A stretch of DNA of 64,000 bases from an uncultured Lentisphaeria bacterium (GTDB taxonomy: Bacteria; Fidelibacterota; UBA8477; JABMPR01), in the NCBI GenBank assembly GCA_964508765.1, contig CAZDVD010000010.1, positions 14,595 to 78,594 of the forward strand. Direction: 5' to 3'. The notes under the pieces are model-generated. The model made no database searches. It was not told where the DNA came from and worked only from the letters and a program-made list of their open reading frames with translations. Shown piece by piece: positions 1 to 64,000 of the stretch (within the stretch, counting starts at the first letter, position 1; each line of letters starts with the position of its first letter). Position numbers and translations under genes: made by a program.

Positions 1-794
1 TCCTACGTTGCCTGCCGAAACATAATATCGCTGACAAGGTGACACAGCATATACGCAAAAGTGGTCTCTATGATCAGAAGCTCGAGATGTATAAAATCAA
101 TGAATCCTTGACGGATCAGCCTATGGAAATTGGCCGTGCTCGTACCTTTTCACCAGGGTGGTTTGAGAACGAATCAATCTGGTTGCATATGGAATACAAG
201 TATATGCTCGAGATGCTTCGGAATGGTCTTTATGAGACTTTCTATGAAGATTTTCGTAAGGTCTTTATCCCCTATCTCAACCCTGAAGTTTATGGCAGAA
301 GCATCCTGGAAAACTCATCCTTTCTGGTAAGTAGTGCCAATCCTAATCCTGGTCTACATGGCGGTGGCTTTGTGGCACGCTTGAGTGGTGCTACAGCAGA
401 ATTCATCCACATTCTCATAGAAATGACAGTGGGATCCAGCCCCTTCTTTGTGACCGATGAGGGTGAGTTAAATTTTGGAGTCAAACCTGTCCTTCCAGGT
501 TGGCTATTCACCGATAAAGAACAAAGCATAAATCTAACCAACCAGGGTAGGACCCAATCGCTGGCTATCCCTGCGAACAGTTTCAGCTTTATGTTTCTCG
601 GTGATATCTTGATTAGTCTCATCAACCCAAATAGAAAGAATACGTATGGGTCTGATCGCGTTTCTCCTGCGGAATGGACGCTCTATGATGACGCTGGCAA
701 TGTTCAACATATTAGCGGTTCCAGTCTTGATAGTGATACGGCCTTAAAAATTCGATCTAAGAAGATAAGACGTATCGAAATTGCACTTACATAA
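1..794 (+). CDS. 3' part of a gene entering from upstream: C-terminal region of an (alpha/alpha)6-barrel glycoside phosphorylase/hydrolase-like protein (GH94/GH149/GH161-type clan). The family cannot be resolved.
   Basis: The frame is open from nt 3 through the listed Met at 39, so the gene is 5'-truncated by the window edge. Blocks FENESIWLHMEYKYMLEMLRNG, LSGATAEFIHILIEMTVG and KPVLPGWLF occur in the same order as ENGGVYTHAATWAIWAFALQG, YTGSATWLYKMISERILGI and DPAIPAEWKQ of the GH94 protein at 16939-19332. Confidence 0.45.
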   Translation, partial: LRCLPKHNIADKVTQHIRKSGLYDQKLEMYKINESLTDQPMEIGRARTFSPGWFENESIWLHMEYKYMLEMLRNGLYETFYEDFRKVFIPYLNPEVYGRSILENSSFLVSSANPNPGLHGGGFVARLSGATAEFIHILIEMTVGSSPFFVTDEGELNFGVKPVLPGWLFTDKEQSINLTNQGRTQSLAIPANSFSFMFLGDILISLINPNRKNTYGSDRVSPAEWTLYDDAGNVQHISGSSLDSDTALKIRSKKIRRIEIALT

Positions 795-830
795 TTCAAT
801 AAATACAAACCTTCTTATGGGGAGTTCGTC

Positions 831-2663
831 ATGAGCAAATATGAGCATCAAATCTCAGAATTAATGTCCAAAATGAACCTGGATCAGATGGTTGGACAAC
901 TCGTTCAACCTGAACGTCAATTTGTGACACCTGAGCAGGTCAAAAAATATCATATCGGTTCAGTTCTTAGTGGAGGTGGTTCCGTTCCAGGAGACAATAA
1001 GCCTGAGGATTGGATTGCCATGAACGATGAATATTGGGCAGCCTCCATGGAAGCAGACGATGAACATCTCGCTATTCCCATTGTGTATGGAGTAGATGCC
1101 ATTCACGGTAACTCAAATGTGACGGGAGCAGTGGTATTCCCCCATAATATTGGTCTTGGTGCAGCTAAAGATCCTGATTTACTGGAGCGTATCGCGAAAG
1201 CAACAGCCCGGGAAATTGCAGTCACTGGTGTGGAGTGGACATTTGCACCAACCCTGGCCGTGGCAAGAAATAGCCATTGGGGTCGTACCTATGAAAGCTA
1301 CAGCGAAGACCCAGCAATCGTCTCTGAATATGCACCTCGTTTTGTTACCGGACTTCAGGGAGATCTCGGTGAAGAAAGCGTTATCGCCTGTGTAAAACAC
1401 TTTGTTGGAGATGGTGCTACAGTTCATGGAATCGACCAGGGTGATGCTCAGATAGATGAAGAGGAATTGCGACGTCTGCATATCCCTCCCTATCAGGCAG
1501 CCATTGGTGCAGGTGTACTTACTGTCATGGCATCCTTAAATAGCTGGAATGGGCTTAAGTGTCATGAACACCGCTACCTCCTCACAGACCTTCTGAAAGA
1601 TGAATTAGGTTTTAAAGGTTTTATCGTCTCGGATTGGGATGGTATTGATTGTCTGGCAGAAGATTTTGGCAAAGCAGTAGAACTTGGATTGAATTCTGGT
1701 ATGGACATGTTCATGGTCACTGAAAAGTGGGAAGAATTTATCCAGCATACCAAAGCGCTTGTTCTTGGCGGCAGAGTTCCCAGGAAACGTCTGGAGGATG
1801 CCGTCAGAAGGATACTCCGAGTTAAATTCGAATTTGGTCTATTTGACAAACCAAGACCAGCAGATCGCAAGCTCTCAAAACAGACTGAAATTTTTGGTTC
1901 CAAAGAACATCGTGAAGTAGCCCGTGAGGCCGTACGCAAATCTCTGGTTATGTTGAAGAATGATGATGCACTCCTTCCTCTTGGAAAAGATGCCCGGATT
2001 CTGGTAGCAGGTAAAAATGCCAATAATCGCGGCCATCAATGTGGTGGATTTACGGTTAACTGGCAGGGAGCTACCTCAAATGAAGAGATTCCTGGCGGAC
2101 AATCCATCTGGGAAGGTATTCAGGCAGTGGCTCCAGGAGCTGTTTTGAGTGAAGACCTTGCTGGCAATGAAGCCAATCCAGATGACTACGATGTGGCCAT
2201 GGTGGTCATTGGAGAAACACCGTATGCTGAGATGATGGGTGATATTCGAGTCCCAGGTTTGTTGCAGGAATATTCGACCTTCCCCAATAGTACACCCATT
2301 CCCATTGACGATACTGAAGTGGCAGAAGTCTATGCTAGCAATCTATATCTACACGAAATGCATCCTGAGGATATTGCAACTATCGAAAATATTACCTCGC
2401 GCGGCATTCCCGTCGTGACAGTGATGGTATGCGGTCGTCCTCTGGTTGTTGAAAAGGAGTTAGAGGCCTCCTCAGCCTTTGTGGTGGCCTGGTTGCCTGG
2501 ATCTGAAGGACAGGGTGTCGCTGATGTTCTATTTGGAGATTTTGACATCCAGGGGAAACTGAGCTTTTCCTGGCCAAAATATGACAATGAAAATTGGAAC
2601 GTGGGTGATGAAGGTTATGACCCGCGCTTCCCCTATGGCTTTGGACTCGGATACGATAAGTAA
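831..2663 (+). CDS. GH3 beta-glucosidase / exo-beta-glucanase; no signal peptide, so probably cytoplasmic
   Basis: 610-aa ORF with a GGGGAG RBS. GH3 hallmarks are GVDAIHGN, WGRTYESYSEDP, KHFVGDG and GFKGFIVSDWDGI (the nucleophile Asp lies in the SDW context). The N-terminus MSKYEHQISELMSK is not signal-like. Confidence 0.9.
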   Translation: MSKYEHQISELMSKMNLDQMVGQLVQPERQFVTPEQVKKYHIGSVLSGGGSVPGDNKPEDWIAMNDEYWAASMEADDEHLAIPIVYGVDAIHGNSNVTGAVVFPHNIGLGAAKDPDLLERIAKATAREIAVTGVEWTFAPTLAVARNSHWGRTYESYSEDPAIVSEYAPRFVTGLQGDLGEESVIACVKHFVGDGATVHGIDQGDAQIDEEELRRLHIPPYQAAIGAGVLTVMASLNSWNGLKCHEHRYLLTDLLKDELGFKGFIVSDWDGIDCLAEDFGKAVELGLNSGMDMFMVTEKWEEFIQHTKALVLGGRVPRKRLEDAVRRILRVKFEFGLFDKPRPADRKLSKQTEIFGSKEHREVAREAVRKSLVMLKNDDALLPLGKDARILVAGKNANNRGHQCGGFTVNWQGATSNEEIPGGQSIWEGIQAVAPGAVLSEDLAGNEANPDDYDVAMVVIGETPYAEMMGDIRVPGLLQEYSTFPNSTPIPIDDTEVAEVYASNLYLHEMHPEDIATIENITSRGIPVVTVMVCGRPLVVEKELEASSAFVVAWLPGSEGQGVADVLFGDFDIQGKLSFSWPKYDNENWNVGDEGYDPRFPYGFGLGYDK

Positions 2664-2682
2664 TCGAAGAGGATTGAGACTC

Positions 2683-3792
2683 ATGAAATCTAGATCAATC
2701 ATACTGCTGCTATCTCTCTTTGCCCTGCTCGTGGCTTGTCATCATATCTCGGTAGTTCCAGAGCCGATTGCTGAAACAGCTACACTTACTACCATTCAAC
2801 CAGCTGCTGATTCGGCTGTATACTTAAAAGAGGTCCCTTTTGTTAAGCGCTCTTTCTCACCCTATATCGGTGAAAAATGGATTGGCAATGCCATTTCATA
2901 TGGGTGTTATCGTGAAGGACAAGCTCCAGGTGTGCAAGGAGCCAGCGAAGCCGAGATACTGGAAGATCTCAATATCCTCAAAGAACACTGGAATCTCATT
3001 CGTATCTATGGCTCTGACGATGATGCAGAACGTATCCTCAAGGTCATTCATGAGAACAAACTGCCTTTCAAAATGATGCTTGGTATCTGGCTCGAGAATG
3101 AAACCAAACATCCCGAACGTAAAGTTCTCAACGAAGAACAAGTGAAGAAAGCCATTGAACTGGCCAATCGTCATAGGGATATCGTTGCAGCAGTTAATGT
3201 AGGTAATGAATCTCAGGTATTCTGGTCATGGCACCGCATGGAAGTCGCTTCACTGATCAAATACATCCGTACGGTAAGAGCAAATATTGTACAACCTGTG
3301 ACAACAGCAGACGACTACAATTTCTGGAACAAGCCGGAGAGTCAAGAGGTTGCAGATAAGCTTGATTTTATTGCCCTGCATGCCTACCCCCTGTGGAATG
3401 GCCTTCAACTTGAAAATGCCATGCATTGGGCCGACAGTGTGTATCAGGATATTCAAATCAAACATCCTGAAATGACCGTTGTCCTGAGCGAGATCGGCTG
3501 GGCTACCATTTATAATCCAGAAAAAACAGGGCCAGGTGAACAAGGCGCCCTGATCAAGGCTGAAGTCAGCCTGCAAGCTCAGGAGAAATTTTTGATTGAG
3601 CTGAACGCATGGATCAATGAAAATCAGGTCTCAACCTTCATGTTTGAGGCCTTCGACGAACCCTGGAAGGGTGGTGGGGATCAATCCGGTCCCGACGAAG
3701 TCGAAAAACACTGGGGTGTCTATAATAGTGATCGAACTCCCAAAGAATCACTCGTTAATTATCAAATCGAGGTAAATAAAAACCCTGAATAA
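2683..3792 (+). CDS. GH17-like endo-beta-1,3-glucanase lipoprotein
   Basis: I prefer the internal ATG at 2683, which gives MKSRSIILLLSLFALLVAC (lipobox Cys). The listed start at 2581 overlaps the GH3 gene. GH17-type motifs are NVGNES (acid/base), LSEIGWAT (nucleophile) and C-terminal FEAFDEPWKGG...EKHWGVY. Confidence 0.75.
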   Translation: MKSRSIILLLSLFALLVACHHISVVPEPIAETATLTTIQPAADSAVYLKEVPFVKRSFSPYIGEKWIGNAISYGCYREGQAPGVQGASEAEILEDLNILKEHWNLIRIYGSDDDAERILKVIHENKLPFKMMLGIWLENETKHPERKVLNEEQVKKAIELANRHRDIVAAVNVGNESQVFWSWHRMEVASLIKYIRTVRANIVQPVTTADDYNFWNKPESQEVADKLDFIALHAYPLWNGLQLENAMHWADSVYQDIQIKHPEMTVVLSEIGWATIYNPEKTGPGEQGALIKAEVSLQAQEKFLIELNAWINENQVSTFMFEAFDEPWKGGGDQSGPDEVEKHWGVYNSDRTPKESLVNYQIEVNKNPE

Positions 3793-3891
3793 CTAGTAGA
3801 AGTGATTGATTAATAATCACTCAGGAAGGAGTTGAAAAAACAGGTTTTTTCTAGGTGAACTGTATCATAAATCAACTGAAATGGAGAAAAT

Positions 3892-5232
3892 ATGAAGTTT
3901 AAAGTGACAATCTTAATTGTATTAAGCTGTTTATTATCAATGGGAAGTATGGCATTTGCACAGAACGCGCCTATTGACTTTGAAACAGCCGGAAACGGTG
4001 CGAGTTGGACCTGGGCAACCTTTGAAAACGATTCCAATCCACCGCTGGGGATCGTTGCAAATCCCGACGCCTCAGGAGCAAACACCTCTGCTACTGTGGC
4101 CTCATTCACTGCTTTAACCACGGGACAAGCCTGGGCTGGTGTTGAATCGCTGCATGGTGCAGATATTGGACCATTTAGTTTTGATGCCACCAACAGCACT
4201 GTCAAAATCATGGTTTATAAACCTGTGATCAGTGATGTGGGTATCAAATTCGCTGAATCCAGCGGTGAAGCCCAACTTGAGACAAAAGTTGCCAATACGC
4301 TGATTAACGAATGGGAAGAGCTGACTTTTGACCTTTCTGGTAGCATCGGTGCGGGTATCACTGGAATTGTTGATCAGATAATCGTATTCCCTGATTTTCA
4401 AACCAGGACTTCTGACAATATTTGTTACTTTGATAATATCACCTTTTCTGAAGGTGGCGGTGGCGGACTAGGCGGTTCACCAGAAGTGGCTGCTCCAACA
4501 CCAAATGATGATGCAGCAGGCGTAATTTCAGTCTTCAGCGATGCCTATACGAATATTAACGGGGTCAACCTGAATCCGGGTTGGGGACAGGCGACTGTGG
4601 TTACTGAGGTAGCTATTGCAGGCAATAATACCCTGCTTTATACCGGTTTGAATTACCAGGGTACAGAATTTACAGCCCAAAATGTTTCAGGGATGACCTA
4701 CCTGCATTTGGATTATTGGACTGATAATTCCACGGCCCTGAACTTTTTTGTAATCAGCCAGACACCAACTGTGGATAGTGACTATCATGCATTTTCCATT
4801 ACTTCCGGGGAATGGGTGAGTCTTGATATCCCCTTGACAACCTATCCAAATGTAGATCTCACTGATGTTTTCCAGTTTAAAGTTGAAGGAAATGGAAGCG
4901 TATATTGGGATAATATCTACTTCCATTCAAATCCTGTTGGGATTGACAGCAAAAATGAGACACTTCCCTATGGATTTACACTTGAACAAAATTTCCCGAA
5001 TCCCTTCAATCCCTCTACAACCATCCGTTTCAGCCTTGAGCATTCAGCACATGTCACGTTGAAAGTATTTAATGTTGCTGGACAGGAAGTTGCCTTCCTG
5101 CTTGATGGATCTTCAAATTCGGGGAATCATGCAATTCAGTTTAATGCGAATAATCTCGCAGCTGGGACCTATTTTTATGCACTGACAGTTGGACAGCAGA
5201 ATAGTGTGAAAAAGATGGTACTTATCAAATAA
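3892..5232 (+). CDS. Secreted CBM-like two-module protein with a T9SS type-A-like C-terminal sorting domain
   Basis: Signal peptide MKFKVTILIVLSCLLSMGSMAFAQ. The first beta-sandwich-like module is homologous to the triplicated module of the next gene. The C-terminus reads EQNFPNPFNPSTTIRFSL...GTYFYALTVG...KKMVLIK. GGAGA RBS. Confidence 0.8.
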   Translation: MKFKVTILIVLSCLLSMGSMAFAQNAPIDFETAGNGASWTWATFENDSNPPLGIVANPDASGANTSATVASFTALTTGQAWAGVESLHGADIGPFSFDATNSTVKIMVYKPVISDVGIKFAESSGEAQLETKVANTLINEWEELTFDLSGSIGAGITGIVDQIIVFPDFQTRTSDNICYFDNITFSEGGGGGLGGSPEVAAPTPNDDAAGVISVFSDAYTNINGVNLNPGWGQATVVTEVAIAGNNTLLYTGLNYQGTEFTAQNVSGMTYLHLDYWTDNSTALNFFVISQTPTVDSDYHAFSITSGEWVSLDIPLTTYPNVDLTDVFQFKVEGNGSVYWDNIYFHSNPVGIDSKNETLPYGFTLEQNFPNPFNPSTTIRFSLEHSAHVTLKVFNVAGQEVAFLLDGSSNSGNHAIQFNANNLAAGTYFYALTVGQQNSVKKMVLIK

Positions 5233-5243
5233 TATTGTATTAT

Positions 5244-5278
5244 AGCCAACCAGTATTTTTTCTTTTTACTGGTTGGCT
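5244..5278 (+). terminator. Hairpin downstream of the 3892-5232 gene (probable intrinsic terminator)
   Basis: A 12-bp perfect stem, AGCCAACCAGTA / TACTGGTTGGCT, with a T-rich loop, 12 nt after the stop. The 3' tail UAUAUUAU is only moderately U-rich. Confidence 0.55.
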
Positions 5279-5382
5279 TATATTATCGCCCACCTTTAAA
5301 TCAAAGGGAGGTAATTGAAGAATCATCGGACACAATTTTTGAAAATATTTTAGTAAAATCAATCAACTAAATTGGAGGATGT

Positions 5383-8300
5383 ATGTGGCGTAAATTGATA
5401 CTAATGTTTACAGTTTTGTCTTTGACTGTAGGTTTTGGACAAAACCTGGTGGTCAACGGCGATTTTGAGGCCTGGACAGCTAATGCTCCAGACTCATGGA
5501 CAACTATTGAATCAGGAATTACTCTCAATGCGGAGGATACCCCTGCATTTGTTCATGGTGGAACCTATTCCATGGCAACCGAGGTCACCACAGGTGATCA
5601 GGGTGTAACAGATTTCCGGCAATCGGTCGATGTTGTCGCTGATGAAACCTATGATATTTCTGTATGGGTTTATCATGCAGATAATGAAGTACAGGCAAGA
5701 CTCTATGTTGGTGACTATAAAAATTATTCAGACAACACCATCGTGGGTGCCTGGCAGGAAATGACCTATAGTTACACTGCCACAACTACAGGAAGCATCG
5801 AAGTTGGTCTTCGCTTTTATGACCAGGCTAGTTTTGATGTTTCTTCAACTGTTTATATTGATGATTATACCATGGTTGTTGGCGTTCCCCCAGTACCAAC
5901 AGCCTATACAATTACTGAGATTCAAACTCCTGATACAGGTGGGGACCTTTCACAGTATAATGGTGAATTTGTTGAAACCAGTGGTGTCGTAACAGCTATG
6001 GGTAGCTATTTCTATTTTATCCAGGATGGAACTGCTGATTATTCTGGTATTTACATTTATGAAGATTCAGATGCCCTGACACTTGGTGATGATGTCACCG
6101 TCGTTGGTACCGTTGCTGAATATAATGGACTTACACGAATAGAATCAGTTACAGATGTAACGATAAACTCATCCGCTAATACATTACCTGCTGCCAGAGT
6201 TTTAACAACTGGAATGGTTGCTGCTGAAATTAATGAAGGCATGTTAATAGCCACAGAAGGAACCTGTACTGCAGTTTCTGATGATCCAGGTAGTGATCGC
6301 TGGTTATTTCAGCTCGATGATGGGTCAGGCGCTGCCTATTCAGATGATGCGATTTTTACAGTTGCTCCCATTGTTGATAATTCTTATACACTTACGGGAC
6401 CCCTTACCTACTATTATAGCAATTATCAGATTTTGGCTCGTGATGCTGCTGATGTTGTTGGCGACTTCGCAGTACCAACAGCTTATACCATTACAGAGAT
6501 CCAAACTCCTGATGCAGGCGGTGATGCTTCCCAGCATGTTGAAGAATTAATTGAAACCAGTGGTGTTGTAACGGGCCTGGGTGGTTATTACTTTTTTATC
6601 CAGGATGGAACCGCTGATTATTCTGGTATTTACATTTATGAAGATTCAGATGCCCTGGCTCTTGGTGATAACGTAACTATAGTTGGGACAGTTGAAGAGT
6701 ATTATGGCCTGACTCGCATTGAGTCTGTATCGGAGCAAACTATCAATTCATCAGGTAATGCTTTACCAGATGCTAGAGTTTTGACTACGGGAATGGTTGC
6801 TGCTGAAATTAATGAAGGCTTGCTGGCTACAACGTCAGGAACCTGTACCGCATTTTCAACTAACCCTGGTGGTGACTATTGGTTATTTCAACTTGACGAT
6901 GGTTCAGGCGTTGCCTATGGTGATGATGGAATCTTTGCTCCCACATTTACTGTTGATAATGACTACCAAGTCACTGGACCAGTAACTTACTCACGTGATC
7001 ACTATCAAATTTTAGTACGTGATGCTGATGATGTGATCGAAACAATTCCCGGACCTTATGTTCCTGTTGATTTTGAAGTAGGAGGCTATGGTGCTGACTG
7101 GGCCTGGACAGTAGGTGAAAATGGTACAGATCCAGCTCTGGAGATTATTGCTAATCCAGTAAGTGGTGGTATGAATACCTCTGCGACTGTGGCAAAATTT
7201 ACAGCATTACTAACTGGACAACCCTGGGCTCTATTCCATTCAGATGGTATTGGTCTATTTACTTTTGACGCCACCAACTCCACTGTAAAAATAATGGTCT
7301 ATAAGCCGGTTATCAGTGATGTAGGTATGAAATTCGAGGGCGCAGGTGCCGTTTTAGAGCTTAAGGTTCCCAATACGCTCACCAACGAGTGGGAGGAATT
7401 AACCTTCGATTTTTCAAGTCTCATAGGGAGTGCCTATAGTAAAATCGTAATTATTCCTGATTTTGATTTTACTCCAAGAACTCAGGACAACATTGTCTAT
7501 TTGGATAATATTGCCTTCTCGGAACAAGTTATTATTGTAGAACCGGGACCCTATGCTCCTGTTGATTTTGAAGCAGACGGTAATGGTGCAGACTGGGCCT
7601 GGACAGTAGGTGAAAATGGTACAGATCCAGCGCTGGAGATTATTGCTAATCCAGTAAGTGGTGGTATGAATACCTCTGCGACTGTGGCAAAATTTACAGC
7701 ATTACTAACTGGACAACCCTGGGCTCTATTCCATTCAGATGGTATTGGTCTATTTACTTTTGACGCCACCAACTCCACTGTAAAAATAATGGTCTATAAG
7801 CCGGTTATCAGTGATGTAGGTATGAAATTCGAGGGCGCAGGTGCCGTTTTAGAGCTTAAGGTTCCCAATACGCTCACCAACGAGTGGGAGGAATTAACCT
7901 TCGATTTTTCAAGTCTCATAGGGAGTGCCTATAGTAAAATCGTAATTATTCCTGATTTTGATTTTACTCCAAGAACTCAGGACAACATTGTTTATTTGGA
8001 CAATATTGCTTTCTCTGAAGAAATTGTTGTTGAACCAGATCCAGGTTTATTCTTTTCTGAATATACAGAGGGAAGTGCTGGCAATAACAAATATGTAGAA
8101 ATCTATAATCCTACCGAGGCTGATATAGATCTCTCATCCTATTCTGTTCAGGGATCGAACAATGGATCCGTATGGGGAGCTAGTGGAAATAGAGATGTAA
8201 GCCTTACCGGAACCCTGGCTGCAGGCGACGTATATGTTATAGCAGCAGATGAGGCCAACGCCGATATATTAGCTCTAGCCGATTTGGCACTGGCCTATGA

Positions 8301-9372
8301 AAGTCCAGTACATCACAATGGCAATGATGGTATCGCTTTGCTCAAAGATGGCTTGATTGTCGACGCCATTGGAGTTGATAATGTTGATCCTGGAGTTGCT
8401 TGGGATGTAGCCGGTGTTGTTGAAGCAACCAAAGATCACACCTTGATTCGAAAAGATGATGTGATGTTTGGAAACATCGGTGACTGGGCCATGTCCGCAG
8501 GAACTGATGCGGCGAATTCACAGTGGATTGTTGCTGATCCAGCAACAAATGATTTTACACCACCTACACTGGGATGGCATATTATCCCACCAGTAATTCC
8601 TGGCCCCCATGTTCCTGTTGATTTTGAAGTCGATGGTCATGGTGCTGACTGGGCCTGGACAGTAGGTGAAAATGGTACAGATCCAGCGCTGGAGATTATT
8701 GCTAATCCAGTAAGTGGTGGTATGAATACCTCTGCGACTGTGGCAAAATTTACAGCATTACTAACTGGACAACCCTGGGCTCTATTCCATTCAGATGGTA
8801 TTGGTCTATTTACTTTTGACGCCACCAACTCCACTGTAAAAATAATGGTCTATAAGCCGGTTATCAGTGATGTAGGTATGAAATTCGAGGGCGCAGGTGC
8901 CGTTTTAGAGCTTAAGGTTCCCAATACGCTCACCAACGAGTGGGAGGAATTAACCTTCGATTTTTCAAGTCTCATAGGGAGTGCCTATAGTAAAATCGTA
9001 ATTATTCCTGATTTTGATTTTACTCCAAGAACTCAGGACAACATTGTCTATTTGGATAATATTAGTTTTAATTCAACAACTACTGGTATTGAGGACAATC
9101 AAATCCCCGATAATTTTGCACTCAAGCAAAACTATCCAAATCCATTCAATCCTTCCACAACCATACGTTACAGTTTGATTGAATCAGGACAGGTTGTCTT
9201 GAAGCTTTATAATATCACCGGCCAGGAAGTAGCAACTCTAGTTGATGCTATGTCCAGTGCTGGTGAGTATTCATATTACTTCAATGCTAGCGATCTTGCT
9301 GCAGGAACATATCTATACTCCTTAACAGCAGGTAATCAGACTATTGTGAAAAAGATGGTACTTATCAAATAA
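5383..9372 (+). CDS. 1329-aa secreted mosaic surface protein. Domain order: CBM4/9-like N-domain, 2x nuclease-type OB-like module, 2x CBM-like module, lamin-tail domain, 1x CBM-like module, T9SS CTD.
   Basis: GGAGGA RBS and a signal peptide. N-domain NLVVNGDFEAW. ITEIQTPD...FFIQDG...SGIYIY...GD.VT.VGTV.EY.GLTRIES occurs twice, as in ExeM/NucH-type N-terminal modules. LTD motif FFSEYTEGSAGNNKYVEIYNPTEADIDLSSYS...HHNGNDGIALL. CTD NYPNPFNPSTTIRYSL...KKMVLIK. Confidence 0.85.
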   Translation: MWRKLILMFTVLSLTVGFGQNLVVNGDFEAWTANAPDSWTTIESGITLNAEDTPAFVHGGTYSMATEVTTGDQGVTDFRQSVDVVADETYDISVWVYHADNEVQARLYVGDYKNYSDNTIVGAWQEMTYSYTATTTGSIEVGLRFYDQASFDVSSTVYIDDYTMVVGVPPVPTAYTITEIQTPDTGGDLSQYNGEFVETSGVVTAMGSYFYFIQDGTADYSGIYIYEDSDALTLGDDVTVVGTVAEYNGLTRIESVTDVTINSSANTLPAARVLTTGMVAAEINEGMLIATEGTCTAVSDDPGSDRWLFQLDDGSGAAYSDDAIFTVAPIVDNSYTLTGPLTYYYSNYQILARDAADVVGDFAVPTAYTITEIQTPDAGGDASQHVEELIETSGVVTGLGGYYFFIQDGTADYSGIYIYEDSDALALGDNVTIVGTVEEYYGLTRIESVSEQTINSSGNALPDARVLTTGMVAAEINEGLLATTSGTCTAFSTNPGGDYWLFQLDDGSGVAYGDDGIFAPTFTVDNDYQVTGPVTYSRDHYQILVRDADDVIETIPGPYVPVDFEVGGYGADWAWTVGENGTDPALEIIANPVSGGMNTSATVAKFTALLTGQPWALFHSDGIGLFTFDATNSTVKIMVYKPVISDVGMKFEGAGAVLELKVPNTLTNEWEELTFDFSSLIGSAYSKIVIIPDFDFTPRTQDNIVYLDNIAFSEQVIIVEPGPYAPVDFEADGNGADWAWTVGENGTDPALEIIANPVSGGMNTSATVAKFTALLTGQPWALFHSDGIGLFTFDATNSTVKIMVYKPVISDVGMKFEGAGAVLELKVPNTLTNEWEELTFDFSSLIGSAYSKIVIIPDFDFTPRTQDNIVYLDNIAFSEEIVVEPDPGLFFSEYTEGSAGNNKYVEIYNPTEADIDLSSYSVQGSNNGSVWGASGNRDVSLTGTLAAGDVYVIAADEANADILALADLALAYESPVHHNGNDGIALLKDGLIVDAIGVDNVDPGVAWDVAGVVEATKDHTLIRKDDVMFGNIGDWAMSAGTDAANSQWIVADPATNDFTPPTLGWHIIPPVIPGPHVPVDFEVDGHGADWAWTVGENGTDPALEIIANPVSGGMNTSATVAKFTALLTGQPWALFHSDGIGLFTFDATNSTVKIMVYKPVISDVGMKFEGAGAVLELKVPNTLTNEWEELTFDFSSLIGSAYSKIVIIPDFDFTPRTQDNIVYLDNISFNSTTTGIEDNQIPDNFALKQNYPNPFNPSTTIRYSLIESGQVVLKLYNITGQEVATLVDAMSSAGEYSYYFNASDLAAGTYLYSLTAGNQTIVKKMVLIK
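5891..7048 (+). repeat. Intragenic tandem duplication, 2 x 579 bp (193 aa), diverged copies
   Basis: CAGTACCAACAGC(C/T)TATAC starts each unit, at 5891 and 6470. The protein units VPTAYTITEIQTPD... are alignable throughout with many substitutions. Confidence 0.85.
7048..8019 (+). repeat. Intragenic tandem repeat, 2 x 495 bp (165 aa), near-identical at the DNA level
   Basis: GACTGGGCCTGGACAGTAGGTGAAAATGG begins at 7096 and at 7591. The cores (about 7096-7497 and 7591-7992) differ at a single position that I could find (agctctg versus agcgctg). Identical antisense shadow ORFs appear in the ORF track. Confidence 0.9.
8599..9075 (+). repeat. Third near-identical copy of the 495-bp unit, separated from copy 2 by the lamin-tail-domain segment
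   Basis: The same core restarts at 8647, 1056 bp after copy 2. Antisense shadow ORF 8637..8834 encodes the same peptide as the first 65 aa of 7551..7778; it differs from 7086..7283 at one residue (SSAG versus SRAG). Confidence 0.9.
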
Positions 9373-9402
9373 GGTTCTATCTGCAATATTCAGATTGAAT
9401 AT

Positions 9403-9436
9403 AAAAAGCCCCCCAGAATTCTGGGGGGCTTTTTTG
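9403..9436 (+). terminator. Rho-independent terminator of the 1329-aa gene
   Basis: AAAAAGCCCCCCAGAATTCTGGGGGGCTTTTTT: a 10-bp GC-rich stem, an AATT loop and a T5 tail. Confidence 0.85.
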
Positions 9437-9896
9437 TACTAACCTAAGGAGTCTTACAGTTGATTGCCTACTCATCTTAGATAAATATCGCCTATTTGAT
9501 AAACTATAACCGAGTGACAATCCAAATCAATACTTTTCCAATATATTGGGAGCCCGCCTACTCATATCACTGATATAGTAGTATAATCCCCGGTCTTCTC
9601 TCAAAAAGGGCGTCTCATTATTCATCCACTATTTTGCAGTCTCATAAACCGGGATTATTGAGACCCAGTAATTTGATTAAATGAGATAATCCATCGAAGC
9701 CAGATTATCTAAAGGTGGCACTGCCACAATCAATGATCCCTTACACCAGATTCGGGGTCTAAATAATGAAGGTTCTCAAACTGATGGACCTACTAAAACC
9801 AGGAATTCACCATCCTGAATAACCAGATTTATATCGTGTGATACTTGATTGTCACCAAAAGATTAGTCTATAACCTTTGAGAGTTACATTTGCCAT
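9430..9896 (-). pseudogene. Decayed, truncated relic of a sugar ABC-transporter ATPase (MalK/MsmK/UgpC-like)
   Basis: The minus strand reads ATG-MANVTLKG, then a frameshift, then SFGDNQVSHDINLVIQDGEFLVLVGPS, then a stop. The Walker A residues GCGKST are missing. The next frame gives LRTFII*TPNLV*GIIDCG (compare LRmIAGLEtPtSGxIxIDG). Only about 465 bp remain where about 1.1 kb is expected. No intact ORF is listed here. Confidence 0.6.
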
Positions 9897-9947
9897 AATT
9901 TTACCAATTAATACATATTGGCGAATAGTTAAATTTCGAATCCAAGC

Positions 9948-10763
9948 CTACTCTTTAACACTTCCTAACATAATCCCCTCGATATAGAATCGCTGCAAAG
10001 CCAAAAAGACAATGATAACTGGCATAACTGTAATCACAGCCCCTGCCATCATCAGTTCTGTGTCTTGTGCATGCTCACCTGAAAGATTTGCCATAGCTAC
10101 CGGAAGTGTATACATATTCTCACGCGTCATGATGATGAGCGGCCACATAAAATCATTCCAGGTTCCCATGAAAGTAAAGAGTCCCAGCGTAACCAAAATT
10201 GGCTTAGCCAGTGGAAGAACAATTCGCCAGTATATTTGAAAATCGCTGGCACCATCCAAACGAGCAGCTTCAATCAAGGAGTCTGGGAGTGATGTGATAT
10301 ACTGTCGGATAAGAAAAATGCCAAAAATACTGGCCATACCGGGGATGATAACACCAAGATAACTGTTTATTAAACCAAGTTGATTCATCATAAGAAATAG
10401 TGGTAACATGGTAACCTGGGCCGGGATGATCATCGCTGCCAGCAGGACCTTGAATAATCCTTCTTTGCCGGGGAAATAGAACTTTGCAAAGGCAAAACCA
10501 GCCATGGAATTCACCAGGAGAGAAAGCGCTGTGATGCTAAAGGAAAGAATCAGGCTGTTAAGAAAATAGCGTACAATATTCATCGAAACAAACAAGCGCA
10601 GATAGTGTTCCAGGCTAAAGGATTCTGGAATCAGGCGTGGTGGAAATTGATTGGCTCCTCCCTGTTGCATGAAAGAAGCTGATACCATCCAGACAAAGGG
10701 AACCAGAGTGATAAGGGCAATGAATATAGCCAGTGCGTGTATCAGTATTTTGTTTGTCTTCAT
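9948..10763 (-). CDS. Carbohydrate ABC transporter permease (MalG-like)
   Basis: A 271-aa, 6-TM protein. EAA loop IEAARLDGASDFQIYWRIVLPLAKP. Lies 3 bp after the upstream permease. Confidence 0.9.
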   Translation of the reverse strand: MKTNKILIHALAIFIALITLVPFVWMVSASFMQQGGANQFPPRLIPESFSLEHYLRLFVSMNIVRYFLNSLILSFSITALSLLVNSMAGFAFAKFYFPGKEGLFKVLLAAMIIPAQVTMLPLFLMMNQLGLINSYLGVIIPGMASIFGIFLIRQYITSLPDSLIEAARLDGASDFQIYWRIVLPLAKPILVTLGLFTFMGTWNDFMWPLIIMTRENMYTLPVAMANLSGEHAQDTELMMAGAVITVMPVIIVFLALQRFYIEGIMLGSVKE

Positions 10764-10766
10764 GGA

Positions 10767-11684
10767 TTACACCGCACTGTAACGTTTCTGGAATCGCAAT
10801 TGAACCAGGGTTGCTAAGAATAGGATCAAAAATAAGACAAATGCCAGGGCAGCTGAATACCCCATTCGCCACCAACGGAACCCTTCCTGGTACATGAGCA
10901 GAACAATACTCAGGGTAGCGTTCATAGGACCACCTTGTGTCATCACATAGGGTTCAGCAAAGAGCTGGAAGTATCCAATGATAGTTATTATAGATACAAA
11001 GATCGTTGTGGGCATCAGCATGGGCAGCGTGATGTGCAGAAATTCCTGCCATTTGCCTGCGCCATCTATGCGGGCAGACTCATACAGTTCCGGTGGTATA
11101 TTCTGTAAACCGGCAATAAAGATGATCATATTGTAGCCAAAATTCTTCCATACTGCCATGATGATGAGTGCCAGCATCGCCCATTTCGGATTACCCAACC
11201 AATCCACAGTACCAAGACCGATGAGACTCAAAAAATAATTCACCAACCCAAATGAGGGATGATAGATATAGCGCCATACTACGGCTACAGCTACGAGCGT
11301 GGTGACCACAGGTAGAAAGTATGCCAGACGGAATAACGACATAAAGCGGATAAGCTTGGAATTGAGCAATAAAGCCGTTCCAAGAGAAACCAACAGAGAT
11401 AAAGGGACACCGAGGAACACAAAATAGAGTGTGTTACGCATCGCTTTCCAGAAAAGTGGATCACTCAATAAGTTTTTATAATTATCAAATCCAATAAATC
11501 TTGCGTTCGAAGTGTTTGCCAGTGAGTAGATGTCAAAATCTGTAAAGCTCATGAGGAATGACACCAACACAGGGAGAAAGAAGAACACAGCAATAAGCAG
11601 AAGCGCCGGCGCAAGAAACATGGCAGGACTCATCCACACCTTTAAAAATTGCTTCCACTTCATTTGCTTACTTTTCTTCTCCAT
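10767..11684 (-). CDS. Carbohydrate ABC transporter permease (MalF-like)
   Basis: A 305-aa polytopic protein. EAA loop YESARIDGAGKWQEFLHITLPMLMP. Lies 9 bp after the binding-protein gene. Confidence 0.9.
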   Translation of the reverse strand: MEKKSKQMKWKQFLKVWMSPAMFLAPALLLIAVFFFLPVLVSFLMSFTDFDIYSLANTSNARFIGFDNYKNLLSDPLFWKAMRNTLYFVFLGVPLSLLVSLGTALLLNSKLIRFMSLFRLAYFLPVVTTLVAVAVVWRYIYHPSFGLVNYFLSLIGLGTVDWLGNPKWAMLALIIMAVWKNFGYNMIIFIAGLQNIPPELYESARIDGAGKWQEFLHITLPMLMPTTIFVSIITIIGYFQLFAEPYVMTQGGPMNATLSIVLLMYQEGFRWWRMGYSAALAFVLFLILFLATLVQLRFQKRYSAV

Positions 11685-11693
11685 CGGCTTGGT

Positions 11694-12992
11694 CTAATCC
11701 CTCGATTTCAGCCATCGACGCTTCTCAAGAATTTTGTTTACATCCTGGTCCAGTAACACCATGGCCTGTTCTGAAGTCCACTGTCCAAAAACGACATATT
11801 CTAGATACTGTTGCAGTTTCATGGCTATCTGCTCCCACTCTGGCACCTGGGGTGTGTTTTTAACTGATTTGAGTTGCTGGAAAAAAGCAGCAGTGGGCTT
11901 CTTGTCCGAAAGTCCCAGAGAAGTCCAACTTTCCATACGTGACGGCAGGTCCCCGGTTTGGTGATAGAATTCCGATTGCGCTGAAGTGCGCGATAAGTAT
12001 TCGATCCAGGACCAGGCCAGTTGTTTGTGCTCAGATGAGCGAAAGACAACCAGGGATGAGCCACCAGCCAGTGAGAGACCAGGATAATCCTCATGCCGGA
12101 GAGCTGGCAGTGGTGCCGTGTCCCAGGCATTCTGCATGCTTTGAGGTAGTCGACGCGTCATCTCTCCGATATTCCAGGGACCACTGATATACACGGCAAA
12201 GGTATTTTCCTGAAAACCCTGGTAGATATTATTCACTTCTGTCATGCCTTTGGGTGCCAGATTGTTTTGAAAGAATTGTAGATAGACGTCTAAACCCTTT
12301 AAAAATTTCTCATCTGAAAACGCACCAAAACAAGCTTCCTCCTTCAAAATGGAAGATCCCTGTTGCATACCAAGAACGGTAGGTATCACCCACTCATTCA
12401 GGGGTAGAATTATCCCATATTTCGAGTGTCCGCCATCAATCAATTGTCTGGAAATCTCAACGAGTTGATCCCAGGTTTCAGGTGGGGTATCCCAGCCAAT
12501 CTGCTGAAGCAGATCACTCCGATAAAAAAGAACGCGGGTATCCACATACCATGGAATGCCGTAGAGGTTTCCATCGATCAGGTTGGTTTCCCAGATGCCA
12601 GGGAAATAGGATTCGGGTGAGATCGTACTTGATGAATCAACTGAATGATCCAATTCCTCAATGGCATTCAGCGCCACAAATTCTGGAATCCATGTATTAC
12701 CCAACTGACAGATATCGGGCATTGAATTTCCTGCATAGGCAGTGAGCAGTTTTTCATGGGCCGCTGTCCAGGGAATGTTTTGGACCACCACATGAACACC
12801 AGGATTTTCTGTTTCAAAACCATTTACAAATTCACGTACGCTATTCCCTTCAGCACCAAAAGCCCAGAAGTCCAGAGTGATAATTTCACCATCGCCACTT
12901 TTACTACAAGAGGTACTCACCAGCATGAGAATGAAGCTGAACAGCAACTTGAACACAAGTTTATTGAAGTTTTTTATCCTTAGGATGCTCAT
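11694..12992 (-). CDS. ABC sugar-binding lipoprotein (solute-binding protein family 1)
   Basis: 432 aa with signal/lipobox LMLVSTSC. It shows typical family-1 SBP composition (DFWAFG..., IPWTAAHEKLLTAYAGN, GIPWYVDTRVLFYR). It leads the permease pair. Confidence 0.85.
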   Translation of the reverse strand: MSILRIKNFNKLVFKLLFSFILMLVSTSCSKSGDGEIITLDFWAFGAEGNSVREFVNGFETENPGVHVVVQNIPWTAAHEKLLTAYAGNSMPDICQLGNTWIPEFVALNAIEELDHSVDSSSTISPESYFPGIWETNLIDGNLYGIPWYVDTRVLFYRSDLLQQIGWDTPPETWDQLVEISRQLIDGGHSKYGIILPLNEWVIPTVLGMQQGSSILKEEACFGAFSDEKFLKGLDVYLQFFQNNLAPKGMTEVNNIYQGFQENTFAVYISGPWNIGEMTRRLPQSMQNAWDTAPLPALRHEDYPGLSLAGGSSLVVFRSSEHKQLAWSWIEYLSRTSAQSEFYHQTGDLPSRMESWTSLGLSDKKPTAAFFQQLKSVKNTPQVPEWEQIAMKLQQYLEYVVFGQWTSEQAMVLLDQDVNKILEKRRWLKSRD

Positions 12993-12996
12993 CTTC

Positions 12997-15426
12997 TTAT
13001 CGTATCAGTAGCAGCTTCCCTGTTTGGTGCTCATCTCCATCGACCAGATGGAACAGGTACATGCCACTGGCTACTTCCCTCCCTTGATGATTGATGGCGT
13101 CCCAATACAAGGTACCTGTTCCTACCCCCTGCTCTTGCTTGATTTTATAAATTTCATGACCCAGCACATCGTAGATGATCAGATTCACCAGACCAGATTG
13201 GGGAACCTGGAAGCTGATACCAACGCGACTATTGAAAGGATTTGGATAGCTACCAAGCAATTGGAATTGATAACCCTCCAACAACGCCTCATCATCAGGA
13301 TGGATGGAAACCGTCGTGTCCGGGATAAATCCCATGTCTTCCAGAGCGGGTAAGATCTCTGGATTTCCCATAAATTGATTCCAGATCAAGCCTGTGCGGT
13401 AATTTTCCATCATCACGATGATAGGCCCTTGATCAATGGCCAGATAGGAAGTTGAGTACCAGTCCTGGGTTTCATTGAATGCATCATAAAAGCCAAAGGG
13501 ACCAAAGATTCTATCCCCGTGTTCTGTGTAAAAATGTTGGAGTGCAGCCATAGATTCTGTGGGAGTATAGGGAAAGCTGGAAAGGGCTGCTGTAGGAGTA
13601 ATGGTTCCGTTGTCTCGATTTGAAGCTGGTTCATGAGCGAGGTAACCGAAAGGATCATCACTGGCAGTAAGTCCCCAGCAATCTTCACCATAGCCCACAT
13701 ACCCACCGGGATTATCAATACACCAGGCCCGGTTGATAAGCGTCTGGTTCCGGTTATTGAAGAAATAATTGGTGTGACTATCTTGCCTTCCCCTCGGATC
13801 AAACCCGAGATAAGAATAATGGGTGAAAAACAAAGGACCACCATACGGCCAACCAACATCAAGGGTATAACCATAATAGCTTTCTCCATTATCATAAGCA
13901 CTTGAGGAACAAAAACCATCTTCCCAGAGATTAGCGGGAATGCCATGGGTCGGGGATGCAATAGCCAGCATATAGACTATTCCCGTTTCGTTTGGTCCCT
14001 GAAGAGCAAAATTCATAGTCCATTCATGATTTGGAGACCAATGCCAGTAAAGAAAGTTGCTGGTTGGAGTCCGACGATACCAATCCCACTCAACGCTCTC
14101 CCATAAGCTGGTAGCCAATGTCACCAATGCTTGTTCAACTGGATCATCGCCATTGAAATAATTTCGTGCAGTGAGAATGCCCTGAACCAGAAAGGCAGTT
14201 TCCACAAGATCACCACCATTATCAAACTCACTAAAGGGAATAACCTCTCCCGTCGTTCCGTTGAGCCAGTGTGACCAAGCGCCATGAAATCGATCTGCAC
14301 CTTCTAGAAACTGGAACATTGCCAGCAAGCGGGCTGCTGCTTCAGCCCGAGTGACGAAACCTCTTTCAGCACCGACAACAATTGCCATGATGCCAAATCC
14401 GGTACCCCCTGATGTGACGATATCACTGTTTCCTGGCGTACGTTCCAGAGCCATCTTTGAGACGGGATGGGCGTAATCCCAGAAATAGCGAAAAGTAGAT
14501 CTTTGTATCATATCCAGGAAGGCATCTTCACCTAGTTCCTGGGTACTTACCTGAATCGGCTCTGTGAACTCGGATTCATTATAGCTGTTGTCAACAGCGG
14601 AAATCTTGTAATAACCTGATAGTCCAGACTCACCTAAAAAATGATTGAAGAAGGGGATATCCATATCCGTATAACCCACCAAGAAATAGCTTCCACCCCA
14701 ATTGCTGCGATAGATTCTATAACCGGCTACATCCTCATCCTCCACTGGCGTCCAGCTCAAATCTATATGCATGTCGTAACCCACAGCGGTAAGGTTCGCA
14801 GGTATACCTGGTGAGATTGTGTCGTTATTCCCAAATGAGGTCATGCGGATCTCATCCAGAAAAAGAGTATGTTCAAGGTTATCGCTGGAGTTTTGCCCAT
14901 AGAAGATGGTCTTAATGGATGACATATTAGTGTTGCCGGCGACAGTATAGAAGGTATCTAGGGGCATGGAATATTGCTGCCATTGACCCACGGCAACAGA
15001 TTCAAGAAAACCTCCCATATTCAGTTCACCGGTCTTCTGGCCGCCAGTGTCCTCCAGGTATAGGAGTGGTAGATCATCCACAGGAATAGCTTCATCGGTA
15101 TACATCCAAAATGTGAGTAAATCCTGTGTGGTGAGATCATGCCCTGGCCAACCTACTTCCGCTACTGCAGCACCCCAATTACCAGTTGATTGACTGGTCC
15201 AATGCAAGCGCAGGCTGTTATTTCCCATGAAAACTATTCCTTCATCCACAGGAAATTTCTCACCAATACGCTCCAGCAGACTAGGTGAATTTACAAAACA
15301 CCAGCTTGGATCATAAGATGTGGACGTGGGACTATCATCAAAGAAAACGAAGTCCTCCGCTTGAGCAATATTTATTGTGAGAGCCAGGAGCAATAAGCTG
15401 CTAATTATAATTGATTTCATGATCAT
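12997..15426 (-). CDS. Secreted glucoamylase-like (alpha/alpha)6 protein of the GH144 / beta-1,2-glucanase-type family, with an N-terminal CBM-like module, an FN3 module and a T9SS CTD
   Basis: Signal peptide. FN3-like DLSWTPVEDEDVAGYRIYR. Core FRYFWDYAHP...GGTGFGIMAIVVGAERGF...HGAWSHWLNG...LAIASPTHGIP matches my memory of PF10091-type 'glucoamylase family' proteins. CTD GSYPNPFNSRVGISF...GKLLLIR. Confidence 0.7.
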   Translation of the reverse strand: MIMKSIIISSLLLLALTINIAQAEDFVFFDDSPTSTSYDPSWCFVNSPSLLERIGEKFPVDEGIVFMGNNSLRLHWTSQSTGNWGAAVAEVGWPGHDLTTQDLLTFWMYTDEAIPVDDLPLLYLEDTGGQKTGELNMGGFLESVAVGQWQQYSMPLDTFYTVAGNTNMSSIKTIFYGQNSSDNLEHTLFLDEIRMTSFGNNDTISPGIPANLTAVGYDMHIDLSWTPVEDEDVAGYRIYRSNWGGSYFLVGYTDMDIPFFNHFLGESGLSGYYKISAVDNSYNESEFTEPIQVSTQELGEDAFLDMIQRSTFRYFWDYAHPVSKMALERTPGNSDIVTSGGTGFGIMAIVVGAERGFVTRAEAAARLLAMFQFLEGADRFHGAWSHWLNGTTGEVIPFSEFDNGGDLVETAFLVQGILTARNYFNGDDPVEQALVTLATSLWESVEWDWYRRTPTSNFLYWHWSPNHEWTMNFALQGPNETGIVYMLAIASPTHGIPANLWEDGFCSSSAYDNGESYYGYTLDVGWPYGGPLFFTHYSYLGFDPRGRQDSHTNYFFNNRNQTLINRAWCIDNPGGYVGYGEDCWGLTASDDPFGYLAHEPASNRDNGTITPTAALSSFPYTPTESMAALQHFYTEHGDRIFGPFGFYDAFNETQDWYSTSYLAIDQGPIIVMMENYRTGLIWNQFMGNPEILPALEDMGFIPDTTVSIHPDDEALLEGYQFQLLGSYPNPFNSRVGISFQVPQSGLVNLIIYDVLGHEIYKIKQEQGVGTGTLYWDAINHQGREVASGMYLFHLVDGDEHQTGKLLLIR

Positions 15427-15459
15427 CCCTTCCCAAAGAAAGATTCAAAGTGATATTTA

Positions 15460-16890
15460 TTACCGCCTGATTTGAGTTTTTTCAACAGACGGCGGAAAAA
15501 ATTGTTCTTGAGCTATGAGCTTCAAAACGCTGTCCATATCCCCGATTTGAGTGAAAGTCTCCGACAGGGATCCAGCATTCAGATAATTATTGATAGAGAG
15601 CAGGATCATAGCCTGATCAAGCGCCAGATATTGTGGCGCCACGACTCCACTTTCTGGATTAAGTGAGTCAAAAAATCCATATTTTCCACGAATTGGAAAT
15701 TGTTGCTCCATTTTATAAAGATTATCTATCACCCATCGCGGAGCATAAGCTAATGCCAGGATGCTGGCATGTGGAGTAATAACATCACTCCGGCTACCTT
15801 CTTTCCGGCTGCCTATTTCTGAAACTCCGAATGGTTCATAACCCCCTCCAGGTATGGCACAGGGGCTCACCCCCCAAACAGGGTACCTTAAATGATTCAG
15901 GGCATAATCACGATGAATGACCACTATTCGGGCATTATTCTCACCCATTCCTGTTGACGCATACTTTTGTTCATCAACAAAAAGACTAGGCATTAAATAT
16001 TCAAACATACTGCCGTTCCAGGCTGGTAAAACCGGCAAAGTATCACCATATAAATAGTACCCACTCGTGAAGGACATAGAATTATTATATTGTTGAGAGA
16101 AATATATGGGTGAGCCCCATTGGTCGATAGTATCTGGTAAAACTCTGTAAAGATCATTCCAATGGCTTTCTGGTACCTGACCCCAGGCCATGCTAAGATA
16201 GCTTATTATCCTGCTCTCACTGCAGAGCATACCATAATGGTAGGGAGAGTAGGCCTGTTGCTCCAGGTCAAAACCCAGGTAAAATTGCCCGAGATCAGGA
16301 TCAAAAAGCCAGGAGAAATCCACTCCGGTTTGGATCTCAGCGCATATTGCATTCAACTCAGGATATTTCACAGCGATGACTGCCACACTGGCATATAACC
16401 AGGCAGCATCCACACTGGAAATATATTGGCGAGTAACCTCCATGGCAGGGATGCTGTACCAATTGAGGTGAAATCCATGATAGCGTTCCATCTTTTGCAA
16501 AGAGCTCAGAGTCCGCTCCAAATGCTTCAGTGCTTCATCATGGGAAATGAGCTTCAGATCTTCAGCAGCAGACACACAGACCAAATACAAACCAATATTT
16601 GTAGACGAGGTATAATCTGACGATTCAAATCCATTGGTATGGACATTATCAGGCATCAAACCGGTACTACTATCCACAAAGGTTCTGAAAAAATTCCAGG
16701 TGTTCGCTGCCAGTTTTCTCAGGTAGAGGCTGTCTTCAAGAGATATTTGCTGAATATCTGCCTGAATCAGGGAGATATTATTTAGTGGAGCCGTATACAG
16801 TACTGGTACTGGTGCTGGAGCGGCACAGCTTGTTAACCATCCCAGGATCAGTATAGAGAGGAACTTTGCTATGATAAGTTTTTTCTTCAT
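15460..16890 (-). CDS. Periplasmic/OM lipoprotein, a distant member of the same (alpha/alpha)6 glucanase clan (DUF3131/GH144-like)
   Basis: Lipobox GWLTSC. WNFFRTFVD..TGLMPDN...SSTNIGLYLVCVSAAEDL...YHGFHLNW parallels the neighbouring gene. The motif WNGSMFEYLMPSLF is one I recall from cyclic beta-1,2-glucan synthase/SGL-clan proteins (memory only). Confidence 0.55.
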   Translation of the reverse strand: MKKKLIIAKFLSILILGWLTSCAAPAPVPVLYTAPLNNISLIQADIQQISLEDSLYLRKLAANTWNFFRTFVDSSTGLMPDNVHTNGFESSDYTSSTNIGLYLVCVSAAEDLKLISHDEALKHLERTLSSLQKMERYHGFHLNWYSIPAMEVTRQYISSVDAAWLYASVAVIAVKYPELNAICAEIQTGVDFSWLFDPDLGQFYLGFDLEQQAYSPYHYGMLCSESRIISYLSMAWGQVPESHWNDLYRVLPDTIDQWGSPIYFSQQYNNSMSFTSGYYLYGDTLPVLPAWNGSMFEYLMPSLFVDEQKYASTGMGENNARIVVIHRDYALNHLRYPVWGVSPCAIPGGGYEPFGVSEIGSRKEGSRSDVITPHASILALAYAPRWVIDNLYKMEQQFPIRGKYGFFDSLNPESGVVAPQYLALDQAMILLSINNYLNAGSLSETFTQIGDMDSVLKLIAQEQFFPPSVEKTQIRR

Positions 16891-16938
16891 ATGAACAGAT
16901 CTGGCAGTTTCACTTTTGAATGAATCCTTGTCGTCCTA

Positions 16939-19332
16939 TCACATCGTCACTTGCACCAAGCAGGTTTCACCCAACTGAGGTGGAATCACATTGCCCTCAA
17001 TGGATTTGCCGTCCACCTTGAATTCACTGACACCCGTGCTTCTATTGCTGGGATTAGCTACGTGAATGGTATAGATAGTGCCTCTGAATTTTCTGGTCAT
17101 GGTGTATTGCTTCCACTCTGCCGGGATAGCTGGATCAATTACCAGACCTTTCCTACTGGGACGGATACCTAGGATACGTTCTGAAATCATCTTGTATAAC
17201 CAAGTTGCAGATCCAGTATACCAGGTCCAGCCCCCTCTCCCATAATAAGCTGAATCAGGACCGTCAATATTTCCCGGCGTCACAAAGGGTTCACCAAGAT
17301 ATCGTTCTGGATTCATCCCATTGTGAATGGGTGAAATACCCTGATAAACTTTGAATGCCAATTCAGGTTTCCCCTGAAGGGCAAATGCCCAAATCGCCCA
17401 GGTAGCAGCATGGGTGTATACGCCGCCATTCTCACGGGTTCCTGCAGCATAACGTGAGAGATATCCAATGTGGGAATCCGGTTTGGTATAGGCTGGTGCT
17501 AAAAGCAGAGGACCAAAATCTTTTAAGAGATATCTCTCAACTGCCTCAAGGGATTTTTTCCCTTGCTCAGCACTTGCACTGCCACTGATAACCGACCATG
17601 TCTGGGCATTAAGATAGATTTGTCCTTCTTCACACTCGTGGCCACCAATAATCTCCCCATTATCTTTGGTAGCCCGGAAAAACCAATCGCCATCCCAGGC
17701 TTGATCTTGAATGACCTGTTGTAAAGCTTGTGCTTTGCCCTTGAATAGCATGGTACTGTCATCATCATTGAGCTCAGCACTAATGTCAATGAATTCGTTA
17801 AGGATGTAATACAGAAAGTGAGCTAACCATATAGACTCACCTTGCTCCTCCAAACCAACAGCACTCATACCGTCGTTCCAATCCCCTGCTCCAATGAAAG
17901 GCAGTCCACGTGGACTGGTGCGTTGCATGGAACGCATGATAGATTTCAGGCAATGCTCGTAGATTGAATCACTCTTTTCATAATCGTAATAAGCAACCTG
18001 CTCATGAAGAAATGCAATATTATCGGTCTCTTGCAAATAGGAGATCACCAGGAAAGGTAGCCACAAATAATTGTCGGCAATACCCGAATGTAGGCCTTGT
18101 TCTGTAATGGGATGCCACCAGTGTAAAACCGAGCCATCCATATATTGATGAGCGGCATGGAGCTTGATCTGCTTCTCAGTTTTGGTCACATCAATGGGTA
18201 AAAAGACCTGGCTATCCTGCAACTGGTCACGAAAACCATAAGCACCACTTTGTTGATAATAGGCACTGCGACCATAGATACGGGCTGAAATAGCCTGATA
18301 TTTTAGCCAACCGTTGGCCAGGATGTTAATAGATGCATCTGGCGTTTCCATTTGATGTGCATCTAACATGTCTGACCAGTAGGTTTTCACCTCATTCAGA
18401 GCGGCTGCTCTTTGTGTCTGAGTTTGGAATTTGCTGATGGCCGTTTCGCAGATCTGAGGCGTATCATACATACCTACGAGATAGGCCAGTTTTTGTTTGC
18501 CTCCTGGAGCCAGTTCAATGGGTATTTTCAAGCTGGCAATGGCATCATGCCAGAGTCCCTGTTTGCCCGGAGAAGTATTTTTCGCAACTGCTGCCGGAAT
18601 ATCAATACTCCCATACTGACCGAGAAATGATTCCTTATCACATTCAAATCCTGTGGCTTTTTCTGTGCAGGAAAGAAAAGCAGTAAAGGGATGTTCGATA
18701 TTCCAGTGACCCCGGGTGCCTAAGGCTATATCCCAAAGACGCTTATTGGCCCATATGGTACTGGCAGGTGCATCATATCTGGTCTCAATGAAATTTTTAT
18801 GAAATTCCCTGTGGTGATCGTTGCTGGAACCCAAGGCCCACTCAAAATAGTTAAACAGGGTCAATGATCGAGATTGTGTGCCCAGATTTTCAATTTCCAC
18901 ATCCCAGACTTCCAATTGTTCATTCATAGGAATAAACAAAGTCAGAGTGATTCGTATATCACCCAGTCGGGAATGAAAGATTGTATATCCAAATCCATGT
19001 CGACATTGATACTCATCCAGTTCCGTCCGCACTGGCAACCAGGTGGGGCTCCAAACCTCGCCACTCTCATTATCCCGAACATAGAGGTACTTACCCCAAT
19101 CATCTTTTACCATATCCTGATGCCAGCGAGTAATCCTGTTAAATTCGGAATGATCCAACCAGCTGAATCCTCCACCACTTTGTGAAATCGTCAAGCCATA
19201 GCGGCCATTGGATAAAACATTAATCCAGGGTTTGGGCGTTCTGGGGGTCTTGATGATATATTCAGTCCCCTCTTGATTGAAATAGCCATAGTCTGTTTCA
19301 AATTGAGGCTCAGTTTTTACAAAGTTAGCCAT
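16939..19332 (-). CDS. GH94 glycoside phosphorylase (cellobiose/cellodextrin/laminaribiose/beta-1,2-oligoglucan phosphorylase family); cytoplasmic
   Basis: 797 aa with no signal peptide. N-terminus YGYFNQEGTEYIIKTPRTPKPWINVLSNG...GGGFSWL...RITRW. Further motifs are FRDQLQDS, GAGDWNDGM (catalytic Asp context) and RENGGVYTHAATW. Confidence 0.85.
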   Translation of the reverse strand: MANFVKTEPQFETDYGYFNQEGTEYIIKTPRTPKPWINVLSNGRYGLTISQSGGGFSWLDHSEFNRITRWHQDMVKDDWGKYLYVRDNESGEVWSPTWLPVRTELDEYQCRHGFGYTIFHSRLGDIRITLTLFIPMNEQLEVWDVEIENLGTQSRSLTLFNYFEWALGSSNDHHREFHKNFIETRYDAPASTIWANKRLWDIALGTRGHWNIEHPFTAFLSCTEKATGFECDKESFLGQYGSIDIPAAVAKNTSPGKQGLWHDAIASLKIPIELAPGGKQKLAYLVGMYDTPQICETAISKFQTQTQRAAALNEVKTYWSDMLDAHQMETPDASINILANGWLKYQAISARIYGRSAYYQQSGAYGFRDQLQDSQVFLPIDVTKTEKQIKLHAAHQYMDGSVLHWWHPITEQGLHSGIADNYLWLPFLVISYLQETDNIAFLHEQVAYYDYEKSDSIYEHCLKSIMRSMQRTSPRGLPFIGAGDWNDGMSAVGLEEQGESIWLAHFLYYILNEFIDISAELNDDDSTMLFKGKAQALQQVIQDQAWDGDWFFRATKDNGEIIGGHECEEGQIYLNAQTWSVISGSASAEQGKKSLEAVERYLLKDFGPLLLAPAYTKPDSHIGYLSRYAAGTRENGGVYTHAATWAIWAFALQGKPELAFKVYQGISPIHNGMNPERYLGEPFVTPGNIDGPDSAYYGRGGWTWYTGSATWLYKMISERILGIRPSRKGLVIDPAIPAEWKQYTMTRKFRGTIYTIHVANPSNRSTGVSEFKVDGKSIEGNVIPPQLGETCLVQVTM

Positions 19333-19371
19333 GTAAGCAGAATTTCCTTTCAGGAGTGGATGACTTGAAGA

Positions 19372-20439
19372 TCAAAATTTGAGCGAAATATCAAAACGTT
19401 GGACAAAATCCAGACGACTAAAGTCCTCATAGTTGTACTGGAATTCAAGATTAAAACCACCGATGTTGAGATCAAGTGATCCACCCAGTGTGAGACCTTT
19501 CTCAGAATCTTCCTGAAACAGGTTTTGATAGCCCATTTGTAGAGCAATCATGGGCATGGGACGCCACTCTACACCCAGATTTATATGTTCATAATTGTCA
19601 TTGGGGTGTACGGCGTCGGTTTCAATGGTTACTTCTCCAAATTTCATTGGGGGTAAATCATAGGCTAATCCGAAGCGAAAGGTCAGAGGGATATCCCAGG
19701 CATTGGTGTAAAGGCTGGCAGGGATATGAGAATTATCTCCCGAAGCTTCAGAGTTCTGATCATACTGAATGAGTAAATCCTTACCGCCGTATTGTAATTT
19801 TTGTCCAAAATTGGATATCGTAGCACCAATTCGCAATCGACGATTCTCAAAATAGTACAGGCTCCCAAAATCCATTGCGATCCCCGAGGCAACTGAATTC
19901 CAGATGCGTTGATGGATGAACTTTGTATTAAACCCGATACTGAAAAAATCCGTAAGTGCTCTGGCATAGGACAAAGTCATGGCCAGATCATTGGCTGAGA
20001 AATACTCTCCCGTACCCTCAGGTTTTTCCACAGTTCTTACCAGCATATCTTTGGTGGAAAGACTGACCAGACCTAATCCCAGGGATTGCGAACCACCTAT
20101 GGGAATAACAACTCCGTAATAGCTCAAATCCATATCAGCGATCCACTGGCATTGCTCAAGTTGAATGCTGGGGCCATCAAAAAAGGCACTGGCTGCAGGA
20201 TTCCAATATAGGGCGCTGGCATCATTCACCGACGCTGCCACAGCACCACCCATGGCGACACTACGGCCACCCAGACCAATTTTCAGGAATTGAGCAGTAG
20301 TTGTTCCGGTTTTACTGATGACATCTGAAGCCCTGGATGGATTCCATAATCCCAATAATAGAAAAATACCAATGAATATAATATCTGCGCGAATGGGTCT
20401 GATATGCATATGCTCTGCTCTGATAGATTTCCTCATCAT
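19372..20439 (-). CDS. PorV/PorQ-like (FadL-fold) outer-membrane beta-barrel
   Basis: 355 aa. N-terminal signature GTTTAQFLKIGLGGRSVAMGGAVAASVNDASALYWNPAA. Amphipathic beta-strand pattern with a C-terminal ...FDISLKF. Starts 3 bp after the 1100-aa gene. Paralog at 52863-53891. Confidence 0.7.
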   Translation of the reverse strand: MMRKSIRAEHMHIRPIRADIIFIGIFLLLGLWNPSRASDVISKTGTTTAQFLKIGLGGRSVAMGGAVAASVNDASALYWNPAASAFFDGPSIQLEQCQWIADMDLSYYGVVIPIGGSQSLGLGLVSLSTKDMLVRTVEKPEGTGEYFSANDLAMTLSYARALTDFFSIGFNTKFIHQRIWNSVASGIAMDFGSLYYFENRRLRIGATISNFGQKLQYGGKDLLIQYDQNSEASGDNSHIPASLYTNAWDIPLTFRFGLAYDLPPMKFGEVTIETDAVHPNDNYEHINLGVEWRPMPMIALQMGYQNLFQEDSEKGLTLGGSLDLNIGGFNLEFQYNYEDFSRLDFVQRFDISLKF

Positions 20440-20442
20440 TGA

Positions 20443-23400
20443 CTACTTAATCACTGCGAATTTGCCAATAAAATTACCAGACTGCTGGCTATCGAGATAG
20501 AAAACGTATACTCCTGGCGCCAGATCCAAACCGTCCTTGGTTTGTAGATTCCAAGCCAAGGCCCCATCATCCATTCCTGAAGGATGATGCAAGGTGATGA
20601 TATGATCTCCACTTACATTAAAGATGGTGATCTCAGCTTGTTGTGGTAAATGAATAAAATTAACCTTCCTTTCACCACGTCCAGAAGCACTGGAGCGCTG
20701 ACTTTCCCATGCGGCAGCAGCCACATATGGGTTAGGTACAACGGCCACTTCACTCACCTGATTTATGGCAAGTTCCTGATCGACTTCAGCAGCAAAAGAG
20801 GTAAAAGCGAATTCATCACCGCTTCTGAAGGGTAAATGTATAGCAATGTTGGCTATATCACCATCCTCTGGAGGTATTAATTCTCCTTCAGGTGACACAA
20901 AATATACGCGCCAGGTGTCTCGCCAGATACCTCTGACTTTCAACTGCAATCTTAGATAATCCCCAACGGAGAGTAAACTGTCGGGGCTATCTGAAGGCTC
21001 CCAGAGGTAGGTCCGCACCTTTTTTCCACTGGTTTTATCAATGACACGGAAATTGGAAAGATATTTAAAGCTGTTTTTTAACATCGAGCTGTCTGAGACC
21101 CCATATTGGACCTCATAAGTGGCTGGGAATCCGTCAATTCTCCCTGAGAAATTATCCCAGTAGGAATCCCGCTCAGCGTACATCAACACATTGGAAACAC
21201 CCTGGACCCAACCTGTATTTTCTGGATCTGGTGCCACCGTGTCATTTCTGACAGAGACACGCATCCCTGCGAACAGTGGGTTGGTATCTTCATTGTTTAA
21301 AGCTTCCGATTCATCGAATATCAGTATTGTATCGGCAGGATTAGATTCGACTTTTATGAGACTGTATCTGATGGTGTCCTGATGACTTGTATCATCAAAA
21401 CTGATCCGAAATTCTCCATCCGTAACCAATGCAGGGTCGATAATACTGATACTAATATCTCCTGTCCCAAACCCCTGGATGCGCTGCAGCCCTCCTGCAA
21501 TTTCAGGCTCCACATATCCTGCAATCGGTGCATTTGGTGTCACATAGACCGTATTCTTGTCAACGGTAACCTCGCCAGCCCGATTCTTGACTATAACCTT
21601 GGTGCATTCTGAGGGTAAAATATTCTTCTCTTCCCACCCGCGATCATACGAAACAACGGCATAATAATAATCCATACCATTTTGAACATCTGTATCGACC
21701 CAGGAGTGTCGTAATCCTGTATCGTTCCCCAGGAAATACTCAATTCCATGCACATCAACATTAAAAAATCCCTGGACCCCATCTTCTTTGTCAAACTGCG
21801 CGACGGGTTCGTGGAAAGTTGCTTCACCATACCCATTAGTAATGATATAAGCATCATTGAAAGAAGCGTCTGTGGCTTTGTATATCCGATAACCTTCGAA
21901 ATCATAACCTCCGGTTTCTGGATGTGTAAAGGCAGGGTCATCTAAGGAGCTTTCAGCAAAATCATCCCAGTATAGGGTCACCTCTCCATCTCCTGCTACT
22001 GCTGAGACTGTGGGCTTTTCAGGAGGACGAGCAAAATTATAATTGGCATTGTAGATATTTTGGACCACTTCCTTGTTGCGTTTCAGGTCATCCAAACTTT
22101 CGCCAAAAACCAGGGCCATTGAAAAGCGCTCTGTATGATTTGGTGGCATGATAAACGGACCAGATCCGAATAGGAACGCGATATTTCCCGGAAGGGATAC
22201 ATTGCTGAAATGATAGTTAGACACGCGGTCCCAGATGACCTCATCCTGACTGTACTCCACTCCCTGGCCAAGATAAAATGCATCAAAAGCCGTGAGACCA
22301 ATTTGGTCAGATTCATCCTTATCGGTGATATCATAGTTGGGTTCACCAGTGGTCGGTATACCATCACCCTCACCTGTGTCCCCTGTACCTGCCAGACCAT
22401 CTGCACCTGTATCATGGAGTTCGGAATCCCAGTCACCGTCATTATCGATACCATCATCACGGGCTTCATCAATAAGCGGATCGTCCAGACCGGCACCTGT
22501 AAAGAAATTTTTATACTTCAAACCCATATGCACAGATTCATTTTCATCAATGAGACCATCAAGATCATCATCAACCCCATTAAAGGGGATGTCATTATAG
22601 CTCAAACCACGCTGATATACTCTGACGCTATCATACTGATCCACAACGAGACTGTCACCTGAGAAGCGGTAGAAACTCCCTGATCCACCTTCACTGAAAC
22701 TGGTAAGTATGCGTCCCAGATCATTCTCATAATCCATATTTTGATAATCGATTAAGACCACTTCATCTGCCAGGTTTCTTGCCTGGAAATCCGTTGAACC
22801 AAGTTCTGGTGAAGGTCCAGACGAGGCGTCCTCATCATTATCGATACCATCAAATGGGTTTCCTGGACTTTCCAAAAAGGCATATCCCGCGTAACCGGTT
22901 TGCCAGTTGCCTTCACCTAGATCATTGGAATCCCAGGTATAGGCCAAATCTAGTGATAGGTCGTAGAAGGCCTGGTCATCATTGCTGTCATTTTGACCGC
23001 CCACGCCTGCGTCTGCATACATACCAAACACCGTTTTGGGATAAGTGGTAGTGGATACATTGGTGACATCATAATGCCAGAAAATAATATCTTCAGCCAG
23101 CACATTGGACCATTGGAAACCGCGTACTGCTACGCGCATTCCCAGCCCTCCCCGTTGTAGTTCCAGTGAATCAGAGTTGAACAGACCCCAAAAATCCTGC
23201 CCATAATCCTGATAGTCATCCATGACGAAATAACTCTCCTGGTCAGCATTGGTCTTCCGGCCAAAATAGCCGTTCCATGAACCACTCCAGTCGGCAGCCT
23301 GATCGGGCCAATAAAGGGGCCAGGTATTGGGATCATCACTGAGAGCGATATGGTCCTGATCAGGATTGGCAAAACCGGCCAGCGGTTGCCATCCGAACTC

Positions 23401-23745
23401 AATCCCTGTAGAGCCTTCTTCGTAATGTTCTCTATACCCACCTTCGACTATGTGGGTGATTCGTCCATCGTCCAGTTGGACCTCAGCAGCAACCAATGGG
23501 TAAATTCCATCCATATATGAGTGATTGGAGCCCTTGGGCCACACACCAGATGGTTGTTTGCCCCACCAGGCTACTTCACCAAAATTCCAGAACAAAGTCT
23601 CCACCAAATTCCCATTATGAAGACCCTGTTTGCGATTAATACGATCCCCGTGCAGCTCATCAATATTATTTTGGGCAACAAGTGCCTGGGTAAAACTCAG
23701 GAGAAGGCTTACTGTAAAAATGAAAGCTTTGTTTTGATTTCTCAT
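20443..23745 (-). CDS. 1100-aa secreted protein of unknown family with thrombospondin-type-3-like Ca-binding Asp repeats, an FN3-like module and a variant CTD
   Basis: Signal peptide ...TQALVAQ. Motifs are SDDPNTWP, NADQESYFVMDD and DGIDNDGDWD...GADGLAGTGDTGEGDGIPTTGEPNYDITDKDESDQIGLT, plus FEGYRIYKATD. C-terminus VVPNPYV..SGRGERKVNF...GVYVFYLDS...GKFAVIK. Paralog at 53894-57805. Confidence 0.8.
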   Translation of the reverse strand: MRNQNKAFIFTVSLLLSFTQALVAQNNIDELHGDRINRKQGLHNGNLVETLFWNFGEVAWWGKQPSGVWPKGSNHSYMDGIYPLVAAEVQLDDGRITHIVEGGYREHYEEGSTGIEFGWQPLAGFANPDQDHIALSDDPNTWPLYWPDQAADWSGSWNGYFGRKTNADQESYFVMDDYQDYGQDFWGLFNSDSLELQRGGLGMRVAVRGFQWSNVLAEDIIFWHYDVTNVSTTTYPKTVFGMYADAGVGGQNDSNDDQAFYDLSLDLAYTWDSNDLGEGNWQTGYAGYAFLESPGNPFDGIDNDEDASSGPSPELGSTDFQARNLADEVVLIDYQNMDYENDLGRILTSFSEGGSGSFYRFSGDSLVVDQYDSVRVYQRGLSYNDIPFNGVDDDLDGLIDENESVHMGLKYKNFFTGAGLDDPLIDEARDDGIDNDGDWDSELHDTGADGLAGTGDTGEGDGIPTTGEPNYDITDKDESDQIGLTAFDAFYLGQGVEYSQDEVIWDRVSNYHFSNVSLPGNIAFLFGSGPFIMPPNHTERFSMALVFGESLDDLKRNKEVVQNIYNANYNFARPPEKPTVSAVAGDGEVTLYWDDFAESSLDDPAFTHPETGGYDFEGYRIYKATDASFNDAYIITNGYGEATFHEPVAQFDKEDGVQGFFNVDVHGIEYFLGNDTGLRHSWVDTDVQNGMDYYYAVVSYDRGWEEKNILPSECTKVIVKNRAGEVTVDKNTVYVTPNAPIAGYVEPEIAGGLQRIQGFGTGDISISIIDPALVTDGEFRISFDDTSHQDTIRYSLIKVESNPADTILIFDESEALNNEDTNPLFAGMRVSVRNDTVAPDPENTGWVQGVSNVLMYAERDSYWDNFSGRIDGFPATYEVQYGVSDSSMLKNSFKYLSNFRVIDKTSGKKVRTYLWEPSDSPDSLLSVGDYLRLQLKVRGIWRDTWRVYFVSPEGELIPPEDGDIANIAIHLPFRSGDEFAFTSFAAEVDQELAINQVSEVAVVPNPYVAAAAWESQRSSASGRGERKVNFIHLPQQAEITIFNVSGDHIITLHHPSGMDDGALAWNLQTKDGLDLAPGVYVFYLDSQQSGNFIGKFAVIK

Positions 23746-23755
23746 TCGGTCATTC

Positions 23756-26425
23756 TCACATTACGAATTTCATACCCACAAGCACTTCACGAGGAGCCTG
23801 GAAATAGTCTGGACGTGTCAGGAAGTCCTCCAACGAGTGAATGGGTTGTTCAGGCACATAGGTAGGGATGAGACTGTAGGATGGACTGCCAGTATCTTTA
23901 TTGACATCCCTGGCATTTTTTCTATCCATTACATTCTTAATTAAAAAATAAACAGCCAGACGAGAATCTCCCATCGGGATTCCATACTCTCCCGTGAGAT
24001 CAACATTTAAAGTGACAGGCTTTCTTTCAGAATTTTGAAAGGATGTGCGCTCCCCTTGAAATTCCGGGGTATATGGTAATCCAGAACCAAACTGACTGAT
24101 GGCGCTCAAGTGCCAGTTTTTTTGACTCATGGTCATGGAAAAATTAATTGTGTGTGACTGATCCCAATCAAGGGGAACCACCTGGATTTCACTGCTACGC
24201 GGTGGATCACTTTGACGATCATAGAAGACACTGCGAGGGTCTGAAGCATTTCCTTCGGCAATCTGATATGTATACTCGATTGAGCCAGAAAAGATGCTGT
24301 ATTGTTTCAATGATAAGGACAGGGCGACACCTCGGACATTGCCATAGTCTTGATTTTCATAGCGTGCATAGCTATCACCAAGGATATACAACTCATAAAT
24401 TTGAGTACCGACTAAATTCCTCATATCCTTGTAAAATCCGGTAACGTCCAGAACCAGATTTTGGGCCACCATTTGCTGCAAACCGAACTGATAGATCACT
24501 GTTTTTTTAGGCTTCAAGGAAGCATTGCCGACAATACTTTTTAAATCTCCACCCCTGACTTCAAATTCTGAATTATGATAGAGAAATTCGTAAGCAGGTA
24601 TCTGAAAAAAATGCCCGTACGAGATGTGAATGGCACCTTTGTCACTGATAGGAAAGGATAATCCAAGTCGCGGAGAGAATTTTGAGGAGTTTGGAGAATC
24701 TTTAAATGCGTTCTCCCCAGTGCCTGAGTAGCTGCCATCTGGATCCCTGAGATCCATCGGCTCCTGCCCATCTGGTTGGAAATAATCCCAACGCAGGCCT
24801 GCCACCAGCACAATATGTTCTGCCTCAATTTTATCCTCCAGCCAAACACCAACTTCTAATGGACTGTGAGTGTACTCGTTATTGCTCCAATGCTCCTCAG
24901 GAAATATTTCCGGGAGCCAGGCAGTGCTACGATCCAGCTTAATGCCATAATCATGCTGCCAGAGTTCGCTTTTACGAGCTTCCATTCCAGTTTTAATTTC
25001 ATGGTGCCGATTGGGTTGAGTGATGAGATTGAATTTGAAAGTATTTACCGTGCTTCTACGATAAAAATGATTCATTACCATGCCACCCGTGTAGAATCCA
25101 TAGCCCAATCGTCTGGATAATAAAGTGCTCACATAGCGGTCATCCAGATAATCCTCGAAGACGTAATTACTTCTCTCAGAATTGAAACGAGCGATATTTA
25201 TGGTATAAAAAAGTTTTGAACTTGGGAAATGGTTCATTGATAAACTTGTCTGGTAACTGTCCTTGAATTGTTTGAGCCTACCTTGAGGATTATACTTGTA
25301 CAAATGGTCATAATCAGCCCATGACTGCTTGGTGTAATCAGTGGACACGTCGACCCGGAATTTGGGACCGAAATGTTTTGATAATTTGCCATGTGTGGTG
25401 AAGGTGTTATTATAATTCATGGCTACGGTTTTACCGCTGCCTGATTGAGAAACACTCCAATTTTCAGGATCCGGATCATCAATATTTGAGGAGTCAGAAG
25501 GCAAAAATTCTTCAACCCCATATAGGTGACCATCCTTGGATTGATTTTTCACACCAAGAACAAAGCCGGCATCTTCACCGAGAATTTTCAAGGGTCCCGT
25601 GAGAGTTAATTCCCCACTCATGTTCTGTAGAGGATCAACATTGTCAATATTCAGAAAGGGAGTTGTATGACTGGAAATAAAATCACCACCAAAAATATTT
25701 GCCGATAAGCCAAATTTTGAAGCGCCACTCTTGGTGACGATGTTTACAACGCCGCTCATGGCCTGTCCATACTCAGCGCTAAAAGTGCCGCTAATTACCT
25801 TAATTTCCTGAATACCGCTATTTTCAATATTGACTGCCATTTCACCGTTGTAAGGGTCGGTGACACTTATGCCATCAAGCATATAACTCACTTCTCCACC
25901 CCTACCACCACGGAAGTGACCATCTACGACGCCAGCCTGCAGACCCACGAGGTCGCTCATTTCCTGAACAGGCAATTTTTCTATTTCATCAGCACCGATC
26001 ACAGCCATGGTACTTGTGCGGTCGCGTTGAATATCAGGTCTTGTGGCGATAACCTCAATTTGGGCATCCACCTCAATCACTTGAGGGGTCATCTTAAAAT
26101 CATGAATGGAATTGAAGTCGGTAAGAACCTGAATATTATCCTGGCGGATCTGCTGATAGCCAATCATTTGAACATTGAGACTATAAACACCGGGGGGAAC
26201 GTTTAGAATCATATAATAGCCTTCTAAATCTGTAGCAGCCCCGTAATTAGTATCTGTGAAAAAGACGTTTGCACCTGGAAATGCTTGACCAGTTTGGGCT
26301 TCGGTTACCCTCCCACTGATCTTACCTGTCGTACCAGAAATGACCATGACGGGCAGCAATTGAAGCAACAGGACCATCAATAAAACTGATCTCCGTATTA
26401 TCCTTCTCGAATTATTTATGTCCAT
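23756..26425 (-). CDS. TonB-dependent receptor with an N-terminal carboxypeptidase-regulatory-like domain (SusC-like position, no SusD partner)
   Basis: I prefer the ATG at 26425 (MDINNSRRIIRRSVLLMVLLL...). GKISGRVTEAQTGQAFPGANVFF...GYYMILNVPPGVYSLNVQMIGYQ. Plug motifs are VSYMLDGISVTDPYN and ISGTFSAEYGQAMSGVVNIVTK. C-terminal barrel ...VLVGMKFVM. Confidence 0.9.
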   Translation of the reverse strand: MDINNSRRIIRRSVLLMVLLLQLLPVMVISGTTGKISGRVTEAQTGQAFPGANVFFTDTNYGAATDLEGYYMILNVPPGVYSLNVQMIGYQQIRQDNIQVLTDFNSIHDFKMTPQVIEVDAQIEVIATRPDIQRDRTSTMAVIGADEIEKLPVQEMSDLVGLQAGVVDGHFRGGRGGEVSYMLDGISVTDPYNGEMAVNIENSGIQEIKVISGTFSAEYGQAMSGVVNIVTKSGASKFGLSANIFGGDFISSHTTPFLNIDNVDPLQNMSGELTLTGPLKILGEDAGFVLGVKNQSKDGHLYGVEEFLPSDSSNIDDPDPENWSVSQSGSGKTVAMNYNNTFTTHGKLSKHFGPKFRVDVSTDYTKQSWADYDHLYKYNPQGRLKQFKDSYQTSLSMNHFPSSKLFYTINIARFNSERSNYVFEDYLDDRYVSTLLSRRLGYGFYTGGMVMNHFYRRSTVNTFKFNLITQPNRHHEIKTGMEARKSELWQHDYGIKLDRSTAWLPEIFPEEHWSNNEYTHSPLEVGVWLEDKIEAEHIVLVAGLRWDYFQPDGQEPMDLRDPDGSYSGTGENAFKDSPNSSKFSPRLGLSFPISDKGAIHISYGHFFQIPAYEFLYHNSEFEVRGGDLKSIVGNASLKPKKTVIYQFGLQQMVAQNLVLDVTGFYKDMRNLVGTQIYELYILGDSYARYENQDYGNVRGVALSLSLKQYSIFSGSIEYTYQIAEGNASDPRSVFYDRQSDPPRSSEIQVVPLDWDQSHTINFSMTMSQKNWHLSAISQFGSGLPYTPEFQGERTSFQNSERKPVTLNVDLTGEYGIPMGDSRLAVYFLIKNVMDRKNARDVNKDTGSPSYSLIPTYVPEQPIHSLEDFLTRPDYFQAPREVLVGMKFVM

Positions 26426-26456
26426 GGTCTTTCCTGATATCTGCTTATGGATAATT

Positions 26457-26490
26457 TCAAGGTGGCAATGTTGACTTACCACCACCTTGA
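26457..26490 (-). promoter_or_regulatory. Intercistronic hairpin in the leader of the TBDR gene
   Basis: A 9-bp inverted repeat, TCAAGGTGG (26457-26465) / CCACCTTGA (26482-26490), with a 16-nt loop. It lies between the CBM9-like gene stop (26565) and the TBDR start (26425). No U-tail, so the function is unknown. Confidence 0.3.
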
Positions 26491-26564
26491 AATTCTGCTA
26501 ACAATGTCTATCAAAACCCATCCAGGTCCACTTGTAGTCTGTATACCTGGGTACTACATGAAGA

Positions 26565-28328
26565 TTATTTAAGCATCAACATTTTTCTGGTGGCAACCTG
26601 GCCACCCACTGTCGCTTTGTAAAAGTACATTCCTGTACTGACCAGCTCTTGGTTACTTCCCATACTATTCCACGAGAAGCTATGTGAGCCTGCTGATAGA
26701 AAGCCATCATGTAAAGTAACAACATGCTGACCCAGGACATTGAATATCTCTAAGGTTGCGTTTCCTGCCTGGGGTACAGCAAGATCGATAACTGTCCCAG
26801 CGTTAAACGGATTAGGATAATTCTGAGCAAGACTAAAGTTCACGGGACCTGATGCAAAGTCGTCTGCAGAAACAGGGTCGCTACTTAAGACAACCCCGCG
26901 ATACATGAAGTATTTCTCAAAATTGGGATCAGCCCATTGGGTTCCCCACCATTCTGGAGCATAGTCAGCGATGGCGGCATCATATTCATCAGCGCTGGAA
27001 TAATCCAAATCCCAGATGACGGCACTCAAACGGACCGTATCACCCACCTCATATCCATAATCAGCAGTATTTATTACCAATTCAAGCGAATAACCTGCAT
27101 CAGCACCGTTTGTCCCTGTATGAGTAACTGTACCGGCAGGCTCGAAGCTGACGCCCTCGGCAGAACCAGTAGGAACCTGGTCGTTGGTTTCAAAAGAGAT
27201 TCCTTCTCCCTCAACACCGGAAAAGTACATCGCTTTTATCTCTTTACGAGCAGCAGGGGCATAGTCACCCTTGTCGGTCATCCACAGGAATAAACCATCC
27301 GCTTCCCAACCTGGAGACCATTTGCCTACTGAAGCATCATCAGATTCCACTGCGATATAGAGTAACTCACCCTTATGGACAAACTTAATAGAGGTCTCGC
27401 TGGCATCGGTATAATCATTGGTCGAATCACTCCATTGTGAATAGTAGCCACCTGTGGAACCATTGGCACTGTGTCCCACCAATACTGTTTCAGCACCAGT
27501 CCAGAAAGCTTCCGTCACTTGACCATCCATGACGATGTTATCCTCAGTGGCTAGAGCAATGCGTGTAGGTGGATCTGACAAGCGCAGTATACGCATGTCT
27601 GGACCCCATTCGCTACCCCACCAGGCTTTGAAAAAACTGCCTACTTCCCATCCTTCACCAGCTACACCAGTATATCCATCTGGATCAAATATATTTATGA
27701 GTACCTGGACATCACTATAAGCATCTGTATAGCCAAGATCGGCAAGATGAATGACCATTTCTGCTGTATATCCTGAATCTACACTTGTCGTATCATTTAC
27801 AATGGTACCTGATTTTTTGTAGCCTACTCCTTCTGCTGAAGTTGGATAAAGCCCTGGAAGCTCTAAATGGATATCGGGATCTTCACCCTCCAGATTAAAG
27901 TAGAGTTTATACTCTACATCTGTTCCGCTGGCATCCTTCACCTTCATGAACAGACCATCACCTTCCCAGCTGCTGTTGAAACGACAGACAGATTTGTCAT
28001 CTGAATCCAGACTGATGTATAGATCCAATCCATTATGTACCATTTTGACAATTGTACTGGTTGTATCTATGTAAGGTGCCTGGACTTCAACTCCACCTGT
28101 AACAGCAAAGTCTACGTCGCCCGTGCCCATACCAGCATTAAACACCAATCTGTCATAGCGGCGAGCCCATGCATTTTCATCAAGCACAGCATCCACTACA
28201 GGGGCGGTTTCAACTGATACGATCTTAAGAAATGACGGGTCTACATGACTACCCGCCACCACTGCTACTGGATAACTCAAAGTGGTGAACACCACTAAAA
28301 GAGCCAATATCCCGTGTAATTTTTTCAT
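26565..28328 (-). CDS. Secreted protein with two CBM9/DOMON-like modules and a T9SS CTD
   Basis: I prefer the ATG at 28328, preceded by AAGGAGGA (MKKLHGILALLVVFTTLSYPVAVVAG). Two modules begin VVDAVLDENAWARRYD and MDGQVTEAFWTGAE, with LDLYISLDSDD / LLYIAVESDD. CTD QNYPNPFNAGTVIDL...RKMLMLK. Confidence 0.7.
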   Translation of the reverse strand: MKKLHGILALLVVFTTLSYPVAVVAGSHVDPSFLKIVSVETAPVVDAVLDENAWARRYDRLVFNAGMGTGDVDFAVTGGVEVQAPYIDTTSTIVKMVHNGLDLYISLDSDDKSVCRFNSSWEGDGLFMKVKDASGTDVEYKLYFNLEGEDPDIHLELPGLYPTSAEGVGYKKSGTIVNDTTSVDSGYTAEMVIHLADLGYTDAYSDVQVLINIFDPDGYTGVAGEGWEVGSFFKAWWGSEWGPDMRILRLSDPPTRIALATEDNIVMDGQVTEAFWTGAETVLVGHSANGSTGGYYSQWSDSTNDYTDASETSIKFVHKGELLYIAVESDDASVGKWSPGWEADGLFLWMTDKGDYAPAARKEIKAMYFSGVEGEGISFETNDQVPTGSAEGVSFEPAGTVTHTGTNGADAGYSLELVINTADYGYEVGDTVRLSAVIWDLDYSSADEYDAAIADYAPEWWGTQWADPNFEKYFMYRGVVLSSDPVSADDFASGPVNFSLAQNYPNPFNAGTVIDLAVPQAGNATLEIFNVLGQHVVTLHDGFLSAGSHSFSWNSMGSNQELVSTGMYFYKATVGGQVATRKMLMLK

Positions 28329-28415
28329 TACGTCCTCCTTTTTCTCGTTATTAAAACCTTGCACTGAAATCAAATCCCGTTGATTCCCATGGATCAAGGA
28401 TTCCTTTAAAATACA

Positions 28416-29438
28416 CTACTTTTCTGATTCCTGCTGACTACCACAGGATCTACGAATGACCTGTTTTAACGGAATTATAATTTTTTCTGTGGCTCGCTCA
28501 GTAGGATCCATCTTCATATTTTTCAGAAGAGATTCCCCTGCAAGATGGCCTAGACGTTCCAAGGGTACATGAACAGTGGTAAGTGCTGGATCCAGATAGG
28601 CTGCCAGCGAGATATCATCGAATCCAACGATGGCCAAATCTGAAGGCACAGAGAGTTTCAACACTCTGGCAGCTTCAATAGCACCAATAGCCATGGCATC
28701 GTTGGCAGCAAAAATAGCTGTGGGGGCCAGGTTGCGTTGCATGAGTGACAGCGTAGCCTGATATCCTGAGGCTTCTGTAAAGTTACCCATGACTTCCAGA
28801 TTCACATCTTGGTCAAGCTGATATTCATTTCTAGCATCGATATAGCCTCGATAACGTTCTCGGGCATCATAATTGTGTTCACCACCGTGAATGAAAGCAA
28901 TCCGTTTGTGACCAAGCTGGGATAAGTGATGCACCATCTCCTTGGCTGAATTATAGTTGTCTAATAAAATGGTGGTCGAATGGGTTACGTCCATCTCACA
29001 GGCCATAAAGACCACGGGTATCTCATTATTCAATTGTGCCATAAGGCTGCGGTAATCCTGGGCTGAAGGCATCATAATAATGAGTCCGTCAATTCGACCG
29101 CTTTTTACAAAACCGTTGATCGTCTTGATCTCTTCTTCCTCATCGTGAGCACTTGAAATAAGAATCTGGTGATCATTTTTTGAGAGATAGCGGTTTATCC
29201 CCTGAATAATCTCTGAAAAATAGAGTGCACTGGCATCGGGGAAAATCAAGCCCACGGTTTTTGTCTTTTTCCGCTGTAATCCCAAAGCACTGACATTGGG
29301 AACAAAGTTGAGTTCTTTAATGATAGCGCTGACTCGTTCACGGGTAGCAGATCTAACCTTATCAGAGTTATTTAAAACCCTGGATACGGTTGCAGTCGAC
29401 ACTTTTGCTTTTGCTGCAACATCATTAATAGTTGTCAT
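28416..29438 (-). CDS. LacI/GalR-family transcriptional regulator
   Basis: I prefer the ATG at 29438, giving MTTINDVAAKAKVSTATVSRVLNN (the classic LacI HTH). A periplasmic-binding-protein-like sugar domain follows (VGLIFPD..., AIFAANDAMAIGA, IVGFDD). Confidence 0.9.
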   Translation of the reverse strand: MTTINDVAAKAKVSTATVSRVLNNSDKVRSATRERVSAIIKELNFVPNVSALGLQRKKTKTVGLIFPDASALYFSEIIQGINRYLSKNDHQILISSAHDEEEEIKTINGFVKSGRIDGLIIMMPSAQDYRSLMAQLNNEIPVVFMACEMDVTHSTTILLDNYNSAKEMVHHLSQLGHKRIAFIHGGEHNYDARERYRGYIDARNEYQLDQDVNLEVMGNFTEASGYQATLSLMQRNLAPTAIFAANDAMAIGAIEAARVLKLSVPSDLAIVGFDDISLAAYLDPALTTVHVPLERLGHLAGESLLKNMKMDPTERATEKIIIPLKQVIRRSCGSQQESEK

Positions 29439-29481
29439 TGATTTACCATAAGTAGAATGTATTGTCTCCGTAATTGATAAA

Positions 29482-29495
29482 TGTAAACGGTTACA
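29482..29495. promoter_or_regulatory. LacI/CcpA-type operator palindrome upstream of the LacI gene
   Basis: TGTAAACGGTTACA fits TGWAANCGNTNWCA at every constrained position. The extended palindrome is AAATGTAAACGGTTACATTT (29479-29498). It lies 44-57 nt upstream of the ATG at 29438. Confidence 0.55.
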
Positions 29496-29752
29496 TTTTA
29501 AATATATCCATATGTATACCTTTGTCAAGTCATATATATTGATTTTAAATACACGATGTATAGTGTTGTTTTTTTTATCTTTATTGATGTTTAATATTAT
29601 TTTATCTGTCTAATAGTTATACCATATATTCCTTTACTGTTGGCAGGATATTTCTATTATCCACTATGCATATTCATATAAACGATTATAATATTCATCG
29701 AAACGTACAGATTATCATTGATATTATTATACTTATTCATTTTTTGATAGAA

Positions 29753-29766
29753 TGTAATGGTTTACA
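29753..29766. promoter_or_regulatory. Second, weaker LacI-type half-palindrome pair
   Basis: TGTAATGGTTTACA keeps the outer arms TGTAA/TTACA, but the central CG is replaced by GG. It overlaps the nominal ATG (29757) of the truncated cargo relic. Confidence 0.35.
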
Positions 29767-30221
29767 TAGTATTATATTTTCCTTTGAAAGACGGGGTCAG
29801 TGTTGACATTCCATTGTCGCATTATTCTGATCTGGATCTTGGTCTTATGCATATCTTCCTGTTCAAGGTCGATGGTGGTGATGGTGCTACATCGATCTGG
29901 TTTGATAATTGGTATTTCTACTCAACAACCACGGGTGTAGAGGAAAATCTAGTACCGGAACATTTTGCTCTCCAGCAGAATTTTCCAAATCCATTCAATC
30001 CTTCTACAACAATCCGTTATAGTTTGATTGAAACAAGACATGTCGTCTTGAAGTTATATAGTATCAATGGTCAGGAAGTAGCAACTCTGGTTGATGCTAT
30101 GGCCAGTTCTGGTGAATATAGCTATCACTTCGATGCCAGCCATCTTGCTGCAGGAACGTATATATATTCCTTAACAGCAGGTAGTAGGACTGAAGTTCAA
30201 AAGATGGTACTGATTAAATAA
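29757..30221 (+). pseudogene. 5'-truncated relic of a CBM + CTD cargo gene, paralogous to the 3' ends of 3892-5232 and 5383-9372
   Basis: No signal peptide and no SD. Homology starts abruptly at about residue 10: SVDIPLSHYSDLDL..FLFKVDGG...IWFDNWYFYS versus WVSLDIPLTTYPNVDL..FQFKVEGN...VYWDNIYFHS. The CTD matches that of the 1329-aa protein at about 75 of 98 positions by hand count. The upstream DNA is very AT-rich. Confidence 0.55.
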
Positions 30222-30252
30222 GTATCCCTCTCTGATATTCAGATTGAATATA

Positions 30253-30286
30253 AAAAGCCTCTCAGATTTCTGAGGGGCTTTTTTTG
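30253..30286 (+). terminator. Rho-independent terminator, paralogous to the one at 9403-9436
   Basis: AAAAAGCCTCTCAGATTTCTGAGGGGCTTTTTTT: a 10-bp stem with one G-U pair and a T7 tail. The preceding TATTCAGATTGAATATAAAAAGCC is shared with 9387-9410. Confidence 0.85.
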
Positions 30287-30598
30287 GGGATCATACATTT
30301 GCGCATATATACGGTGCAAGTCTGATGATTTCAATCATTGGCTGCGTTTTAATGAGAGTCATTGGATAATGTCAGGTTAATATTTCCGCCTAATTCAATT
30401 AGAATCATAAGAAATGTTAACCAATTCCATATTGATACCAATAATGAAATTGGATTTGTATGTGAGGACTTGACTGTGCGTTGGACTTCGCATATTTTAA
30501 ATGGTTCGAAACATTCTAAATTGTTCCATAAAAGGGAAAACCCTATCAACTCTACAGTACTCATGCAACCGGGTACTTCATCCTCAGTAATAGACAAT

Positions 30599-33500
30599 AT
30601 GTTTAAGCCCTCTCTACTATGCGTGTTGATAGTAATCCAAACTCTGCTCTTCCACACCACTCTGTCTGCTCAGACAGAAGAATTGCATTTCAGGCATTAC
30701 ACGACTGTTGATGGTTTATCTCAAAGCTCGGTTCTCTGTTTTGAGCAAGATTCGCGAGGGTTTTTATGGTTTGGGACCTACTACGGTTTAAACCGGTTCG
30801 ATGGCTATGAGTTTAAAATATTTCAAGCAGATCCGACAGATTCATCGAGTATCAGCCATAGCCTGGTTGGAGCAATCCACGAAGATCACAAGGGTACCCT
30901 GTGGGTGGGAACAGATGATGGATTGGACATATATAATTCAAATTTTGAGATTTTTACCCATCTAAGGCATGATCCACAGGATAATACTAGTCTTAGTCAC
31001 AATGTGGTCAGAGCCATATTCGAGGATAGCCAGAATAGACTGTGGGTAGGATCCAGAGGGGGTGGATTAAATCTCTATGATCCCGAAATCGGTGGATTCA
31101 AACATTATTTTTATGACCCTGACGATGCCAGTAGCATCAGTCACAATACCATATCAGATATCATCGAAGATCCACGGGGCTGTCTGTGGATAGCAACTGA
31201 TGGCGGGCTAAATCGCTACGATTTTGAGAGCAAGCAATTCACCCGCTTTACACACGACCCTTCGAACTCAGCATCGGTGAGTCTTAATAATGTTTATAGA
31301 CTTTTCCTTGAGGATAGTGGTGCTCTGTGGGTGGGCACCTGGCTGGGTGGACTTAATCGTTTTGATCCCGAAACTGGAATTTTTCACCACTATGATTTGA
31401 GTAATGGAAATGGAAAAGATGCGGGTGCTAATATCATCCGGGCCATTGAAAAAGACAGCAATGGTGATTTATGGGTAGGAACCTGGGGGGCAGGCATATA
31501 TAGATACATACCTGAGCAAGACAAGTTCATCTCTTTTAGAAAAGACGTATCTGACCCGGCAAGTATTAGCAGCGATCAGATAACCGCAATATTTCATGAC
31601 AAATCTGGTGGACTCTGGGTAGGAACCGACTTTGGTGGCTTAAATAAACGCAAATTGGATTCTGAAAAATTTAAGCACTACCATACCACACCTGCCTCCT
31701 TGAAAAATGCAAATAATGAAAATGTGCGTGCCCTTCTGGTAAGCGGTGAAAACGACATCTGGATTGGGAGTGCTGATGGCTTGCATCATATTCATGGTAA
31801 GGCCGGTACCTATTCAGCCTATTATTCTGATGATTCTGACCCGTACAGTATCAGTAATAATTCCATTCGATCACTTTTCCTTGACAGCAAGGGGAATATC
31901 TGGGCAGGTACTGAGAGCGGATTAAATCGCTACAACTCCGCTACTGATAATTTTACATGTTACTTTTTCAGTCCAAGAATTACTGGTGAAGAGCCAGTGG
32001 ATATGTGCTGGACAATTAATGAAGACCATGAAGGCATGATTTGGATTGGGACCTTCGGTGGTGGATTAATTCGCCTGGATCCCTCAACTGATGAATTTTC
32101 AATTTATGTAAACGATAAAAATGATCCGGCCAGTCTTCAGAATAATTCAATCTGGTGTATCATTGAAGATCATGAGAATAAGCTCTGGATTGGCACCGAC
32201 AATGGCCTGGAACAGCTGGAAACAAATCGCCATATTTTCCCCTCACTCCCCACGGAAACAGATCTGCAGAAGAGTCTTCATAATTCAAAAGTCCTGTCAC
32301 TGTTCCAGGATATGAATAACAATATTTGGATTGGAACCAGTTCAGGACTCTATTTCTTTGATTTTGAATCAGAGTTATTGTCTCGTTTTACCACTGAAGA
32401 TGGACTCTCAAGTAACAATATACAGGCGATTACCCCTGGCAATCCGGGAAGCCTCTGGTTATCAACAAGCAGTGGGGTTTCAGAGTTTAACACCCTTTCA
32501 AAATCCTTTAAAAACTATTCTGTGGAAGATGGACTACAGGGAATTGAATTTCATGTTAATGCAAACGCTGTCGGACCGGATGGAAAAATTTATCTGGGAG
32601 GCATAAATGGTTACAACGTATTCCACCCTAACAGCATCAGCGCTAGTCAGTATCAACCAAACATTTATCTCACAGACTTCCAGGTATTTAATTCCTCAGT
32701 TCCCATTGGCGCAAAGTTAAGTGACCGGGTAATTCTGAATCAGTCGCTCATCAATACTGAACATATTGATCTCACCTACAATGAGAATGTTTTTTCACTT
32801 TCTTATGCGGCTCTGGATTTTTATGCCAGCGAGAAATTGAATTATGCCTATAGAATGGAAGGTTTTGAAAGTGAATGGAATAATGTGGGTGATAGACGAT
32901 TTGCAACCTACACCAATCTCGACCCGGGTGATTACACCTTTATTGTGAAAGCAACCAATAGTGATGGAGTTTGGAGTGATAAGCATTTAAATATTGGTAT
33001 TTCCATCGCCCCCCCATTTTGGGAAACCTGGTGGTTTTTAACCCTGGTAACCCTCACGATTATTGGCTTGATTTACAGCCTGATTCAGTATCGATTGAGA
33101 CTTCTGCATATCCGTACCCGGGTACTCCAGGCAGAAGTTGAAAAACAAACTGTGGATCTGGTATCCATGAACCAGGAACTACAACAGACCGATATGATGA
33201 AAGAGCTTTTATTGGATATCATAACTCATGACTTAAAAAACCCCATTGGTGTGGTGAATAGTTTGTCCGATTATATGTTAGCAGAGGATCCCGACAATCA
33301 TGAACTCCAGGTAATCCGATCCAGTAGCAGGAGTGTTCTACAAGTAATGGCCAATGCCACTACCCTGGCTCGGGTCTCCATGAATGAGGAGATAAATAAG
33401 GAAGAATTAGATCTTTGTGAAATTCTCAGCGACACTGTTGATAATTTCATGCCCCTTTTGAAAGAAAACAATATTGAGGTAGAAAATCGGATTCAGCAAA

Positions 33501-33844
33501 AAACGGTCATTCTGGCAAATCCAATCATAGAAGAAGTCTTTAAGAATTTCATCAGCAATGCGATTAAATACGCTGCTGAGGGTAAACACTTGATCATCGA
33601 TCAGTCAAAAGGAGATAATAGTCTCGAAGTGAGTGTCATTGATTTTGGGACCACCATCCCTGAAAACAAGCGTAAAGCAATATTTCTTCGGAGTGTCCAA
33701 CTTGAAGAAGGGAAAAAACGAGGTCATGGACTGGGTCTGGCCATTGTGAAACGCATAGCGGAAGCTCATAAAGCTCAAATCGGTGTTAAGCCTAATATAC
33801 CAACAGGGAATATATTTTTCATTAAAATCCCGTGCGCCTCGTGA
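30599..33844 (+). CDS. Sensor histidine kinase with an HTCS-like periplasmic beta-propeller (Reg_prop repeats) + Y_Y_Y domain, one TM segment, HisKA and HATPase_c. It has no receiver or DNA-binding domain.
   Basis: I prefer the ATG at 30599 (MFKPSLLCVLIVIQTLLFHTTLSAQ). There are about 14 repeats of the ..D..G.LW(V/I)GT..GL..(Y/F) type. YAYRMEGFESEWNNVG...YTFIVKATNSDGVWS (Y_Y_Y). TM WWFLTLVTLTIIGLIYSLIQY. H-box ITHDLKNPIG. G-box GHGLGLAIVKRIAEAH. The stop follows immediately afterwards. Confidence 0.85.
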   Translation: MFKPSLLCVLIVIQTLLFHTTLSAQTEELHFRHYTTVDGLSQSSVLCFEQDSRGFLWFGTYYGLNRFDGYEFKIFQADPTDSSSISHSLVGAIHEDHKGTLWVGTDDGLDIYNSNFEIFTHLRHDPQDNTSLSHNVVRAIFEDSQNRLWVGSRGGGLNLYDPEIGGFKHYFYDPDDASSISHNTISDIIEDPRGCLWIATDGGLNRYDFESKQFTRFTHDPSNSASVSLNNVYRLFLEDSGALWVGTWLGGLNRFDPETGIFHHYDLSNGNGKDAGANIIRAIEKDSNGDLWVGTWGAGIYRYIPEQDKFISFRKDVSDPASISSDQITAIFHDKSGGLWVGTDFGGLNKRKLDSEKFKHYHTTPASLKNANNENVRALLVSGENDIWIGSADGLHHIHGKAGTYSAYYSDDSDPYSISNNSIRSLFLDSKGNIWAGTESGLNRYNSATDNFTCYFFSPRITGEEPVDMCWTINEDHEGMIWIGTFGGGLIRLDPSTDEFSIYVNDKNDPASLQNNSIWCIIEDHENKLWIGTDNGLEQLETNRHIFPSLPTETDLQKSLHNSKVLSLFQDMNNNIWIGTSSGLYFFDFESELLSRFTTEDGLSSNNIQAITPGNPGSLWLSTSSGVSEFNTLSKSFKNYSVEDGLQGIEFHVNANAVGPDGKIYLGGINGYNVFHPNSISASQYQPNIYLTDFQVFNSSVPIGAKLSDRVILNQSLINTEHIDLTYNENVFSLSYAALDFYASEKLNYAYRMEGFESEWNNVGDRRFATYTNLDPGDYTFIVKATNSDGVWSDKHLNIGISIAPPFWETWWFLTLVTLTIIGLIYSLIQYRLRLLHIRTRVLQAEVEKQTVDLVSMNQELQQTDMMKELLLDIITHDLKNPIGVVNSLSDYMLAEDPDNHELQVIRSSSRSVLQVMANATTLARVSMNEEINKEELDLCEILSDTVDNFMPLLKENNIEVENRIQQKTVILANPIIEEVFKNFISNAIKYAAEGKHLIIDQSKGDNSLEVSVIDFGTTIPENKRKAIFLRSVQLEEGKKRGHGLGLAIVKRIAEAHKAQIGVKPNIPTGNIFFIKIPCAS

Positions 33845-34282
33845 TCTGTAGGTCTGACTATACGGATTTGGTGTCAGGCTAAGGCTCCAGCTCCCTCCTC
33901 CCTTCCGGTGCTGGCAGAAAACCTTCCGAGTGAACCGCCGACACCCGGCTTATGAAGTCTATAAGTAACTGTTATATATACATTAATAACATATAGATAG
34001 TATACATTTGGGAATTACGTATACGCTGATCCGTATACGGGTACACCTTTCTTTGTCAAAAAAGAGTGAGGATATTCAGGATTCCTTTTCATGAGGGATA
34101 ATGCCTATACGCTTAAGTCATAATACGAGATTTGAATGATAATTCTTGACCCCCTGCTTGTAAGATAGAACTTCTCTAATTTCATCTATTTGATATTATT
34201 GTATTTAGGTAGCTAAGTGAAAAATGGGAGCCTGCCCAATTGGGGCCTGCCAGACTGACTATCCTGTTGATGCCTAGTATAG

Positions 34283-34311
34283 CAAAAAGCCCCCAGTCAA
34301 AACCAGGGGCT
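34283..34311 (-). terminator. Possible intrinsic terminator of the 1016-aa gene
   Basis: On the minus strand, AAGCCCC-12 nt loop-GGGGCTT is followed by TTTGC, about 30 nt after the stop at 34340. The stem is only 7 bp. Confidence 0.45.
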
Positions 34312-34339
34312 TCCACTTCAGTTTTTACCTAACCTAGTT

Positions 34340-37300
34340 CTATTTAAGCAGCAGCATTTTATTGACCTGTGAGAAGCCTTCTGCCTCGAATCGGTAGAGG
34401 TATAAACCACTGGCCATTGACTTGCCTCTGAGATCATTTCCGCTCCAAGTGAAAGTGTACCAACCCGGAACAACACTCTCCTGAATCCGGCTGAACACTT
34501 CCTGTCCCCGGATGTTATAGATGATCATCTTCACTTCCGTCACTTTAGGCACGGCATACTCAATGGTTGTCGTTGCATTGAAGGGGTTTGGATAGTTCTG
34601 ACAAAGACGAAAATCCCTGGGTAATGAACTTTGGTTTCTCACATTGGTGGCCTGCATGACCAGCGGAATGATCTTGGGGATCGCATGATTGTAAATATCA
34701 TCCAGCGCGTCAACTTGAACAATATACTCGCCATCAGTTTGAAAAAATCCATCATTGGTGTAGCTCCCGGAGTAATTGAAACTGCCTATGTGGTTCATCT
34801 GGACGATGGGCAACTCATATACCGGCGGCATACCTGAATAGTTGGCCGGGAAAATCCGGAACCACACGCAATCCATTACACCGTTGCATCTGACGATCAC
34901 CGAGACCTGTCCGCCGGACAGGTAAACCTCATCGGGGTACTCCCTGATCTCCGGCAGGAGTGCTCCGTGCATGAGCTCGCCACCGAGAAAAACGTTCTGC
35001 GCGATGGCCTCATCCGTCGCTTCATTGGGAATGCCATTGCCGTCAGCATCCAGCAGAGGTTCCTGTCCATTCAGATACATCTGGGCTCTTTGATATGCAA
35101 AAAAGAAGGCATCCCAGACGTTGTTCCCGTACCAAATCTCTTCCCAAAAATTGGTGGAAAAACACTCGCCGTTGAGATAGTCCGCGAACTGATCCGCTCG
35201 ACAGGCAGCTATAACGATCCGGTTGTCACCGGCAAGGACCGGCACGAAACTACCTGAAAAACAGGCCTCCAGAACCACCACCAAGGGCGAAAGCTGATCC
35301 AGGTTGATCTGATCGAGCCAGAGGGCGAGCGAGTCGGAACTGAGATGGTCTTCGGCATTTCCATTGATGTCGAACTCGCCCACATGACCATGACCGGAAA
35401 GGGAGATCACATTCGGATATGCAGGATTCGGATCATCGACTAGCCCCATGAGAGCGCTCCTGACACTCTGTGGAGTCAACTCGTCCGAATCGATGATCCC
35501 ATCATCCAGACCGTCCCCGTTCAGGTCCTGCCAACCTACCGGATTCATATAGAACAATCTCGTACCCGTGTAGTATCGTCCGAAGGCAAGTTTGCTGAAC
35601 GCGTCGGTGGCGGAAGGACTGGTATTATTGATGAAATAATTCCAGTTCGCCGGATCAGTCCCACCACCCGCGACAACCAAGGAGGTCACATAACTGACGC
35701 CCTGTGGCACGCACATACCGGACAAGCCTACAAAGGCCGAGCGGTCGTTACTGCTGATGGAAATGGTTCCGGTGTGGATATCAAATGTATGCGGGGTGAA
35801 GGTGATGTTGATTTCAATGGATGAAGTTGGGTTGATCAGTGAATCAGCCGGGTCCCAATCCGTCTGATACGATGGATGATTCACACTGATGTCATAGAGC
35901 AGGAGATTCTCGCTACCGGTATTATGGATGATCAGCGACATCGTTGTGCTGCTGTCCAGAAAGGTATCGTTGAAATAGAGGTATTGAGAGGAAACACTGA
36001 TGTCCGGTGCGAGACCGGTATTGAAATAGAAGGCGCCAATATCAGCAATGGTCCCATCCGGGTCTAATGGACTGCTGGGATCTCCGGCATTTATACAGGG
36101 CGAAGCCTCCTGCAAATGAAAATCATCATTGAAAGCATCAACGAAAAACGGATCCTCGAAGATATTGAGAAAGGCATCACAGGAATCCCCGTTGATGTTG
36201 GTCATAATTTTCTGACCCAGATACTGTGGAATCATCATGCTGTAGTTTTGCGTGTTGTCAAAAAAGTCACAACCGGTGACCGAACCACCCACAACGGCAA
36301 ATCCAATACCGATATTATTTGAGCTGACAACTGTATTGAGCAGGACGGAATTGGTTGGGACGCCCATGTTGCCAAACAGGATACCGGTCGGATTGTCCGT
36401 AACGACGCAATTGCTTATTCTGCATGTAAACTCCGGACTGCTTGATAGCACATAGATACCGAATGCGGCGCCAGCGCCATCATCATTATTTTTCACAACG
36501 CAATTTTTGATATCAATATCACCGAAGGCTTCTATATGAATCCCGTAAAGCTGATTATTTCTGATATTACAATCTTTGATTGTGGCACTTCCGAATATTT
36601 TGATACCACTTCCGTTACCTGCAATCCAGCAATTCAGAATCTGCAGGATCTCTTTTGAAATCAGATAATTGTCTGAATAAATACCGTCTCCGATATTACC
36701 CGTTATTGTGCAGTGATCAATGATGCACCTCATTGAAAGGTCAACAGAATGAAGATCCGCATTAATCCCGTGGAGACTACTCCCCGCGAGATGACAATAC
36801 TCAAAAAGAATATCTCCCAAATTATTATTTGGACCAAGGAATATTCCTCGCCAAGTGGCTACCCTCGGGCTGGGAATGAAAAGAATACTATCGGACTGAG
36901 TTCCTGTGGCAGTCAGTCCGCCATAGATTGTAAATGAATAATCTCCGTCAAAATAGAAGCGTGTGCCAGGCTCGATTGTCAATATGTTTCCGGCTTCAAC
37001 AAAGATATCTCCTTCTACAAGATAGGTTGTGTCGCTGAGGGTACCGCTTAGAGAGCCCGAAATTGGAATCCCTACCCGCAGGATTAGGTTTTGATCCTCC
37101 AGATTTCTTGGGCTAAAACAATTGACACCGGTTACCTGGGCAGGGAAGTATCCTGTATGCGAATAGGAGATGTTATAAATCCCCGGCGTGATCAAGATCT
37201 GATAAACGCCTTGAACATTCGTAAACACCGAATCGGTCACAGCCGACGGTGATGCGGCATTGAAAACAACGACGCTTCCAGAGTTGTCGATGTTATCGGA

Positions 37301-37390
37301 TAAGCGGCATACCCCCTGTACCCAGACCGCAGTAAACCCCTTCAATGCAAAGACAAACAATGCTGCCAATAAAAAACATGTTTTTTTCAT
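34340..37390 (-). CDS. 1016-aa secreted protein: carboxypeptidase-regulatory-like N-domain, right-handed parallel beta-helix, clan-CD (C13 legumain-like) peptidase domain and T9SS CTD
   Basis: Signal peptide MKKTCFLLAALFVFALKGFTA. Beta-helix repeats NCWIAGNGSGIKIFGSATIKDCNIRNNQLYGIHIEAFGDIDIKNCVVKNN. His/Cys dyad contexts are ISLSGHGHVG and VVVLEACFSGSF (compare legumain ..DHG.. and IEACESGS). CTD QNYPNPFNATTTIEY...NKMLLLK. Confidence 0.75.
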   Translation of the reverse strand: MKKTCFLLAALFVFALKGFTAVWVQGVCRLSDNIDNSGSVVVFNAASPSAVTDSVFTNVQGVYQILITPGIYNISYSHTGYFPAQVTGVNCFSPRNLEDQNLILRVGIPISGSLSGTLSDTTYLVEGDIFVEAGNILTIEPGTRFYFDGDYSFTIYGGLTATGTQSDSILFIPSPRVATWRGIFLGPNNNLGDILFEYCHLAGSSLHGINADLHSVDLSMRCIIDHCTITGNIGDGIYSDNYLISKEILQILNCWIAGNGSGIKIFGSATIKDCNIRNNQLYGIHIEAFGDIDIKNCVVKNNDDGAGAAFGIYVLSSSPEFTCRISNCVVTDNPTGILFGNMGVPTNSVLLNTVVSSNNIGIGFAVVGGSVTGCDFFDNTQNYSMMIPQYLGQKIMTNINGDSCDAFLNIFEDPFFVDAFNDDFHLQEASPCINAGDPSSPLDPDGTIADIGAFYFNTGLAPDISVSSQYLYFNDTFLDSSTTMSLIIHNTGSENLLLYDISVNHPSYQTDWDPADSLINPTSSIEINITFTPHTFDIHTGTISISSNDRSAFVGLSGMCVPQGVSYVTSLVVAGGGTDPANWNYFINNTSPSATDAFSKLAFGRYYTGTRLFYMNPVGWQDLNGDGLDDGIIDSDELTPQSVRSALMGLVDDPNPAYPNVISLSGHGHVGEFDINGNAEDHLSSDSLALWLDQINLDQLSPLVVVLEACFSGSFVPVLAGDNRIVIAACRADQFADYLNGECFSTNFWEEIWYGNNVWDAFFFAYQRAQMYLNGQEPLLDADGNGIPNEATDEAIAQNVFLGGELMHGALLPEIREYPDEVYLSGGQVSVIVRCNGVMDCVWFRIFPANYSGMPPVYELPIVQMNHIGSFNYSGSYTNDGFFQTDGEYIVQVDALDDIYNHAIPKIIPLVMQATNVRNQSSLPRDFRLCQNYPNPFNATTTIEYAVPKVTEVKMIIYNIRGQEVFSRIQESVVPGWYTFTWSGNDLRGKSMASGLYLYRFEAEGFSQVNKMLLLK

Positions 37391-37418
37391 GATGACACAA
37401 CCATTCCTCTCGATCGGG

Positions 37419-37769
37419 TTATTTGATGAGCACGCATTTTTTCACTCGCATAAAACCGTCGGCCTGTATCTTGTAAAAATACACACCGCGACTCACATTC
37501 CGTGCATCACAGGTTACCGAGTAAGATTCAGGTCCCTGATTCTGGTTCACAAGTTGATCCATTTCCTGGACGGCCAGGTTATAGATGATCAGGGAGACGT
37601 GTGCGGATATCGGAATCGTATACTCAATGCTTGTAATCGGATTGAAAGGATTGGGATAATTCTGCAGAAAATGTTCATTGCGTGGTATAGAATGCAGGAC
37701 TGACGGTTTTGGATTTAAGGCAAAAAGATTACTGAAGGATAAGATTACCAACAAAGCTATATAGCGCAT
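37419..37769 (-). CDS. CTD-only miniprotein (signal peptide + about 20-aa linker + T9SS sorting domain)
   Basis: I chose the ATG at 37769 by analogy with the paralogous leader of the 611-aa gene; the SD GGAGGGG lies upstream. MRYIALLVILSFSNLFA, then LQNYPNPFNPITSIEYTI...GVYFYKIQADGFMRVKKCVLIK. The gene ends 28 bp before the 1016-aa gene. Confidence 0.6.
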   Translation of the reverse strand: MRYIALLVILSFSNLFALNPKPSVLHSIPRNEHFLQNYPNPFNPITSIEYTIPISAHVSLIIYNLAVQEMDQLVNQNQGPESYSVTCDARNVSRGVYFYKIQADGFMRVKKCVLIK

Positions 37770-38115
37770 GATGTTCCCCTCCATCTAAGATTTCAATCAA
37801 CCTTGAGAATCAGAAGGAATAAATACAACTTGTGGAATAATGTGGTATGTCTTGAATGTAATGCATCATTTGTCTATTAGCAAATGATCATGGCTTTGAC
37901 GGGTATACCTGAGATTCACATAGCAATCCAAGAAGGGCTTGGTGGTGGTCATATATGAGTAGGATTTTTGCCCCAGCTGACCACTCACGCTAGTCTAAAT
38001 GCTTTCCCAACACCCTATAAGCCTATGCATGCTGCTGAGCATTATCAGGACCTGGGTTCAGTGATAGGATATTGAGACAGGCGGTATCCCGAAACATGCG
38101 GATGAAAAGTCATCC
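37770..38115 (-). repeat. Copy A of a duplicated upstream block: promoter + about 75-nt leader (37770-37890) and a distal part (37924-38115)
   Basis: It aligns by eye with 40411-40527 and 40747-40945. Shared strings include CTAAGATTTCAATCA, GAGAATCAGAAGGAATAAA, ACTTGTGGAATAATGT, TATATGAGTAGG.TTTTTGCCC.AGCTGACCAC and GTCTAAATGCTTTCCCA. Confidence 0.7.
37855..37883 (-). promoter_or_regulatory. Sigma-70-like promoter for the CTD-only / 1016-aa gene pair
   Basis: Minus strand: TTGCTA - 17 nt - TACATT. The position and spacing are conserved in copy B. Confidence 0.5.
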
Positions 38116-38148
38116 AGTATTATCCGATATACCCTAATTACATAATCT

Positions 38149-38523
38149 CTAAATCATAAAACCAAAATAGCCCATTACTATACCAACAATGATCATAAAT
38201 AATCCTAATAATCGAGAACTTTTTAAAACGTTTTTGTAGTATGAAAGTGATTTGGGTATTATCACAACTATTATTCCCCCAATTAGCATTAACCAACTGA
38301 TTATAGTTATTAACACACTCCAATTTTTCACCCACAGGTTATGATATTCAATTAAAATTATACCTGCAATTATTCCCATAGAACCAGATACAAAAGTTAA
38401 AGCAGGTGATTTTTTAAAATCATTAACAATATCATTAAAATCAATAGTTCCCATTAATACAGCTATACCAGAGGAAAGGTAGATAACAGAAATAATTCGT
38501 GCTATTAATATTGATAATTCCAT
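38149..38523 (-). CDS. Small 4-TM membrane protein, unknown function
   Basis: 124 aa with four hydrophobic segments. Very AT-rich coding sequence. Lies 51 bp downstream of the FG-GAP gene. I recognised no family. Confidence 0.55.
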   Translation of the reverse strand: MELSILIARIISVIYLSSGIAVLMGTIDFNDIVNDFKKSPALTFVSGSMGIIAGIILIEYHNLWVKNWSVLITIISWLMLIGGIIVVIIPKSLSYYKNVLKSSRLLGLFMIIVGIVMGYFGFMI

Positions 38524-38574
38524 ATATATACTCCCTTTAATCTTAGGGCAAAGAGCCCAATGAATAGGTGGAGC

Positions 38575-40410
38575 CTACTTCAGATACACCATTTTAATCG
38601 TCTTGCTGTAATCTCCTGCATCTAATCGACAGAAATACACACCTGTACTCACATGGTTACCTGAATGATCTAACCCGTTCCACTGCACCTGGTAATTGCC
38701 AGGAGATTTCACTTTATCTTGAAGTGTCATGACCTCCTGCCCCCGAATATCGAAGACTGATAGTCTAACCTGAGTTAGTTCTGGTAGTGTATAGCTGATG
38801 GTCGTGGTCGGGTTGAAAGGGTTGGGATAGGCGTCTTTTAATGTAAAAGTCTCAGGTATTGCCAGGTAGTCCTCTTTATTTACAGTGATTTTAACAATGT
38901 TGTGTCTTTCCACTACTCCAGAATAACTAACGTCTGATAAACGATACTCATAAGTCATTCCTGGAATAACAGCCTGGTCGATAAAACTGTAATCTGTTCT
39001 ATGGGTTACGCTACCCTGGCCACACAAATCCGGATGGGTGATATAACTGGCAAGCTCACTCCACTTCTCTATCTCTCCACTGCTCCTGCGCTCCAGTGTG
39101 AAGCCCAGGTTCTCTATTTCACTCTCGGTTACCCACCGTAAAGTTACACCAGCACTTTTTTGCTCGGCGGTAAAACAGATTAGTTCCACTGGCAGGGACA
39201 AATCGGCGGTGGACGCATAAATATAAGCAGCGCCCGCGTTGCTGCCGCCGGTATCTTCACAACACGCTGCCACAATGGCGTAATCGCTGGATATGGATAC
39301 TCCAACGCCGAAATAATCATCAGCCTGCGCGTCGGAAGCGGTTATTTTAGATTTTTCCGTCCATGTAACACCATTCCGTAAATAGGAATAAGCCGCACCC
39401 GCGTTGCTACCAGCGGTATCTTCACCATATGCCCCAACAATGGCATAATCGCCGGATATAGATACGGACATTCCAAAAAGATCACTCTCCTGCGCGTCGG
39501 AAGCAGTTATTTTCGCCTGCTGCGTCCAATCAGTCCCGCTTCTATAAAAAATATAAGCCGCGCCTGGGTAGCTTCCGTCGATTTCTTTATAATACGCTCC
39601 TACAATAGCGTAATCACCGGATATGGATACTGAACATCCGAAATAATCATTAAAATGCGCGTCTGAAGCAGTTATTTTTGCCTGCTGCGTCCAATTTGTC
39701 CCACTTCTATAAAAGATATAAGCCGCGCCCGATTCACCGGCAGGAGCAGCGGAGTCTTCTTCATCCGCTCCAATAATAGCATAATCGCCGGATATGGATA
39801 CGGAAAGTCCGAAATAATCTTCCTCCTCTGCGTCAGATGCTGTTAATTTTGCCTGCTGCGTCCAATCAGTCCCGCTTCTATAAAAGATATAAGCCGCGCC
39901 CGCATCGTAAGTGTCGCCGGGGTCTTCCCAGTACGCCCCCACAATGGCGTAATCGCCGGATATGGATACGGAAAGTCCGAAATAATCTTCCTCCTCTGCG
40001 TCAGAAGCAGTTATTTTTGCCTGCTGCGTCCAACTCGTCCCGCTTCTAATAAAAATATAAGCAGCACCTGCGTCGCTACCGCCCGCGTCTTCATCAGACG
40101 CCCCTACAATGGCGTAATCGCCAGATATTGCACAACTTACAAAATTATCACCTGCCTGTGCATCGGATGCGGTTATTTTTGCCTGCTGCGTCCAACTTGA
40201 TCCGCTTCTATAAAAAATATAAGCTGCTCCTGCGTCGCTGCCGCCCGCGTCTTCACCTGATGCTCCAACAATGACATAATCGCCGGATATGGCGGAGCCT
40301 CCGAAACAATCATCAGCCTGCGCGTCGGAAGCAGTTATTTTTACCTCGACTCCCCAGAGATAACTAACGCTTAAAAATACCGCTGTTAGTGTTAATAAAA
40401 TATTTCTCAT
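38575..40410 (-). CDS. Secreted 7-bladed FG-GAP/integrin-alpha-like beta-propeller protein with an FN3-like module and a T9SS CTD
   Basis: Signal peptide. Seven units K(I/L)TASDA...D.FG.SVSISGDYAIVGA..ED....AGAAYIFYRSG..WTQQA. CTD DAYPNPFNPTTTISYTL...GVYFCRLDAGDYSKTIKMVYLK. Confidence 0.85.
   Translation of the reverse strand: MRNILLTLTAVFLSVSYLWGVEVKITASDAQADDCFGGSAISGDYVIVGASGEDAGGSDAGAAYIFYRSGSSWTQQAKITASDAQAGDNFVSCAISGDYAIVGASDEDAGGSDAGAAYIFIRSGTSWTQQAKITASDAEEEDYFGLSVSISGDYAIVGAYWEDPGDTYDAGAAYIFYRSGTDWTQQAKLTASDAEEEDYFGLSVSISGDYAIIGADEEDSAAPAGESGAAYIFYRSGTNWTQQAKITASDAHFNDYFGCSVSISGDYAIVGAYYKEIDGSYPGAAYIFYRSGTDWTQQAKITASDAQESDLFGMSVSISGDYAIVGAYGEDTAGSNAGAAYSYLRNGVTWTEKSKITASDAQADDYFGVGVSISSDYAIVAACCEDTGGSNAGAAYIYASTADLSLPVELICFTAEQKSAGVTLRWVTESEIENLGFTLERRSSGEIEKWSELASYITHPDLCGQGSVTHRTDYSFIDQAVIPGMTYEYRLSDVSYSGVVERHNIVKITVNKEDYLAIPETFTLKDAYPNPFNPTTTISYTLPELTQVRLSVFDIRGQEVMTLQDKVKSPGNYQVQWNGLDHSGNHVSTGVYFCRLDAGDYSKTIKMVYLK
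39211..40341 (-). repeat. Coding tandem repeat, 7 units of 46-57 codons (propeller blades)
   Basis: Residues 24-400 of the 611-aa protein. DNA-level similarity between units is high enough to give a repetitive antisense shadow ORF (39837..40049). Confidence 0.85.
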
Positions 40411-40945
40411 GATTCTCCCCTCATCTAAGATTTCAATCAGCCCTGAGAATCAGAAGGAATAAAACAACTTGTGGAATAATGTAGTATGTTTTGAATATAG
40501 TGCATCACTTGCGCATTAGCAAATACCCCGGTTATTCTTCAATTTAAGGATTCAGAAATGTATCGACTAGCACACAGGGAACAAATCCTATCACATATGG
40601 AACATTTCAGGTGTTTTTTGAGTGTTCAGAGAAATTTGGCTGTGGAGAACCGTGTGCTGGCTAAGCTAGACAAGCGACATGATAACTTGATTTATGTCGA
40701 GTGTAAATGGGACCTCTTGCCGAGGATTGACTACTGCTCATTCGGTGAATCAAGAAGAGCTTCTGGATGGTCGTATATGAGTAGGTTTTTTGCCCTAGCT
40801 GACCACACACGCTCGTCTAAATGCTTTCCCAGCCAGTTTATGTGCCTAAGTATGTTGATGAGCATTACCAGAACTATAGGTAAGCAATTTATAGTATAGT
40901 GAAACAGTCGGTATCCCCGATTATGCATAGAAAAGGGGCCAGCCG
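40411..40945 (-). repeat. Copy B of the duplicated upstream block, with a B-specific insert of about 220 bp (40528-40746)
   Basis: See copy A. Proximal part 40411-40527, distal part 40747-40945. The listed ORFs 40558..40899 and 40731..41045 fall inside it and are not conserved as ORFs in copy A. Confidence 0.7.
40494..40522 (-). promoter_or_regulatory. Sigma-70-like promoter for the FG-GAP cargo gene
   Basis: Minus strand: TTGCTA - 17 nt - TATATT, about 80 nt upstream of the ATG at 40410. Same -35 hexamer and spacing as copy A. Confidence 0.5.
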
Positions 40946-41041
40946 AAGCCAGCCTCTTGAGGTATATTGAAGTAGTGGGGGGACTACCTTCTATTAGGAA
41001 ATATTTCCGGTTAGTTAGATTCAAGTTATTGTTGATGGTTC

Positions 41042-41869
41042 TCATTTTCTCTTTTTAGATCCTGTCGGGTTGGATTTTAACTCAGGATGGTACTGATATA
41101 CAAGCTCTCTATATTGGATAATTGTGCTTTTAGATTTGCCTGAGACTCGAACCATCTCCATCAGATTGAAGCCTTTTTCCATCATCATTTTTGCATTTCT
41201 GTATGCTCGCAGGTAATGGCCCACGGATTCAATAGTATGATTTGTCAAACGCGCTATATCTGGATCTGGTATTCCCTGTTCATACAGGTTCACTATTGGT
41301 GCTTTGTGGGTTGGCCGACTGCCTTGATCTAAGATGATACCCTTTGTGGGCAGGATGTCCTCATGAGTCTCATGATACATTTTCAGATAACGACCAATAA
41401 CATGTAAGCTCCGATTCATTAATACTGACAACTCAGCACCGGTAAGTAAGCCACCCTGTTTGAAAGCACTCTTAACCAGCCTGGCCATCACTTCCATGTC
41501 CCGCTGGGCTTGCTTCTTGTGATTATTACCCTTTTTCTCTACGTGATAGTGACTACGCATCCGGTACTCAACATCTTTCTGAATAACTAAAGGCAGGATA
41601 ACAGTTTTAATCTTTTCGTCTTCTACTTTTTTACCATAGCTGGGCTTCTTCTCAGTGGCTGCTGTAGTCTGCCAGACTATACTGCCACACCCAACTGTGC
41701 TGGTCTCAGGGTAAAACTCCTTATGCAACTCAACGATGTCATCAGCCATCATCTGGATCACCTTGTGGCTGCCTACCAGTTTGTAATTGTTCTCGATATG
41801 GTGGATAATATTGTTACGGAAGCTACGCTTGGGAATTGAAGCATAGCGATCATTGTTTTTAGGTTTCAT
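41042..41869 (-). CDS. HTH-rich protein, DUF1670-like (family call from memory); second gene of a paralogous pair
   Basis: 275 aa. Core GGLLTGAELSVLMNRSLHVIGRYL...LPTKGIILDQGSRPTHKAPIVNLYEQG...IARLTNHTIESVGHYLRAY aligns with the upstream gene. The ATG overlaps the upstream stop (ATGA). Confidence 0.65.
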   Translation of the reverse strand: MKPKNNDRYASIPKRSFRNNIIHHIENNYKLVGSHKVIQMMADDIVELHKEFYPETSTVGCGSIVWQTTAATEKKPSYGKKVEDEKIKTVILPLVIQKDVEYRMRSHYHVEKKGNNHKKQAQRDMEVMARLVKSAFKQGGLLTGAELSVLMNRSLHVIGRYLKMYHETHEDILPTKGIILDQGSRPTHKAPIVNLYEQGIPDPDIARLTNHTIESVGHYLRAYRNAKMMMEKGFNLMEMVRVSGKSKSTIIQYRELVYQYHPELKSNPTGSKKRK

Positions 41870-42681
41870 AGCGGTACCCCAGTCTTTTTTTTAGATGGAT
41901 ACATCACCTGTAACTGGTCTATCAGCTCAATGTAAACCGGAGGCCAATGATCACCTTGCTTGTACTTTTCGAACAGCACCAGATACTCTTTTGTCAGCCG
42001 CTCACTGCAGTTCAATAACCGGCTGATCTCAATTACTCGGGTTATTCCTTTGTTCAGGATGATCAGCATACGCCCAAAGGTACTTACGTAGTTTTTTACC
42101 GCAGTGGCACTATGTCTGGTCTTACGCATAATCTCATGGTAGGTCATTCCAGAAAGATAGAGATCAATGATCTGGGTCTTATGACTTACTCCGGGACCTA
42201 TGTCATGATCATTACCACGGGTGTGGATAGTGTTGCCGTCTTGTTGTAAGACCTGCATATCCTTCCTGATTGTTCGGCTGGATACCTGTAGAATCCGACC
42301 CAGATCCTCCTGGGTCAGAAGACCGCCTGCCAAGTATGCTTCTTCTGTCAAACGTAAAATCTTTAACTGACGCAGTACCTCTGGCCCCTGATCCTTCAAC
42401 ACATTTAGGTCATCCACTCCATTATCCAGATTTAAGGATACTTCCAACAGATCCTGATCTTTCAACGATTTGCCATGCTTCGCTTTAAGTGAAGCACAGA
42501 TGAATCGAATCTGTCCCAGGCTCGAGGGAGTCTCTCCAAATAGACATCTCTCGGCTAATTCCAGTACGCCCTGACTCTCAGCTGGTGACAGTTCGAACTC
42601 CTTACGCAGGCTGTTGATGAAAACTTGCTCTCGGGTCTTTTCCAGACTACGGTCATAGACACTCCGATGGGTATGATACAT
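41866..42681 (-). CDS. HTH-rich protein, DUF1670-like; first gene of the pair
   Basis: I prefer the ATG at 42681, preceded by GGAGGAAGCA, over the TTG at 42723. Core GGLLTQEDLGRILQVSSRTIRKDM...IHTRGNDHDIGPGVSHKTQIIDLYLSG...IMRKTRHSATAVKNYVSTF. Confidence 0.65.
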   Translation of the reverse strand: MYHTHRSVYDRSLEKTREQVFINSLRKEFELSPAESQGVLELAERCLFGETPSSLGQIRFICASLKAKHGKSLKDQDLLEVSLNLDNGVDDLNVLKDQGPEVLRQLKILRLTEEAYLAGGLLTQEDLGRILQVSSRTIRKDMQVLQQDGNTIHTRGNDHDIGPGVSHKTQIIDLYLSGMTYHEIMRKTRHSATAVKNYVSTFGRMLIILNKGITRVIEISRLLNCSERLTKEYLVLFEKYKQGDHWPPVYIELIDQLQVMYPSKKKTGVPL

Positions 42682-42781
42682 TGCTTCCTCCAGGCTAAAA
42701 TCAAAACGGCTTCCGGTTGCCAAAACTCAATTTAGACATCCAAAAGCCGCTTCGTAGACTAAACCTACCGGAAGTATTTCC

Positions 42782-45700
42782 TTATCTCAAAAACACCATC
42801 TTTATCGTCTTGGTATACTCTCCCGCCTGTAGACGAGCGAAATACACACCCGTACTCAAAGGACAGCCTGATTGATCCAGACCATTCCACTGAACCTCAT
42901 AAGTGCCTGAAGGTTTTGTAACATCTTGCAGAGTTGTGACTTCTCTCCCGATTACATCAAGCACAGTCAGTTTGACATGCGATTGTTCTGGAAGATTATA
43001 GCTGATGGTTGTGATAGGGTTAAAGGGGTTTGGAAAACACTGATGCAGGATGATCTCCTCTGGCAGTACCTTAGGATTGTCGCTAATATTCACATAGCCG
43101 GGTATGGCAGGAATCAAAACCATCTCCAATTGTTCAGAGATGGTATAAATTGCTGTCCCATAAGCAGGGAGTGTTACAGGAAAATTTTGAAGTATGGCAC
43201 CCGTAACTTGCTCACTAGTCCCAGCATAGTGGTTATTCACCCAATAGCTCGCACTCAGGCTAAAGTCACTGTCAAATTTCAAGTTTTCACTGCTAAGGTT
43301 TAGAGTTCCTGTTTGCTCTGTTGCTTCAAAATTCACGACGGTGAGTCCATTGGAATTTTCATTCGGTCTCAGGAATGCATAAAGAATGGAATTCCCTGTA
43401 TCCACTCTATCAAAATCAGACTCATCGCTCCCATTGACCTGACCATCTCCATTGGTATCCTGCTTGTGCTGCGAAAAGGCTGGGAATTGGGCACGTATTT
43501 GTGCCAGTCTCTGGTAATGCGGGGTTAGCATACTCTTCCCCTCAAAATCCCAATCGATGATCCCTCGCCTTCGATCATTAAGATGAGGCTCCCCCGGAGC
43601 TCCCATTCCTTTTCCCCACCCTACTTCTTGACCATTCAATATCATAGGGACACCAGGCGCAGTAAAAATAACGGAAGCCATGGGTTTGGTCTTTTCAAAG
43701 GAATTGTATTTATAGCTAATTCTATCTTCATCCTGTGATTCCATAAATCGCAGGTAGTATGAGTTCTCACCGGGGTAATAACTGCCATTGTCCAGCTCAG
43801 AATGGAGTTTATTGATACTACTTGATGAGAATCCAAAGCTTCTAATAGCGTTAAAATAAGCCTTAAAATCATATGCGAGATCTAAACCACCACCCTGGTC
43901 CGCATATACGTATTCCGTGCCCACTCCCGTCCCATCATCCTCACCAAGGAGCATAATGTCGGGTTTGATACGCCTCAGGGCTTTCCTGACTGGAATTCCC
44001 ATATTCGCTTCGCCGAACTTACGACTGGGACCCCAGTAGACATCAAAGCGGTATCCATCGATCCCATATTCATTCATCCAATGTTCATACACCTCTATCA
44101 TGTAATTTCGAGCATCCAAATCTCGCCAATTCCAACTCAAGAGAGCATCACTAAACCCACAGTAATAATGAATACCCTCAGAAGTGAAACAATTGCCCAA
44201 GCCATTACTGTTATCGTCAATGATTTCTGTCTGGCGGTTCTGGTAGTAGTGCCAGTATTGTGAGAAATCACCCCATAGCTTTGCTTCCTGGGCAAATACA
44301 TGTGATTTGCCACTATGATTTGGGGTAACATCCTGGATGACTTTCAATCCAAGTTCATGGGCTTCAGCGATAAAATCCTTATAATCTTGGGCACTACCGT
44401 AGGAGGATTCGACACGCATGAAATCTTCAATGTTATAGCCAATGTTTATCTGATTGTCAATATTATCCTTAACCTCCATCACGGGTAGGACCCAGATGGT
44501 GTTAAAGCCCATGGCAGAAATATACCTTAATTTGGGTATTGCTGCGGCAATGGTTCCATCAGGTGTGAACGCTTTGAAAAACAGGAGATATATGCGACTG
44601 TTCTTCACCCATTGTGCATTGTCAGCATACTCACTTATATCAACGGATCCAGCTGGATCCACCATGAAATATTGCGTAGTAGAGTCTCGCTCCCCCTCCT
44701 CGTCTGTCACCTCCAATGATACAAAATACTCGCCCGGCACAGATGGCACAGAAAGATTGACCTGCTCCTGAGTAGCTCCCATCAGCCCAATCGCTGCAGG
44801 ATTATCAGGGTTTTCGACCCATTTATAACTTAGAGCTCCCCCATTTGGATCAGAGCTGCTACCCCCAGAGAAAATCAGAATGTCACCTTCATAAATTATT
44901 TCTATCCAAGCCCTTGGTTCATGTCTGACTTTTTTCTGAATTGTCAAGGTGTTTGAAGTAATCACTTGATCATCTTGTATGGTGCGTATCTTAAAAATAT
45001 TGTTACCTGGCAAAAGACTGATCGTTGTATCTACTTTGCCCTGATTCACTGAGATGAACCATGAAGCATCACTTCTATAGATTTCAGCAGACTTGATGCT
45101 TTGGTCAGGTTCTCCTGCAGGGGTAAATATAGCGCCTTGAATTTGCCAGGTTAATTTCCAGGTTTGAGCAGGTCGTGTAAAAAATTGAACCTGATCTGCC
45201 TGAATAGAAAAACTGGAGGAGTCCGTGTTTGTATTTCCGCCAGTTGTGGAAGCCGAGATGCTTAAAGAATGTTTGCCATTGCTCAGGGCTACAGGAATGA
45301 CGAATCGAAATTTATTTGTTACTGGATCGTATGCCTCACCAATATTCGTAAAGGTCGTATCACCAACGCTTAGAGCCAAAGTATTTGGGTCTATTTCAGT
45401 TTTGGTCGAGGGAAAGATATAAGCCGTTATCTCTGGATGACCTGTGCGTACCGGTCCAGATGCAGTGGTTGAATTAGGTAAAAGTAAGTGAATCGTCGGG
45501 TCGTGAATGAAGAGATATGTGTTACCCTCATCAGGAATATTGCGTCTGGGGTTTAAGGGATCAGAGAACCATCCCCCATCATGGAACTTGTATTGGTAGG
45601 CACCAGGTATACTTATCCCCGGTTTTGGCAAGGGGCTGGGTCCCCCAACCCGCAAACGCACTGTCTTTGACCATGAATTCTCCAGTGCATCATAGCTCAT

Positions 45701-45868
45701 CAGAGAAATATTAGATGAAGGATTCCAGCCATTAAACTCACCCGGAATATGCACACTAGAAGGATTGTTATCGGGATAATAATAGAAGGTGACATCCACA
45801 CTATCCTGTGCGGTGCCAATATTCACAATTAGCAGGAGGACTATCAGGCTGTTTGCGTATTTTCTCAC
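42782..45868 (-). CDS. Secreted GH13 alpha-amylase-family enzyme with N-terminal CBM48/Ig-like modules, a PKD-like module and a T9SS CTD
   Basis: GTG start with GGAG upstream, plus a signal peptide. VTFYYYPDNNPSSVHIPGEFNGWNP. SSDPNGGALSYKW. GH13 regions are VIQDVTPNHSG, GIDGYRFDVYWG, MLLGEDDG and FMESQDEDR. CTD QCFPNPFNPITTISYNL...KTIKMVFLR. Confidence 0.85.
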   Translation of the reverse strand: MRKYANSLIVLLLIVNIGTAQDSVDVTFYYYPDNNPSSVHIPGEFNGWNPSSNISLMSYDALENSWSKTVRLRVGGPSPLPKPGISIPGAYQYKFHDGGWFSDPLNPRRNIPDEGNTYLFIHDPTIHLLLPNSTTASGPVRTGHPEITAYIFPSTKTEIDPNTLALSVGDTTFTNIGEAYDPVTNKFRFVIPVALSNGKHSLSISASTTGGNTNTDSSSFSIQADQVQFFTRPAQTWKLTWQIQGAIFTPAGEPDQSIKSAEIYRSDASWFISVNQGKVDTTISLLPGNNIFKIRTIQDDQVITSNTLTIQKKVRHEPRAWIEIIYEGDILIFSGGSSSDPNGGALSYKWVENPDNPAAIGLMGATQEQVNLSVPSVPGEYFVSLEVTDEEGERDSTTQYFMVDPAGSVDISEYADNAQWVKNSRIYLLFFKAFTPDGTIAAAIPKLRYISAMGFNTIWVLPVMEVKDNIDNQINIGYNIEDFMRVESSYGSAQDYKDFIAEAHELGLKVIQDVTPNHSGKSHVFAQEAKLWGDFSQYWHYYQNRQTEIIDDNSNGLGNCFTSEGIHYYCGFSDALLSWNWRDLDARNYMIEVYEHWMNEYGIDGYRFDVYWGPSRKFGEANMGIPVRKALRRIKPDIMLLGEDDGTGVGTEYVYADQGGGLDLAYDFKAYFNAIRSFGFSSSSINKLHSELDNGSYYPGENSYYLRFMESQDEDRISYKYNSFEKTKPMASVIFTAPGVPMILNGQEVGWGKGMGAPGEPHLNDRRRGIIDWDFEGKSMLTPHYQRLAQIRAQFPAFSQHKQDTNGDGQVNGSDESDFDRVDTGNSILYAFLRPNENSNGLTVVNFEATEQTGTLNLSSENLKFDSDFSLSASYWVNNHYAGTSEQVTGAILQNFPVTLPAYGTAIYTISEQLEMVLIPAIPGYVNISDNPKVLPEEIILHQCFPNPFNPITTISYNLPEQSHVKLTVLDVIGREVTTLQDVTKPSGTYEVQWNGLDQSGCPLSTGVYFARLQAGEYTKTIKMVFLR

Positions 45869-46037
45869 TTAATAACTCCAAAACTTTTCGCGGGTAGCAT
45901 TAGAATGCTTCCTTCATTTAATCTCAGATCCCCATAGACAATTGTATCCATTCCCTCTTAGTGTGATCCTCACAATTAGATTTCATATTAAGTCAAATTT
46001 TATCGGTATCCAGACCATCGAATCAAAGCTTCCCTCA

Positions 46038-48113
46038 TCACTCCAATGTTTTCAGACTCGCCAAATCATCTTCATTTGCTGGTGAAATACGAACAGCTAT
46101 ACCGCCCCCTCTAGGAATTCCGACTGGTAAAATGCTCTGATTATTTACCAGGTAAGATGTAATTTCTATTTCAGTCGGATTTATCTCCCAGTCCGTATCC
46201 GATCCATCAGAGTAGATGGTCATCCGATATTTCTTTTTTGTTTCTAAAAATGATAACGGAATTACCAGATTACGTTGATTTTCATCCGTTATAGCACCAA
46301 CAAACCAGTCCTTATTTTCACGACGAGCAATTATTACAAAATCCCCTATCTCACCAGCTATGACTCTGGATTCATCCCAGTTAACCGGAACATCTCGTAT
46401 GAATTGAAAGGCCGGCTGATCCTCATAGTTTTCAGGAAAATCTGCAGCCATTTGCATTGGACTATAGATCACAACATACAAAGCAAGTTGCTTTGCCAGC
46501 GTGGTGTGAACACGGCGATTGAGATTCTCTTCAGATACGAGTTTCTTTCTTAAATCCTTATGCCGCTTATATTCAACATCAAAAATTCCTGGTGTATAAT
46601 CTATTGGACCCGCTAGCATTCTAGTGAAAGGAATGATGGTGGTGTGTTCTGGCGGATTCCCTTCACTCCACGCGTTGTACTCCATACCCCGAACCCCTTC
46701 ACGGGTGACCATATTAGGATAAGTACGACGTATGCCAGTGGGTTTGATGGGCTCATGCGCATCGATCATTATCTCATATTCGGCGGCTTTTTGAACAACT
46801 TTGCGATAATGGTTGACCATCCATTGACCATGGTGGTGCTGACCTATAGGTCTTATAGTGCCAGCGTATCCTGTTTTCACTGAGTTAATGCCTAATTGTT
46901 GATACATCTCGAATGCGGCAGTCAGATAATTTTCGTAATTACCCACCTGGCCACCTGTTTCGTGATGTCCAATTATTTTAATTCCCTTTTGTTTCGCATA
47001 TTGAGTGACTTCTGGCAAATCAAAATCATCATAACTTGATGTGAAATTAAAAGCAGCTTCATCCCACCAGCTTTCCCAGCCTATATTCCAACCTTCGATT
47101 AGAAGCCCTCGAATACCATGCTTCGCCGCAAAATCGATATATCGTTTAGCGTTCTGTGTAGTCGCACCATGATAAGGACCCTGTACCCAGGTTTCTGTTC
47201 CAATATGCATACCCCACCATATGCCCATATACTTCATAGGCTTAATCCAAGATACATCTGACAACTCGCAAGGATCGTTCAGGTTCTCAATAAGATGAGA
47301 TTCAATTAATTGGCCCGGTGTGGCGGCAATCTGTAACGTCCTCCAGGGCGTATGATGTGGAGTGGAAGCCTTTACTTTCACACTATCAGGCCAGGGTACA
47401 AGATCACATTCGAAGGCAAAAGGTTCACTATCAACCGCTTTTAAGGTCATTCCAGCATAATCTGTCAAATCTGCCTCATGTACACTTAAATAAAGCCCTT
47501 TATTTGTCTTCATCGTAATCGGTGTATTCACAGCTTCTATTTCATCTAACTTAGTCTTTCTGTACAAATGTTCATAACTGTCATAATCTGCGGGAATCCA
47601 CCAGGCGGTTGAGTTTGTCATAAAATTGAATCGAGTTTCCTCATTAATTATTTCAAAATCTTTGAGGTTTAGTTGCTCTGGTAGATAATATCGGAATCCA
47701 ATCCCATCATTATAGACTCTAAAAACGATATTTAGTATACGGTTTAAGGGAGGATTCTGTTTTAGCTGTACAACCAACTCATTATAGTTATTTCGAACAA
47801 CGCTATCTGGACCATAAATTGGCTCCCAAACTTCATCAAATTGATTAACAGATTGCTCTATTATAACAAAATTACTATCAAGCGGCTCTACGTTTTTAAA
47901 TTGAAAACCCATTTTTGAATTCTTGATAATAATATCTTGGCCATATAATACTTTATAGAATGCCTCTCCATTTTTAAGAATAAACTCAACTATTATTTTC
48001 CCATCCGGTGACGATACCGTGCTGTTATTGTTATTGAAGTTTAACGAGGTACAACCTGCTATTAATAGCAGGCATAGAATTGTAGTAAATAGTTGTAGAT
48101 TTTTATGTTTCAT
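46038..48113 (-). CDS. GH97 alpha-glucosidase lipoprotein (SusB-like)
   Basis: Lipobox LLIAGC. GH97-type blocks are IIGHHETGG, SVKTGYAG, EPIKPTGIRRTYPNMVTREGVRGMEYNAW and TLAKQLALYVV. Confidence 0.9.
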   Translation of the reverse strand: MKHKNLQLFTTILCLLLIAGCTSLNFNNNNSTVSSPDGKIIVEFILKNGEAFYKVLYGQDIIIKNSKMGFQFKNVEPLDSNFVIIEQSVNQFDEVWEPIYGPDSVVRNNYNELVVQLKQNPPLNRILNIVFRVYNDGIGFRYYLPEQLNLKDFEIINEETRFNFMTNSTAWWIPADYDSYEHLYRKTKLDEIEAVNTPITMKTNKGLYLSVHEADLTDYAGMTLKAVDSEPFAFECDLVPWPDSVKVKASTPHHTPWRTLQIAATPGQLIESHLIENLNDPCELSDVSWIKPMKYMGIWWGMHIGTETWVQGPYHGATTQNAKRYIDFAAKHGIRGLLIEGWNIGWESWWDEAAFNFTSSYDDFDLPEVTQYAKQKGIKIIGHHETGGQVGNYENYLTAAFEMYQQLGINSVKTGYAGTIRPIGQHHHGQWMVNHYRKVVQKAAEYEIMIDAHEPIKPTGIRRTYPNMVTREGVRGMEYNAWSEGNPPEHTTIIPFTRMLAGPIDYTPGIFDVEYKRHKDLRKKLVSEENLNRRVHTTLAKQLALYVVIYSPMQMAADFPENYEDQPAFQFIRDVPVNWDESRVIAGEIGDFVIIARRENKDWFVGAITDENQRNLVIPLSFLETKKKYRMTIYSDGSDTDWEINPTEIEITSYLVNNQSILPVGIPRGGGIAVRISPANEDDLASLKTLE

Positions 48114-48257
48114 ATTTAGACCTCTTCTATACCGATTGGAGTACTGATGTTACTTTTGTAATATTTCAATCATATTCTCTTTATATCACGTTTAGATTTT
48201 TACTCAGTCTCAATTGTTATTAAACATTTCTAATGAAAATCAAACAATCACAGCTTA

Positions 48258-49823
48258 TTACCACCAAACCATATACAACACTGATAGAATTGCAAAGATT
48301 CCAATAGAACCCACATTAAACAAGTTGTCCGTATGGAAAATATCTTTGTCCAGTTTGATGGCTTTCGGTGAATCTTCCCTTGATTCTAATAGAGTAATTA
48401 CAACTACGATAGCACTCAGCAGGAGGAAGACTACACCCATCCGATTTAAAAAGGGTAAACTCGGGATTAATATTTTGATTCCCAGAGAAAGTGGAATCGT
48501 TAGCACAGCAGCCCAAAGCGCTGAATTGGCAGTGGCCTTTTTCCAGAATAATCCAAAAATAAATATGGCAAATATTCCAGGACTAATAAAGCCGGTAAAC
48601 TCCTGGATAAACTGAAAGGCTTGTTCCAGAGAGGATAAAGTTGGCGCTATTATTACAGCTATAATTAAGGCAACCGCACTCGTAATTCGACCTGTCAATA
48701 CGAGTTTCTTCTCTGAAGCATCTTTATTGATAATCTGCTTATAGATATCCATTGAGAAGATAGTGGCCGTACTGTTGACCATAGAACTGAGCGATGAGAC
48801 GATGGCTGCTATTAATGCTGCAAAAGCCAATCCCTTTAGACCTACAGGGACAAAATTACTTAAAAGCCATGGGTAAGCTTCATCCGGTTTGGCAATATCT
48901 GCATTAAGGGCAAAAGCCACAATACCAGGAACGACCACGATGAGCGGAGTTAAAATCTTCAGGTATCCCCCAAATAGCAGGCCTCGCTGAGCTTCTTTGA
49001 TACTCTTGGCTGCTAATGCACGTTGGATGATATACTGGTTACAGCCCCAGTAAAAGAAATGGGCCATCCACATACCACCCAATAAAACACCAAGACCAGG
49101 AAGTTCGGCATAGTTCGAGTTAGATTTATCTAAAATCATATCAAATTTCTCTGGAACTTGTTTCAATAGGTCGCTGAATCCGACCAATGCTCCCCTGCCA
49201 CCACTAACCTGGTCTAAAGCAAAATAGGTCGTTACCAAACCACCAACAATCAGGATCAGGACCTGGACAACATCGGTCCAGACGACTGCTTTTAGACCAC
49301 CGTAAATCGTGTACAATGCAGAGAATGCCGCCAAGCCCACAATTCCCCACATCAGAGGGACACCTAGAATCGTTCGTAATGCCAGCGATCCCAGATAGAG
49401 AACAGATGTTAAATTTACGAATACATATAATAGTAACCAAAACACAGCAAGACCTGTTCTAACACGGCGATCATATCTGATTTCCATTAGCTGAGGCATG
49501 GTGTAGATGCCTTCTTTTAGAAATATGGGTAAAAAGAATTTAGCAACCACTATTAAGGTTATTGCAGCAGTCCATTCATAGGTCGCAATTCCCAATCCAA
49601 TCACAAATCCTGAACCTGACATTCCAATGTACTGTTCTGCTGAGATATTTGCTGCTATTAGTGAAGTCCCGATAGCCCACCATGGTAGCGATTTACTGGC
49701 GAGGAAATAATCGTTGGAATCTTTCTGGTGCCCTTTTGTCTCTCTGGATACATATAAGCCCAAACCAATAATAAACATAATGTAACTGACAAATACGACG
49801 TAATCTAAAGGTGAGAAATTCAT
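48258..49823 (-). CDS. Sodium:solute symporter (SSS family, SGLT/vSGLT-like sugar transporter)
   Basis: 521 aa, about 13-14 TM. YFLASKSLPWWAIGTSLIAANISAEQYIGMSGSGF, GGLKAVVWTDVVQ and typical SSS architecture. Confidence 0.9.
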   Translation of the reverse strand: MNFSPLDYVVFVSYIMFIIGLGLYVSRETKGHQKDSNDYFLASKSLPWWAIGTSLIAANISAEQYIGMSGSGFVIGLGIATYEWTAAITLIVVAKFFLPIFLKEGIYTMPQLMEIRYDRRVRTGLAVFWLLLYVFVNLTSVLYLGSLALRTILGVPLMWGIVGLAAFSALYTIYGGLKAVVWTDVVQVLILIVGGLVTTYFALDQVSGGRGALVGFSDLLKQVPEKFDMILDKSNSNYAELPGLGVLLGGMWMAHFFYWGCNQYIIQRALAAKSIKEAQRGLLFGGYLKILTPLIVVVPGIVAFALNADIAKPDEAYPWLLSNFVPVGLKGLAFAALIAAIVSSLSSMVNSTATIFSMDIYKQIINKDASEKKLVLTGRITSAVALIIAVIIAPTLSSLEQAFQFIQEFTGFISPGIFAIFIFGLFWKKATANSALWAAVLTIPLSLGIKILIPSLPFLNRMGVVFLLLSAIVVVITLLESREDSPKAIKLDKDIFHTDNLFNVGSIGIFAILSVLYMVWW

Positions 49824-49888
49824 AGTTCCTTCCTTGTTCGCTCAATTAATGGATTTGTATTATTTGTTAGTTATTCTCTTGGTATGCC

Positions 49889-52777
49889 TTACTTCAGCAA
49901 GATCTTAACGTCCCCCACCCTGTCCGCTTCTCTGACTTTTACATACAATAATGTTTGAAACTTATCAAAATACCATCCTTCAGGCAGGTCTAAAAACTGC
50001 GACCAACTGGTTGCTTTCTTTAATTTCGAATCTCCGTATAAAATCTTTTTTGCATTTCTATTTATTATCTGAAGAGTTATCTGGTCTGGAATGTCAGGTA
50101 AAGTGATATTTACATGTTTTTTTGTTTCATTAACACTTATATGCTTCATTGTGTTCTTGGCAGTTCTATAATCCAGCCAAAGATATTCAGTATTTTTAGC
50201 AGGATATATTCGAAATGTTAATCTTTTATATTTAGCAATATCATTTCCTACGTAGTTACCCAGAACATAGTCATCACTCAAATTCATTGGAATGATACTA
50301 CCAGATTTAGCAAACACAGGAATCTGATCAAAATTCACTTCATATCGAATATCTGTAGGTCCTTTTATCTTATCATGGCTCCAGAAATCAGTCCAATCAC
50401 CCGCTGGCAAATAGATATCACGATATTCATGGCCTTCATGGACGACAGGGGCAACAAGAAGATTGGATCCTAGCAGGTATTCATAAGATTCAGCAGCGGC
50501 TTTATTATCATCAGGGAATTCAAGTGCCAACTGACGCATCATTGGCAAACCTGTTTTTACGCTGAAATTGGCTTCAGAATATATATACGGCAGAAGGTTC
50601 ATTCGGATATTTATAAATTTTCGAAATACATCAATACAAGAACTGTCACCCGTAACCTCAGCCATATTCCATGGAGTACGAGCTCGACTGGGTACCGGAT
50701 CACCTGAAGTTTCTGAATGTAATTGCATAATTGATGAAAATGTCGTTGCAGCCACACTGCGTTTATACAATTCAACCGAAGGCATTTGGTCGTGAGCGAA
50801 ACCAGCCATATCCCATGCTACGAACGGAATTCCAGATATACCAGCAGACAGAACAGAGCGAATAGCTGCTCTAAATTCAGAAAATGTTGAACGCTGATCT
50901 CCATTCCAAGTTAGTGGGTGTTGCGCCGTTGTGGTTCCACCAGCCCTGCCAAACACCACCGTTTCATTTTTTAATGTTTTTAGATAATCATAATATGCTT
51001 GGTTATAAACATCAGGATAAGCGTTGTGCATCTCAACACCGGATCGGCCATCATGAAACTGAATTCCACTACCGTATGCAAATTCACCCCCATCAGTTTT
51101 AAATCCATCGATTCCAAGTTGATTGATCAAATATTTGCGTTTGGAGAACCACCATTTATTGGCTTCGGGATTCGTAAAATCAAACAATAAACTATTCCCA
51201 AACCATGCCCGGGGCATACGATAAGGTTCATGATCCTTAGTTTTGACAACATATCCTTGTTTCACCGCCTGAGCCTCATCAAGGTCACGCTGAGGATTGT
51301 CTTCTAGGCTGTACTTTAGTACCGGAATATTCCACAGTAATATTTTCATATTACTCTCGTGCACCTTTTGTACCATACTAACTGGATTGGGCCAACGGCC
51401 AGTAAATTGAAAATCATCCAGAGAGTAAGCCTCTGATGCTGGTTTCTGGCTGTACTGGGCATCGTTAAAAATATAAAAAGTCTCTTCATCACTCCATGCC
51501 TCTAACACGAGAACTGAAATGGGTATATTAAACTGTGATGCCAAAGCGATCTGATTTTCGATTTCGGACTGCCGATTCCATTCATTAGCAGAGATCCAAA
51601 GTCCAAACGCCCATATTGGAGGAAGAACGGGTTTACTAATCGCACTGCTATATGAAGAAAGAATCGCCTTCGAATCCTCGCCCCCGAATACGTAATATTC
51701 TAATACACTCCCAGTTTTAGTACGTGTATCCGTCAAGATTGTGCAACGGTCATCAGCATCTGTCGCCAAACGAAATTGCGAATAGGCTGTTGAGTTCAGA
51801 TAGAATCCATATCCACCACTATTTAGGTAAAATGGGATCGGGATATAGGTCTTTTCTTCCTGCTCATATGCTGTGTTTGTAACGTGAATATCAACATTGT
51901 CGAACCGTTTATCGAGATGATTATACCGCATCCCGAAGCCATAGAACGATTCCGTTTCTTCTGTATAGATATTTTCTTGAATTTTGATTATCTCATCATC
52001 CCTATTTTTCAAAAAGGCAATACTTCCATACTGATCATGATCGTCATTCCGCACTATAATTTGTTGATCCGTCAATTTCGTAAAGGTCCAGCGAAAAGGA
52101 TGTTTTGATATTTTCAGAGCATATTTTATTGTTCTTACTTCAACATAATCATCACTTTCTTTCATCATAATTGGAACATTTTTTTCAGCATTAGCTTCCT
52201 GATCATTTCCAAGTAAAACATTTAGCCGGAAATAATTCTCACTTGGAAACGAGATCTGAATTTTAGGATTAATTGAATCGTCCTCAGTATCACAATCAAG
52301 AATCAATATATTATCCGATAAGCGAACGTTTTGAACATCATTTAAGTGCACCCACTCACTTATCGGAAACTCGAAGGGCCCTACCTTCTCGAGTTTTGTC
52401 CCAAACAGCGCACTTATACTGTAGCTAATCTGATCCTCAGCGGAAAATGCTCCCAAAACGGCTTCCCAGAAGCATTCACCTTCATGATTTGCAATGTAAT
52501 TACCGTGAATTGGTTCCTGCTCGATCCCATTTTTTCGCCAGTGAACCCGCGGATCGATATCCAGCGTAAATCCTTTCGTACTGAAACCAACTCGGACGGT
52601 ATCACCTACTTCTGGAAAGTGAGGATTCAGTTCCGTAGAATATGGCGGTATCGCCAGTTCGCGCTTAGCATATAGATTCTCCCAGCCCAGTATGCTATGA
52701 TTAATGCTTGGGCTTGAAATCGCAGCCGAATTAGATCCAAGAAGAATTATTATCCATAAAAACTGATATTTTTTCAT
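49889..52777 (-). CDS. GH31 alpha-glucosidase (or alpha-xylosidase), secreted/periplasmic
   Basis: I prefer the ATG at 52777 (MKKYQFLWIIILLGSNSAAIS). GH31 blocks are GIDGFKTDGGE (nucleophile context), WNGDQRSTF and GISGIPFVAWDMAGF. Confidence 0.85.
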   Translation of the reverse strand: MKKYQFLWIIILLGSNSAAISSPSINHSILGWENLYAKRELAIPPYSTELNPHFPEVGDTVRVGFSTKGFTLDIDPRVHWRKNGIEQEPIHGNYIANHEGECFWEAVLGAFSAEDQISYSISALFGTKLEKVGPFEFPISEWVHLNDVQNVRLSDNILILDCDTEDDSINPKIQISFPSENYFRLNVLLGNDQEANAEKNVPIMMKESDDYVEVRTIKYALKISKHPFRWTFTKLTDQQIIVRNDDHDQYGSIAFLKNRDDEIIKIQENIYTEETESFYGFGMRYNHLDKRFDNVDIHVTNTAYEQEEKTYIPIPFYLNSGGYGFYLNSTAYSQFRLATDADDRCTILTDTRTKTGSVLEYYVFGGEDSKAILSSYSSAISKPVLPPIWAFGLWISANEWNRQSEIENQIALASQFNIPISVLVLEAWSDEETFYIFNDAQYSQKPASEAYSLDDFQFTGRWPNPVSMVQKVHESNMKILLWNIPVLKYSLEDNPQRDLDEAQAVKQGYVVKTKDHEPYRMPRAWFGNSLLFDFTNPEANKWWFSKRKYLINQLGIDGFKTDGGEFAYGSGIQFHDGRSGVEMHNAYPDVYNQAYYDYLKTLKNETVVFGRAGGTTTAQHPLTWNGDQRSTFSEFRAAIRSVLSAGISGIPFVAWDMAGFAHDQMPSVELYKRSVAATTFSSIMQLHSETSGDPVPSRARTPWNMAEVTGDSSCIDVFRKFINIRMNLLPYIYSEANFSVKTGLPMMRQLALEFPDDNKAAAESYEYLLGSNLLVAPVVHEGHEYRDIYLPAGDWTDFWSHDKIKGPTDIRYEVNFDQIPVFAKSGSIIPMNLSDDYVLGNYVGNDIAKYKRLTFRIYPAKNTEYLWLDYRTAKNTMKHISVNETKKHVNITLPDIPDQITLQIINRNAKKILYGDSKLKKATSWSQFLDLPEGWYFDKFQTLLYVKVREADRVGDVKILLK

Positions 52778-52862
52778 TTGACAAAGTGCCTTCCCTATCA
52801 CCGAACAAATGTTTGCGGGTAATTCGTTGAATCCAGTAAAGTCTAGTTCTTCACTAGACCAA

Positions 52863-53891
52863 CTATAACTTAATGTTTATTGAAAAGCCCTGTATGGGTT
52901 CAAATATTCCAAAAGCTTGAAAGGAATAATCAACTGTGAGTCCCTTTCCAAGAAAAGGGGTTATTAATCCAAACCCGCAACTAAATCCTTTTTCTGTCTT
53001 CAGGGCAAATAAACTTTGATATCCGAATCGAATCTGAAGTACTCTATAGATCGATATCTCTGTTCCAATATTTAGGGTTTCTTCGTTGTTGGTTGGTCTT
53101 GTTGCATCAGCTGAAAGCACTATTCCAAGATTCTCCCCAATTGACATCGGCAAAGCCGTACCTACTGTAAAACTCAATGGGATCGGCCAAGAATCTGTCT
53201 TCATATAGGCCACCAATGTTTCGTTATTACCATTATTTTGCGGATTGATATCTATACGATGGCGAAGATCTCGGCCATGGAGTTGCATTTCTCCACCAAA
53301 ATTTCGTATTGTCGCACCAATTTGTAGGCCACCGAATTGTGTAATAAAGAGAAGTCCCAAATCTGCGGCACCTGTCCACGCTTTCTCGTGCCATATTACT
53401 TGTTCGATATATTTTAGCGTCCCACCTATCGAAAAGCGATCAGTGATATTACTGGCATAACTCAGTCCGACTGATAAATCTCTAGCCTCCCAAAATTCTC
53501 CTGTACCATCCGGCATAGCCACTGTAGTGACTTTTTCCCTGTCACCATAATCAACTTGATTAACACTGATACCAATCGCATGCTGGTCAAATATTGCAAG
53601 TTGGAGACCAACCCATTTGTGGTTTGATCCAACAAGATAATTGGTTTGAGAAGCATAAAGCATCGATTGTGCCATTCGGGAGATAGCTCCTGGATTCCAA
53701 TATAGAGCTGATGGATCATCTACAATCGCCGTGACGGCTCCTCCCATTCCAATTGCCCTCATACCCACTGGTATACCTAAAAATGGAGCTGCTGATGTTC
53801 CAACTTTACTTTGGGCGTTCAAAGAAGGATCCAATAGTCCGGTGACGATTTGGATAATTACATAAAGAAATATAATTTTACGTTTAATCAT
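52863..53891 (-). CDS. PorV/PorQ-like (FadL-fold) outer-membrane beta-barrel, paralog of 19372-20439
   Basis: 342 aa. KVGTSAAPFLGIPVGMRAIGMGGAVTAIVDDPSALYWNPGA. C-terminal ...GFSINIKL. Starts 2 bp after the stop of the 1303-aa gene. Confidence 0.7.
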   Translation of the reverse strand: MIKRKIIFLYVIIQIVTGLLDPSLNAQSKVGTSAAPFLGIPVGMRAIGMGGAVTAIVDDPSALYWNPGAISRMAQSMLYASQTNYLVGSNHKWVGLQLAIFDQHAIGISVNQVDYGDREKVTTVAMPDGTGEFWEARDLSVGLSYASNITDRFSIGGTLKYIEQVIWHEKAWTGAADLGLLFITQFGGLQIGATIRNFGGEMQLHGRDLRHRIDINPQNNGNNETLVAYMKTDSWPIPLSFTVGTALPMSIGENLGIVLSADATRPTNNEETLNIGTEISIYRVLQIRFGYQSLFALKTEKGFSCGFGLITPFLGKGLTVDYSFQAFGIFEPIQGFSINIKL

Positions 53892-53893
53892 AG

Positions 53894-56800
53894 TTATTTA
53901 ATAATTGCCAGTTTACCAGTTGCTCTACCTACAGTGGACTCCACTACATAAAAATAGACTCCGAAAGCAACATCCAGATTCTCCCTTGAACGAATGTCCC
54001 ACGCGATTGTGCCACTATTGATTCCCTCAGATAGTTCTAATGTTCTTACTAAACTTCCATCTGAGGAAAAAATGTGCACCTTTGCACCTGCTGGAAGTTT
54101 TCGGAACTCAATACGACGTTCTCCGCGTCCACTGGTAATAGTCGGGGGCAAAGGACTTTCCATAACATTGGCAAATACATATGGATTCGGCACTACCTGG
54201 ATCTTATCCAATTCATTTCGAGCATTTACCTCTTGCACAAAAGGTCTTTCTGTTTTGAATTTATATTTATCACCATTCCTAAATGGTTTTGAAACACTGA
54301 TCCGCAATTCATCGCCATCACCAAATTGAAAGGCAGTATCCGCTTCTCCAATATTTGTGAAGAAGAGCGTCCAGATCATCTGGTATTCTCCATCTGGCCG
54401 TTTCCAAAATGTGTAGATGTAATCCTTAGGCTCAATCGTATACACTGAATCAGATTCGTATGCACGATTAAAAGCATGAAAGAACGGCACTTCAGTTGAA
54501 TCATTGAGATTCAGAATTCGAAAATTACTGCTAACGGACCTCAACCCCCCCATCTGCACAGCGAGATCGTTTGGACGTACATAACGCGTTGTGTCTCCAA
54601 ATTGAATAAGTAAGTCTGCCGGATATTCTTTACCTTCCAGCTGTCTGCCACCCAAGCTGAAGCTAGATGTTAATGTATACCATTCGTATTGCCGATCTCC
54701 TGTATTCCAATACGATAAAGTAGGATCTTGTACTCCTTGAATATCCCAGTCATTCTCAAAATTAAGTTGCAGACCGTCAAAAATATCTGTGTCGAAAGTT
54801 TCCTCTGTAAAAGGACTTTCTTGCATATTGGTGCTTTTGTATACGGGATAATACTGGTATTTAACAATATAATCCGCTGTTTCGGATGATCCATCAACTC
54901 GATGCTTTATTTTTCCGTTTAGAAAATCAATTTCAAATTCATCAACCGATAGGTATGTATTTGGATCTGATAGATGGCTTATTATTACGGTACCTTCTTC
55001 AATGTGCTCGTGCTTTAAATATTGAAAGTCTGAACCAATTATTACCGTTTCGGATATACCAGTAACATCTAACACAGAATAGTTTGTCGTTATGGGAGCG
55101 AATTCATCAGGATCTGCCCAATCCAAGTTGGGCTCACCGATATCTGGTTTGCCATTATTTTGAGTACTATCTGGATCAAGAACACTAATATTCCCGTCAG
55201 AACCAATATCATCATTAAGCACATTCCAATTACCGTTATTGTCTATCCTGTCCATTTGAGTATCCTCAAAGATTACATTGTAATTGTGACCTGTAAGGGC
55301 GGACTCATCAATTATATCGTATCTAATGCTTCCAGTTCCTTTCCCATCTACTCGATCGAGAGTTGTGTCGGTATTGGCCCGATTGTAGCCTGCAACTGGC
55401 GGAGTCGGTCGAACCACCACAGTATTTTGATTTGTTTGGATTTTACCATCCGCGAGGATTGAAATAAACTTCGTCGTTTCGGATGGAATCATGCCCAAAT
55501 CCACTTCTCCGTGGTCATAGGCGGTTACAGCATAAAAATAGCGTCTGCCATTATCAACGTTTTCATCAACATAAGTATGTCGCAACCCTGTGTCTGTACC
55601 GAGGTCAAAAGTGTATCCTCCATTGTCTTGGAAATACTGATCCTCTGTTGGAAAAAGTCCTGTTATTCCGTTTTCTAAATCATATTGCTCCAGATATGTG
55701 TAGCCCACTACATTTCCATACACATCTGTCACCGACCTAACATCATTAAAGTCCGAATCAGTTGCTTTATATATGCGGTAGCCTTCAAAATCTTTGTTTC
55801 GGGTAACCGGATCAATACTGTCTTCCGCCTTTCGGTCCCAGTAAAGTGTTACTTTTCCATCTCCAGGTACTGCGCTCACTGTGGGAAGAGTAGGTGCAGT
55901 TGGAAAGCTATAGTCACTATTGTATATCTGTTGAACTGTCTTCCGATTCTTCAATAAGTCATCAAGATTTTCGCCGTAAAGCAGTGCTAACGAAAAACGT
56001 TGAGTCTCTCCAGCAAGTAATGGAAAATAGGCCGCACCATATATAAAATCACCATCTTCACCGCGTATTGGATTACCATCTTGAATACTTTGTGGTACAT
56101 CAAAGTATCCTGGCTGTAACCATTGCCAGAGCGCCTCGTCATCACCCATTGGATACCGATTTGCAGGTGTAAAATAATTGAAGCTGGTTAAGCCGATTTG
56201 ATCAGATTCATCAACATCCGTACGATCGAAGTTTGCTTCTCCATCGGTGGGGAAACCATCACCTTCCCCATAATCATTCGTGAGAGGAATTCCATCAGCA
56301 CCTAGATCATCAAATTCAATATTCCAGTCGCCGTCGTTGTCTATTCCATCATCCCGTCTCTCATCGATTAGGGGATCGTGAAGTCCAAGACCATTGATGT
56401 AGTCTATATAGCAGACTGGGTTAATTTTGTCAAAAAGGATAACATCATTTTCTATGTCTTTTCGGACCTGACGATAATGAAGAAGGTAGTTTTCGTCGAT
56501 TAACCCATCCAAATCATTATCGATTCCATCATAAGCATCTGGATTGGCGTTATAATCATTATTTGCGCTGCCTTCACTGAAACCGGTTTCACCTGCAATC
56601 AGTTGTAAGCTGTCATCTAGGCCGCGTGTAAAAATCATTAAAGTATCACTGTTTATCGTTAGCAGGTTTCGTTGGTAGTTATCGTCAATTAGGACGATTT
56701 CATCTCCTAAGTCATAAACGATAGTGTCAAAATCACTTTCTTCAAATTGTGGTGCCGCGAATGAAAGTGTAATCCCGTCCGCTAGCGACTCAATGTTGTT

Positions 56801-57805
56801 ATCGTCATCATTATCAATACCATCATATGGATTTCCTGGACTTTCTAAATAGGCATATCCTACCATTCCGACATCTCCAACCCAAAGAGGATTTCGGGAA
56901 CAGTCCTTATCATAATCACCTGTATAGGTAATATCCTTCTCAACATCAAAAAAGGACCAATCGTCATCCCATTCTCCCACATCCGCTCCACCGCCACTAA
57001 CGCCGATATAGGTACCGCAGAGCATCCCGAAGGTTACACGATCATAGTCCGTGGTACTGTTATTAGTAACTTCATACAGCCAAAATATTATATCACTAGC
57101 AAGTGGACGGGCCCACTGCATACCCCGCACTTTAACTTCGATACCTAATCCATTTCGTGTTAGATTATTATTATCAGGTTTAAAGGCCACACCCCATTCA
57201 TTGTTCTCTGCATAATTGAACTCTTCATCATTATTATCATCCATAACATAGAAGCTCTCTTGATCAGCATTGGAAAGTCCTTTCCCCATAAAACTGTTCC
57301 AACTACCTGGCCATCCAGGATCAACGGGATCATTGAATTTGTCAGGCCACGAGGATGGCCAGGTATTCGGATCATTACTCATTGCAATATTATATTGATT
57401 TTCATTCAAATACCCTTGAACTGGTTCGAATGTCCAATACTTACCAGCGTTGGATTGTTCCACTGATACACTTGGTCGTGATGCATTACAAACAACCACA
57501 CTATGAAATTTTTTAATTCTCTGTGATACGGAATCAAAATAAGTCACCTCCGCACCGACCAAGGGGGCTAAATCGCCGATATAGCCATTGTTGTCATGCT
57601 TCCAGGCACCAATAGGTCCATTGAAAGGTTGACCAATGACTCCCCAATTACTGAATGTGGTGCGTACTAGATTAGCGTTATGGACTCCAGATCTTCTGAA
57701 TCGGACGCCACTATTCTGCTGAGCATTTAGCATTCCCGCAATGGCCAGCGTCATTATGCTACACGCTAAAAACCAAACTCCAGAAAATTTCGTTAATCGC
57801 CTCAT
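53894..57805 (-). CDS. 1303-aa secreted Ca-binding-repeat protein, paralog of 20443-23745
   Basis: It shares these blocks with the 1100-aa protein: SNDPNTWP, NADQESFYVMDD, DIIFWLYEVTNNSTT, ESPGNPYDGIDNDDD, DGIDNDGDWN...GEGDGFPTDGEANFDRTDVDESDQIGLT, FEGYRIYKATD, VVPNPYV, SGRGERRIEF, GKLAIIK. Confidence 0.8.
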   Translation of the reverse strand: MRRLTKFSGVWFLACSIMTLAIAGMLNAQQNSGVRFRRSGVHNANLVRTTFSNWGVIGQPFNGPIGAWKHDNNGYIGDLAPLVGAEVTYFDSVSQRIKKFHSVVVCNASRPSVSVEQSNAGKYWTFEPVQGYLNENQYNIAMSNDPNTWPSSWPDKFNDPVDPGWPGSWNSFMGKGLSNADQESFYVMDDNNDEEFNYAENNEWGVAFKPDNNNLTRNGLGIEVKVRGMQWARPLASDIIFWLYEVTNNSTTDYDRVTFGMLCGTYIGVSGGGADVGEWDDDWSFFDVEKDITYTGDYDKDCSRNPLWVGDVGMVGYAYLESPGNPYDGIDNDDDNNIESLADGITLSFAAPQFEESDFDTIVYDLGDEIVLIDDNYQRNLLTINSDTLMIFTRGLDDSLQLIAGETGFSEGSANNDYNANPDAYDGIDNDLDGLIDENYLLHYRQVRKDIENDVILFDKINPVCYIDYINGLGLHDPLIDERRDDGIDNDGDWNIEFDDLGADGIPLTNDYGEGDGFPTDGEANFDRTDVDESDQIGLTSFNYFTPANRYPMGDDEALWQWLQPGYFDVPQSIQDGNPIRGEDGDFIYGAAYFPLLAGETQRFSLALLYGENLDDLLKNRKTVQQIYNSDYSFPTAPTLPTVSAVPGDGKVTLYWDRKAEDSIDPVTRNKDFEGYRIYKATDSDFNDVRSVTDVYGNVVGYTYLEQYDLENGITGLFPTEDQYFQDNGGYTFDLGTDTGLRHTYVDENVDNGRRYFYAVTAYDHGEVDLGMIPSETTKFISILADGKIQTNQNTVVVRPTPPVAGYNRANTDTTLDRVDGKGTGSIRYDIIDESALTGHNYNVIFEDTQMDRIDNNGNWNVLNDDIGSDGNISVLDPDSTQNNGKPDIGEPNLDWADPDEFAPITTNYSVLDVTGISETVIIGSDFQYLKHEHIEEGTVIISHLSDPNTYLSVDEFEIDFLNGKIKHRVDGSSETADYIVKYQYYPVYKSTNMQESPFTEETFDTDIFDGLQLNFENDWDIQGVQDPTLSYWNTGDRQYEWYTLTSSFSLGGRQLEGKEYPADLLIQFGDTTRYVRPNDLAVQMGGLRSVSSNFRILNLNDSTEVPFFHAFNRAYESDSVYTIEPKDYIYTFWKRPDGEYQMIWTLFFTNIGEADTAFQFGDGDELRISVSKPFRNGDKYKFKTERPFVQEVNARNELDKIQVVPNPYVFANVMESPLPPTITSGRGERRIEFRKLPAGAKVHIFSSDGSLVRTLELSEGINSGTIAWDIRSRENLDVAFGVYFYVVESTVGRATGKLAIIK

Positions 57806-60627
57806 ATATTTATTCTAAATCCCATTTCGATTTTTCGGGGCTCACTGTAATAACCGGGATTAAGGAAGTACTTTTTAACAGAATTAATGGGTGTCGCAAT
57901 ATTATTGGTCTCCACTCGATCTATATCGTTGGTAAATCCAGCTCTTCCTGTGTCATTGAACACAACCAATTCATTTTTTCGATCTAATACGTTTTTGACT
58001 TTAATGAATATCTCCGGGGTAAATCTATGCCAAGGAACCTGCCAGTATCCATGCAAATCGAGGTTAAATGTAGTCGGTTTTATTTCTGAATTAGTTAGTA
58101 GCGATGTAATATCTTCCGACAAACGAGGCGTATATGGTAATCCGCTACCGTACCGGCCTAGGGCAATAAGGCCATAACCATCTGAACTGTTGAATCCCAA
58201 TCTAGCATTTATTGTATGGCGCTGATCCCAGTCCAACGGATTAATCTGAATCTCAGGTTCCGCTCCACCCGCTACAGCATTACGAAAAGCATCTGGATCA
58301 CTCGCTGTTCCTTCCACTATTTGAAACGTATAGTCGAGATTTGCAAACCATCCTTTAAGATTTCGTTGATTCAGAACAAGAGTCATTCCTTTAACCACAC
58401 CAAAGTCACTGTTCATAAGGCGACTATATCTGGCAAAATTCCCAAAGACATTAATTTCTTCAGCGCGTGTTCCTGTAAGATCTCGGATATCCTTTAGGAA
58501 GATCGTTAAATCCAAAGCAACATTTGGCGTTAATTGTTGTTGAAGACCAATTTCACCCGCAATCGTCTTCTCTGGATTGAGGTCAGCGTTGCCTATAATG
58601 CCAACATTGCCTGTTCTTCCCCCAAATTGAAATTCTGGATTACGATAAAGATGCTCATAATTCGGAATCTGGAAAAAGTGGCCATATGAAAAATGAAAGA
58701 CACCCTGATCGCTGATTGGAAAAGAAATTCCAATACGCGGACTTATCATTTGTTTTGCTGTGGCAGCTGAATACCAGTATTCCTTGCGCTGATCAATACT
58801 CACAAGGGGCTCATCAGGATTCTGATACCCACTCCCATCGAGGTCGAAGTATATATTATCAGGTCGAATAGGGTTGTAAATATCGGGGTCAGTTGGATCA
58901 CTTAAAATAACGCCATCGGGTTCAAAATAATCCCAACGAACTCCAATGTTCATGACTAATTCATCATATTCAATTTTATCCTGAAGAAATGATGATATTT
59001 CAACGGGGTTATTCTGTGACAAACTACTATAAAGCAAACTTGTTGGATTGATTGTCGGGTGGATATATGGTGAAAATGCCGTTGGTACATCCACGCTAAA
59101 ATCGACATAGTAATCACCTTGGGACGGTCTAATTTCGAAATCCCGAATCCAGATTCTATTCCTCTTCCAATCAAACCCAGTTTTTAATTGGTGGTGAGTG
59201 TTAATTTGCGATGTAAAGTTAAATTTTAAGTAATTTGAACTACTCTCCCTCCGATAATGGTCGTTTTCAGTACCGCCAACATGAAATTGATAGGCAAAAC
59301 GATCCAAATAATAAGAATGTACGTACGTTGTGCTGTCGCTATTTGCACTCTTTGAAGAAAGTCGTCTCATGTAGGATCGGTCGCTTGAGGAATAAGCAAT
59401 ATCAAAATAACTATTTAGTGAAAGTTGCTTTTGTAGCTGCACGATATTTGTAATTCCAGTGATTTGCGTTGGAGCAAGACCGCTGGGATTATAATAAAAC
59501 AAATGATCGCCATTCTCGAAATCTCGCAGTTCCTCGTCATCATAATAATAGCTATAGGTAAGATGAGAAGAATTTGAAAGTCTGTATTGTAGTTTACCCT
59601 GAAAATATATTTGTTCTCTACTATTCATGGATTTCCATTGTTGATCTCCCAGCATCGTAGTTGAATCATGAATCACTAATTCATAATCTTCATTGTAATA
59701 TGCTACTGCATTAGGAAGAAATTTCTGTTCACCAAAAATCCAACCATCTGACTTATGTATTTTTGCATTCACTGAGAAGAAAAGTTGATCCTTGAGTAGT
59801 GGACCATAAAGACTTCCTTCATAGTTGGATATTGCAATCGGATCGAACTGACTAATATGTGGATAAATAGCTGAATGGTTACTCAAGTGCCCGCCGGTGT
59901 AACTTTCGACTGAGCCACCCAATTTATTGCTCCCAGCGCGTGTAACAATATTTACAACCCCAGACATTACGTTGCCATACTCAGCATTGAAAGCACCTGA
60001 TATAACCTGTAACTCTTGCACCATATTCTTATTCACATTCACCGTAGATTCTCGGTTATATGCATCCGTTACAGGTATCCCATCTATCAAATATGCGACC
60101 TCGCCAACTCGACCACCGCGCAGGCTGCCATCAACAAATCCAGCCTGCATCTCTATTGCTTCACTCAATTCACTGATTGGAAGCTGTTTCATCTCTTCAG
60201 CGCTAATTATTGCTATTGAGGACGTCAGATCTTTTTGAATCATGGGTTTGACCGCAGTAACGGTGACAGCTTCACCTTCAATTGACTGCATCGACATTTC
60301 GATGTCTATCTGCTGGGTCAGGTCAATTGAAATTTCAACTCCACTCATGTTCACACTTTGATAGCCAATCATAGAGAATGCAACTGTGTAGACTCCTGGC
60401 GGAACATTCAGAATAGCATAGTAACCATTGGCATCGCTTGCAGCTCCAAGATTGCTACCTTTTAGGATGACATTACATCCATAGAGCACTTGCCCATCAG
60501 CTTTATCAATAATACGACCAACTATTTTTCCGCTAACACCACCAAATAATTGAATATTGATTCCGACAAAGATAATCAAAAGGATTGTAAGTCTCTTACA
60601 TCTCCAACAATACTTTTCAGCTTGCAC
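57802..60627 (-). CDS. TonB-dependent receptor with a carboxypeptidase-regulatory-like N-domain, paralog of 23756-26425
   Basis: GTG start (uncertain). GKIVGRIIDKADGQVLYGCNVILKG...GYYAILNVPPGVYTVAFSMIGYQ. VAYLIDGIPVTDAYN. ISGAFNAEYGNVMSGVVNIVTR. SPRIGISFPISDQGVFHFSYGHFFQIPNYEHLY. The stop overlaps the next ATG (ATGA at 57802-57805). Confidence 0.9.
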   Translation of the reverse strand: MQAEKYCWRCKRLTILLIIFVGINIQLFGGVSGKIVGRIIDKADGQVLYGCNVILKGSNLGAASDANGYYAILNVPPGVYTVAFSMIGYQSVNMSGVEISIDLTQQIDIEMSMQSIEGEAVTVTAVKPMIQKDLTSSIAIISAEEMKQLPISELSEAIEMQAGFVDGSLRGGRVGEVAYLIDGIPVTDAYNRESTVNVNKNMVQELQVISGAFNAEYGNVMSGVVNIVTRAGSNKLGGSVESYTGGHLSNHSAIYPHISQFDPIAISNYEGSLYGPLLKDQLFFSVNAKIHKSDGWIFGEQKFLPNAVAYYNEDYELVIHDSTTMLGDQQWKSMNSREQIYFQGKLQYRLSNSSHLTYSYYYDDEELRDFENGDHLFYYNPSGLAPTQITGITNIVQLQKQLSLNSYFDIAYSSSDRSYMRRLSSKSANSDSTTYVHSYYLDRFAYQFHVGGTENDHYRRESSSNYLKFNFTSQINTHHQLKTGFDWKRNRIWIRDFEIRPSQGDYYVDFSVDVPTAFSPYIHPTINPTSLLYSSLSQNNPVEISSFLQDKIEYDELVMNIGVRWDYFEPDGVILSDPTDPDIYNPIRPDNIYFDLDGSGYQNPDEPLVSIDQRKEYWYSAATAKQMISPRIGISFPISDQGVFHFSYGHFFQIPNYEHLYRNPEFQFGGRTGNVGIIGNADLNPEKTIAGEIGLQQQLTPNVALDLTIFLKDIRDLTGTRAEEINVFGNFARYSRLMNSDFGVVKGMTLVLNQRNLKGWFANLDYTFQIVEGTASDPDAFRNAVAGGAEPEIQINPLDWDQRHTINARLGFNSSDGYGLIALGRYGSGLPYTPRLSEDITSLLTNSEIKPTTFNLDLHGYWQVPWHRFTPEIFIKVKNVLDRKNELVVFNDTGRAGFTNDIDRVETNNIATPINSVKKYFLNPGYYSEPRKIEMGFRINI

Positions 60628-60729
60628 TCTAATTTTTTCCTACTATTTCACTCAAAAGAGCGACCTAAGTATATTTGTTACATCTAACTTAAGTACTTAG
60701 GTACTAATTTGGTATGAGAAAACTGTGAA

Positions 60730-60764
60730 GTAAGGCGACACACATATCGTAGATGTCGCCTTAC
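60730..60764 (-). terminator. Hairpin downstream of the 529-aa gene (possible terminator/attenuator ahead of the TBDR gene)
   Basis: A 10-bp stem, GTAAGGCGAC / GTCGCCTTAC, 15 nt after the stop at 60779. The minus-strand tail TTCACAGTTTTCTC is weakly U-rich. Confidence 0.5.
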
Positions 60765-60778
60765 ACCAATATTGACCT

Positions 60779-62368
60779 CTATTTTAAAAGCATCATCTTT
60801 ATCACTTGTATGGATGTTTCAGTACTCAAGCGGCAAAAATAAACACCGCTAGAAAGTTGCAATTGTGACGCATTAAGTTGAAGATGGTAATTGCCAGCGC
60901 CCTGAAACTTCTGAACCAGTGTTCCCTCTTCAACCCCAAGTGCATTAAATACTTTCAGTTCGACATACTGATCAGAATGCAGCTCATACTCTATCGTAGT
61001 TGTAGGATTGAAAGGATTCGGATAATTCTGGCGCAAAGAATTTTGTTTTGGTAAATTGTCGATATCAGTTTCAATCGCTGTTTGAGGTGGAAAACTATTT
61101 AGGCTATCACCATCAAAATTAAAATAATCCATTATTTCAGCTGTTGCCTCGTCCCGTAGCAAATTTGTCCAATGATGACGATCGCTGTAAACGAATTCAT
61201 TCTCAAATACAGCACCGGATTCGACTGTAACGTCCTCTGCACCCGGATAATACATGGAGTATTTATACATTCTGATACCACCCTCAGTCCCAGCCGCATA
61301 CGTAACATTCCGTGACCATATGTTGTCATTCGCTATTATGTCGCCATTGCTGCCATTATCATTTAGCATTAGCATTGTCGGTGATGTTGTGGGATCAATA
61401 GTTGCGGTGTCATCCAGTGTCCAATTGCCAGCCCATCGATCTGGTAACCAGTAGGAAGCTCCTTTTAAACCAACATGCGTGATAATTGACGGATCAACTA
61501 ATTCGAGATTATGACGATTTCGTGGGGTGCTCATATCTACCTGATACAGTAGTGTGACATCTTGGAGGAAGTTTCCCACTACAGGAAATATTGATGGTTT
61601 AAAAGTGTCCATCTCGATCGTACTTCCATCTGCAGTATATGTGTATTGTCGCTTTGTTGACACTTCCCAACCACCATAGTTCTGATACTTTTCTCCAGGA
61701 CCAGCTTTCACTTTCCAACCGGTTGTACCTCCAGTAACACCCCTCACAGTAACTGTACAGGTGTATAGAGCTGCGGAAAAGGGCACCTCAACTAAATAGC
61801 GGGATGCATCGCTAGAAGTAATACTTTCCCATATATTTTCATCAAAGCCATAAAGTTTTAACTCATCTGTGCTTGGATCAAAATAATCGTCCCCAGTACC
61901 AATAATATCAGATAAATCTGCCGTAAATATTAGCGTATTCTCAACATAATCATAAACAGTTACAACGCTATCTCTATCAAACCAAGCAACAGGCAAGATC
62001 GTTTCTGGACTTTGCAAAGTAAAAGTTCGATCAGGACCAGACTCCCAAGGGTTACCCTGGTTGATTTGGAATTTGTACATAAAACTTTGTCCAACGGCAG
62101 TATCCGCCATAGCTACGGTAATCGTATAAATACTGTCCAGGTCATCATCACTCAGCGCTGGGATGGTCCAGCTCCAGTCACCTCCGAGACCTGTTTCGGA
62201 AACAAAGTTCCCATTGATAGTCACGCTATCTGTGGCCGGATTAAATAATTCCTCCTGAGCTCTGACTCCCATATTAACCCTAAAAGTTAGAGGAATCTCT
62301 GCGAATACATTAACTACAAAAACCATGCTGATTAATGTTAATGCAAATAGTAATTTTGATTTCATCAC
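60779..62368 (-). CDS. Secreted multi-module beta-sandwich (CBM-like) protein with a T9SS CTD
   Basis: Signal peptide MMKSKLLFALTLISMVFVVNVFAE. Modules begin LTFRVNMGV...DSVTINGNF...GDWS and LLYQVDMSTP.... CTD RQNYPNPFNPTTTIEYEL...GVYFCRLSTETSIQVIKMMLLK. Confidence 0.7.
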   Translation of the reverse strand: MMKSKLLFALTLISMVFVVNVFAEIPLTFRVNMGVRAQEELFNPATDSVTINGNFVSETGLGGDWSWTIPALSDDDLDSIYTITVAMADTAVGQSFMYKFQINQGNPWESGPDRTFTLQSPETILPVAWFDRDSVVTVYDYVENTLIFTADLSDIIGTGDDYFDPSTDELKLYGFDENIWESITSSDASRYLVEVPFSAALYTCTVTVRGVTGGTTGWKVKAGPGEKYQNYGGWEVSTKRQYTYTADGSTIEMDTFKPSIFPVVGNFLQDVTLLYQVDMSTPRNRHNLELVDPSIITHVGLKGASYWLPDRWAGNWTLDDTATIDPTTSPTMLMLNDNGSNGDIIANDNIWSRNVTYAAGTEGGIRMYKYSMYYPGAEDVTVESGAVFENEFVYSDRHHWTNLLRDEATAEIMDYFNFDGDSLNSFPPQTAIETDIDNLPKQNSLRQNYPNPFNPTTTIEYELHSDQYVELKVFNALGVEEGTLVQKFQGAGNYHLQLNASQLQLSSGVYFCRLSTETSIQVIKMMLLK

Positions 62369-62383
62369 TATCCCTTCCTTTTT

Positions 62384-63808
62384 TTACTGTTTTATACTCA
62401 GATTTTTAGTCCTGGAGTAGCGTCTGAGTATTTTGTTTGTCACTCCAGAAACGTAAGATTTACGATCAATTAGACATATTAGATATACGCTCAAACAATT
62501 GTAAAGTAGGGAGATTGAAAAAAACTGCATCAAGTGATCCTGATAGGCCGTGCCTGAAAATAGTATTCGGGCTATTAGTATTTCTGATAACCATCCCCAA
62601 CTAAGTGAAAAATTGATAGATTTTATTGATCTATTTGGTTCAATAATAGAATTCAAGAATACTGCTAAAACCGGAATTGAGAATCCGATACATATCGTCA
62701 ATAGTATTTTCAATATCGAATAATTAATAAAGGGGGAAAGCCAGGTAAGCAGAAGTGCAATGACTGTCGAGAGCGCTATTGTTAAGCGACGAACCAAGAT
62801 CAAAACACCATCGGTGGTTGTCTCCCTGTATTTTATTTTGAAAATGTGGGATGCTACGACGTGAGATGTAGACCAAAAGACTGACATTAGGCCAAACATG
62901 CACACACCGCTAATAATAATAAATAAAAAGCCGTTAAACTTAAATTGATAATTTATGGCATTGTTCGTATTAGTAACATAAAAACCTTGACTCATTATAA
63001 TTGAGAAGAAATAAAAACCAGCAAGAGCCATGGCTCCCAAACTCAGTATTTTGCTGTTAACTCCGTGGGATGAGTTTTTGGCGGTCAAGTCACGATGGTT
63101 TCCAACATCACCTATCCAGATGCTGCTCAGAACTATACCTAGCAGAGTAATTACCCAGGGTTCAATAGTGACCACAGGCTCAGATGGTGCAGAAATTAAG
63201 TTTTTGAATTGTAGAATCTGTGCTCCAGAATTCCAAATAGAAAGAATCACCAAACTTATTGATACACCTAATCCAACAACTAATCCGACCCGGATAAATC
63301 CTGTCCGCCCTAGCGACATAAGACCTACTCCTGAAATCGTGATTAATAAAACTAAAATTACAAACGAATAACTTTTATACATGGATTCGAATAAGTAAAA
63401 ATAAGTAAAAATAAGTATGGGGAGCTTCAGGCCAAGATTGACCAGAATTTCGAAGGTGTTGTACATACCGCTTTCGGCAAAATGTCTTCCTCCGTATCGC
63501 GTGGATACGGATTTTGATTTCATATTTGCGTGAAATTGACCATAGACAACAAAGGAGGTTATTCCAACGACTCCCCATAGATATGCATTTTCTAAAGTAC
63601 TCAATGTGTAATGTTTCATAAATAGAATAATTGGTAATATATATGGTAATGTTGAAGCGGATACCCACAGCAAGCGCCTATATTTTGGTGGCCACTCATG
63701 TTGTCGAAAGAAAGGTATTTGGATAGCAGTTGCTAAGTTCACAAAGATAACACTCAGAAAAAAAAGAACCACAGCGACAATGCTTATTGCTAAAAATGTA
63801 GTTGGCAT
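62384..63808 (-). CDS. Polytopic membrane protein (about 12-13 TM), unknown family
   Basis: A 474-aa, strongly hydrophobic, AT-rich ORF that ends 15 bp before the 529-aa gene. I saw no recognisable transporter signature. Confidence 0.5.
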   Translation of the reverse strand: MPTTFLAISIVAVVLFFLSVIFVNLATAIQIPFFRQHEWPPKYRRLLWVSASTLPYILPIILFMKHYTLSTLENAYLWGVVGITSFVVYGQFHANMKSKSVSTRYGGRHFAESGMYNTFEILVNLGLKLPILIFTYFYLFESMYKSYSFVILVLLITISGVGLMSLGRTGFIRVGLVVGLGVSISLVILSIWNSGAQILQFKNLISAPSEPVVTIEPWVITLLGIVLSSIWIGDVGNHRDLTAKNSSHGVNSKILSLGAMALAGFYFFSIIMSQGFYVTNTNNAINYQFKFNGFLFIIISGVCMFGLMSVFWSTSHVVASHIFKIKYRETTTDGVLILVRRLTIALSTVIALLLTWLSPFINYSILKILLTICIGFSIPVLAVFLNSIIEPNRSIKSINFSLSWGWLSEILIARILFSGTAYQDHLMQFFSISLLYNCLSVYLICLIDRKSYVSGVTNKILRRYSRTKNLSIKQ

Positions 63809-64000
63809 GAATCACAATTGGACAAAGATCAAGCCAAAAAAGAGGGGGCTCATTTAAAGGCGATATAATCCGCTATACAAACCATTTACAGGGAATTATT
63901 GATGAAATATCCCCTTGATATCTAAGGAAAGAATTTTATCTGGCTGATAAAATTTTATCATTTTTATGACTACTAATGATTTTAAAACTTAACTGATCCA

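Follow-up and report, generated by a model that had tools for sequence, protein, structure and literature searches.

Three adjacent genes, encoding a TonB-dependent receptor (TBDR), a giant secreted protein, and an outer-membrane barrel of the PorV family, form a module whose arrangement is far beyond chance, because it recurs across the 80 related loci examined. This triad appears to replace the SusC/SusD pair at the center of sugar-polymer loci in many Bacteroidota-related phyla. By analogy with known surface systems, the triad is, on balance, probably the outer-membrane core of a glycan-utilization locus, in which a T9SS-exported giant sits on its cognate barrel and serves as the receptor's SusD- or SGBP-like surface partner. 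If so, the SusD/surface-glycan-binding role was reached via T9SS anchoring and not via a surface lipoprotein.

Two triads at the head of glycan loci

The window is the whole stretch of DNA that was analyzed, 64 kb in length. The host bacterium belongs to the Marinimicrobia/Fidelibacterota lineage. The window contains two paralogous triads, both encoded on the minus strand (19372-26485 and 52863-60627), and the genes in and around them are as follows:

9948-19332, minus: GH94, two GH144-type genes, an ABC solute-binding protein, and two permeases, downstream of triad 1 (Pfam, PDB)
19372-20439, minus: PorV/PorQ-family 14-strand-type outer-membrane barrel of triad 1, 355 aa (NF033709)
20443-23745, minus: giant secreted protein 1, 1100 aa (without Pfam or NCBIfam match)
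23756-26485, minus: ORF of the TonB-dependent receptor of triad 1 (CarboxypepD_reg and Plug)
26565-28397, minus: 610-aa T9SS-tailed protein, directly upstream of triad 1 (Pfam)
28416-29528, minus: LacI-family regulator, upstream of triad 1 (Pfam)
42782-52801, minus: GH31, SSF symporter, GH97, and GH13 with a T9SS tail, downstream of triad 2 (Pfam)
52863-53891, minus: PorV/PorQ-family barrel of triad 2 (NF033709)
53894-57805, minus: giant secreted protein 2, 1303 aa, paralogue of giant 1
57802-60627, minus: TonB-dependent receptor of triad 2 (CarboxypepD_reg and Plug)

The TBDR and giant genes of triad 1 are separated by 10 bp (GAATGACCGA) and the giant and barrel genes by 3 bp (TCA). In triad 2, the TBDR and giant genes overlap by 4 bp (ATGA), and a 2-bp gap precedes the barrel. 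The ATGA overlap and the 10-bp gap are signatures of translational coupling, which suggests stoichiometric production. The TBDR ORF of triad 1 opens at a GTG at 26485, and the true start is likely the ATG at 26425, from which the protein reads MDINNSRR... followed by a signal-like hydrophobic stretch; 26425 is also where the preliminary description had placed the end of the triad.

Judged by its gene content, triad 1 heads a predicted beta-1,2-glucan locus. The best PDB match of the GH94 gene is the GH94 domain of cyclic beta-1,2-glucan synthase (E 1e-155), and those of the GH144-type genes, one of which carries a T9SS tail, are the endo-beta-1,2-glucanase 5gzh and BDI_3064 5z06. The 610-aa protein upstream had no match among PDB sequences; a pair of LacI and a CTD protein of ~580-610 aa precedes the triad in orthologous loci too. 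Triad 2 heads a predicted alpha-glucan locus with GH31, GH97, and GH13. A preliminary description of this DNA had reported a tightly packed triad upstream of beta-glucan genes and a diverged copy ahead of alpha-glucan genes; the spacing, coordinates, paralogy, and enzyme content are all confirmed.

Both TBDRs contain CarboxypepD_reg and Plug domains by profile search, and the barrel region of the triad 1 TBDR matches TonB receptor models. The SusC/RagA model TIGR04056 scores 42.6 bits on the triad 1 TBDR and 53 bits on the triad 2 TBDR against a cut-off of 368, with matches confined to the N-terminal region, and the initial label of a "SusC-like" receptor does not hold. The reported absence of a SusD-like gene stands, with no SusD-family match among all window ORFs of at least 150 aa.

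Conservation across phyla

Synteny was sampled in 80 giant-family loci from species-representative genomes of at least 8 phylum-level lineages. The giant gene adjoins both a TBDR and a PorV-family barrel in 69 of the 80 loci; the order TBDR, giant, barrel on the same strand with tight spacing is found in 67, and the complete but permuted order TBDR, barrel, giant in two. A contig end explains the missing gene in the remaining 11, in two of which a barrel lying upstream would likewise imply the permuted order. The loci derive from Neomarinimicrobiota, Calditrichota, WOR-3, Stahlbacteria, KSB1, Ignavibacteriota, Kryptonium, Gemmatimonadota, and Rhodothermales. The expected linkage of the giant to TBDR and PorV-family genes is thus kept in relatives. 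The genomic predictions of the preliminary description all held, and none of the observations that it had named as contrary (a characterized family, unlinked genes, a plain FadL barrel in a genome lacking a T9SS, or adjacency lost in relatives) was made.

The three genes also diverge together. Across the sampled loci, co-divergence was scored from each gene's similarity to the first window paralogue relative to the second, a measure into which species phylogeny partly enters, and gave Spearman coefficients of 0.90 for giant-TBDR, 0.78 for TBDR-barrel, and 0.69 for giant-barrel.

Downstream neighbors (n=85) include T9SS-tailed proteins (32), sugar solute-binding proteins (15), permeases (14), CBM20 (13), GH94 (8), GH13 (6), and GH144 (5), and upstream neighbors (n=75) include T9SS-tailed proteins (20), LacI (18-19), and response regulators (9). 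Orthologues of giant 1 are found in GH94/GH144 loci (L081), and those of giant 2 in GH13/SSF alpha-glucan loci of Gemmatimonadota and another lineage. In some loci, such as that of Ignavibacterium album (IALB_0486-0489, with IALB_0487 as the giant), the triad and a CBM20 protein occur without adjacent glycoside hydrolases.

The giant protein and its barrel

Giants 1 and 2 share 40% identity over 866 aa (BLASTP, E 1e-167) and a further 29% over the C-terminal 300 aa. Their family numbers more than 5,000 homologues and, at E <= 1e-30, at least 1,645 clusters (50% identity), with members of ~1,000-1,300 residues, and is restricted to FCB-group lineages, which are rich in T9SS cargo. The homologue names examined all read "hypothetical protein" except for a single "T9SS type A sorting domain-containing protein" and a UniRef entry called "FlgD Ig-like domain-containing protein". 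Neither giant matched a Pfam or NCBIfam model, and no published description of the family or of the three-gene module was found in the literature; the family is uncharacterized, as had been supposed. Giant 1 has a Sec signal peptide without a lipobox Cys and is divided as follows:

22021-23634, minus: N-terminal domain (aa 38-575), predicted beta-supersandwich (AF2 and Foldseek)
21541-22011, minus: FN3-like beta-sandwich (aa 579-735; AF2 secondary structure, Foldseek)
20791-21513, minus: variable beta-rich region (aa 745-985; lowest conservation)
20446-20748, minus: divergent T9SS-type CTD (aa 1000-1100; hhalign)

The whole-chain AF2 model of giant 1 has a pLDDT of 80.8, and its best whole-chain Foldseek match is PorZ, with PorU also among the matches (weak). 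The N-terminal domain, the most conserved part of the giant, is modeled with a pLDDT of 82 and a pTM of 0.80. It matches the supersandwich N-domain of dextran dextrinase 9ju0 (E 6e-7), the supersandwich N-domains of GH94 and GH116 enzymes, and the YidC P1 domain; the assignment is at fold level only because TM-scores of the giant's structural matches are low (0.2-0.33). Conserved loops rich in Asp, about three in number and of DxDxDG, dockerin, or EF-hand type, are putative Ca-binding sites in this domain. They had been described as thrombospondin type-3-like repeats, a label that fails, since Pfam TSP_3 gave no match in the giants even at E <= 10.

The proposed FN3-like module finds support in predicted structure, with Foldseek matches to fibronectin type III arrays (probability 0.95-0.97, low TM-scores), and not by sequence, as Pfam fn3 did not match the giants. 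The variable beta region has the lowest conservation in the family (0.52) and only 25% identity between giants 1 and 2, and giant 2 is longer by about 200 residues within it. It is a candidate specificity determinant; no carbohydrate-binding modules were found in the giants by sequence.

The CTD had been called a variant T9SS C-terminus. It aligns by hhalign to seven canonical type-A CTDs from the window (probability 96.5%, E 9e-10, 58 columns) and falls below threshold for the Pfam and NCBIfam sorting-domain models, which supports remote homology and not membership. Pfam Por_Secre_tail reaches 17.5 bits on the giant 1 CTD only with an insert deleted, CHU_C reaches 15.9 bits, and FlgD_ig also matches weakly. 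The conserved insert (...AAWE...ASGRGER...) lies downstream of the PNPY motif and is modeled at pLDDT < 50 among seven predicted strands; E1013, G1021, and R1025 within it are invariant. In the CTD, the PNP motif and the G-Y strand are kept, as is the K-x-x-K pattern at the terminus; for some members of the family, annotation or scoring gives T9SS type A or CHU_C. The window encodes 10 canonical T9SS-tailed proteins, and a T9SS is therefore very likely present in this genome.

Both barrels pass the PorV_fam model NF033709, at 197 bits for triad 1 and 166 bits for triad 2 (cut-off 90), in agreement with the locus-specific PorV-like barrel first described. The triad 1 barrel is below cut-off for the PorQ equivalog (98.7 against 220), the PorV equivalog (65 against 250), and Toluene_X (26.7 against 29.7), and the triad 2 barrel is likewise under cut-off for the FadL/Toluene_X, PorV-equivalog, and PorQ-equivalog models. 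The PDB sequence match of the triad 1 barrel is F. johnsoniae PorV 6h3i (E 1e-5), and a BamG model matches weakly (21.5 bits, E 1e-4). A plain FadL transporter is rejected on these scores.

A proposed surface complex and its alternatives

In the proposed mechanism, the giant would be exported via Sec, consistent with its signal peptide without a lipoprotein cysteine, and would then cross the outer membrane through the T9SS by its divergent CTD. On the model of PorZ on PorQ and PorU on PorV, the CTD would stay uncleaved on the neighboring cognate barrel, with no transfer to LPS, so that the giant would be fixed at the cell surface next to its partner TBDR or on top of it. The conserved parts (the supersandwich with its Ca-type Asp loops, the FN3-like module, and the CTD) would dock to receptor and barrel, and the variable beta region, possibly with the supersandwich too, would bind a locus-specific oligosaccharide and pass it to the TBDR for TonB-powered import. 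Periplasmic GH94, GH144, GH31, or GH97 enzymes and ABC or SSF transporters would complete utilization.

The triad shares several features with SusC/SusD and with the utilisome and its surface glycan-binding proteins. The TBDR has a carboxypeptidase-regulatory-like domain at its N-terminus, and its gene directly precedes that of a surface partner (predicted for the triad). The pair opens a regulated locus that also encodes glycoside hydrolases and sugar transporters of the inner membrane, and there are paralogous copies for different glycans. Unlike SusC, the triad TBDR is outside SusC/RagA by NCBIfam cut-off. Its partner is all-beta, runs to ~1,100 aa, lacks a lipoprotein signal and SusD homology, and presumably reaches the surface by T9SS, whereas SusD is a ~550-aa alpha-helical TPR lipoprotein placed by lipoprotein export. 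The triad also has a third obligatory gene, the PorV-family barrel, and its hosts are mostly non-Bacteroidia FCB phyla, while SusC/SusD is Bacteroidota. Non-SusD lids exist for non-SusC TonB transporters in Bacteroides (Price et al., bioRxiv 10.1101/2023.03.17.533168). Like the giants, they adjoin their transporters with conserved proximity and are proposed receptor caps, but they are small lipoproteins for small substrates, whereas the partner in the triad is a T9SS-type giant that has a private barrel and belongs to glycan loci in other phyla.

PorV keeps hold of the PorU CTD and PorQ of the PorZ CTD, and it has been proposed that cognate PorV-like barrels shield CTDs against cleavage (PMC10202324). 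These Porphyromonas gingivalis pairs share with the triad a large multi-beta-domain surface protein, a type-A-like CTD, and a 14-strand PorV/PorQ-family barrel, and an uncleaved, barrel-held CTD is presumed for the giant. They are present in single copy and serve the secretion machinery as housekeeping components, whereas triads are multi-copy, locus-specific, TBDR-linked, and placed in catabolic operons, with barrels below both equivalog cut-offs and a family-specific CTD insert.

Type-B CTD cargo has cognate PorP/SprF-like shuttle barrels (PMC12618676, PMC10202324), and type-A CTDs are all stated to use the general PorV (PMC12618676). SprB-SprF of Flavobacterium johnsoniae shares with the triad the principle of a private linked barrel for one T9SS cargo, which for type B sets secretion and surface localization. 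The giant CTD lies nearer to type A, judging by its PNP motif and the hhalign result (CHU_C only 16 bits), the giant's barrel is of the PorV/PorQ and not the PorP/SprF family, and the giant is linked to nutrient uptake and not to gliding adhesion. Given the PorZ-PorQ, PorU-PorV, and type-B precedents, the private barrel is an extension of a known principle and not a new one. The interpretation in the preliminary description is therefore partly supported as a whole: two of its labels fail, the CTD is sub-threshold, cognate barrels serving one T9SS cargo were known in principle, and we infer the fixed receptor/giant/barrel complex and glycan capture from synteny, co-divergence, and analogy.

The type-B precedent for secretion and targeting (PMC12618676) leaves some room for a barrel that is only a dedicated shuttle, with the giant released or LPS-anchored as a free or loosely attached glycan-binder or adhesin, linked to the TBDR by co-regulation without a stable complex. 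TBDR-giant contact is itself a proposal, and many other T9SS-tailed proteins in triad loci need no private barrel. The latter point cuts both ways, since ordinary CTD proteins manage without one, and the giant's special insert and private barrel imply a different fate. TBDR-giant adjacency is as strict as giant-barrel adjacency across the lineages sampled, the giant-TBDR pair has the highest co-divergence, and the coupling signatures point to stoichiometric production; the shuttle-only explanation is unlikely.

It is less probable still that the giant is a surface enzyme of a novel carbohydrate-active family, cutting polymers at the receptor mouth in place of binding or capping. Asp, Glu, Trp, and Arg are invariant at many positions of the N-domain, the supersandwich is common to aldose epimerases, GH15-like, GH94, and GH116 domains, and PL26 lyases, and the loci are glycan-degrading. 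In the matched enzymes, however, the supersandwich is an accessory N-domain and not the catalytic (alpha/alpha)6 or TIM domain, neither of which AF2 predicts in the giant, and T9SS-tailed GH144 and GH13 endo-enzymes are already encoded. One highly conserved N-domain serves both alpha-glucan and beta-1,2-glucan loci, which argues for a substrate-independent structural role.

Least probable is a T9SS-independent module, with an Ig/FlgD-like C-terminal domain, a FadL/BamG-like platform or channel partnering the TBDR, and a giant that is periplasmic or exported otherwise: FadL-fold barrels can be non-T9SS attachment platforms, as BamG is in the Bacteroidota BAM (PMC12578637), and the sub-threshold CTD and weak FlgD_ig and BamG matches would fit, but the PorV_fam scores far exceed that of BamG, and the type-A features of the CTD, the T9SS annotations of relatives, and the restriction to lineages rich in T9SS cargo all point to the T9SS.

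Two paralogous triads in glycan loci

The window encodes two copies of a triad composed of a TonB-dependent receptor (TBDR), a secreted protein of 1,000-1,300 aa (the giant), and a PorV-family barrel. The six genes are arranged as follows:

23756-26485, minus strand: TBDR of triad 1, an open reading frame with a GTG start that is probably too early
20443-23745, minus strand: giant 1, 1100 aa
19372-20439, minus strand: barrel of triad 1, 355 aa
57802-60627, minus strand: TBDR of triad 2
53894-57805, minus strand: giant 2, 1303 aa
52863-53891, minus strand: barrel of triad 2, 342 aa

The intergenic gaps of triad 1 are exactly 10 bp and 3 bp; in triad 2 the stop and start codons overlap as ATGA at the first junction, and 2 bp separate the genes at the second. 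The triad 1 receptor probably starts not at the GTG at 26485 but at an ATG at 26425, from which it reads MDINNSRR... and then enters a hydrophobic, signal-like stretch; the end of triad 1 given in the preliminary description coincides with this ATG. Giants 1 and 2 share 40% identity over 866 residues (E 1e-167), with 29% in the C-terminal ~300 residues, and are by their sequences unmistakable paralogues. Coordinates, strand, gaps, and paralogy confirm the earlier observation that the window carries the arrangement twice.

[quoted passage not shown] Among solved structures, the GH94 is closest to the GH94 domain of cyclic beta-1,2-glucan synthase, and the PDB matches of the GH144 are endo-beta-1,2-glucanases, which marks the locus as one for beta-1,2-glucan in particular. 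Downstream of triad 2 lie GH31, an SSF symporter, GH97, and a GH13 with a T9SS tail, and these mark its locus as one for alpha-glucan. Both loci qualify as polysaccharide utilisation loci (PULs) in the functional sense of the term, as do their counterparts in other phyla.

The 610-aa protein is a feature in its own right:

26565-28397, minus strand: 610-aa protein between the LacI gene and the TBDR, in which a T9SS tail and FlgD_ig alone are recognisable

It has no PDB sequence match, and in several phyla the orthologous beta-1,2-glucan loci have a T9SS-tailed protein of ~580-616 aa at the equivalent position. It is a candidate for a novel surface glycan-binding protein or enzyme.

Several other genes of the window lie near these loci. 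A 1160-aa sensor (30362-33844, plus strand) combines Reg_prop beta-propellers and Y_Y_Y with a histidine-kinase ATPase domain. It is similar to the periplasmic and kinase portions of hybrid two-component PUL sensors from Bacteroidetes and is placed divergently, with the LacI-controlled locus and, at 29757-30221, a T9SS-tailed protein of 154 aa as neighbours. A GH3 gene (831-2663, plus strand) is overlapped for ~80 nt by a weak GH17-like open reading frame (2581-3792, plus strand) whose true start is probably further downstream than 2581; the pair would fit beta-glucan metabolism. Two adjacent DUF1670/HTH-domain genes (275 and 285 aa; 41042-42723, minus strand) are unusually placed between the glycan loci.

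Both TBDRs contain an N-terminal carboxypeptidase-regulatory-like domain and a Plug domain (PF07715, 32-33 bits, cut-off 23.9), and their barrel regions align with several TonB receptor models; orthologous receptors in other genomes match TonB_dep_Rec_b-barrel or OMP_b-brl_4. The Plug and the large beta-barrel establish both as TonB-dependent receptors. The label "SusC-like" given to them earlier does not hold: the SusC/RagA model TIGR04056 scores 42.6 and 53.4 bits against a curated cut-off of 368, with matches limited to the N-terminal part of the model (positions 2-213 of 981), and membership of that family is rejected on this cut-off. No window open reading frame of at least 150 aa matches a SusD family, in agreement with the earlier statement that a SusD-like gene is absent. 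In a complete Gemmatimonadota genome (CP070758.1; fetched locus L082, 6796-9978), the triad TBDR is split into two open reading frames of 639 and 313 aa, which could reflect a frameshift, a pseudogene, or a sequencing error.

The barrels match the PorV/PorQ family model NF033709 from end to end, with 197.4 bits (positions 1-326 of 326) in triad 1 and 166.3 bits (1-325) in triad 2 against a cut-off of 90. Scores for PorV proper (NF033710; 65 and 45 bits, equivalog cut-off 250) and PorQ proper (NF033711; 98.7 and 105 bits, equivalog cut-off 220) remain below threshold, and at sequence level the barrels form a subfamily separate from both and somewhat nearer PorQ. By sequence, Flavobacterium PorV (6h3i, E 1e-5) is their only relative with a solved structure, and no PorP/SprF model is among the matches listed for them. 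The FadL/OMPP1/TodX model PF03349 yields only short N-terminal matches (26.7 and 19.7 bits, gathering 29.7); a plain FadL transporter is rejected on this sub-threshold Toluene_X score against the strong PorV-family score, and the PorV-like identity proposed at the outset stands.

The giant proteins and their C-terminal domain

The giants carry a Sec signal peptide that lacks a lipobox Cys, and neither matches any Pfam or NCBIfam model. A PDB profile search with 64 sequences returned an insignificant match to the PorU C-terminus (E 0.28). The giants are not SusD/RagB proteins by model match, Cys lipobox, or fold, which is predicted to be almost all-beta. An AlphaFold2 model of giant 1 from the 64-sequence alignment (pLDDT 80.8) is divided as follows:

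aa 1-24: signal helix
aa 38-575: large beta domain (N-domain) with low-confidence Asp-rich loops
aa 579-735: FN3-like sandwich
aa 745-985: two further beta-sandwiches
aa 1000-1099: seven-strand C-terminal sandwich

Whole-chain Foldseek of the model returns only generic multi-beta-sandwich matches with TM below 0.2. Modelled separately (pLDDT 82, pTM 0.80), the N-domain matches beta-supersandwich (galactose-mutarotase-like) domains, with dextran dextrinase 9ju0 on top (E 6e-7, TM 0.33) and with the N-domains of GH94 phosphorylases and GH116 and the YidC P1 domain also found. This predicted resemblance is at the level of fold only, and no catalytic domain accompanies the supersandwich in the model. 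The FN3-like region has no Pfam fn3 match; Foldseek aligns it with FN3 arrays at probability 0.95-0.97 with low whole-chain TM.

The Asp repeats of the giant had been described as thrombospondin type-3-like, a label that is withdrawn. TSP_3 (PF02412) has no match at E <= 10 in the N-terminal 600 aa, and giant 1 contains a single Cys, one full DxDxDGxxD/E motif, and approximately three conserved Asp-rich loops. Its DxDxDG-type loops look like the Ca loops of dockerins or EF-hands. Family members conserve the N-domain, the FN3-like module, and the C-terminal sorting domain (CTD) and vary in residues 745-985, where giants 1 and 2 share 25% identity and giant 2 has ~200 extra residues.

The CTD of giant 1 runs from VVPNPYV through an insert (AAAAWESQRSSASGRGERK) and ITIFNVSGDHIITL to APGVYVFYL and GKFAVIK, with seven predicted strands (aa 1000-1097) and readable PNP and terminal K motifs. 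PF18962 and TIGR04183 have no match to the native giants at E <= 0.01, and Por_Secre_tail has none to the native giant 1 tail even at E <= 10. Against a Por_Secre_tail cut-off of 27, the giant 1 tail scores 17.5 bits when the insert is removed, and the native giant 2 tail scores 12.3 bits. Profile alignment (hhalign) of the family C-termini to seven canonical T9SS tails of the window gives a probability of 96.5% (E 9e-10), which marks the CTD as a remote homologue of type-A T9SS CTDs. Homology, strands, and motifs thus support the variant T9SS-type C-terminus proposed earlier, which falls short of the PF18962 and TIGR04183 thresholds. The type-B model CHU_C also remains below its cut-off of 27 in the giant tails (13.5-16.6 bits). 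The insert has a predicted pLDDT below 50, yet E1013, G1021, and R1025 are invariant and its conservation equals that of the domain cores, a signature expected of a binding epitope.

Ten proteins of the window carry canonical T9SS tails (Por_Secre_tail), indirect evidence from cargo that makes a T9SS in the organism very likely. They include:

34340-37390 and 38575-40410, minus strand: two T9SS-tailed proteins
3892-5232 and 5383-9372 (CBM4_9 plus lamin-tail domain): further T9SS-tailed proteins

Of the pair at 34340-37390 and 38575-40410, one contains a right-handed beta-helix and a weak peptidase C13 match, and the other contains seven FG-GAP repeats.

Distribution and linkage across phyla

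The SusC/SusD paradigm accounts for glycan capture in Bacteroidota and leaves open the uptake of polysaccharide fragments in the sister phyla, which abound in oceans, sediments, hot springs, and digesters and are rich in T9SS-tailed CAZymes. Judged by the window reading frames and by the 25 most frequent families listed for neighbours of related loci, among which SusD families are absent, these phyla appear to lack SusD.

A word-indexed search gives more than 5,000 matches to the giant family, and an exhaustive HMM search (E <= 1e-30) assigns it at least 1,645 clusters at 50% identity. The source names inspected all read "hypothetical protein" save two, a "T9SS type A sorting domain-containing protein" and, in UniRef, a "FlgD Ig-like domain-containing protein". 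At 84-88% identity, the nearest relatives come from Neomarinimicrobiota MAGs, which places the window in that lineage.

Synteny was sampled in 80 loci of species-representative genomes from Neomarinimicrobiota, Calditrichota, WOR-3, Stahlbacteria, KSB1, Ignavibacteriota, Kryptonium, Gemmatimonadota, and Rhodothermales. All three genes are present in 69 of the 80 loci, and the missing gene in the remaining 11 is explained by a contig end. The linkage of the giant to the receptor and PorV-like genes is thus conserved across phyla, a point that the preliminary description had put up for testing. The order TBDR, giant, barrel is found on one strand with tight spacing in 67/80 loci and the permuted order TBDR, barrel, giant in two (L057, 5974-13582; L075, 5839-13546). 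In two of the 11 truncated loci (L058, L073), the contig begins at the giant and no barrel lies within 7 kb downstream, consistent with the permuted order. A KSB1 locus (L060, 1736-17537) contains two complete triads in tandem.

Co-divergence was measured by the per-locus log-ratio of similarity to window paralogues 1 and 2, a statistic not fully independent of phylogeny, and its Spearman correlations are 0.90 for giant and TBDR, 0.78 for TBDR and barrel, and 0.69 for giant and barrel. These correlations suggest that the three genes diversify as one module.

Downstream neighbours (n=85) include T9SS tails (32), sugar-binding proteins (15), permeases (14), and CBM20 (13), with GH94 (8), GH13 (6), and GH144 (5) among enzymes; upstream neighbours (n=75) include T9SS tails (20), LacI (18-19), and response regulators (9). 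On a 3.0-Mb contig, a giant 1 orthologue lies in a locus of LacI, T9SS protein, TBDR, giant, PorV, GH94, GH2, and GH144, and giant 2 orthologues in a Gemmatimonadota genome and another complete contig lie in LacI/GH13/SSF loci, which suggests that giant orthologue groups track substrate class across phyla.

Proposed mechanism and relation to known systems

[quoted passage not shown] The barrel would hold the giant permanently at the surface beside its TBDR, where the giant would bind the locus-specific oligosaccharide and hand it over to the receptor. Of these steps, we infer T9SS export with CTD retention, contact with the TBDR, and glycan binding by the giant. The retention step has direct precedent in the PorU and PorZ CTDs, which are retained and bound to PorV and PorQ, and a review hypothesises that cognate PorV-like barrels shield CTDs from cleavage (PMC10202324). 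Experiments have established cognate barrels for type-B CTD cargo, and type-A CTDs are currently said to use general PorV in every case (PMC12618676). Non-SusD lids have been proposed for non-SusC TonB transporters of Bacteroides (bioRxiv 10.1101/2023.03.17.533168).

The broadest form of this reading is tentative. Beyond the class Bacteroidia, a large part of the FCB superphylum (Fidelibacterota/Marinimicrobia, Ignavibacteriota, Calditrichota, KSB1, WOR-3, Gemmatimonadota, and Rhodothermales) may import glycans through a hitherto unrecognised three-protein machine of the outer membrane in which a TBDR is capped or fed by a T9SS-exported, Ca-binding giant, with its uncleaved CTD permanently on a private PorQ-like barrel. 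This machine would be a counterpart of SusCD, either independent or ancestral. The genomic predictions of the preliminary description, which had proposed a receptor, surface-protein, and anchor complex replacing SusD, all hold; its thrombospondin type-3 and SusC-like labels do not.

It is rather unlikely that the barrel is a mere secretion or targeting shuttle and that no stable receptor complex forms. Less probable is a role of the giant as a novel surface enzyme, against which stand the lack of a catalytic-type domain and the use of one conserved N-domain in both alpha- and beta-glucan loci. A T9SS-independent module on a BamG/FadL-like platform is the least probable alternative, given the strong PorV-family score of the barrel and the homology of the giant CTD to T9SS tails.

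A CTD-held giant feeding its TBDR would fill a role equivalent to the SusCD/utilisome core, but the triad lacks a SusC model match, SusD homology, and a lipoprotein signal. Its proposed role is also like that of SusD and surface glycan-binding proteins, with a different proposed route of export and anchoring. The proposed anchoring logic resembles that of PorZ-PorQ, PorU-PorV, and SprB-SprF; unlike these, the triad occurs in multiple copies, is tied to particular substrates, and includes a TonB receptor. Type-B CTD/PorP-SprF pairs are distinct from the triad in both partners, since CHU_C is below cut-off and the barrel is of the PorV family. Each half of the arrangement, the TonB receptor plus surface partner and the T9SS cargo plus cognate barrel, is of a known kind. 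The combination of the two appears to be undescribed; it is widespread and testable in culture. No description of the triad was found in the full-text literature, where subscription journals are thinly covered and an earlier account is possible, and a 2026 review of glycoside transporters mentions neither the triad-bearing phyla nor PorV. In the genome paper on Melioribacter roseus, Mros0761-0759 of an alpha-glucan operon are given the names "SusC, SusD and SusE" (PMC3534657). The gene order and context described there fit the triad, and these genes may be a mislabelled triad with misassigned SusD and SusE names.

The triad could serve as a marker for PUL-like locus annotation and substrate prediction in thousands of sister-phyla MAGs, where SusC/D-based PUL predictors currently overlook such loci. 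If correct, the proposed mechanism would give a function to a large family that lacks a Pfam or NCBIfam model, widen the "cognate barrel" concept, so far applied to type-B cargo and to the attachment complex, to include type-A-like cargo, and tie secretion-system anchoring to TonB-dependent import.

The cultured Ignavibacterium album JCM 16511 carries the module and would serve as a test organism; its IALB_0487 belongs to a cluster that comprises a TBDR, a giant, a PorV-family barrel, and a CBM20/T9SS-tail protein. Melioribacter roseus and Caldithrix abyssi are further candidate hosts, as the module is found in related MAGs. In I. album (CP003418.1, 524191-547760; locus L084, 7209-16157), the triad and the CBM20/T9SS-tail gene form a stand-alone four-gene cluster. 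An ECF sigma factor lies next to this cluster, as does a PAS hybrid kinase, and none of the adjacent genes is a glycoside hydrolase. Approximately ten Ignavibacteriota/Melioribacteraceae loci encode a T9SS-tailed protein of ~500-530 aa just downstream of the barrel, and this protein appears to be a fourth conserved component, comparable to SusE/F.

Follow-up and report, generated by a model that had tools for sequence, protein, structure and literature searches.

Within the window, i.e., the whole stretch of 64,000 nucleotides that was analysed, positions 52863 to 60627 hold a triad of tightly packed genes, all on the minus strand, which encode a TonB-dependent receptor, a giant secreted protein and a PorV/PorQ-family outer-membrane beta-barrel. 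A paralogous triad is present at 19372-26485. The genes of interest are as follows:

62384..63808, minus strand: 474-aa ORF, family unknown, further upstream of the triad
60779..62368, minus strand: accessory gene upstream of the receptor, encoding a 529-aa T9SS type A cargo
57802..60627, minus strand: TonB-dependent receptor, 941 aa, GTG start
53894..57805, minus strand: giant secreted protein, 1303 aa
52863..53891, minus strand: PorV/PorQ-family outer-membrane beta-barrel, 342 aa
49889..52801, minus strand: GH31 glycosidase with Pfam Glyco_hydro_31 domains, directly downstream of the barrel
48258..49823, minus strand: sodium:solute symporter (Pfam SSF 243 bits; TIGR00813 381 versus a cut-off of 184)
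46038..48113, minus strand: GH97 glycosidase with Pfam GH97 N-terminal, catalytic and C-terminal domains
42782..45868, minus strand: GH13 alpha-amylase-family enzyme (Pfam Alpha-amylase 122 bits, Por_Secre_tail 28.5 bits)
23756-26485, minus strand: paralogous receptor
20443-23745, minus strand: paralogous giant
19372-20439, minus strand: paralogous barrel

In an ATGA at 57802-57805, the stop codon of the receptor gene overlaps with the start codon of the giant gene, and only 2 nt separate the giant stop (TAA, 53896-53894) from the barrel start (ATG at 53891); both junctions, to which a first-pass annotation of this DNA had drawn attention, are seen in the sequence. Given this overlap and the recurrence of such overlaps in other loci, where the triad junctions mostly measure a few nucleotides and many are 4-nt overlaps, receptor and giant may be translationally coupled.

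At its N-terminus the receptor has a carboxypeptidase-regulatory-like extension (aa 35-123); it also has a TonB-box-like EAVTVTA motif, a plug (aa 131-222) and a large and divergent barrel. In Pfam, both CarbopepD_reg_2 (61 bits) and Plug (33 bits) score over cut-off. The receptor family profile matches many solved TonB-dependent transporters, and its N-terminus matches a SusC homologue. Assignment to the SusC/RagA family itself was rejected, with TIGR04056 reaching 53 bits against a cut-off of 368 and matching the N-terminus only. The barrel has a signal peptide, probably cleaved between LNA and QSK. Its earlier designation as "PorV-like" is borne out by NCBIfam NF033709 (PorV_fam, 166 bits versus a cut-off of 90), and the barrel family profile matches the solved F. 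johnsoniae PorV (6h3i_F, E 2e-24). The protein lies under the equivalog cut-offs of both PorQ (105 versus 220 bits) and PorV (45 versus 250 bits), and no PorP/SprF model was matched in the Pfam and NCBIfam scans.

The giant carries a signal peptide, probably cleaved between LNA and QQN, and is without a lipoprotein signal. Its conserved body (aa ~30-800) contains an FN3-like domain as well as three Asp-rich loops of the DGIDND type, and is followed by a variable beta-sandwich region (aa ~800-1190) and by a T9SS sorting domain (aa ~1195-1303) that is a variant of type A and bears a conserved SGRGxR insertion. Most of the invariant Asp, Asn and Gly residues lie within the DGIDND-type loops, which, judged by their residues, look like calcium sites; no Cys is invariant across the giant subfamilies, C714 being invariant only in the subfamily of the 19372-26485 copy. 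Neither the whole giant nor pieces of it matched any Pfam or NCBIfam family, and no sequence match was found among solved structures. The AF2 models have pLDDT values of 80 and 88, and that of the first 860 aa is compact and multi-domain (pTM 0.77). In Foldseek, the N-terminal part gave FN3 matches, and no structure resembled its body convincingly (best TM about 0.2); the C-terminal part matched PorZ, PorU and the NucA sorting domain (8glk_D, TM 0.62).

End to end, the giant C-terminus aligns with the seven type A sorting domains of the window (hhalign, 97.5% probability, E 6e-12), and it misses the Pfam sorting-domain thresholds of both type A (FlgD_ig, 17 bits) and type B (CHU_C, 13-16 bits). 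The PNPY...GRGxR-type insertion occurs in the giants and is missing from all seven canonical sorting domains. Between subfamilies, giant identity amounts to 44-48% over aa 1201-1300 versus 14-31% over aa 851-1200, and the place of aa 1201-1300 among the better-conserved parts of the protein suggests that the sorting domain has a conserved partner. In a regional mirror-tree comparison, the sorting domain correlated most with the barrel (0.62 versus 0.30-0.55), by a small margin and with no significance test. The giants had been said to differ most in their middle regions; rather, divergence peaks at aa ~800-1190 of 1303, between the FN3-like and C-terminal domains, and the stretch of aa 851-1000 is missing from most other subfamilies. 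Substrate-specific binding modules, as had been suggested, may be located in this region, which evolves faster than any other in the protein and models as beta-sandwich domains; a search for a carbohydrate-binding-module match found none.

The genes around the 52863-60627 triad bear out, at the family level, the earlier link to alpha-glucans: directly downstream follow the genes for GH31, the symporter, GH97 and a GH13 enzyme that carries a T9SS sorting domain. The specificities of GH31 and GH97 stay under the NCBIfam equivalog cut-offs, with sub-threshold matches to alpha-xylosidase and alpha-glucosidase in the case of GH31. The symporter is a probable inner-membrane sugar importer. The GH13 enzyme contains PKD/Ig domains as well as a T9SS sorting domain of canonical type A and is the probable endo-enzyme of the locus, either secreted or at the surface; relatives with 38-45% identity lie downstream of triads in six related loci (L026, L036, L040, L052, L062 and L074). 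Por_Secre_tail is over threshold in at least ten other proteins of the window, among them the 529-aa upstream cargo (35.6 bits, Pfam). This cargo, with a sub-threshold CBM20 match (E 0.001, 19 bits versus 23.3), is possibly a starch-binding surface protein; relatives of its body adjoin triads in L075, L079, L080, L117, L141, L147, L155 and L160, and it has the sorting domain alone in common with the 610-aa protein at the equivalent position of the 19372-26485 locus. The 474-aa ORF has no Pfam match even at E <= 1, relatives were found neither among the first 80 related loci (E 1e-8) nor in any of the 160 (E 1e-10), and its membership of the locus is uncertain.

The second triad resides within a locus (9948-29528) with LacI, T9SS cargo, GH94, GH144-like and ABC-transporter genes. 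It had been placed at 19372-26425; the receptor ORF extends to 26485, although an internal Met about 20 codons in, which would lie near 26425, appears to be a more plausible start. In BLASTP, the two receptors share 37% identity over 925 columns (E = 0.0), the giants 40% over 866 columns (E 2e-165) and 29% over the last 299, and the barrels 36% over 346 columns (E 4e-68). The alignments contain all motifs that had been quoted for the giants (NADQES(F/Y)(Y/F)VMDD, DGIDNDGDW, DESDQIGLT, FEGYRIYKATD), the receptors (GYY.ILNVPPGVY, SYGHFFQIP.YE.LY) and the barrels (MGGAV.A.V.D.SALYWNP). Both triad copies are closer to relatives in other genomes, even in MAGs labelled as other phyla, than to each other: the 53894-57805 giant has 44-57% identity to giants in genome MAGs and the 20443-23745 giant up to 66% to metagenome-contig relatives, versus 40% between the two paralogues. 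The nearest neighbours of each window copy are identical loci in the receptor, giant and barrel families. Together with the subfamily and tree comparisons given below, these observations support the view of the first-pass annotation that the duplication is old and that the three genes were kept together.

The same association extends far beyond the window. Receptor, giant and barrel are adjacent and on the same strand in all of 160 related loci with sufficient contig reach, from several little-studied phyla that include Marinimicrobia, Ignavibacteriota, Calditrichota and KSB1, and the order is receptor-giant-barrel in 99 of the 102 complete triads and receptor-barrel-giant in the other three. 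Mantel rho between the three distance matrices is 0.60-0.77, receptor and giant clusters agree with an adjusted Rand index of 0.81 at k = 8, and the subfamily clusters of all three families map near one-to-one. The NJ trees have 65-76 of 101 bipartitions in common. From the matching subfamilies in the three gene families it follows that the three genes diverged together, as one triad.

Each subfamily has its own surroundings. Elsewhere, that of the 52863-60627 copy lies beside GH13, GH97, GH31, LacI and symporters. In the subfamily of the 19372-26485 copy, GH94, GH144-like and 610-aa cargo genes are found in six of seven loci (the seventh has the cargo only), and the locus layout is kept in L081, L082, L084, L085, L086 and L090. 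A third subfamily is located beside GH130, an ABC transporter and CBM4_9, the remaining ones have CBM20, GH77 and GH26 neighbours, and T9SS cargo genes accompany the triads in most loci. Since the conserved body of the giant is common to subfamilies linked to different glycans, it cannot itself carry specificity.

We regard the triad as an ancient and widely conserved outer-membrane module around which polysaccharide-utilisation loci organise uptake in phyla of the FCB group, apart from the SusC/SusD scheme that is classical for Bacteroidota, a reading to which, together with the mechanism proposed here, we assign a probability of roughly 0.55. The 52863-60627 copy is a member of the subfamily linked to alpha-glucan enzymes, and the module probably does the work of a SusC/SusD pair in the capture and import of starch-like sugars. 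No SusD family member was found in any domain scan of the triad, the window loci or the neighbours in related loci, and no description of the triad module was found in the literature searched. The giant would pass the inner membrane by means of its signal peptide and the outer membrane via the T9SS and its variant C-terminal type A sorting domain, which would stay uncleaved and dock on the adjacently encoded PorV/PorQ-family barrel for surface display, retained as PorZ is on PorQ and PorU on PorV. Its conserved N-terminal body would partner the neighbouring TonB-dependent receptor, and the variable beta-sandwich region may add substrate capture. The T9SS-exported GH13 enzyme and 529-aa cargo would attack the polymer extracellularly, and the oligosaccharides would enter via the receptor, be shortened by GH31 and GH97 and use the symporter to pass the inner membrane. 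We infer the secretion route, the sorting-domain retention, the three-protein complex and the glycan-capture role, with glycan binding by the giant argued only from context; the gene adjacency is also compatible with a role in secretion or biogenesis that has nothing to do with uptake.

It is unlikely that giant and barrel constitute locus-specific T9SS attachment machinery, i.e., PorU-PorV or PorZ-PorQ counterparts without glycan binding of their own, which would process or anchor the T9SS cargo of the locus (the GH13 enzyme and the 529-aa protein) near the receptor. T9SS cargo genes do lie beside triads in most loci, the barrel scores higher with the PorQ model (105 bits) than with the PorV model (45 bits), and the giants are, with 1000-1300 aa, comparable in size with PorU chains of solved structure (about 1080 residues). 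The best folds of the giant C-terminal half are PorZ (5m11, E 1.5e-5) and PorU (6za2); however, these matches have a TM of only 0.13-0.16 and are probably due to common sorting and Ig-like domains. PorU is a gingipain-like cysteine peptidase and PorZ has beta-propeller domains; yet no peptidase family was detected in the giant with Pfam or NCBIfam, the lack of a Cys invariant across subfamilies renders a PorU-like cysteine-peptidase mechanism unlikely, and the N-terminal model is without a beta-propeller. That the giant is a new surface-displayed carbohydrate-active enzyme (hydrolase, lyase or transglycosylase), with the receptor merely importing products, appears quite unlikely. Glycan catabolism is the constant genomic context and many acidic residues are invariant, but most invariant Asp, Asn and Gly residues sit in the loops that resemble calcium sites, and a search for CAZy-related Pfam families in the giant detected none. 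The N-terminal fold weakly resembles GH94/GH15-type beta-supersandwich domains and dextran dextrinase (probability up to 1.0, TM about 0.2); the matched supersandwich domains are, as we take it, non-catalytic accessory domains. A body common to alpha-glucan-, beta-glucan- and mannan-linked subfamilies also speaks against a substrate-specific active site.

Very unlikely, in our estimation, is export by the receptor, which would move the giant across the outer membrane to be received by the barrel. The receptor and giant genes overlap, and the receptor shares its N-terminal carboxypeptidase-regulatory-like domain with the Myxococcus TonB-dependent transporter Oar, which has such a domain as well. 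Oar is reported to be needed for secretion of the protease PopC, a published precedent of protein secretion dependent on a TonB-dependent transporter (PMC6434023). The giant, however, has a T9SS-homologous sorting domain in an organism that uses the T9SS, which makes a separate export route unnecessary; with its size (1000-1300 aa) and its compact multi-domain model, passage through the receptor barrel seems unlikely; and complete downstream sugar catabolism together with inner-membrane sugar transporters in the loci calls for an importer. Least credible is a reading of the giant as a generic adhesin or S-layer-like protein of the cell surface, encoded together with its anchor, whose proximity to the receptor would be unrelated to glycan use. 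Calcium-binding repeats are common in adhesins, the Asp-rich loops resemble them, and among the folds matched by the variable region are those of adhesin repeats, of an S-layer protein and of the biofilm matrix protein RbmA; against this, the receptor adjoins in every locus with enough sequence, the three families co-diverge and each subfamily retains its own enzyme set across phyla.

Understood as an uptake core, the triad invites comparison with the SusC/SusD loci of Bacteroidota, such as the starch utilisation system of B. thetaiotaomicron. Common to both are a TonB-dependent transporter with an N-terminal extension domain, its co-encoded surface-exposed partner, secreted or surface hydrolases, periplasmic glycosidases and an inner-membrane transporter, a regulator (LacI in most related triad loci), and paralogous substrate-specific loci within one genome. 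Unlike in SusC/SusD loci, no SusD-family lipoprotein was found in triad loci, the receptor falls outside the SusC/RagA family (53 bits versus the 368 cut-off), and the partner is a non-lipoprotein of 1000-1300 aa that bears a T9SS sorting domain and is accompanied by an additional PorV/PorQ-family barrel.

The giant-barrel pair resembles PorZ-PorQ and PorU-PorV of P. gingivalis, in which a PorV/PorQ-family barrel likewise goes with a large surface protein that ends in a T9SS domain; PorZ and PorU are also the best fold matches of the giant C-terminal half, and their sorting domains are retained, bound to PorQ and PorV, respectively (PMC10202324). In contrast to these pairs, the triad barrel stays under the PorQ and PorV equivalog cut-offs, the giant is without peptidase or propeller domains, and giant and barrel always have a TonB-dependent receptor encoded next to them within carbohydrate loci and form many paralogous subfamilies, not a single core component of secretion. 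Genes for type B cargo cluster with those for the cognate PorP/SprF barrels, the proposed anchors of uncleaved cargo (PMC10202324), and in SprB-SprF (F. johnsoniae) and PG1035-PorP, as in the triad, the genes for the cargo and for its dedicated PorV-like barrel are neighbours and the cargo can be very large. The giant C-terminus, however, aligns with type A (CHU_C being weak and sub-threshold), the triad barrel matches the PorV/PorQ rather than the PorP/SprF family, and the proposed role is nutrient uptake instead of gliding.

By description, the receptor resembles Oar of Myxococcus xanthus in that both are large TonB-dependent transporters with a carboxypeptidase-regulatory-like domain at the N-terminus. 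We know of no reported T9SS cargo or PorV-like partner of Oar. Unlike Oar, which is implicated in PopC secretion (PMC6434023), the triad receptor is encoded with genes for a T9SS-type cargo and a PorV-like partner. Finally, the "sus operon" Mros0764-0758 of Melioribacter roseus (Ignavibacteria) has three outer-membrane genes, Mros0761-0759, labelled SusC, SusD and SusE by the authors, which are flanked by GH13/GH31 genes on one side and by the gene for a secreted GH13 on the other (Kadnikov et al. 2013, PMC3534657). Likened by its published description, the gene content matches the triad surroundings in Ignavibacteriota MAGs; if Mros0760 and Mros0759 were a giant-barrel pair, the published SusD and SusE labels would be by analogy.

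The triad at 52863-60627 is encoded on the minus strand and consists of the following three ORFs:

57802-60627, minus strand, receptor (TonB-dependent), 941 aa
53894-57805, minus strand, giant, 1303 aa
52863-53891, minus strand, barrel (PorV/PorQ family), 342 aa

The receptor stop and the giant start have the ATGA at 57802-57805 in common, and the barrel start lies 2 nt past the TAA of the giant; coordinates, overlap and gap are all as described in the first-pass annotation. Judging from the overlap, the triad genes may be translationally coupled. Promoter and terminator scans were uninformative, with fewer promoter-like sites than in shuffled sequences and a sigma-70 consensus that may not be the host's. 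The other copy of the triad (19372-26485; receptor 23756-26485, giant 20443-23745, barrel 19372-20439) is paralogous gene by gene in BLASTP, with 37% identity between the receptors (E = 0.0), 40% over 866 columns plus 29% over the last 299 between the giants (E 2e-165), and 36% between the barrels (E 4e-68); the shared motifs quoted earlier are all present in these alignments. [quoted passage not shown] The 610-aa cargo is conserved within the other copy's subfamily, a subfamily being a cluster of related triads.

A profile search of 1.84 billion cluster representatives (50% identity) retrieved 1195 giants at E <= 1e-30 and 4389 at E <= 1e-10. Giant homologues number in the thousands, and the named ones are nearly all designated "hypothetical protein" in the source databases, the one exception being a partial entry, "T9SS type A sorting domain-containing protein". 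The closest named relatives of the window are Marinimicrobia (Neomarinimicrobiota) MAGs and, in a search for cultured carriers with an Ignavibacteriaceae giant, every organism-named one among the best 120 matches was a MAG. For comparison, 160 related loci, labelled with L numbers, were fetched, 80 from species-representative genomes and 80 from metagenomes; represented among them are Marinimicrobia/Fidelibacterota, KSB1, Ignavibacteriota, Calditrichota and MAGs labelled Bacteroidota. In every one of these 160 loci with a long enough contig, a related receptor lies directly upstream and a related barrel directly downstream of the giant on one strand. The order is receptor-giant-barrel in 99 of 102 complete triads and receptor-barrel-giant in 3 of 102; the junctions are typically a few nucleotides long, with 4-nt overlaps common at both.

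The receptor-barrel-giant order characterizes one subfamily (L135 at 3936-11630, L144, L158 and L140). The triads of L135 and L158 are preceded by a CBM9-containing T9SS cargo, the Pfam match being that of L135, and ORFs of ~480, ~960 and ~485 aa come after the giant in L135, L158 and L140. L140 had appeared as a barrel-less exception, which was dismissed: its contig starts at the giant, and with downstream ORFs of 476, 960 and 484 aa, similar in length to the ones after the L135 and L158 giants, it looks like the receptor-barrel-giant type.

The three families diverge together. Distance matrices for receptor, giant and barrel over 104 triads correlate with a Mantel rho of 0.60-0.77 (p <= 0.005). 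The nearest neighbours are identical in all three families, both for this copy (L002-L006, L014 and L046) and for the other one (L081, L082 and L084). Upon average-linkage clustering, giant clusters map almost one to one onto receptor and barrel clusters, with an adjusted Rand index of 0.81 for receptor versus giant at k = 8 (random maximum 0.28), and neighbour-joining (NJ) trees have 65-76 of 101 bipartitions in common. The congruence of the three trees proposed as a check in the first-pass annotation is, thus, seen with distance methods (Mantel, clusters, NJ) as opposed to maximum likelihood. This copy is 44-57% identical to genome MAGs labelled as several phyla and the other copy up to 66% to metagenome contigs, versus 40% between the two paralogues in the window. 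Since each copy is nearer to relatives from other genomes, either the split of the copies predates much of the diversification or entire modules were transferred from one lineage to another; under either history, the triad behaves as one unit. The earlier claim of an old duplication with the three genes kept together is borne out by the matching subfamilies in all three families and by the greater closeness of the copies to outside relatives. In a regional mirror-tree comparison, the sorting domain of the giant had the highest distance correlation with the barrel (0.62), with small differences between regions; this trend towards a sorting-domain-barrel link is suggestive only.

The receptor at 57802-60627 contains a Plug domain (PF07715) scoring 33.4 bits against a gathering score of 23.9 (32.0 bits in the paralogous receptor) and an N-terminal carboxypeptidase-regulatory-like domain above the Pfam cut-off. 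Between these two lies EAVTVTA (~aa 118-124; family consensus EEVVVxAERP at this site), which resembles a TonB box by motif only. Pfam TonB_dep_Rec was not matched by the receptor, and partial NCBIfam matches fall at aa 627-815. The family profile matches many solved TonB-dependent transporters, many of them over the plug; PhuR is matched at profile positions 522-718, and a SusC homologue by the N-terminal end of the profile. The SusC/RagA model TIGR04056, with a cut-off of 368, yielded 53.4 bits for the receptor and 42.6 bits for its paralogue, over the first ~230 residues only; by model score, the receptor is outside the SusC/RagA family.

Against the PorV/PorQ family model NF033709 (cut-off 90), the barrels at 52863-53891 and 19372-20439 score 166.3 and 197.4 bits, respectively, end to end on the model. 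A profile of 46 barrel relatives matches solved PorV (6h3i_F) with E 2.1e-24, while the single barrel sequence attains only E 0.096. Family score and profile homology justify the label "PorV-like" given to the barrel at first reading. The equivalog cut-offs are not reached, neither for PorV (NF033710, 45 and 65 bits versus 250) nor for PorQ (NF033711, 105 and 99 bits versus 220), nor for PorV2. In terms of these models, the barrel is a distinct branch of the PorV/PorQ family and not PorV or PorQ proper.

About three quarters of the giants and barrels of the 104 triads have an [AS]Q dipeptide in the stretch aa 13-45, where the signal peptide is likely to be cleaved (here LNA/QQN, LVA/QNN and LNA/QSK, cleavage at the slash); it is far rarer in receptors (24 of 104). 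This recalls the "Q-rule", i.e., the N-terminal pyroglutamate of secreted proteins of Bacteroidota.

The giant as a whole matches no Pfam or NCBIfam family, and six pieces of it gave nothing usable in Pfam at E <= 10 except weak C-terminal FlgD_ig and CHU_C matches; no carbohydrate-binding-module match was found, and a sequence search of solved structures returned only noise. AF2 models built on a 63-sequence alignment had a pLDDT of 80 and a pTM of 0.77 for aa 1-860 and a pLDDT of 88 for aa 830-1303. For the N-terminal 860 aa, Foldseek gave TM values no higher than ~0.2, with generic FN3 and supersandwich resemblance only; the best likeness was to the supersandwich domains of GH94 and GH15-type enzymes (TM ~0.2), and no fold was assigned to this body. 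An FN3-like domain at ~aa 640-770 matches many FN3 structures. Three Asp-rich loops of the DGIDND type are invariant across the family and represent putative calcium sites. The C-terminal half is modelled as a string of beta-sandwich domains, with PorZ (5m11, top match) and PorU (6za2) as best fold matches.

The C-terminus itself is of T9SS type. Por_Secre_tail (PF18962, gathering score 27) does not match the whole giant, and from the last 119 aa Pfam recovered just FlgD_ig (17.3 bits) and CHU_C (13.3 bits). When the last 112 residues of 104 giants were aligned by hhalign with the window's seven above-threshold type A sorting domains, homology up to the final residue was found with a probability of 97.5% (E 6.4e-12). 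Relative to these seven domains, the giants carry a 13-aa insertion, because of which their sorting domain misses the Pfam model. The insertion is spanned by a PNPY...GRGxR-type motif that occurs in essentially all intact giants, 76 of 104 matching a strict pattern and the rest having near variants such as GRGTR, GRGPR and GRLRR, and that is found in none of the seven canonical domains. The predicted fold of the last ~75 residues resembles 8glk_D, the NucA sorting domain in a T9SS translocon complex (TM 0.62, rmsd 2.9 over 74 columns, probability 1.00); given that Ig-like folds are common, this match is supportive only.

Along the giant, sliding-window identity is high in the body (aa ~150-800) and in the C-terminal domain (aa ~1200-1303). 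Identity between subfamilies amounts to 44-48% over aa 1201-1300, placing the C-terminal domain among the better-conserved stretches of the protein, versus 14-31% over aa 851-1200. The giants had been thought to differ most in their middle; the most divergent part is, instead, the C-proximal third, aa ~800-1190, where identity between subfamilies goes down to 14-31%, and aa 851-1000 of this copy's giant are gapped in 59-84% of the members of other subfamilies. As aa ~800-1190 are also the least conserved part within the subfamily, it is reasonable to regard this region as a candidate substrate-specific binding module.

Each subfamily has its own set of catabolic neighbours:

Gene families adjoining triads of different subfamilies
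Downstream of this triad, same strand: GH31, sodium:solute symporter, GH97, and GH13 with a canonical T9SS sorting domain
Subfamily of this copy: LacI (31 loci), GH13 (23), symporters (10), GH97 (4), GH31 (4)
Subfamily of the other copy: LacI, 610-aa cargo, triad, GH94, GH144-like
Third subfamily: GH130, ABC transporter, LacI, CBM4_9
Remaining subfamilies: GH13, GH31, GH77, CBM20, GH26, CBM9

The CBM20 match of the 529-aa T9SS cargo upstream of this triad is sub-threshold, and GH31 and GH97 stay below the NCBIfam equivalog cut-offs for exact specificity. At the family level, however, the assignment of this copy to alpha-glucans is well supported, and the link to an alpha-glucan locus drawn from the first reading is upheld both by GH31, GH97 and GH13 here and by GH13, GH97 and GH31 beside relatives. 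In the broad sense, the locus qualifies as a polysaccharide utilisation locus (PUL), in that CAZymes, a transporter for sugars in the inner membrane and a regulator accompany the outer-membrane transporter, LacI being located upstream in 31 related loci; within the window, which ends at 64000, no LacI was seen for this alpha-glucan locus. No SusD family was found in the 39 ORFs of the window, nor among the families listed for 127 neighbour ORFs of 35 related loci, where the listing covers the 25 commonest families of each scan and a rare SusD match could be hidden.

The other triad's locus (9948-29528) comprises LacI, the 610-aa T9SS cargo, GH94, two PF10091 "putative glucoamylase" genes and an ABC transporter. 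PF10091 is a family which we take to be the GH144 beta-1,2-glucanase-like one. This layout recurs in L081, L082, L084, L085, L086 and L090, and GH94 together with GH144-like genes occurs in six of seven related loci of that subfamily. None of the enzymes of this locus was named by an NCBIfam model; it could be devoted to the utilisation of beta-1,2-glucan or another beta-glucan.

Several further genes deserve mention. Just downstream of GH13, on the same strand, two adjacent DUF1670 proteins (41042-42723), one with HTH domains, may be regulators of the alpha-glucan locus, for which no LacI is seen within the window. A 1160-aa sensor (30362-33844) combines Reg_prop beta-propeller repeats, a Y_Y_Y domain and a histidine-kinase ATPase domain, and is similar to the sensor portion of the hybrid two-component PUL regulators of Bacteroidota; the domain scan revealed no receiver or DNA-binding domain in it. 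In the flanks of L075-L160, TrmB-type regulators stand in place of LacI at some loci, and PPIC-type peptidyl-prolyl isomerase (rotamase) genes adjoin triads of several subfamilies (clusters 1, 3, 5 and 6; 3 and 6 members in two scans). T9SS type A cargo and CAZymes are frequent in the regions 1-9372 and 34340-40410 of the window:

831-3792, GH3 and GH17 genes
3892-5232, 446-aa cargo
5383-9372, 1329-aa protein with CBM4_9, lamin-tail domain and sorting domain
34340-37390, beta-helix protein with a weak Peptidase_C13 match and a sorting domain
38575-40410, FG-GAP repeat cargo

How might the three proteins work together? In T9SS, PorZ and PorU keep their sorting domains uncleaved and are thereby retained on PorQ and PorV, respectively; genes of type B cargo cluster with cognate PorP/SprF barrels that are proposed to anchor the cargo; and handling by a cognate PorV-like barrel has been suggested to protect the sorting domain from cleavage (reviewed in PMC10202324). 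The triad matches such cognate barrel-cargo anchoring pairs, in that cargo and barrel genes adjoin in all 160 loci where the sequence allows. For a sorting domain that stays on the giant and binds the barrel, the support is indirect, consisting of its 44-48% identity across subfamilies and of its distance correlation with the barrel (0.62), the highest among the giant's regions. From this cognate-anchoring logic of the giant-barrel pair together with the PUL logic of the locus, i.e., a surface or secreted endo-enzyme, a TonB-dependent importer, putatively periplasmic glycosidases, an inner-membrane transporter and, in most relatives, LacI, we infer that the giant is exported by T9SS, keeps its modified sorting domain and, anchored beside the receptor on a barrel of its own, would take part in the capture or hand-over of glycans; to this reading we assign a probability of roughly 55%. 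Homology, synteny and co-divergence are the observed components of this model, whereas the route of export, the retention of the sorting domain, the formation of a complex and the binding of glycan are putative. The giant would, thereby, fill the place of SusD and of the surface glycan-binding proteins of Bacteroidota. More tentatively, and at somewhat below even odds, receptor, giant and barrel may form a stable outer-membrane complex, in which the uncleaved, SGRGxR-marked giant on its private barrel captures glycan for the transporter. This would be a SusD-independent system of polysaccharide uptake, whose substrate-specific subfamilies would have arisen before Marinimicrobia, Ignavibacteriota, Calditrichota, KSB1 and related phyla radiated, or while they did so.

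Other roles of the giant have to be weighed against glycan capture by a tethered giant. The PorZ and PorU fold matches would be expected of a locus-specific attachment complex of the PorU/PorZ kind, but these are low-TM matches only, the giant contains no peptidase family, and no Cys is invariant across its subfamilies, making such a complex unlikely. That the giant is a new surface enzyme is quite unlikely, considering that one conserved body is common to subfamilies for different glycans, despite the faint supersandwich resemblance to GH94 and GH15-type enzymes. A receptor that exports proteins in the way of Oar (PMC6434023) is very unlikely in view of the T9SS-type C-terminus of the giant, its very size and a gene set that is complete for import and catabolism. 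Least of all is the giant to be expected to act as a generic adhesin, a role at odds with its invariable adjacency to the receptor and with the subfamily-specific enzyme neighbours. Overall, the initial observation is confirmed and its interpretation supported, its putative parts being the coupling at the level of translation and the role of the variable region in binding.

Marinimicrobia, Ignavibacteriota, Calditrichota and KSB1 are mostly uncultured carbon degraders that are abundant in oceans, sediments and groundwater. Little is understood of their polysaccharide uptake, as these loci do not contain SusC/SusD, the marker pair by which utilisation loci are recognised in Bacteroidota. The triad could be used to search for glycan loci in these phyla, with each subfamily appearing to report the substrate class via its enzyme neighbours. 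Furthermore, the triad links TonB-dependent import with type IX secretion and cognate PorV-like anchors, which are usually studied apart, and the second copy in the window reveals that the system is modular and paralogous. The giant family is large, is covered by neither a Pfam nor an NCBIfam model and is nearly always called "hypothetical"; defining it would, therefore, improve the annotation of many metagenomes.

A full-text literature search for the gene combination found no published description of the three-gene module. In the Caldithrix genome paper, vitamin receptors are the only receptors mentioned. Mros0759-0761 of Melioribacter roseus, designated "SusC, SusD, SusE" in a starch operon (PMC3534657), may, by analogy with what Ignavibacteriota MAGs show, be a triad labelled according to position. 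Compared with SusC/SusD systems, no SusD neighbour of the triad was found and its receptor scores below the TIGR04056 cut-off; with neither of the two defining features in place, the triad does not belong to these systems. It likewise departs from PorV/PorQ proper, with a barrel below the equivalog cut-offs, and from the canonical type A sorting domain, with an insertion in the giant's domain that makes it fail the Pfam model. Yet its parts, a TonB-dependent transporter, a T9SS cargo and a PorV/PorQ-family barrel, are all of known kinds, and the locus in which they are combined is PUL-like.
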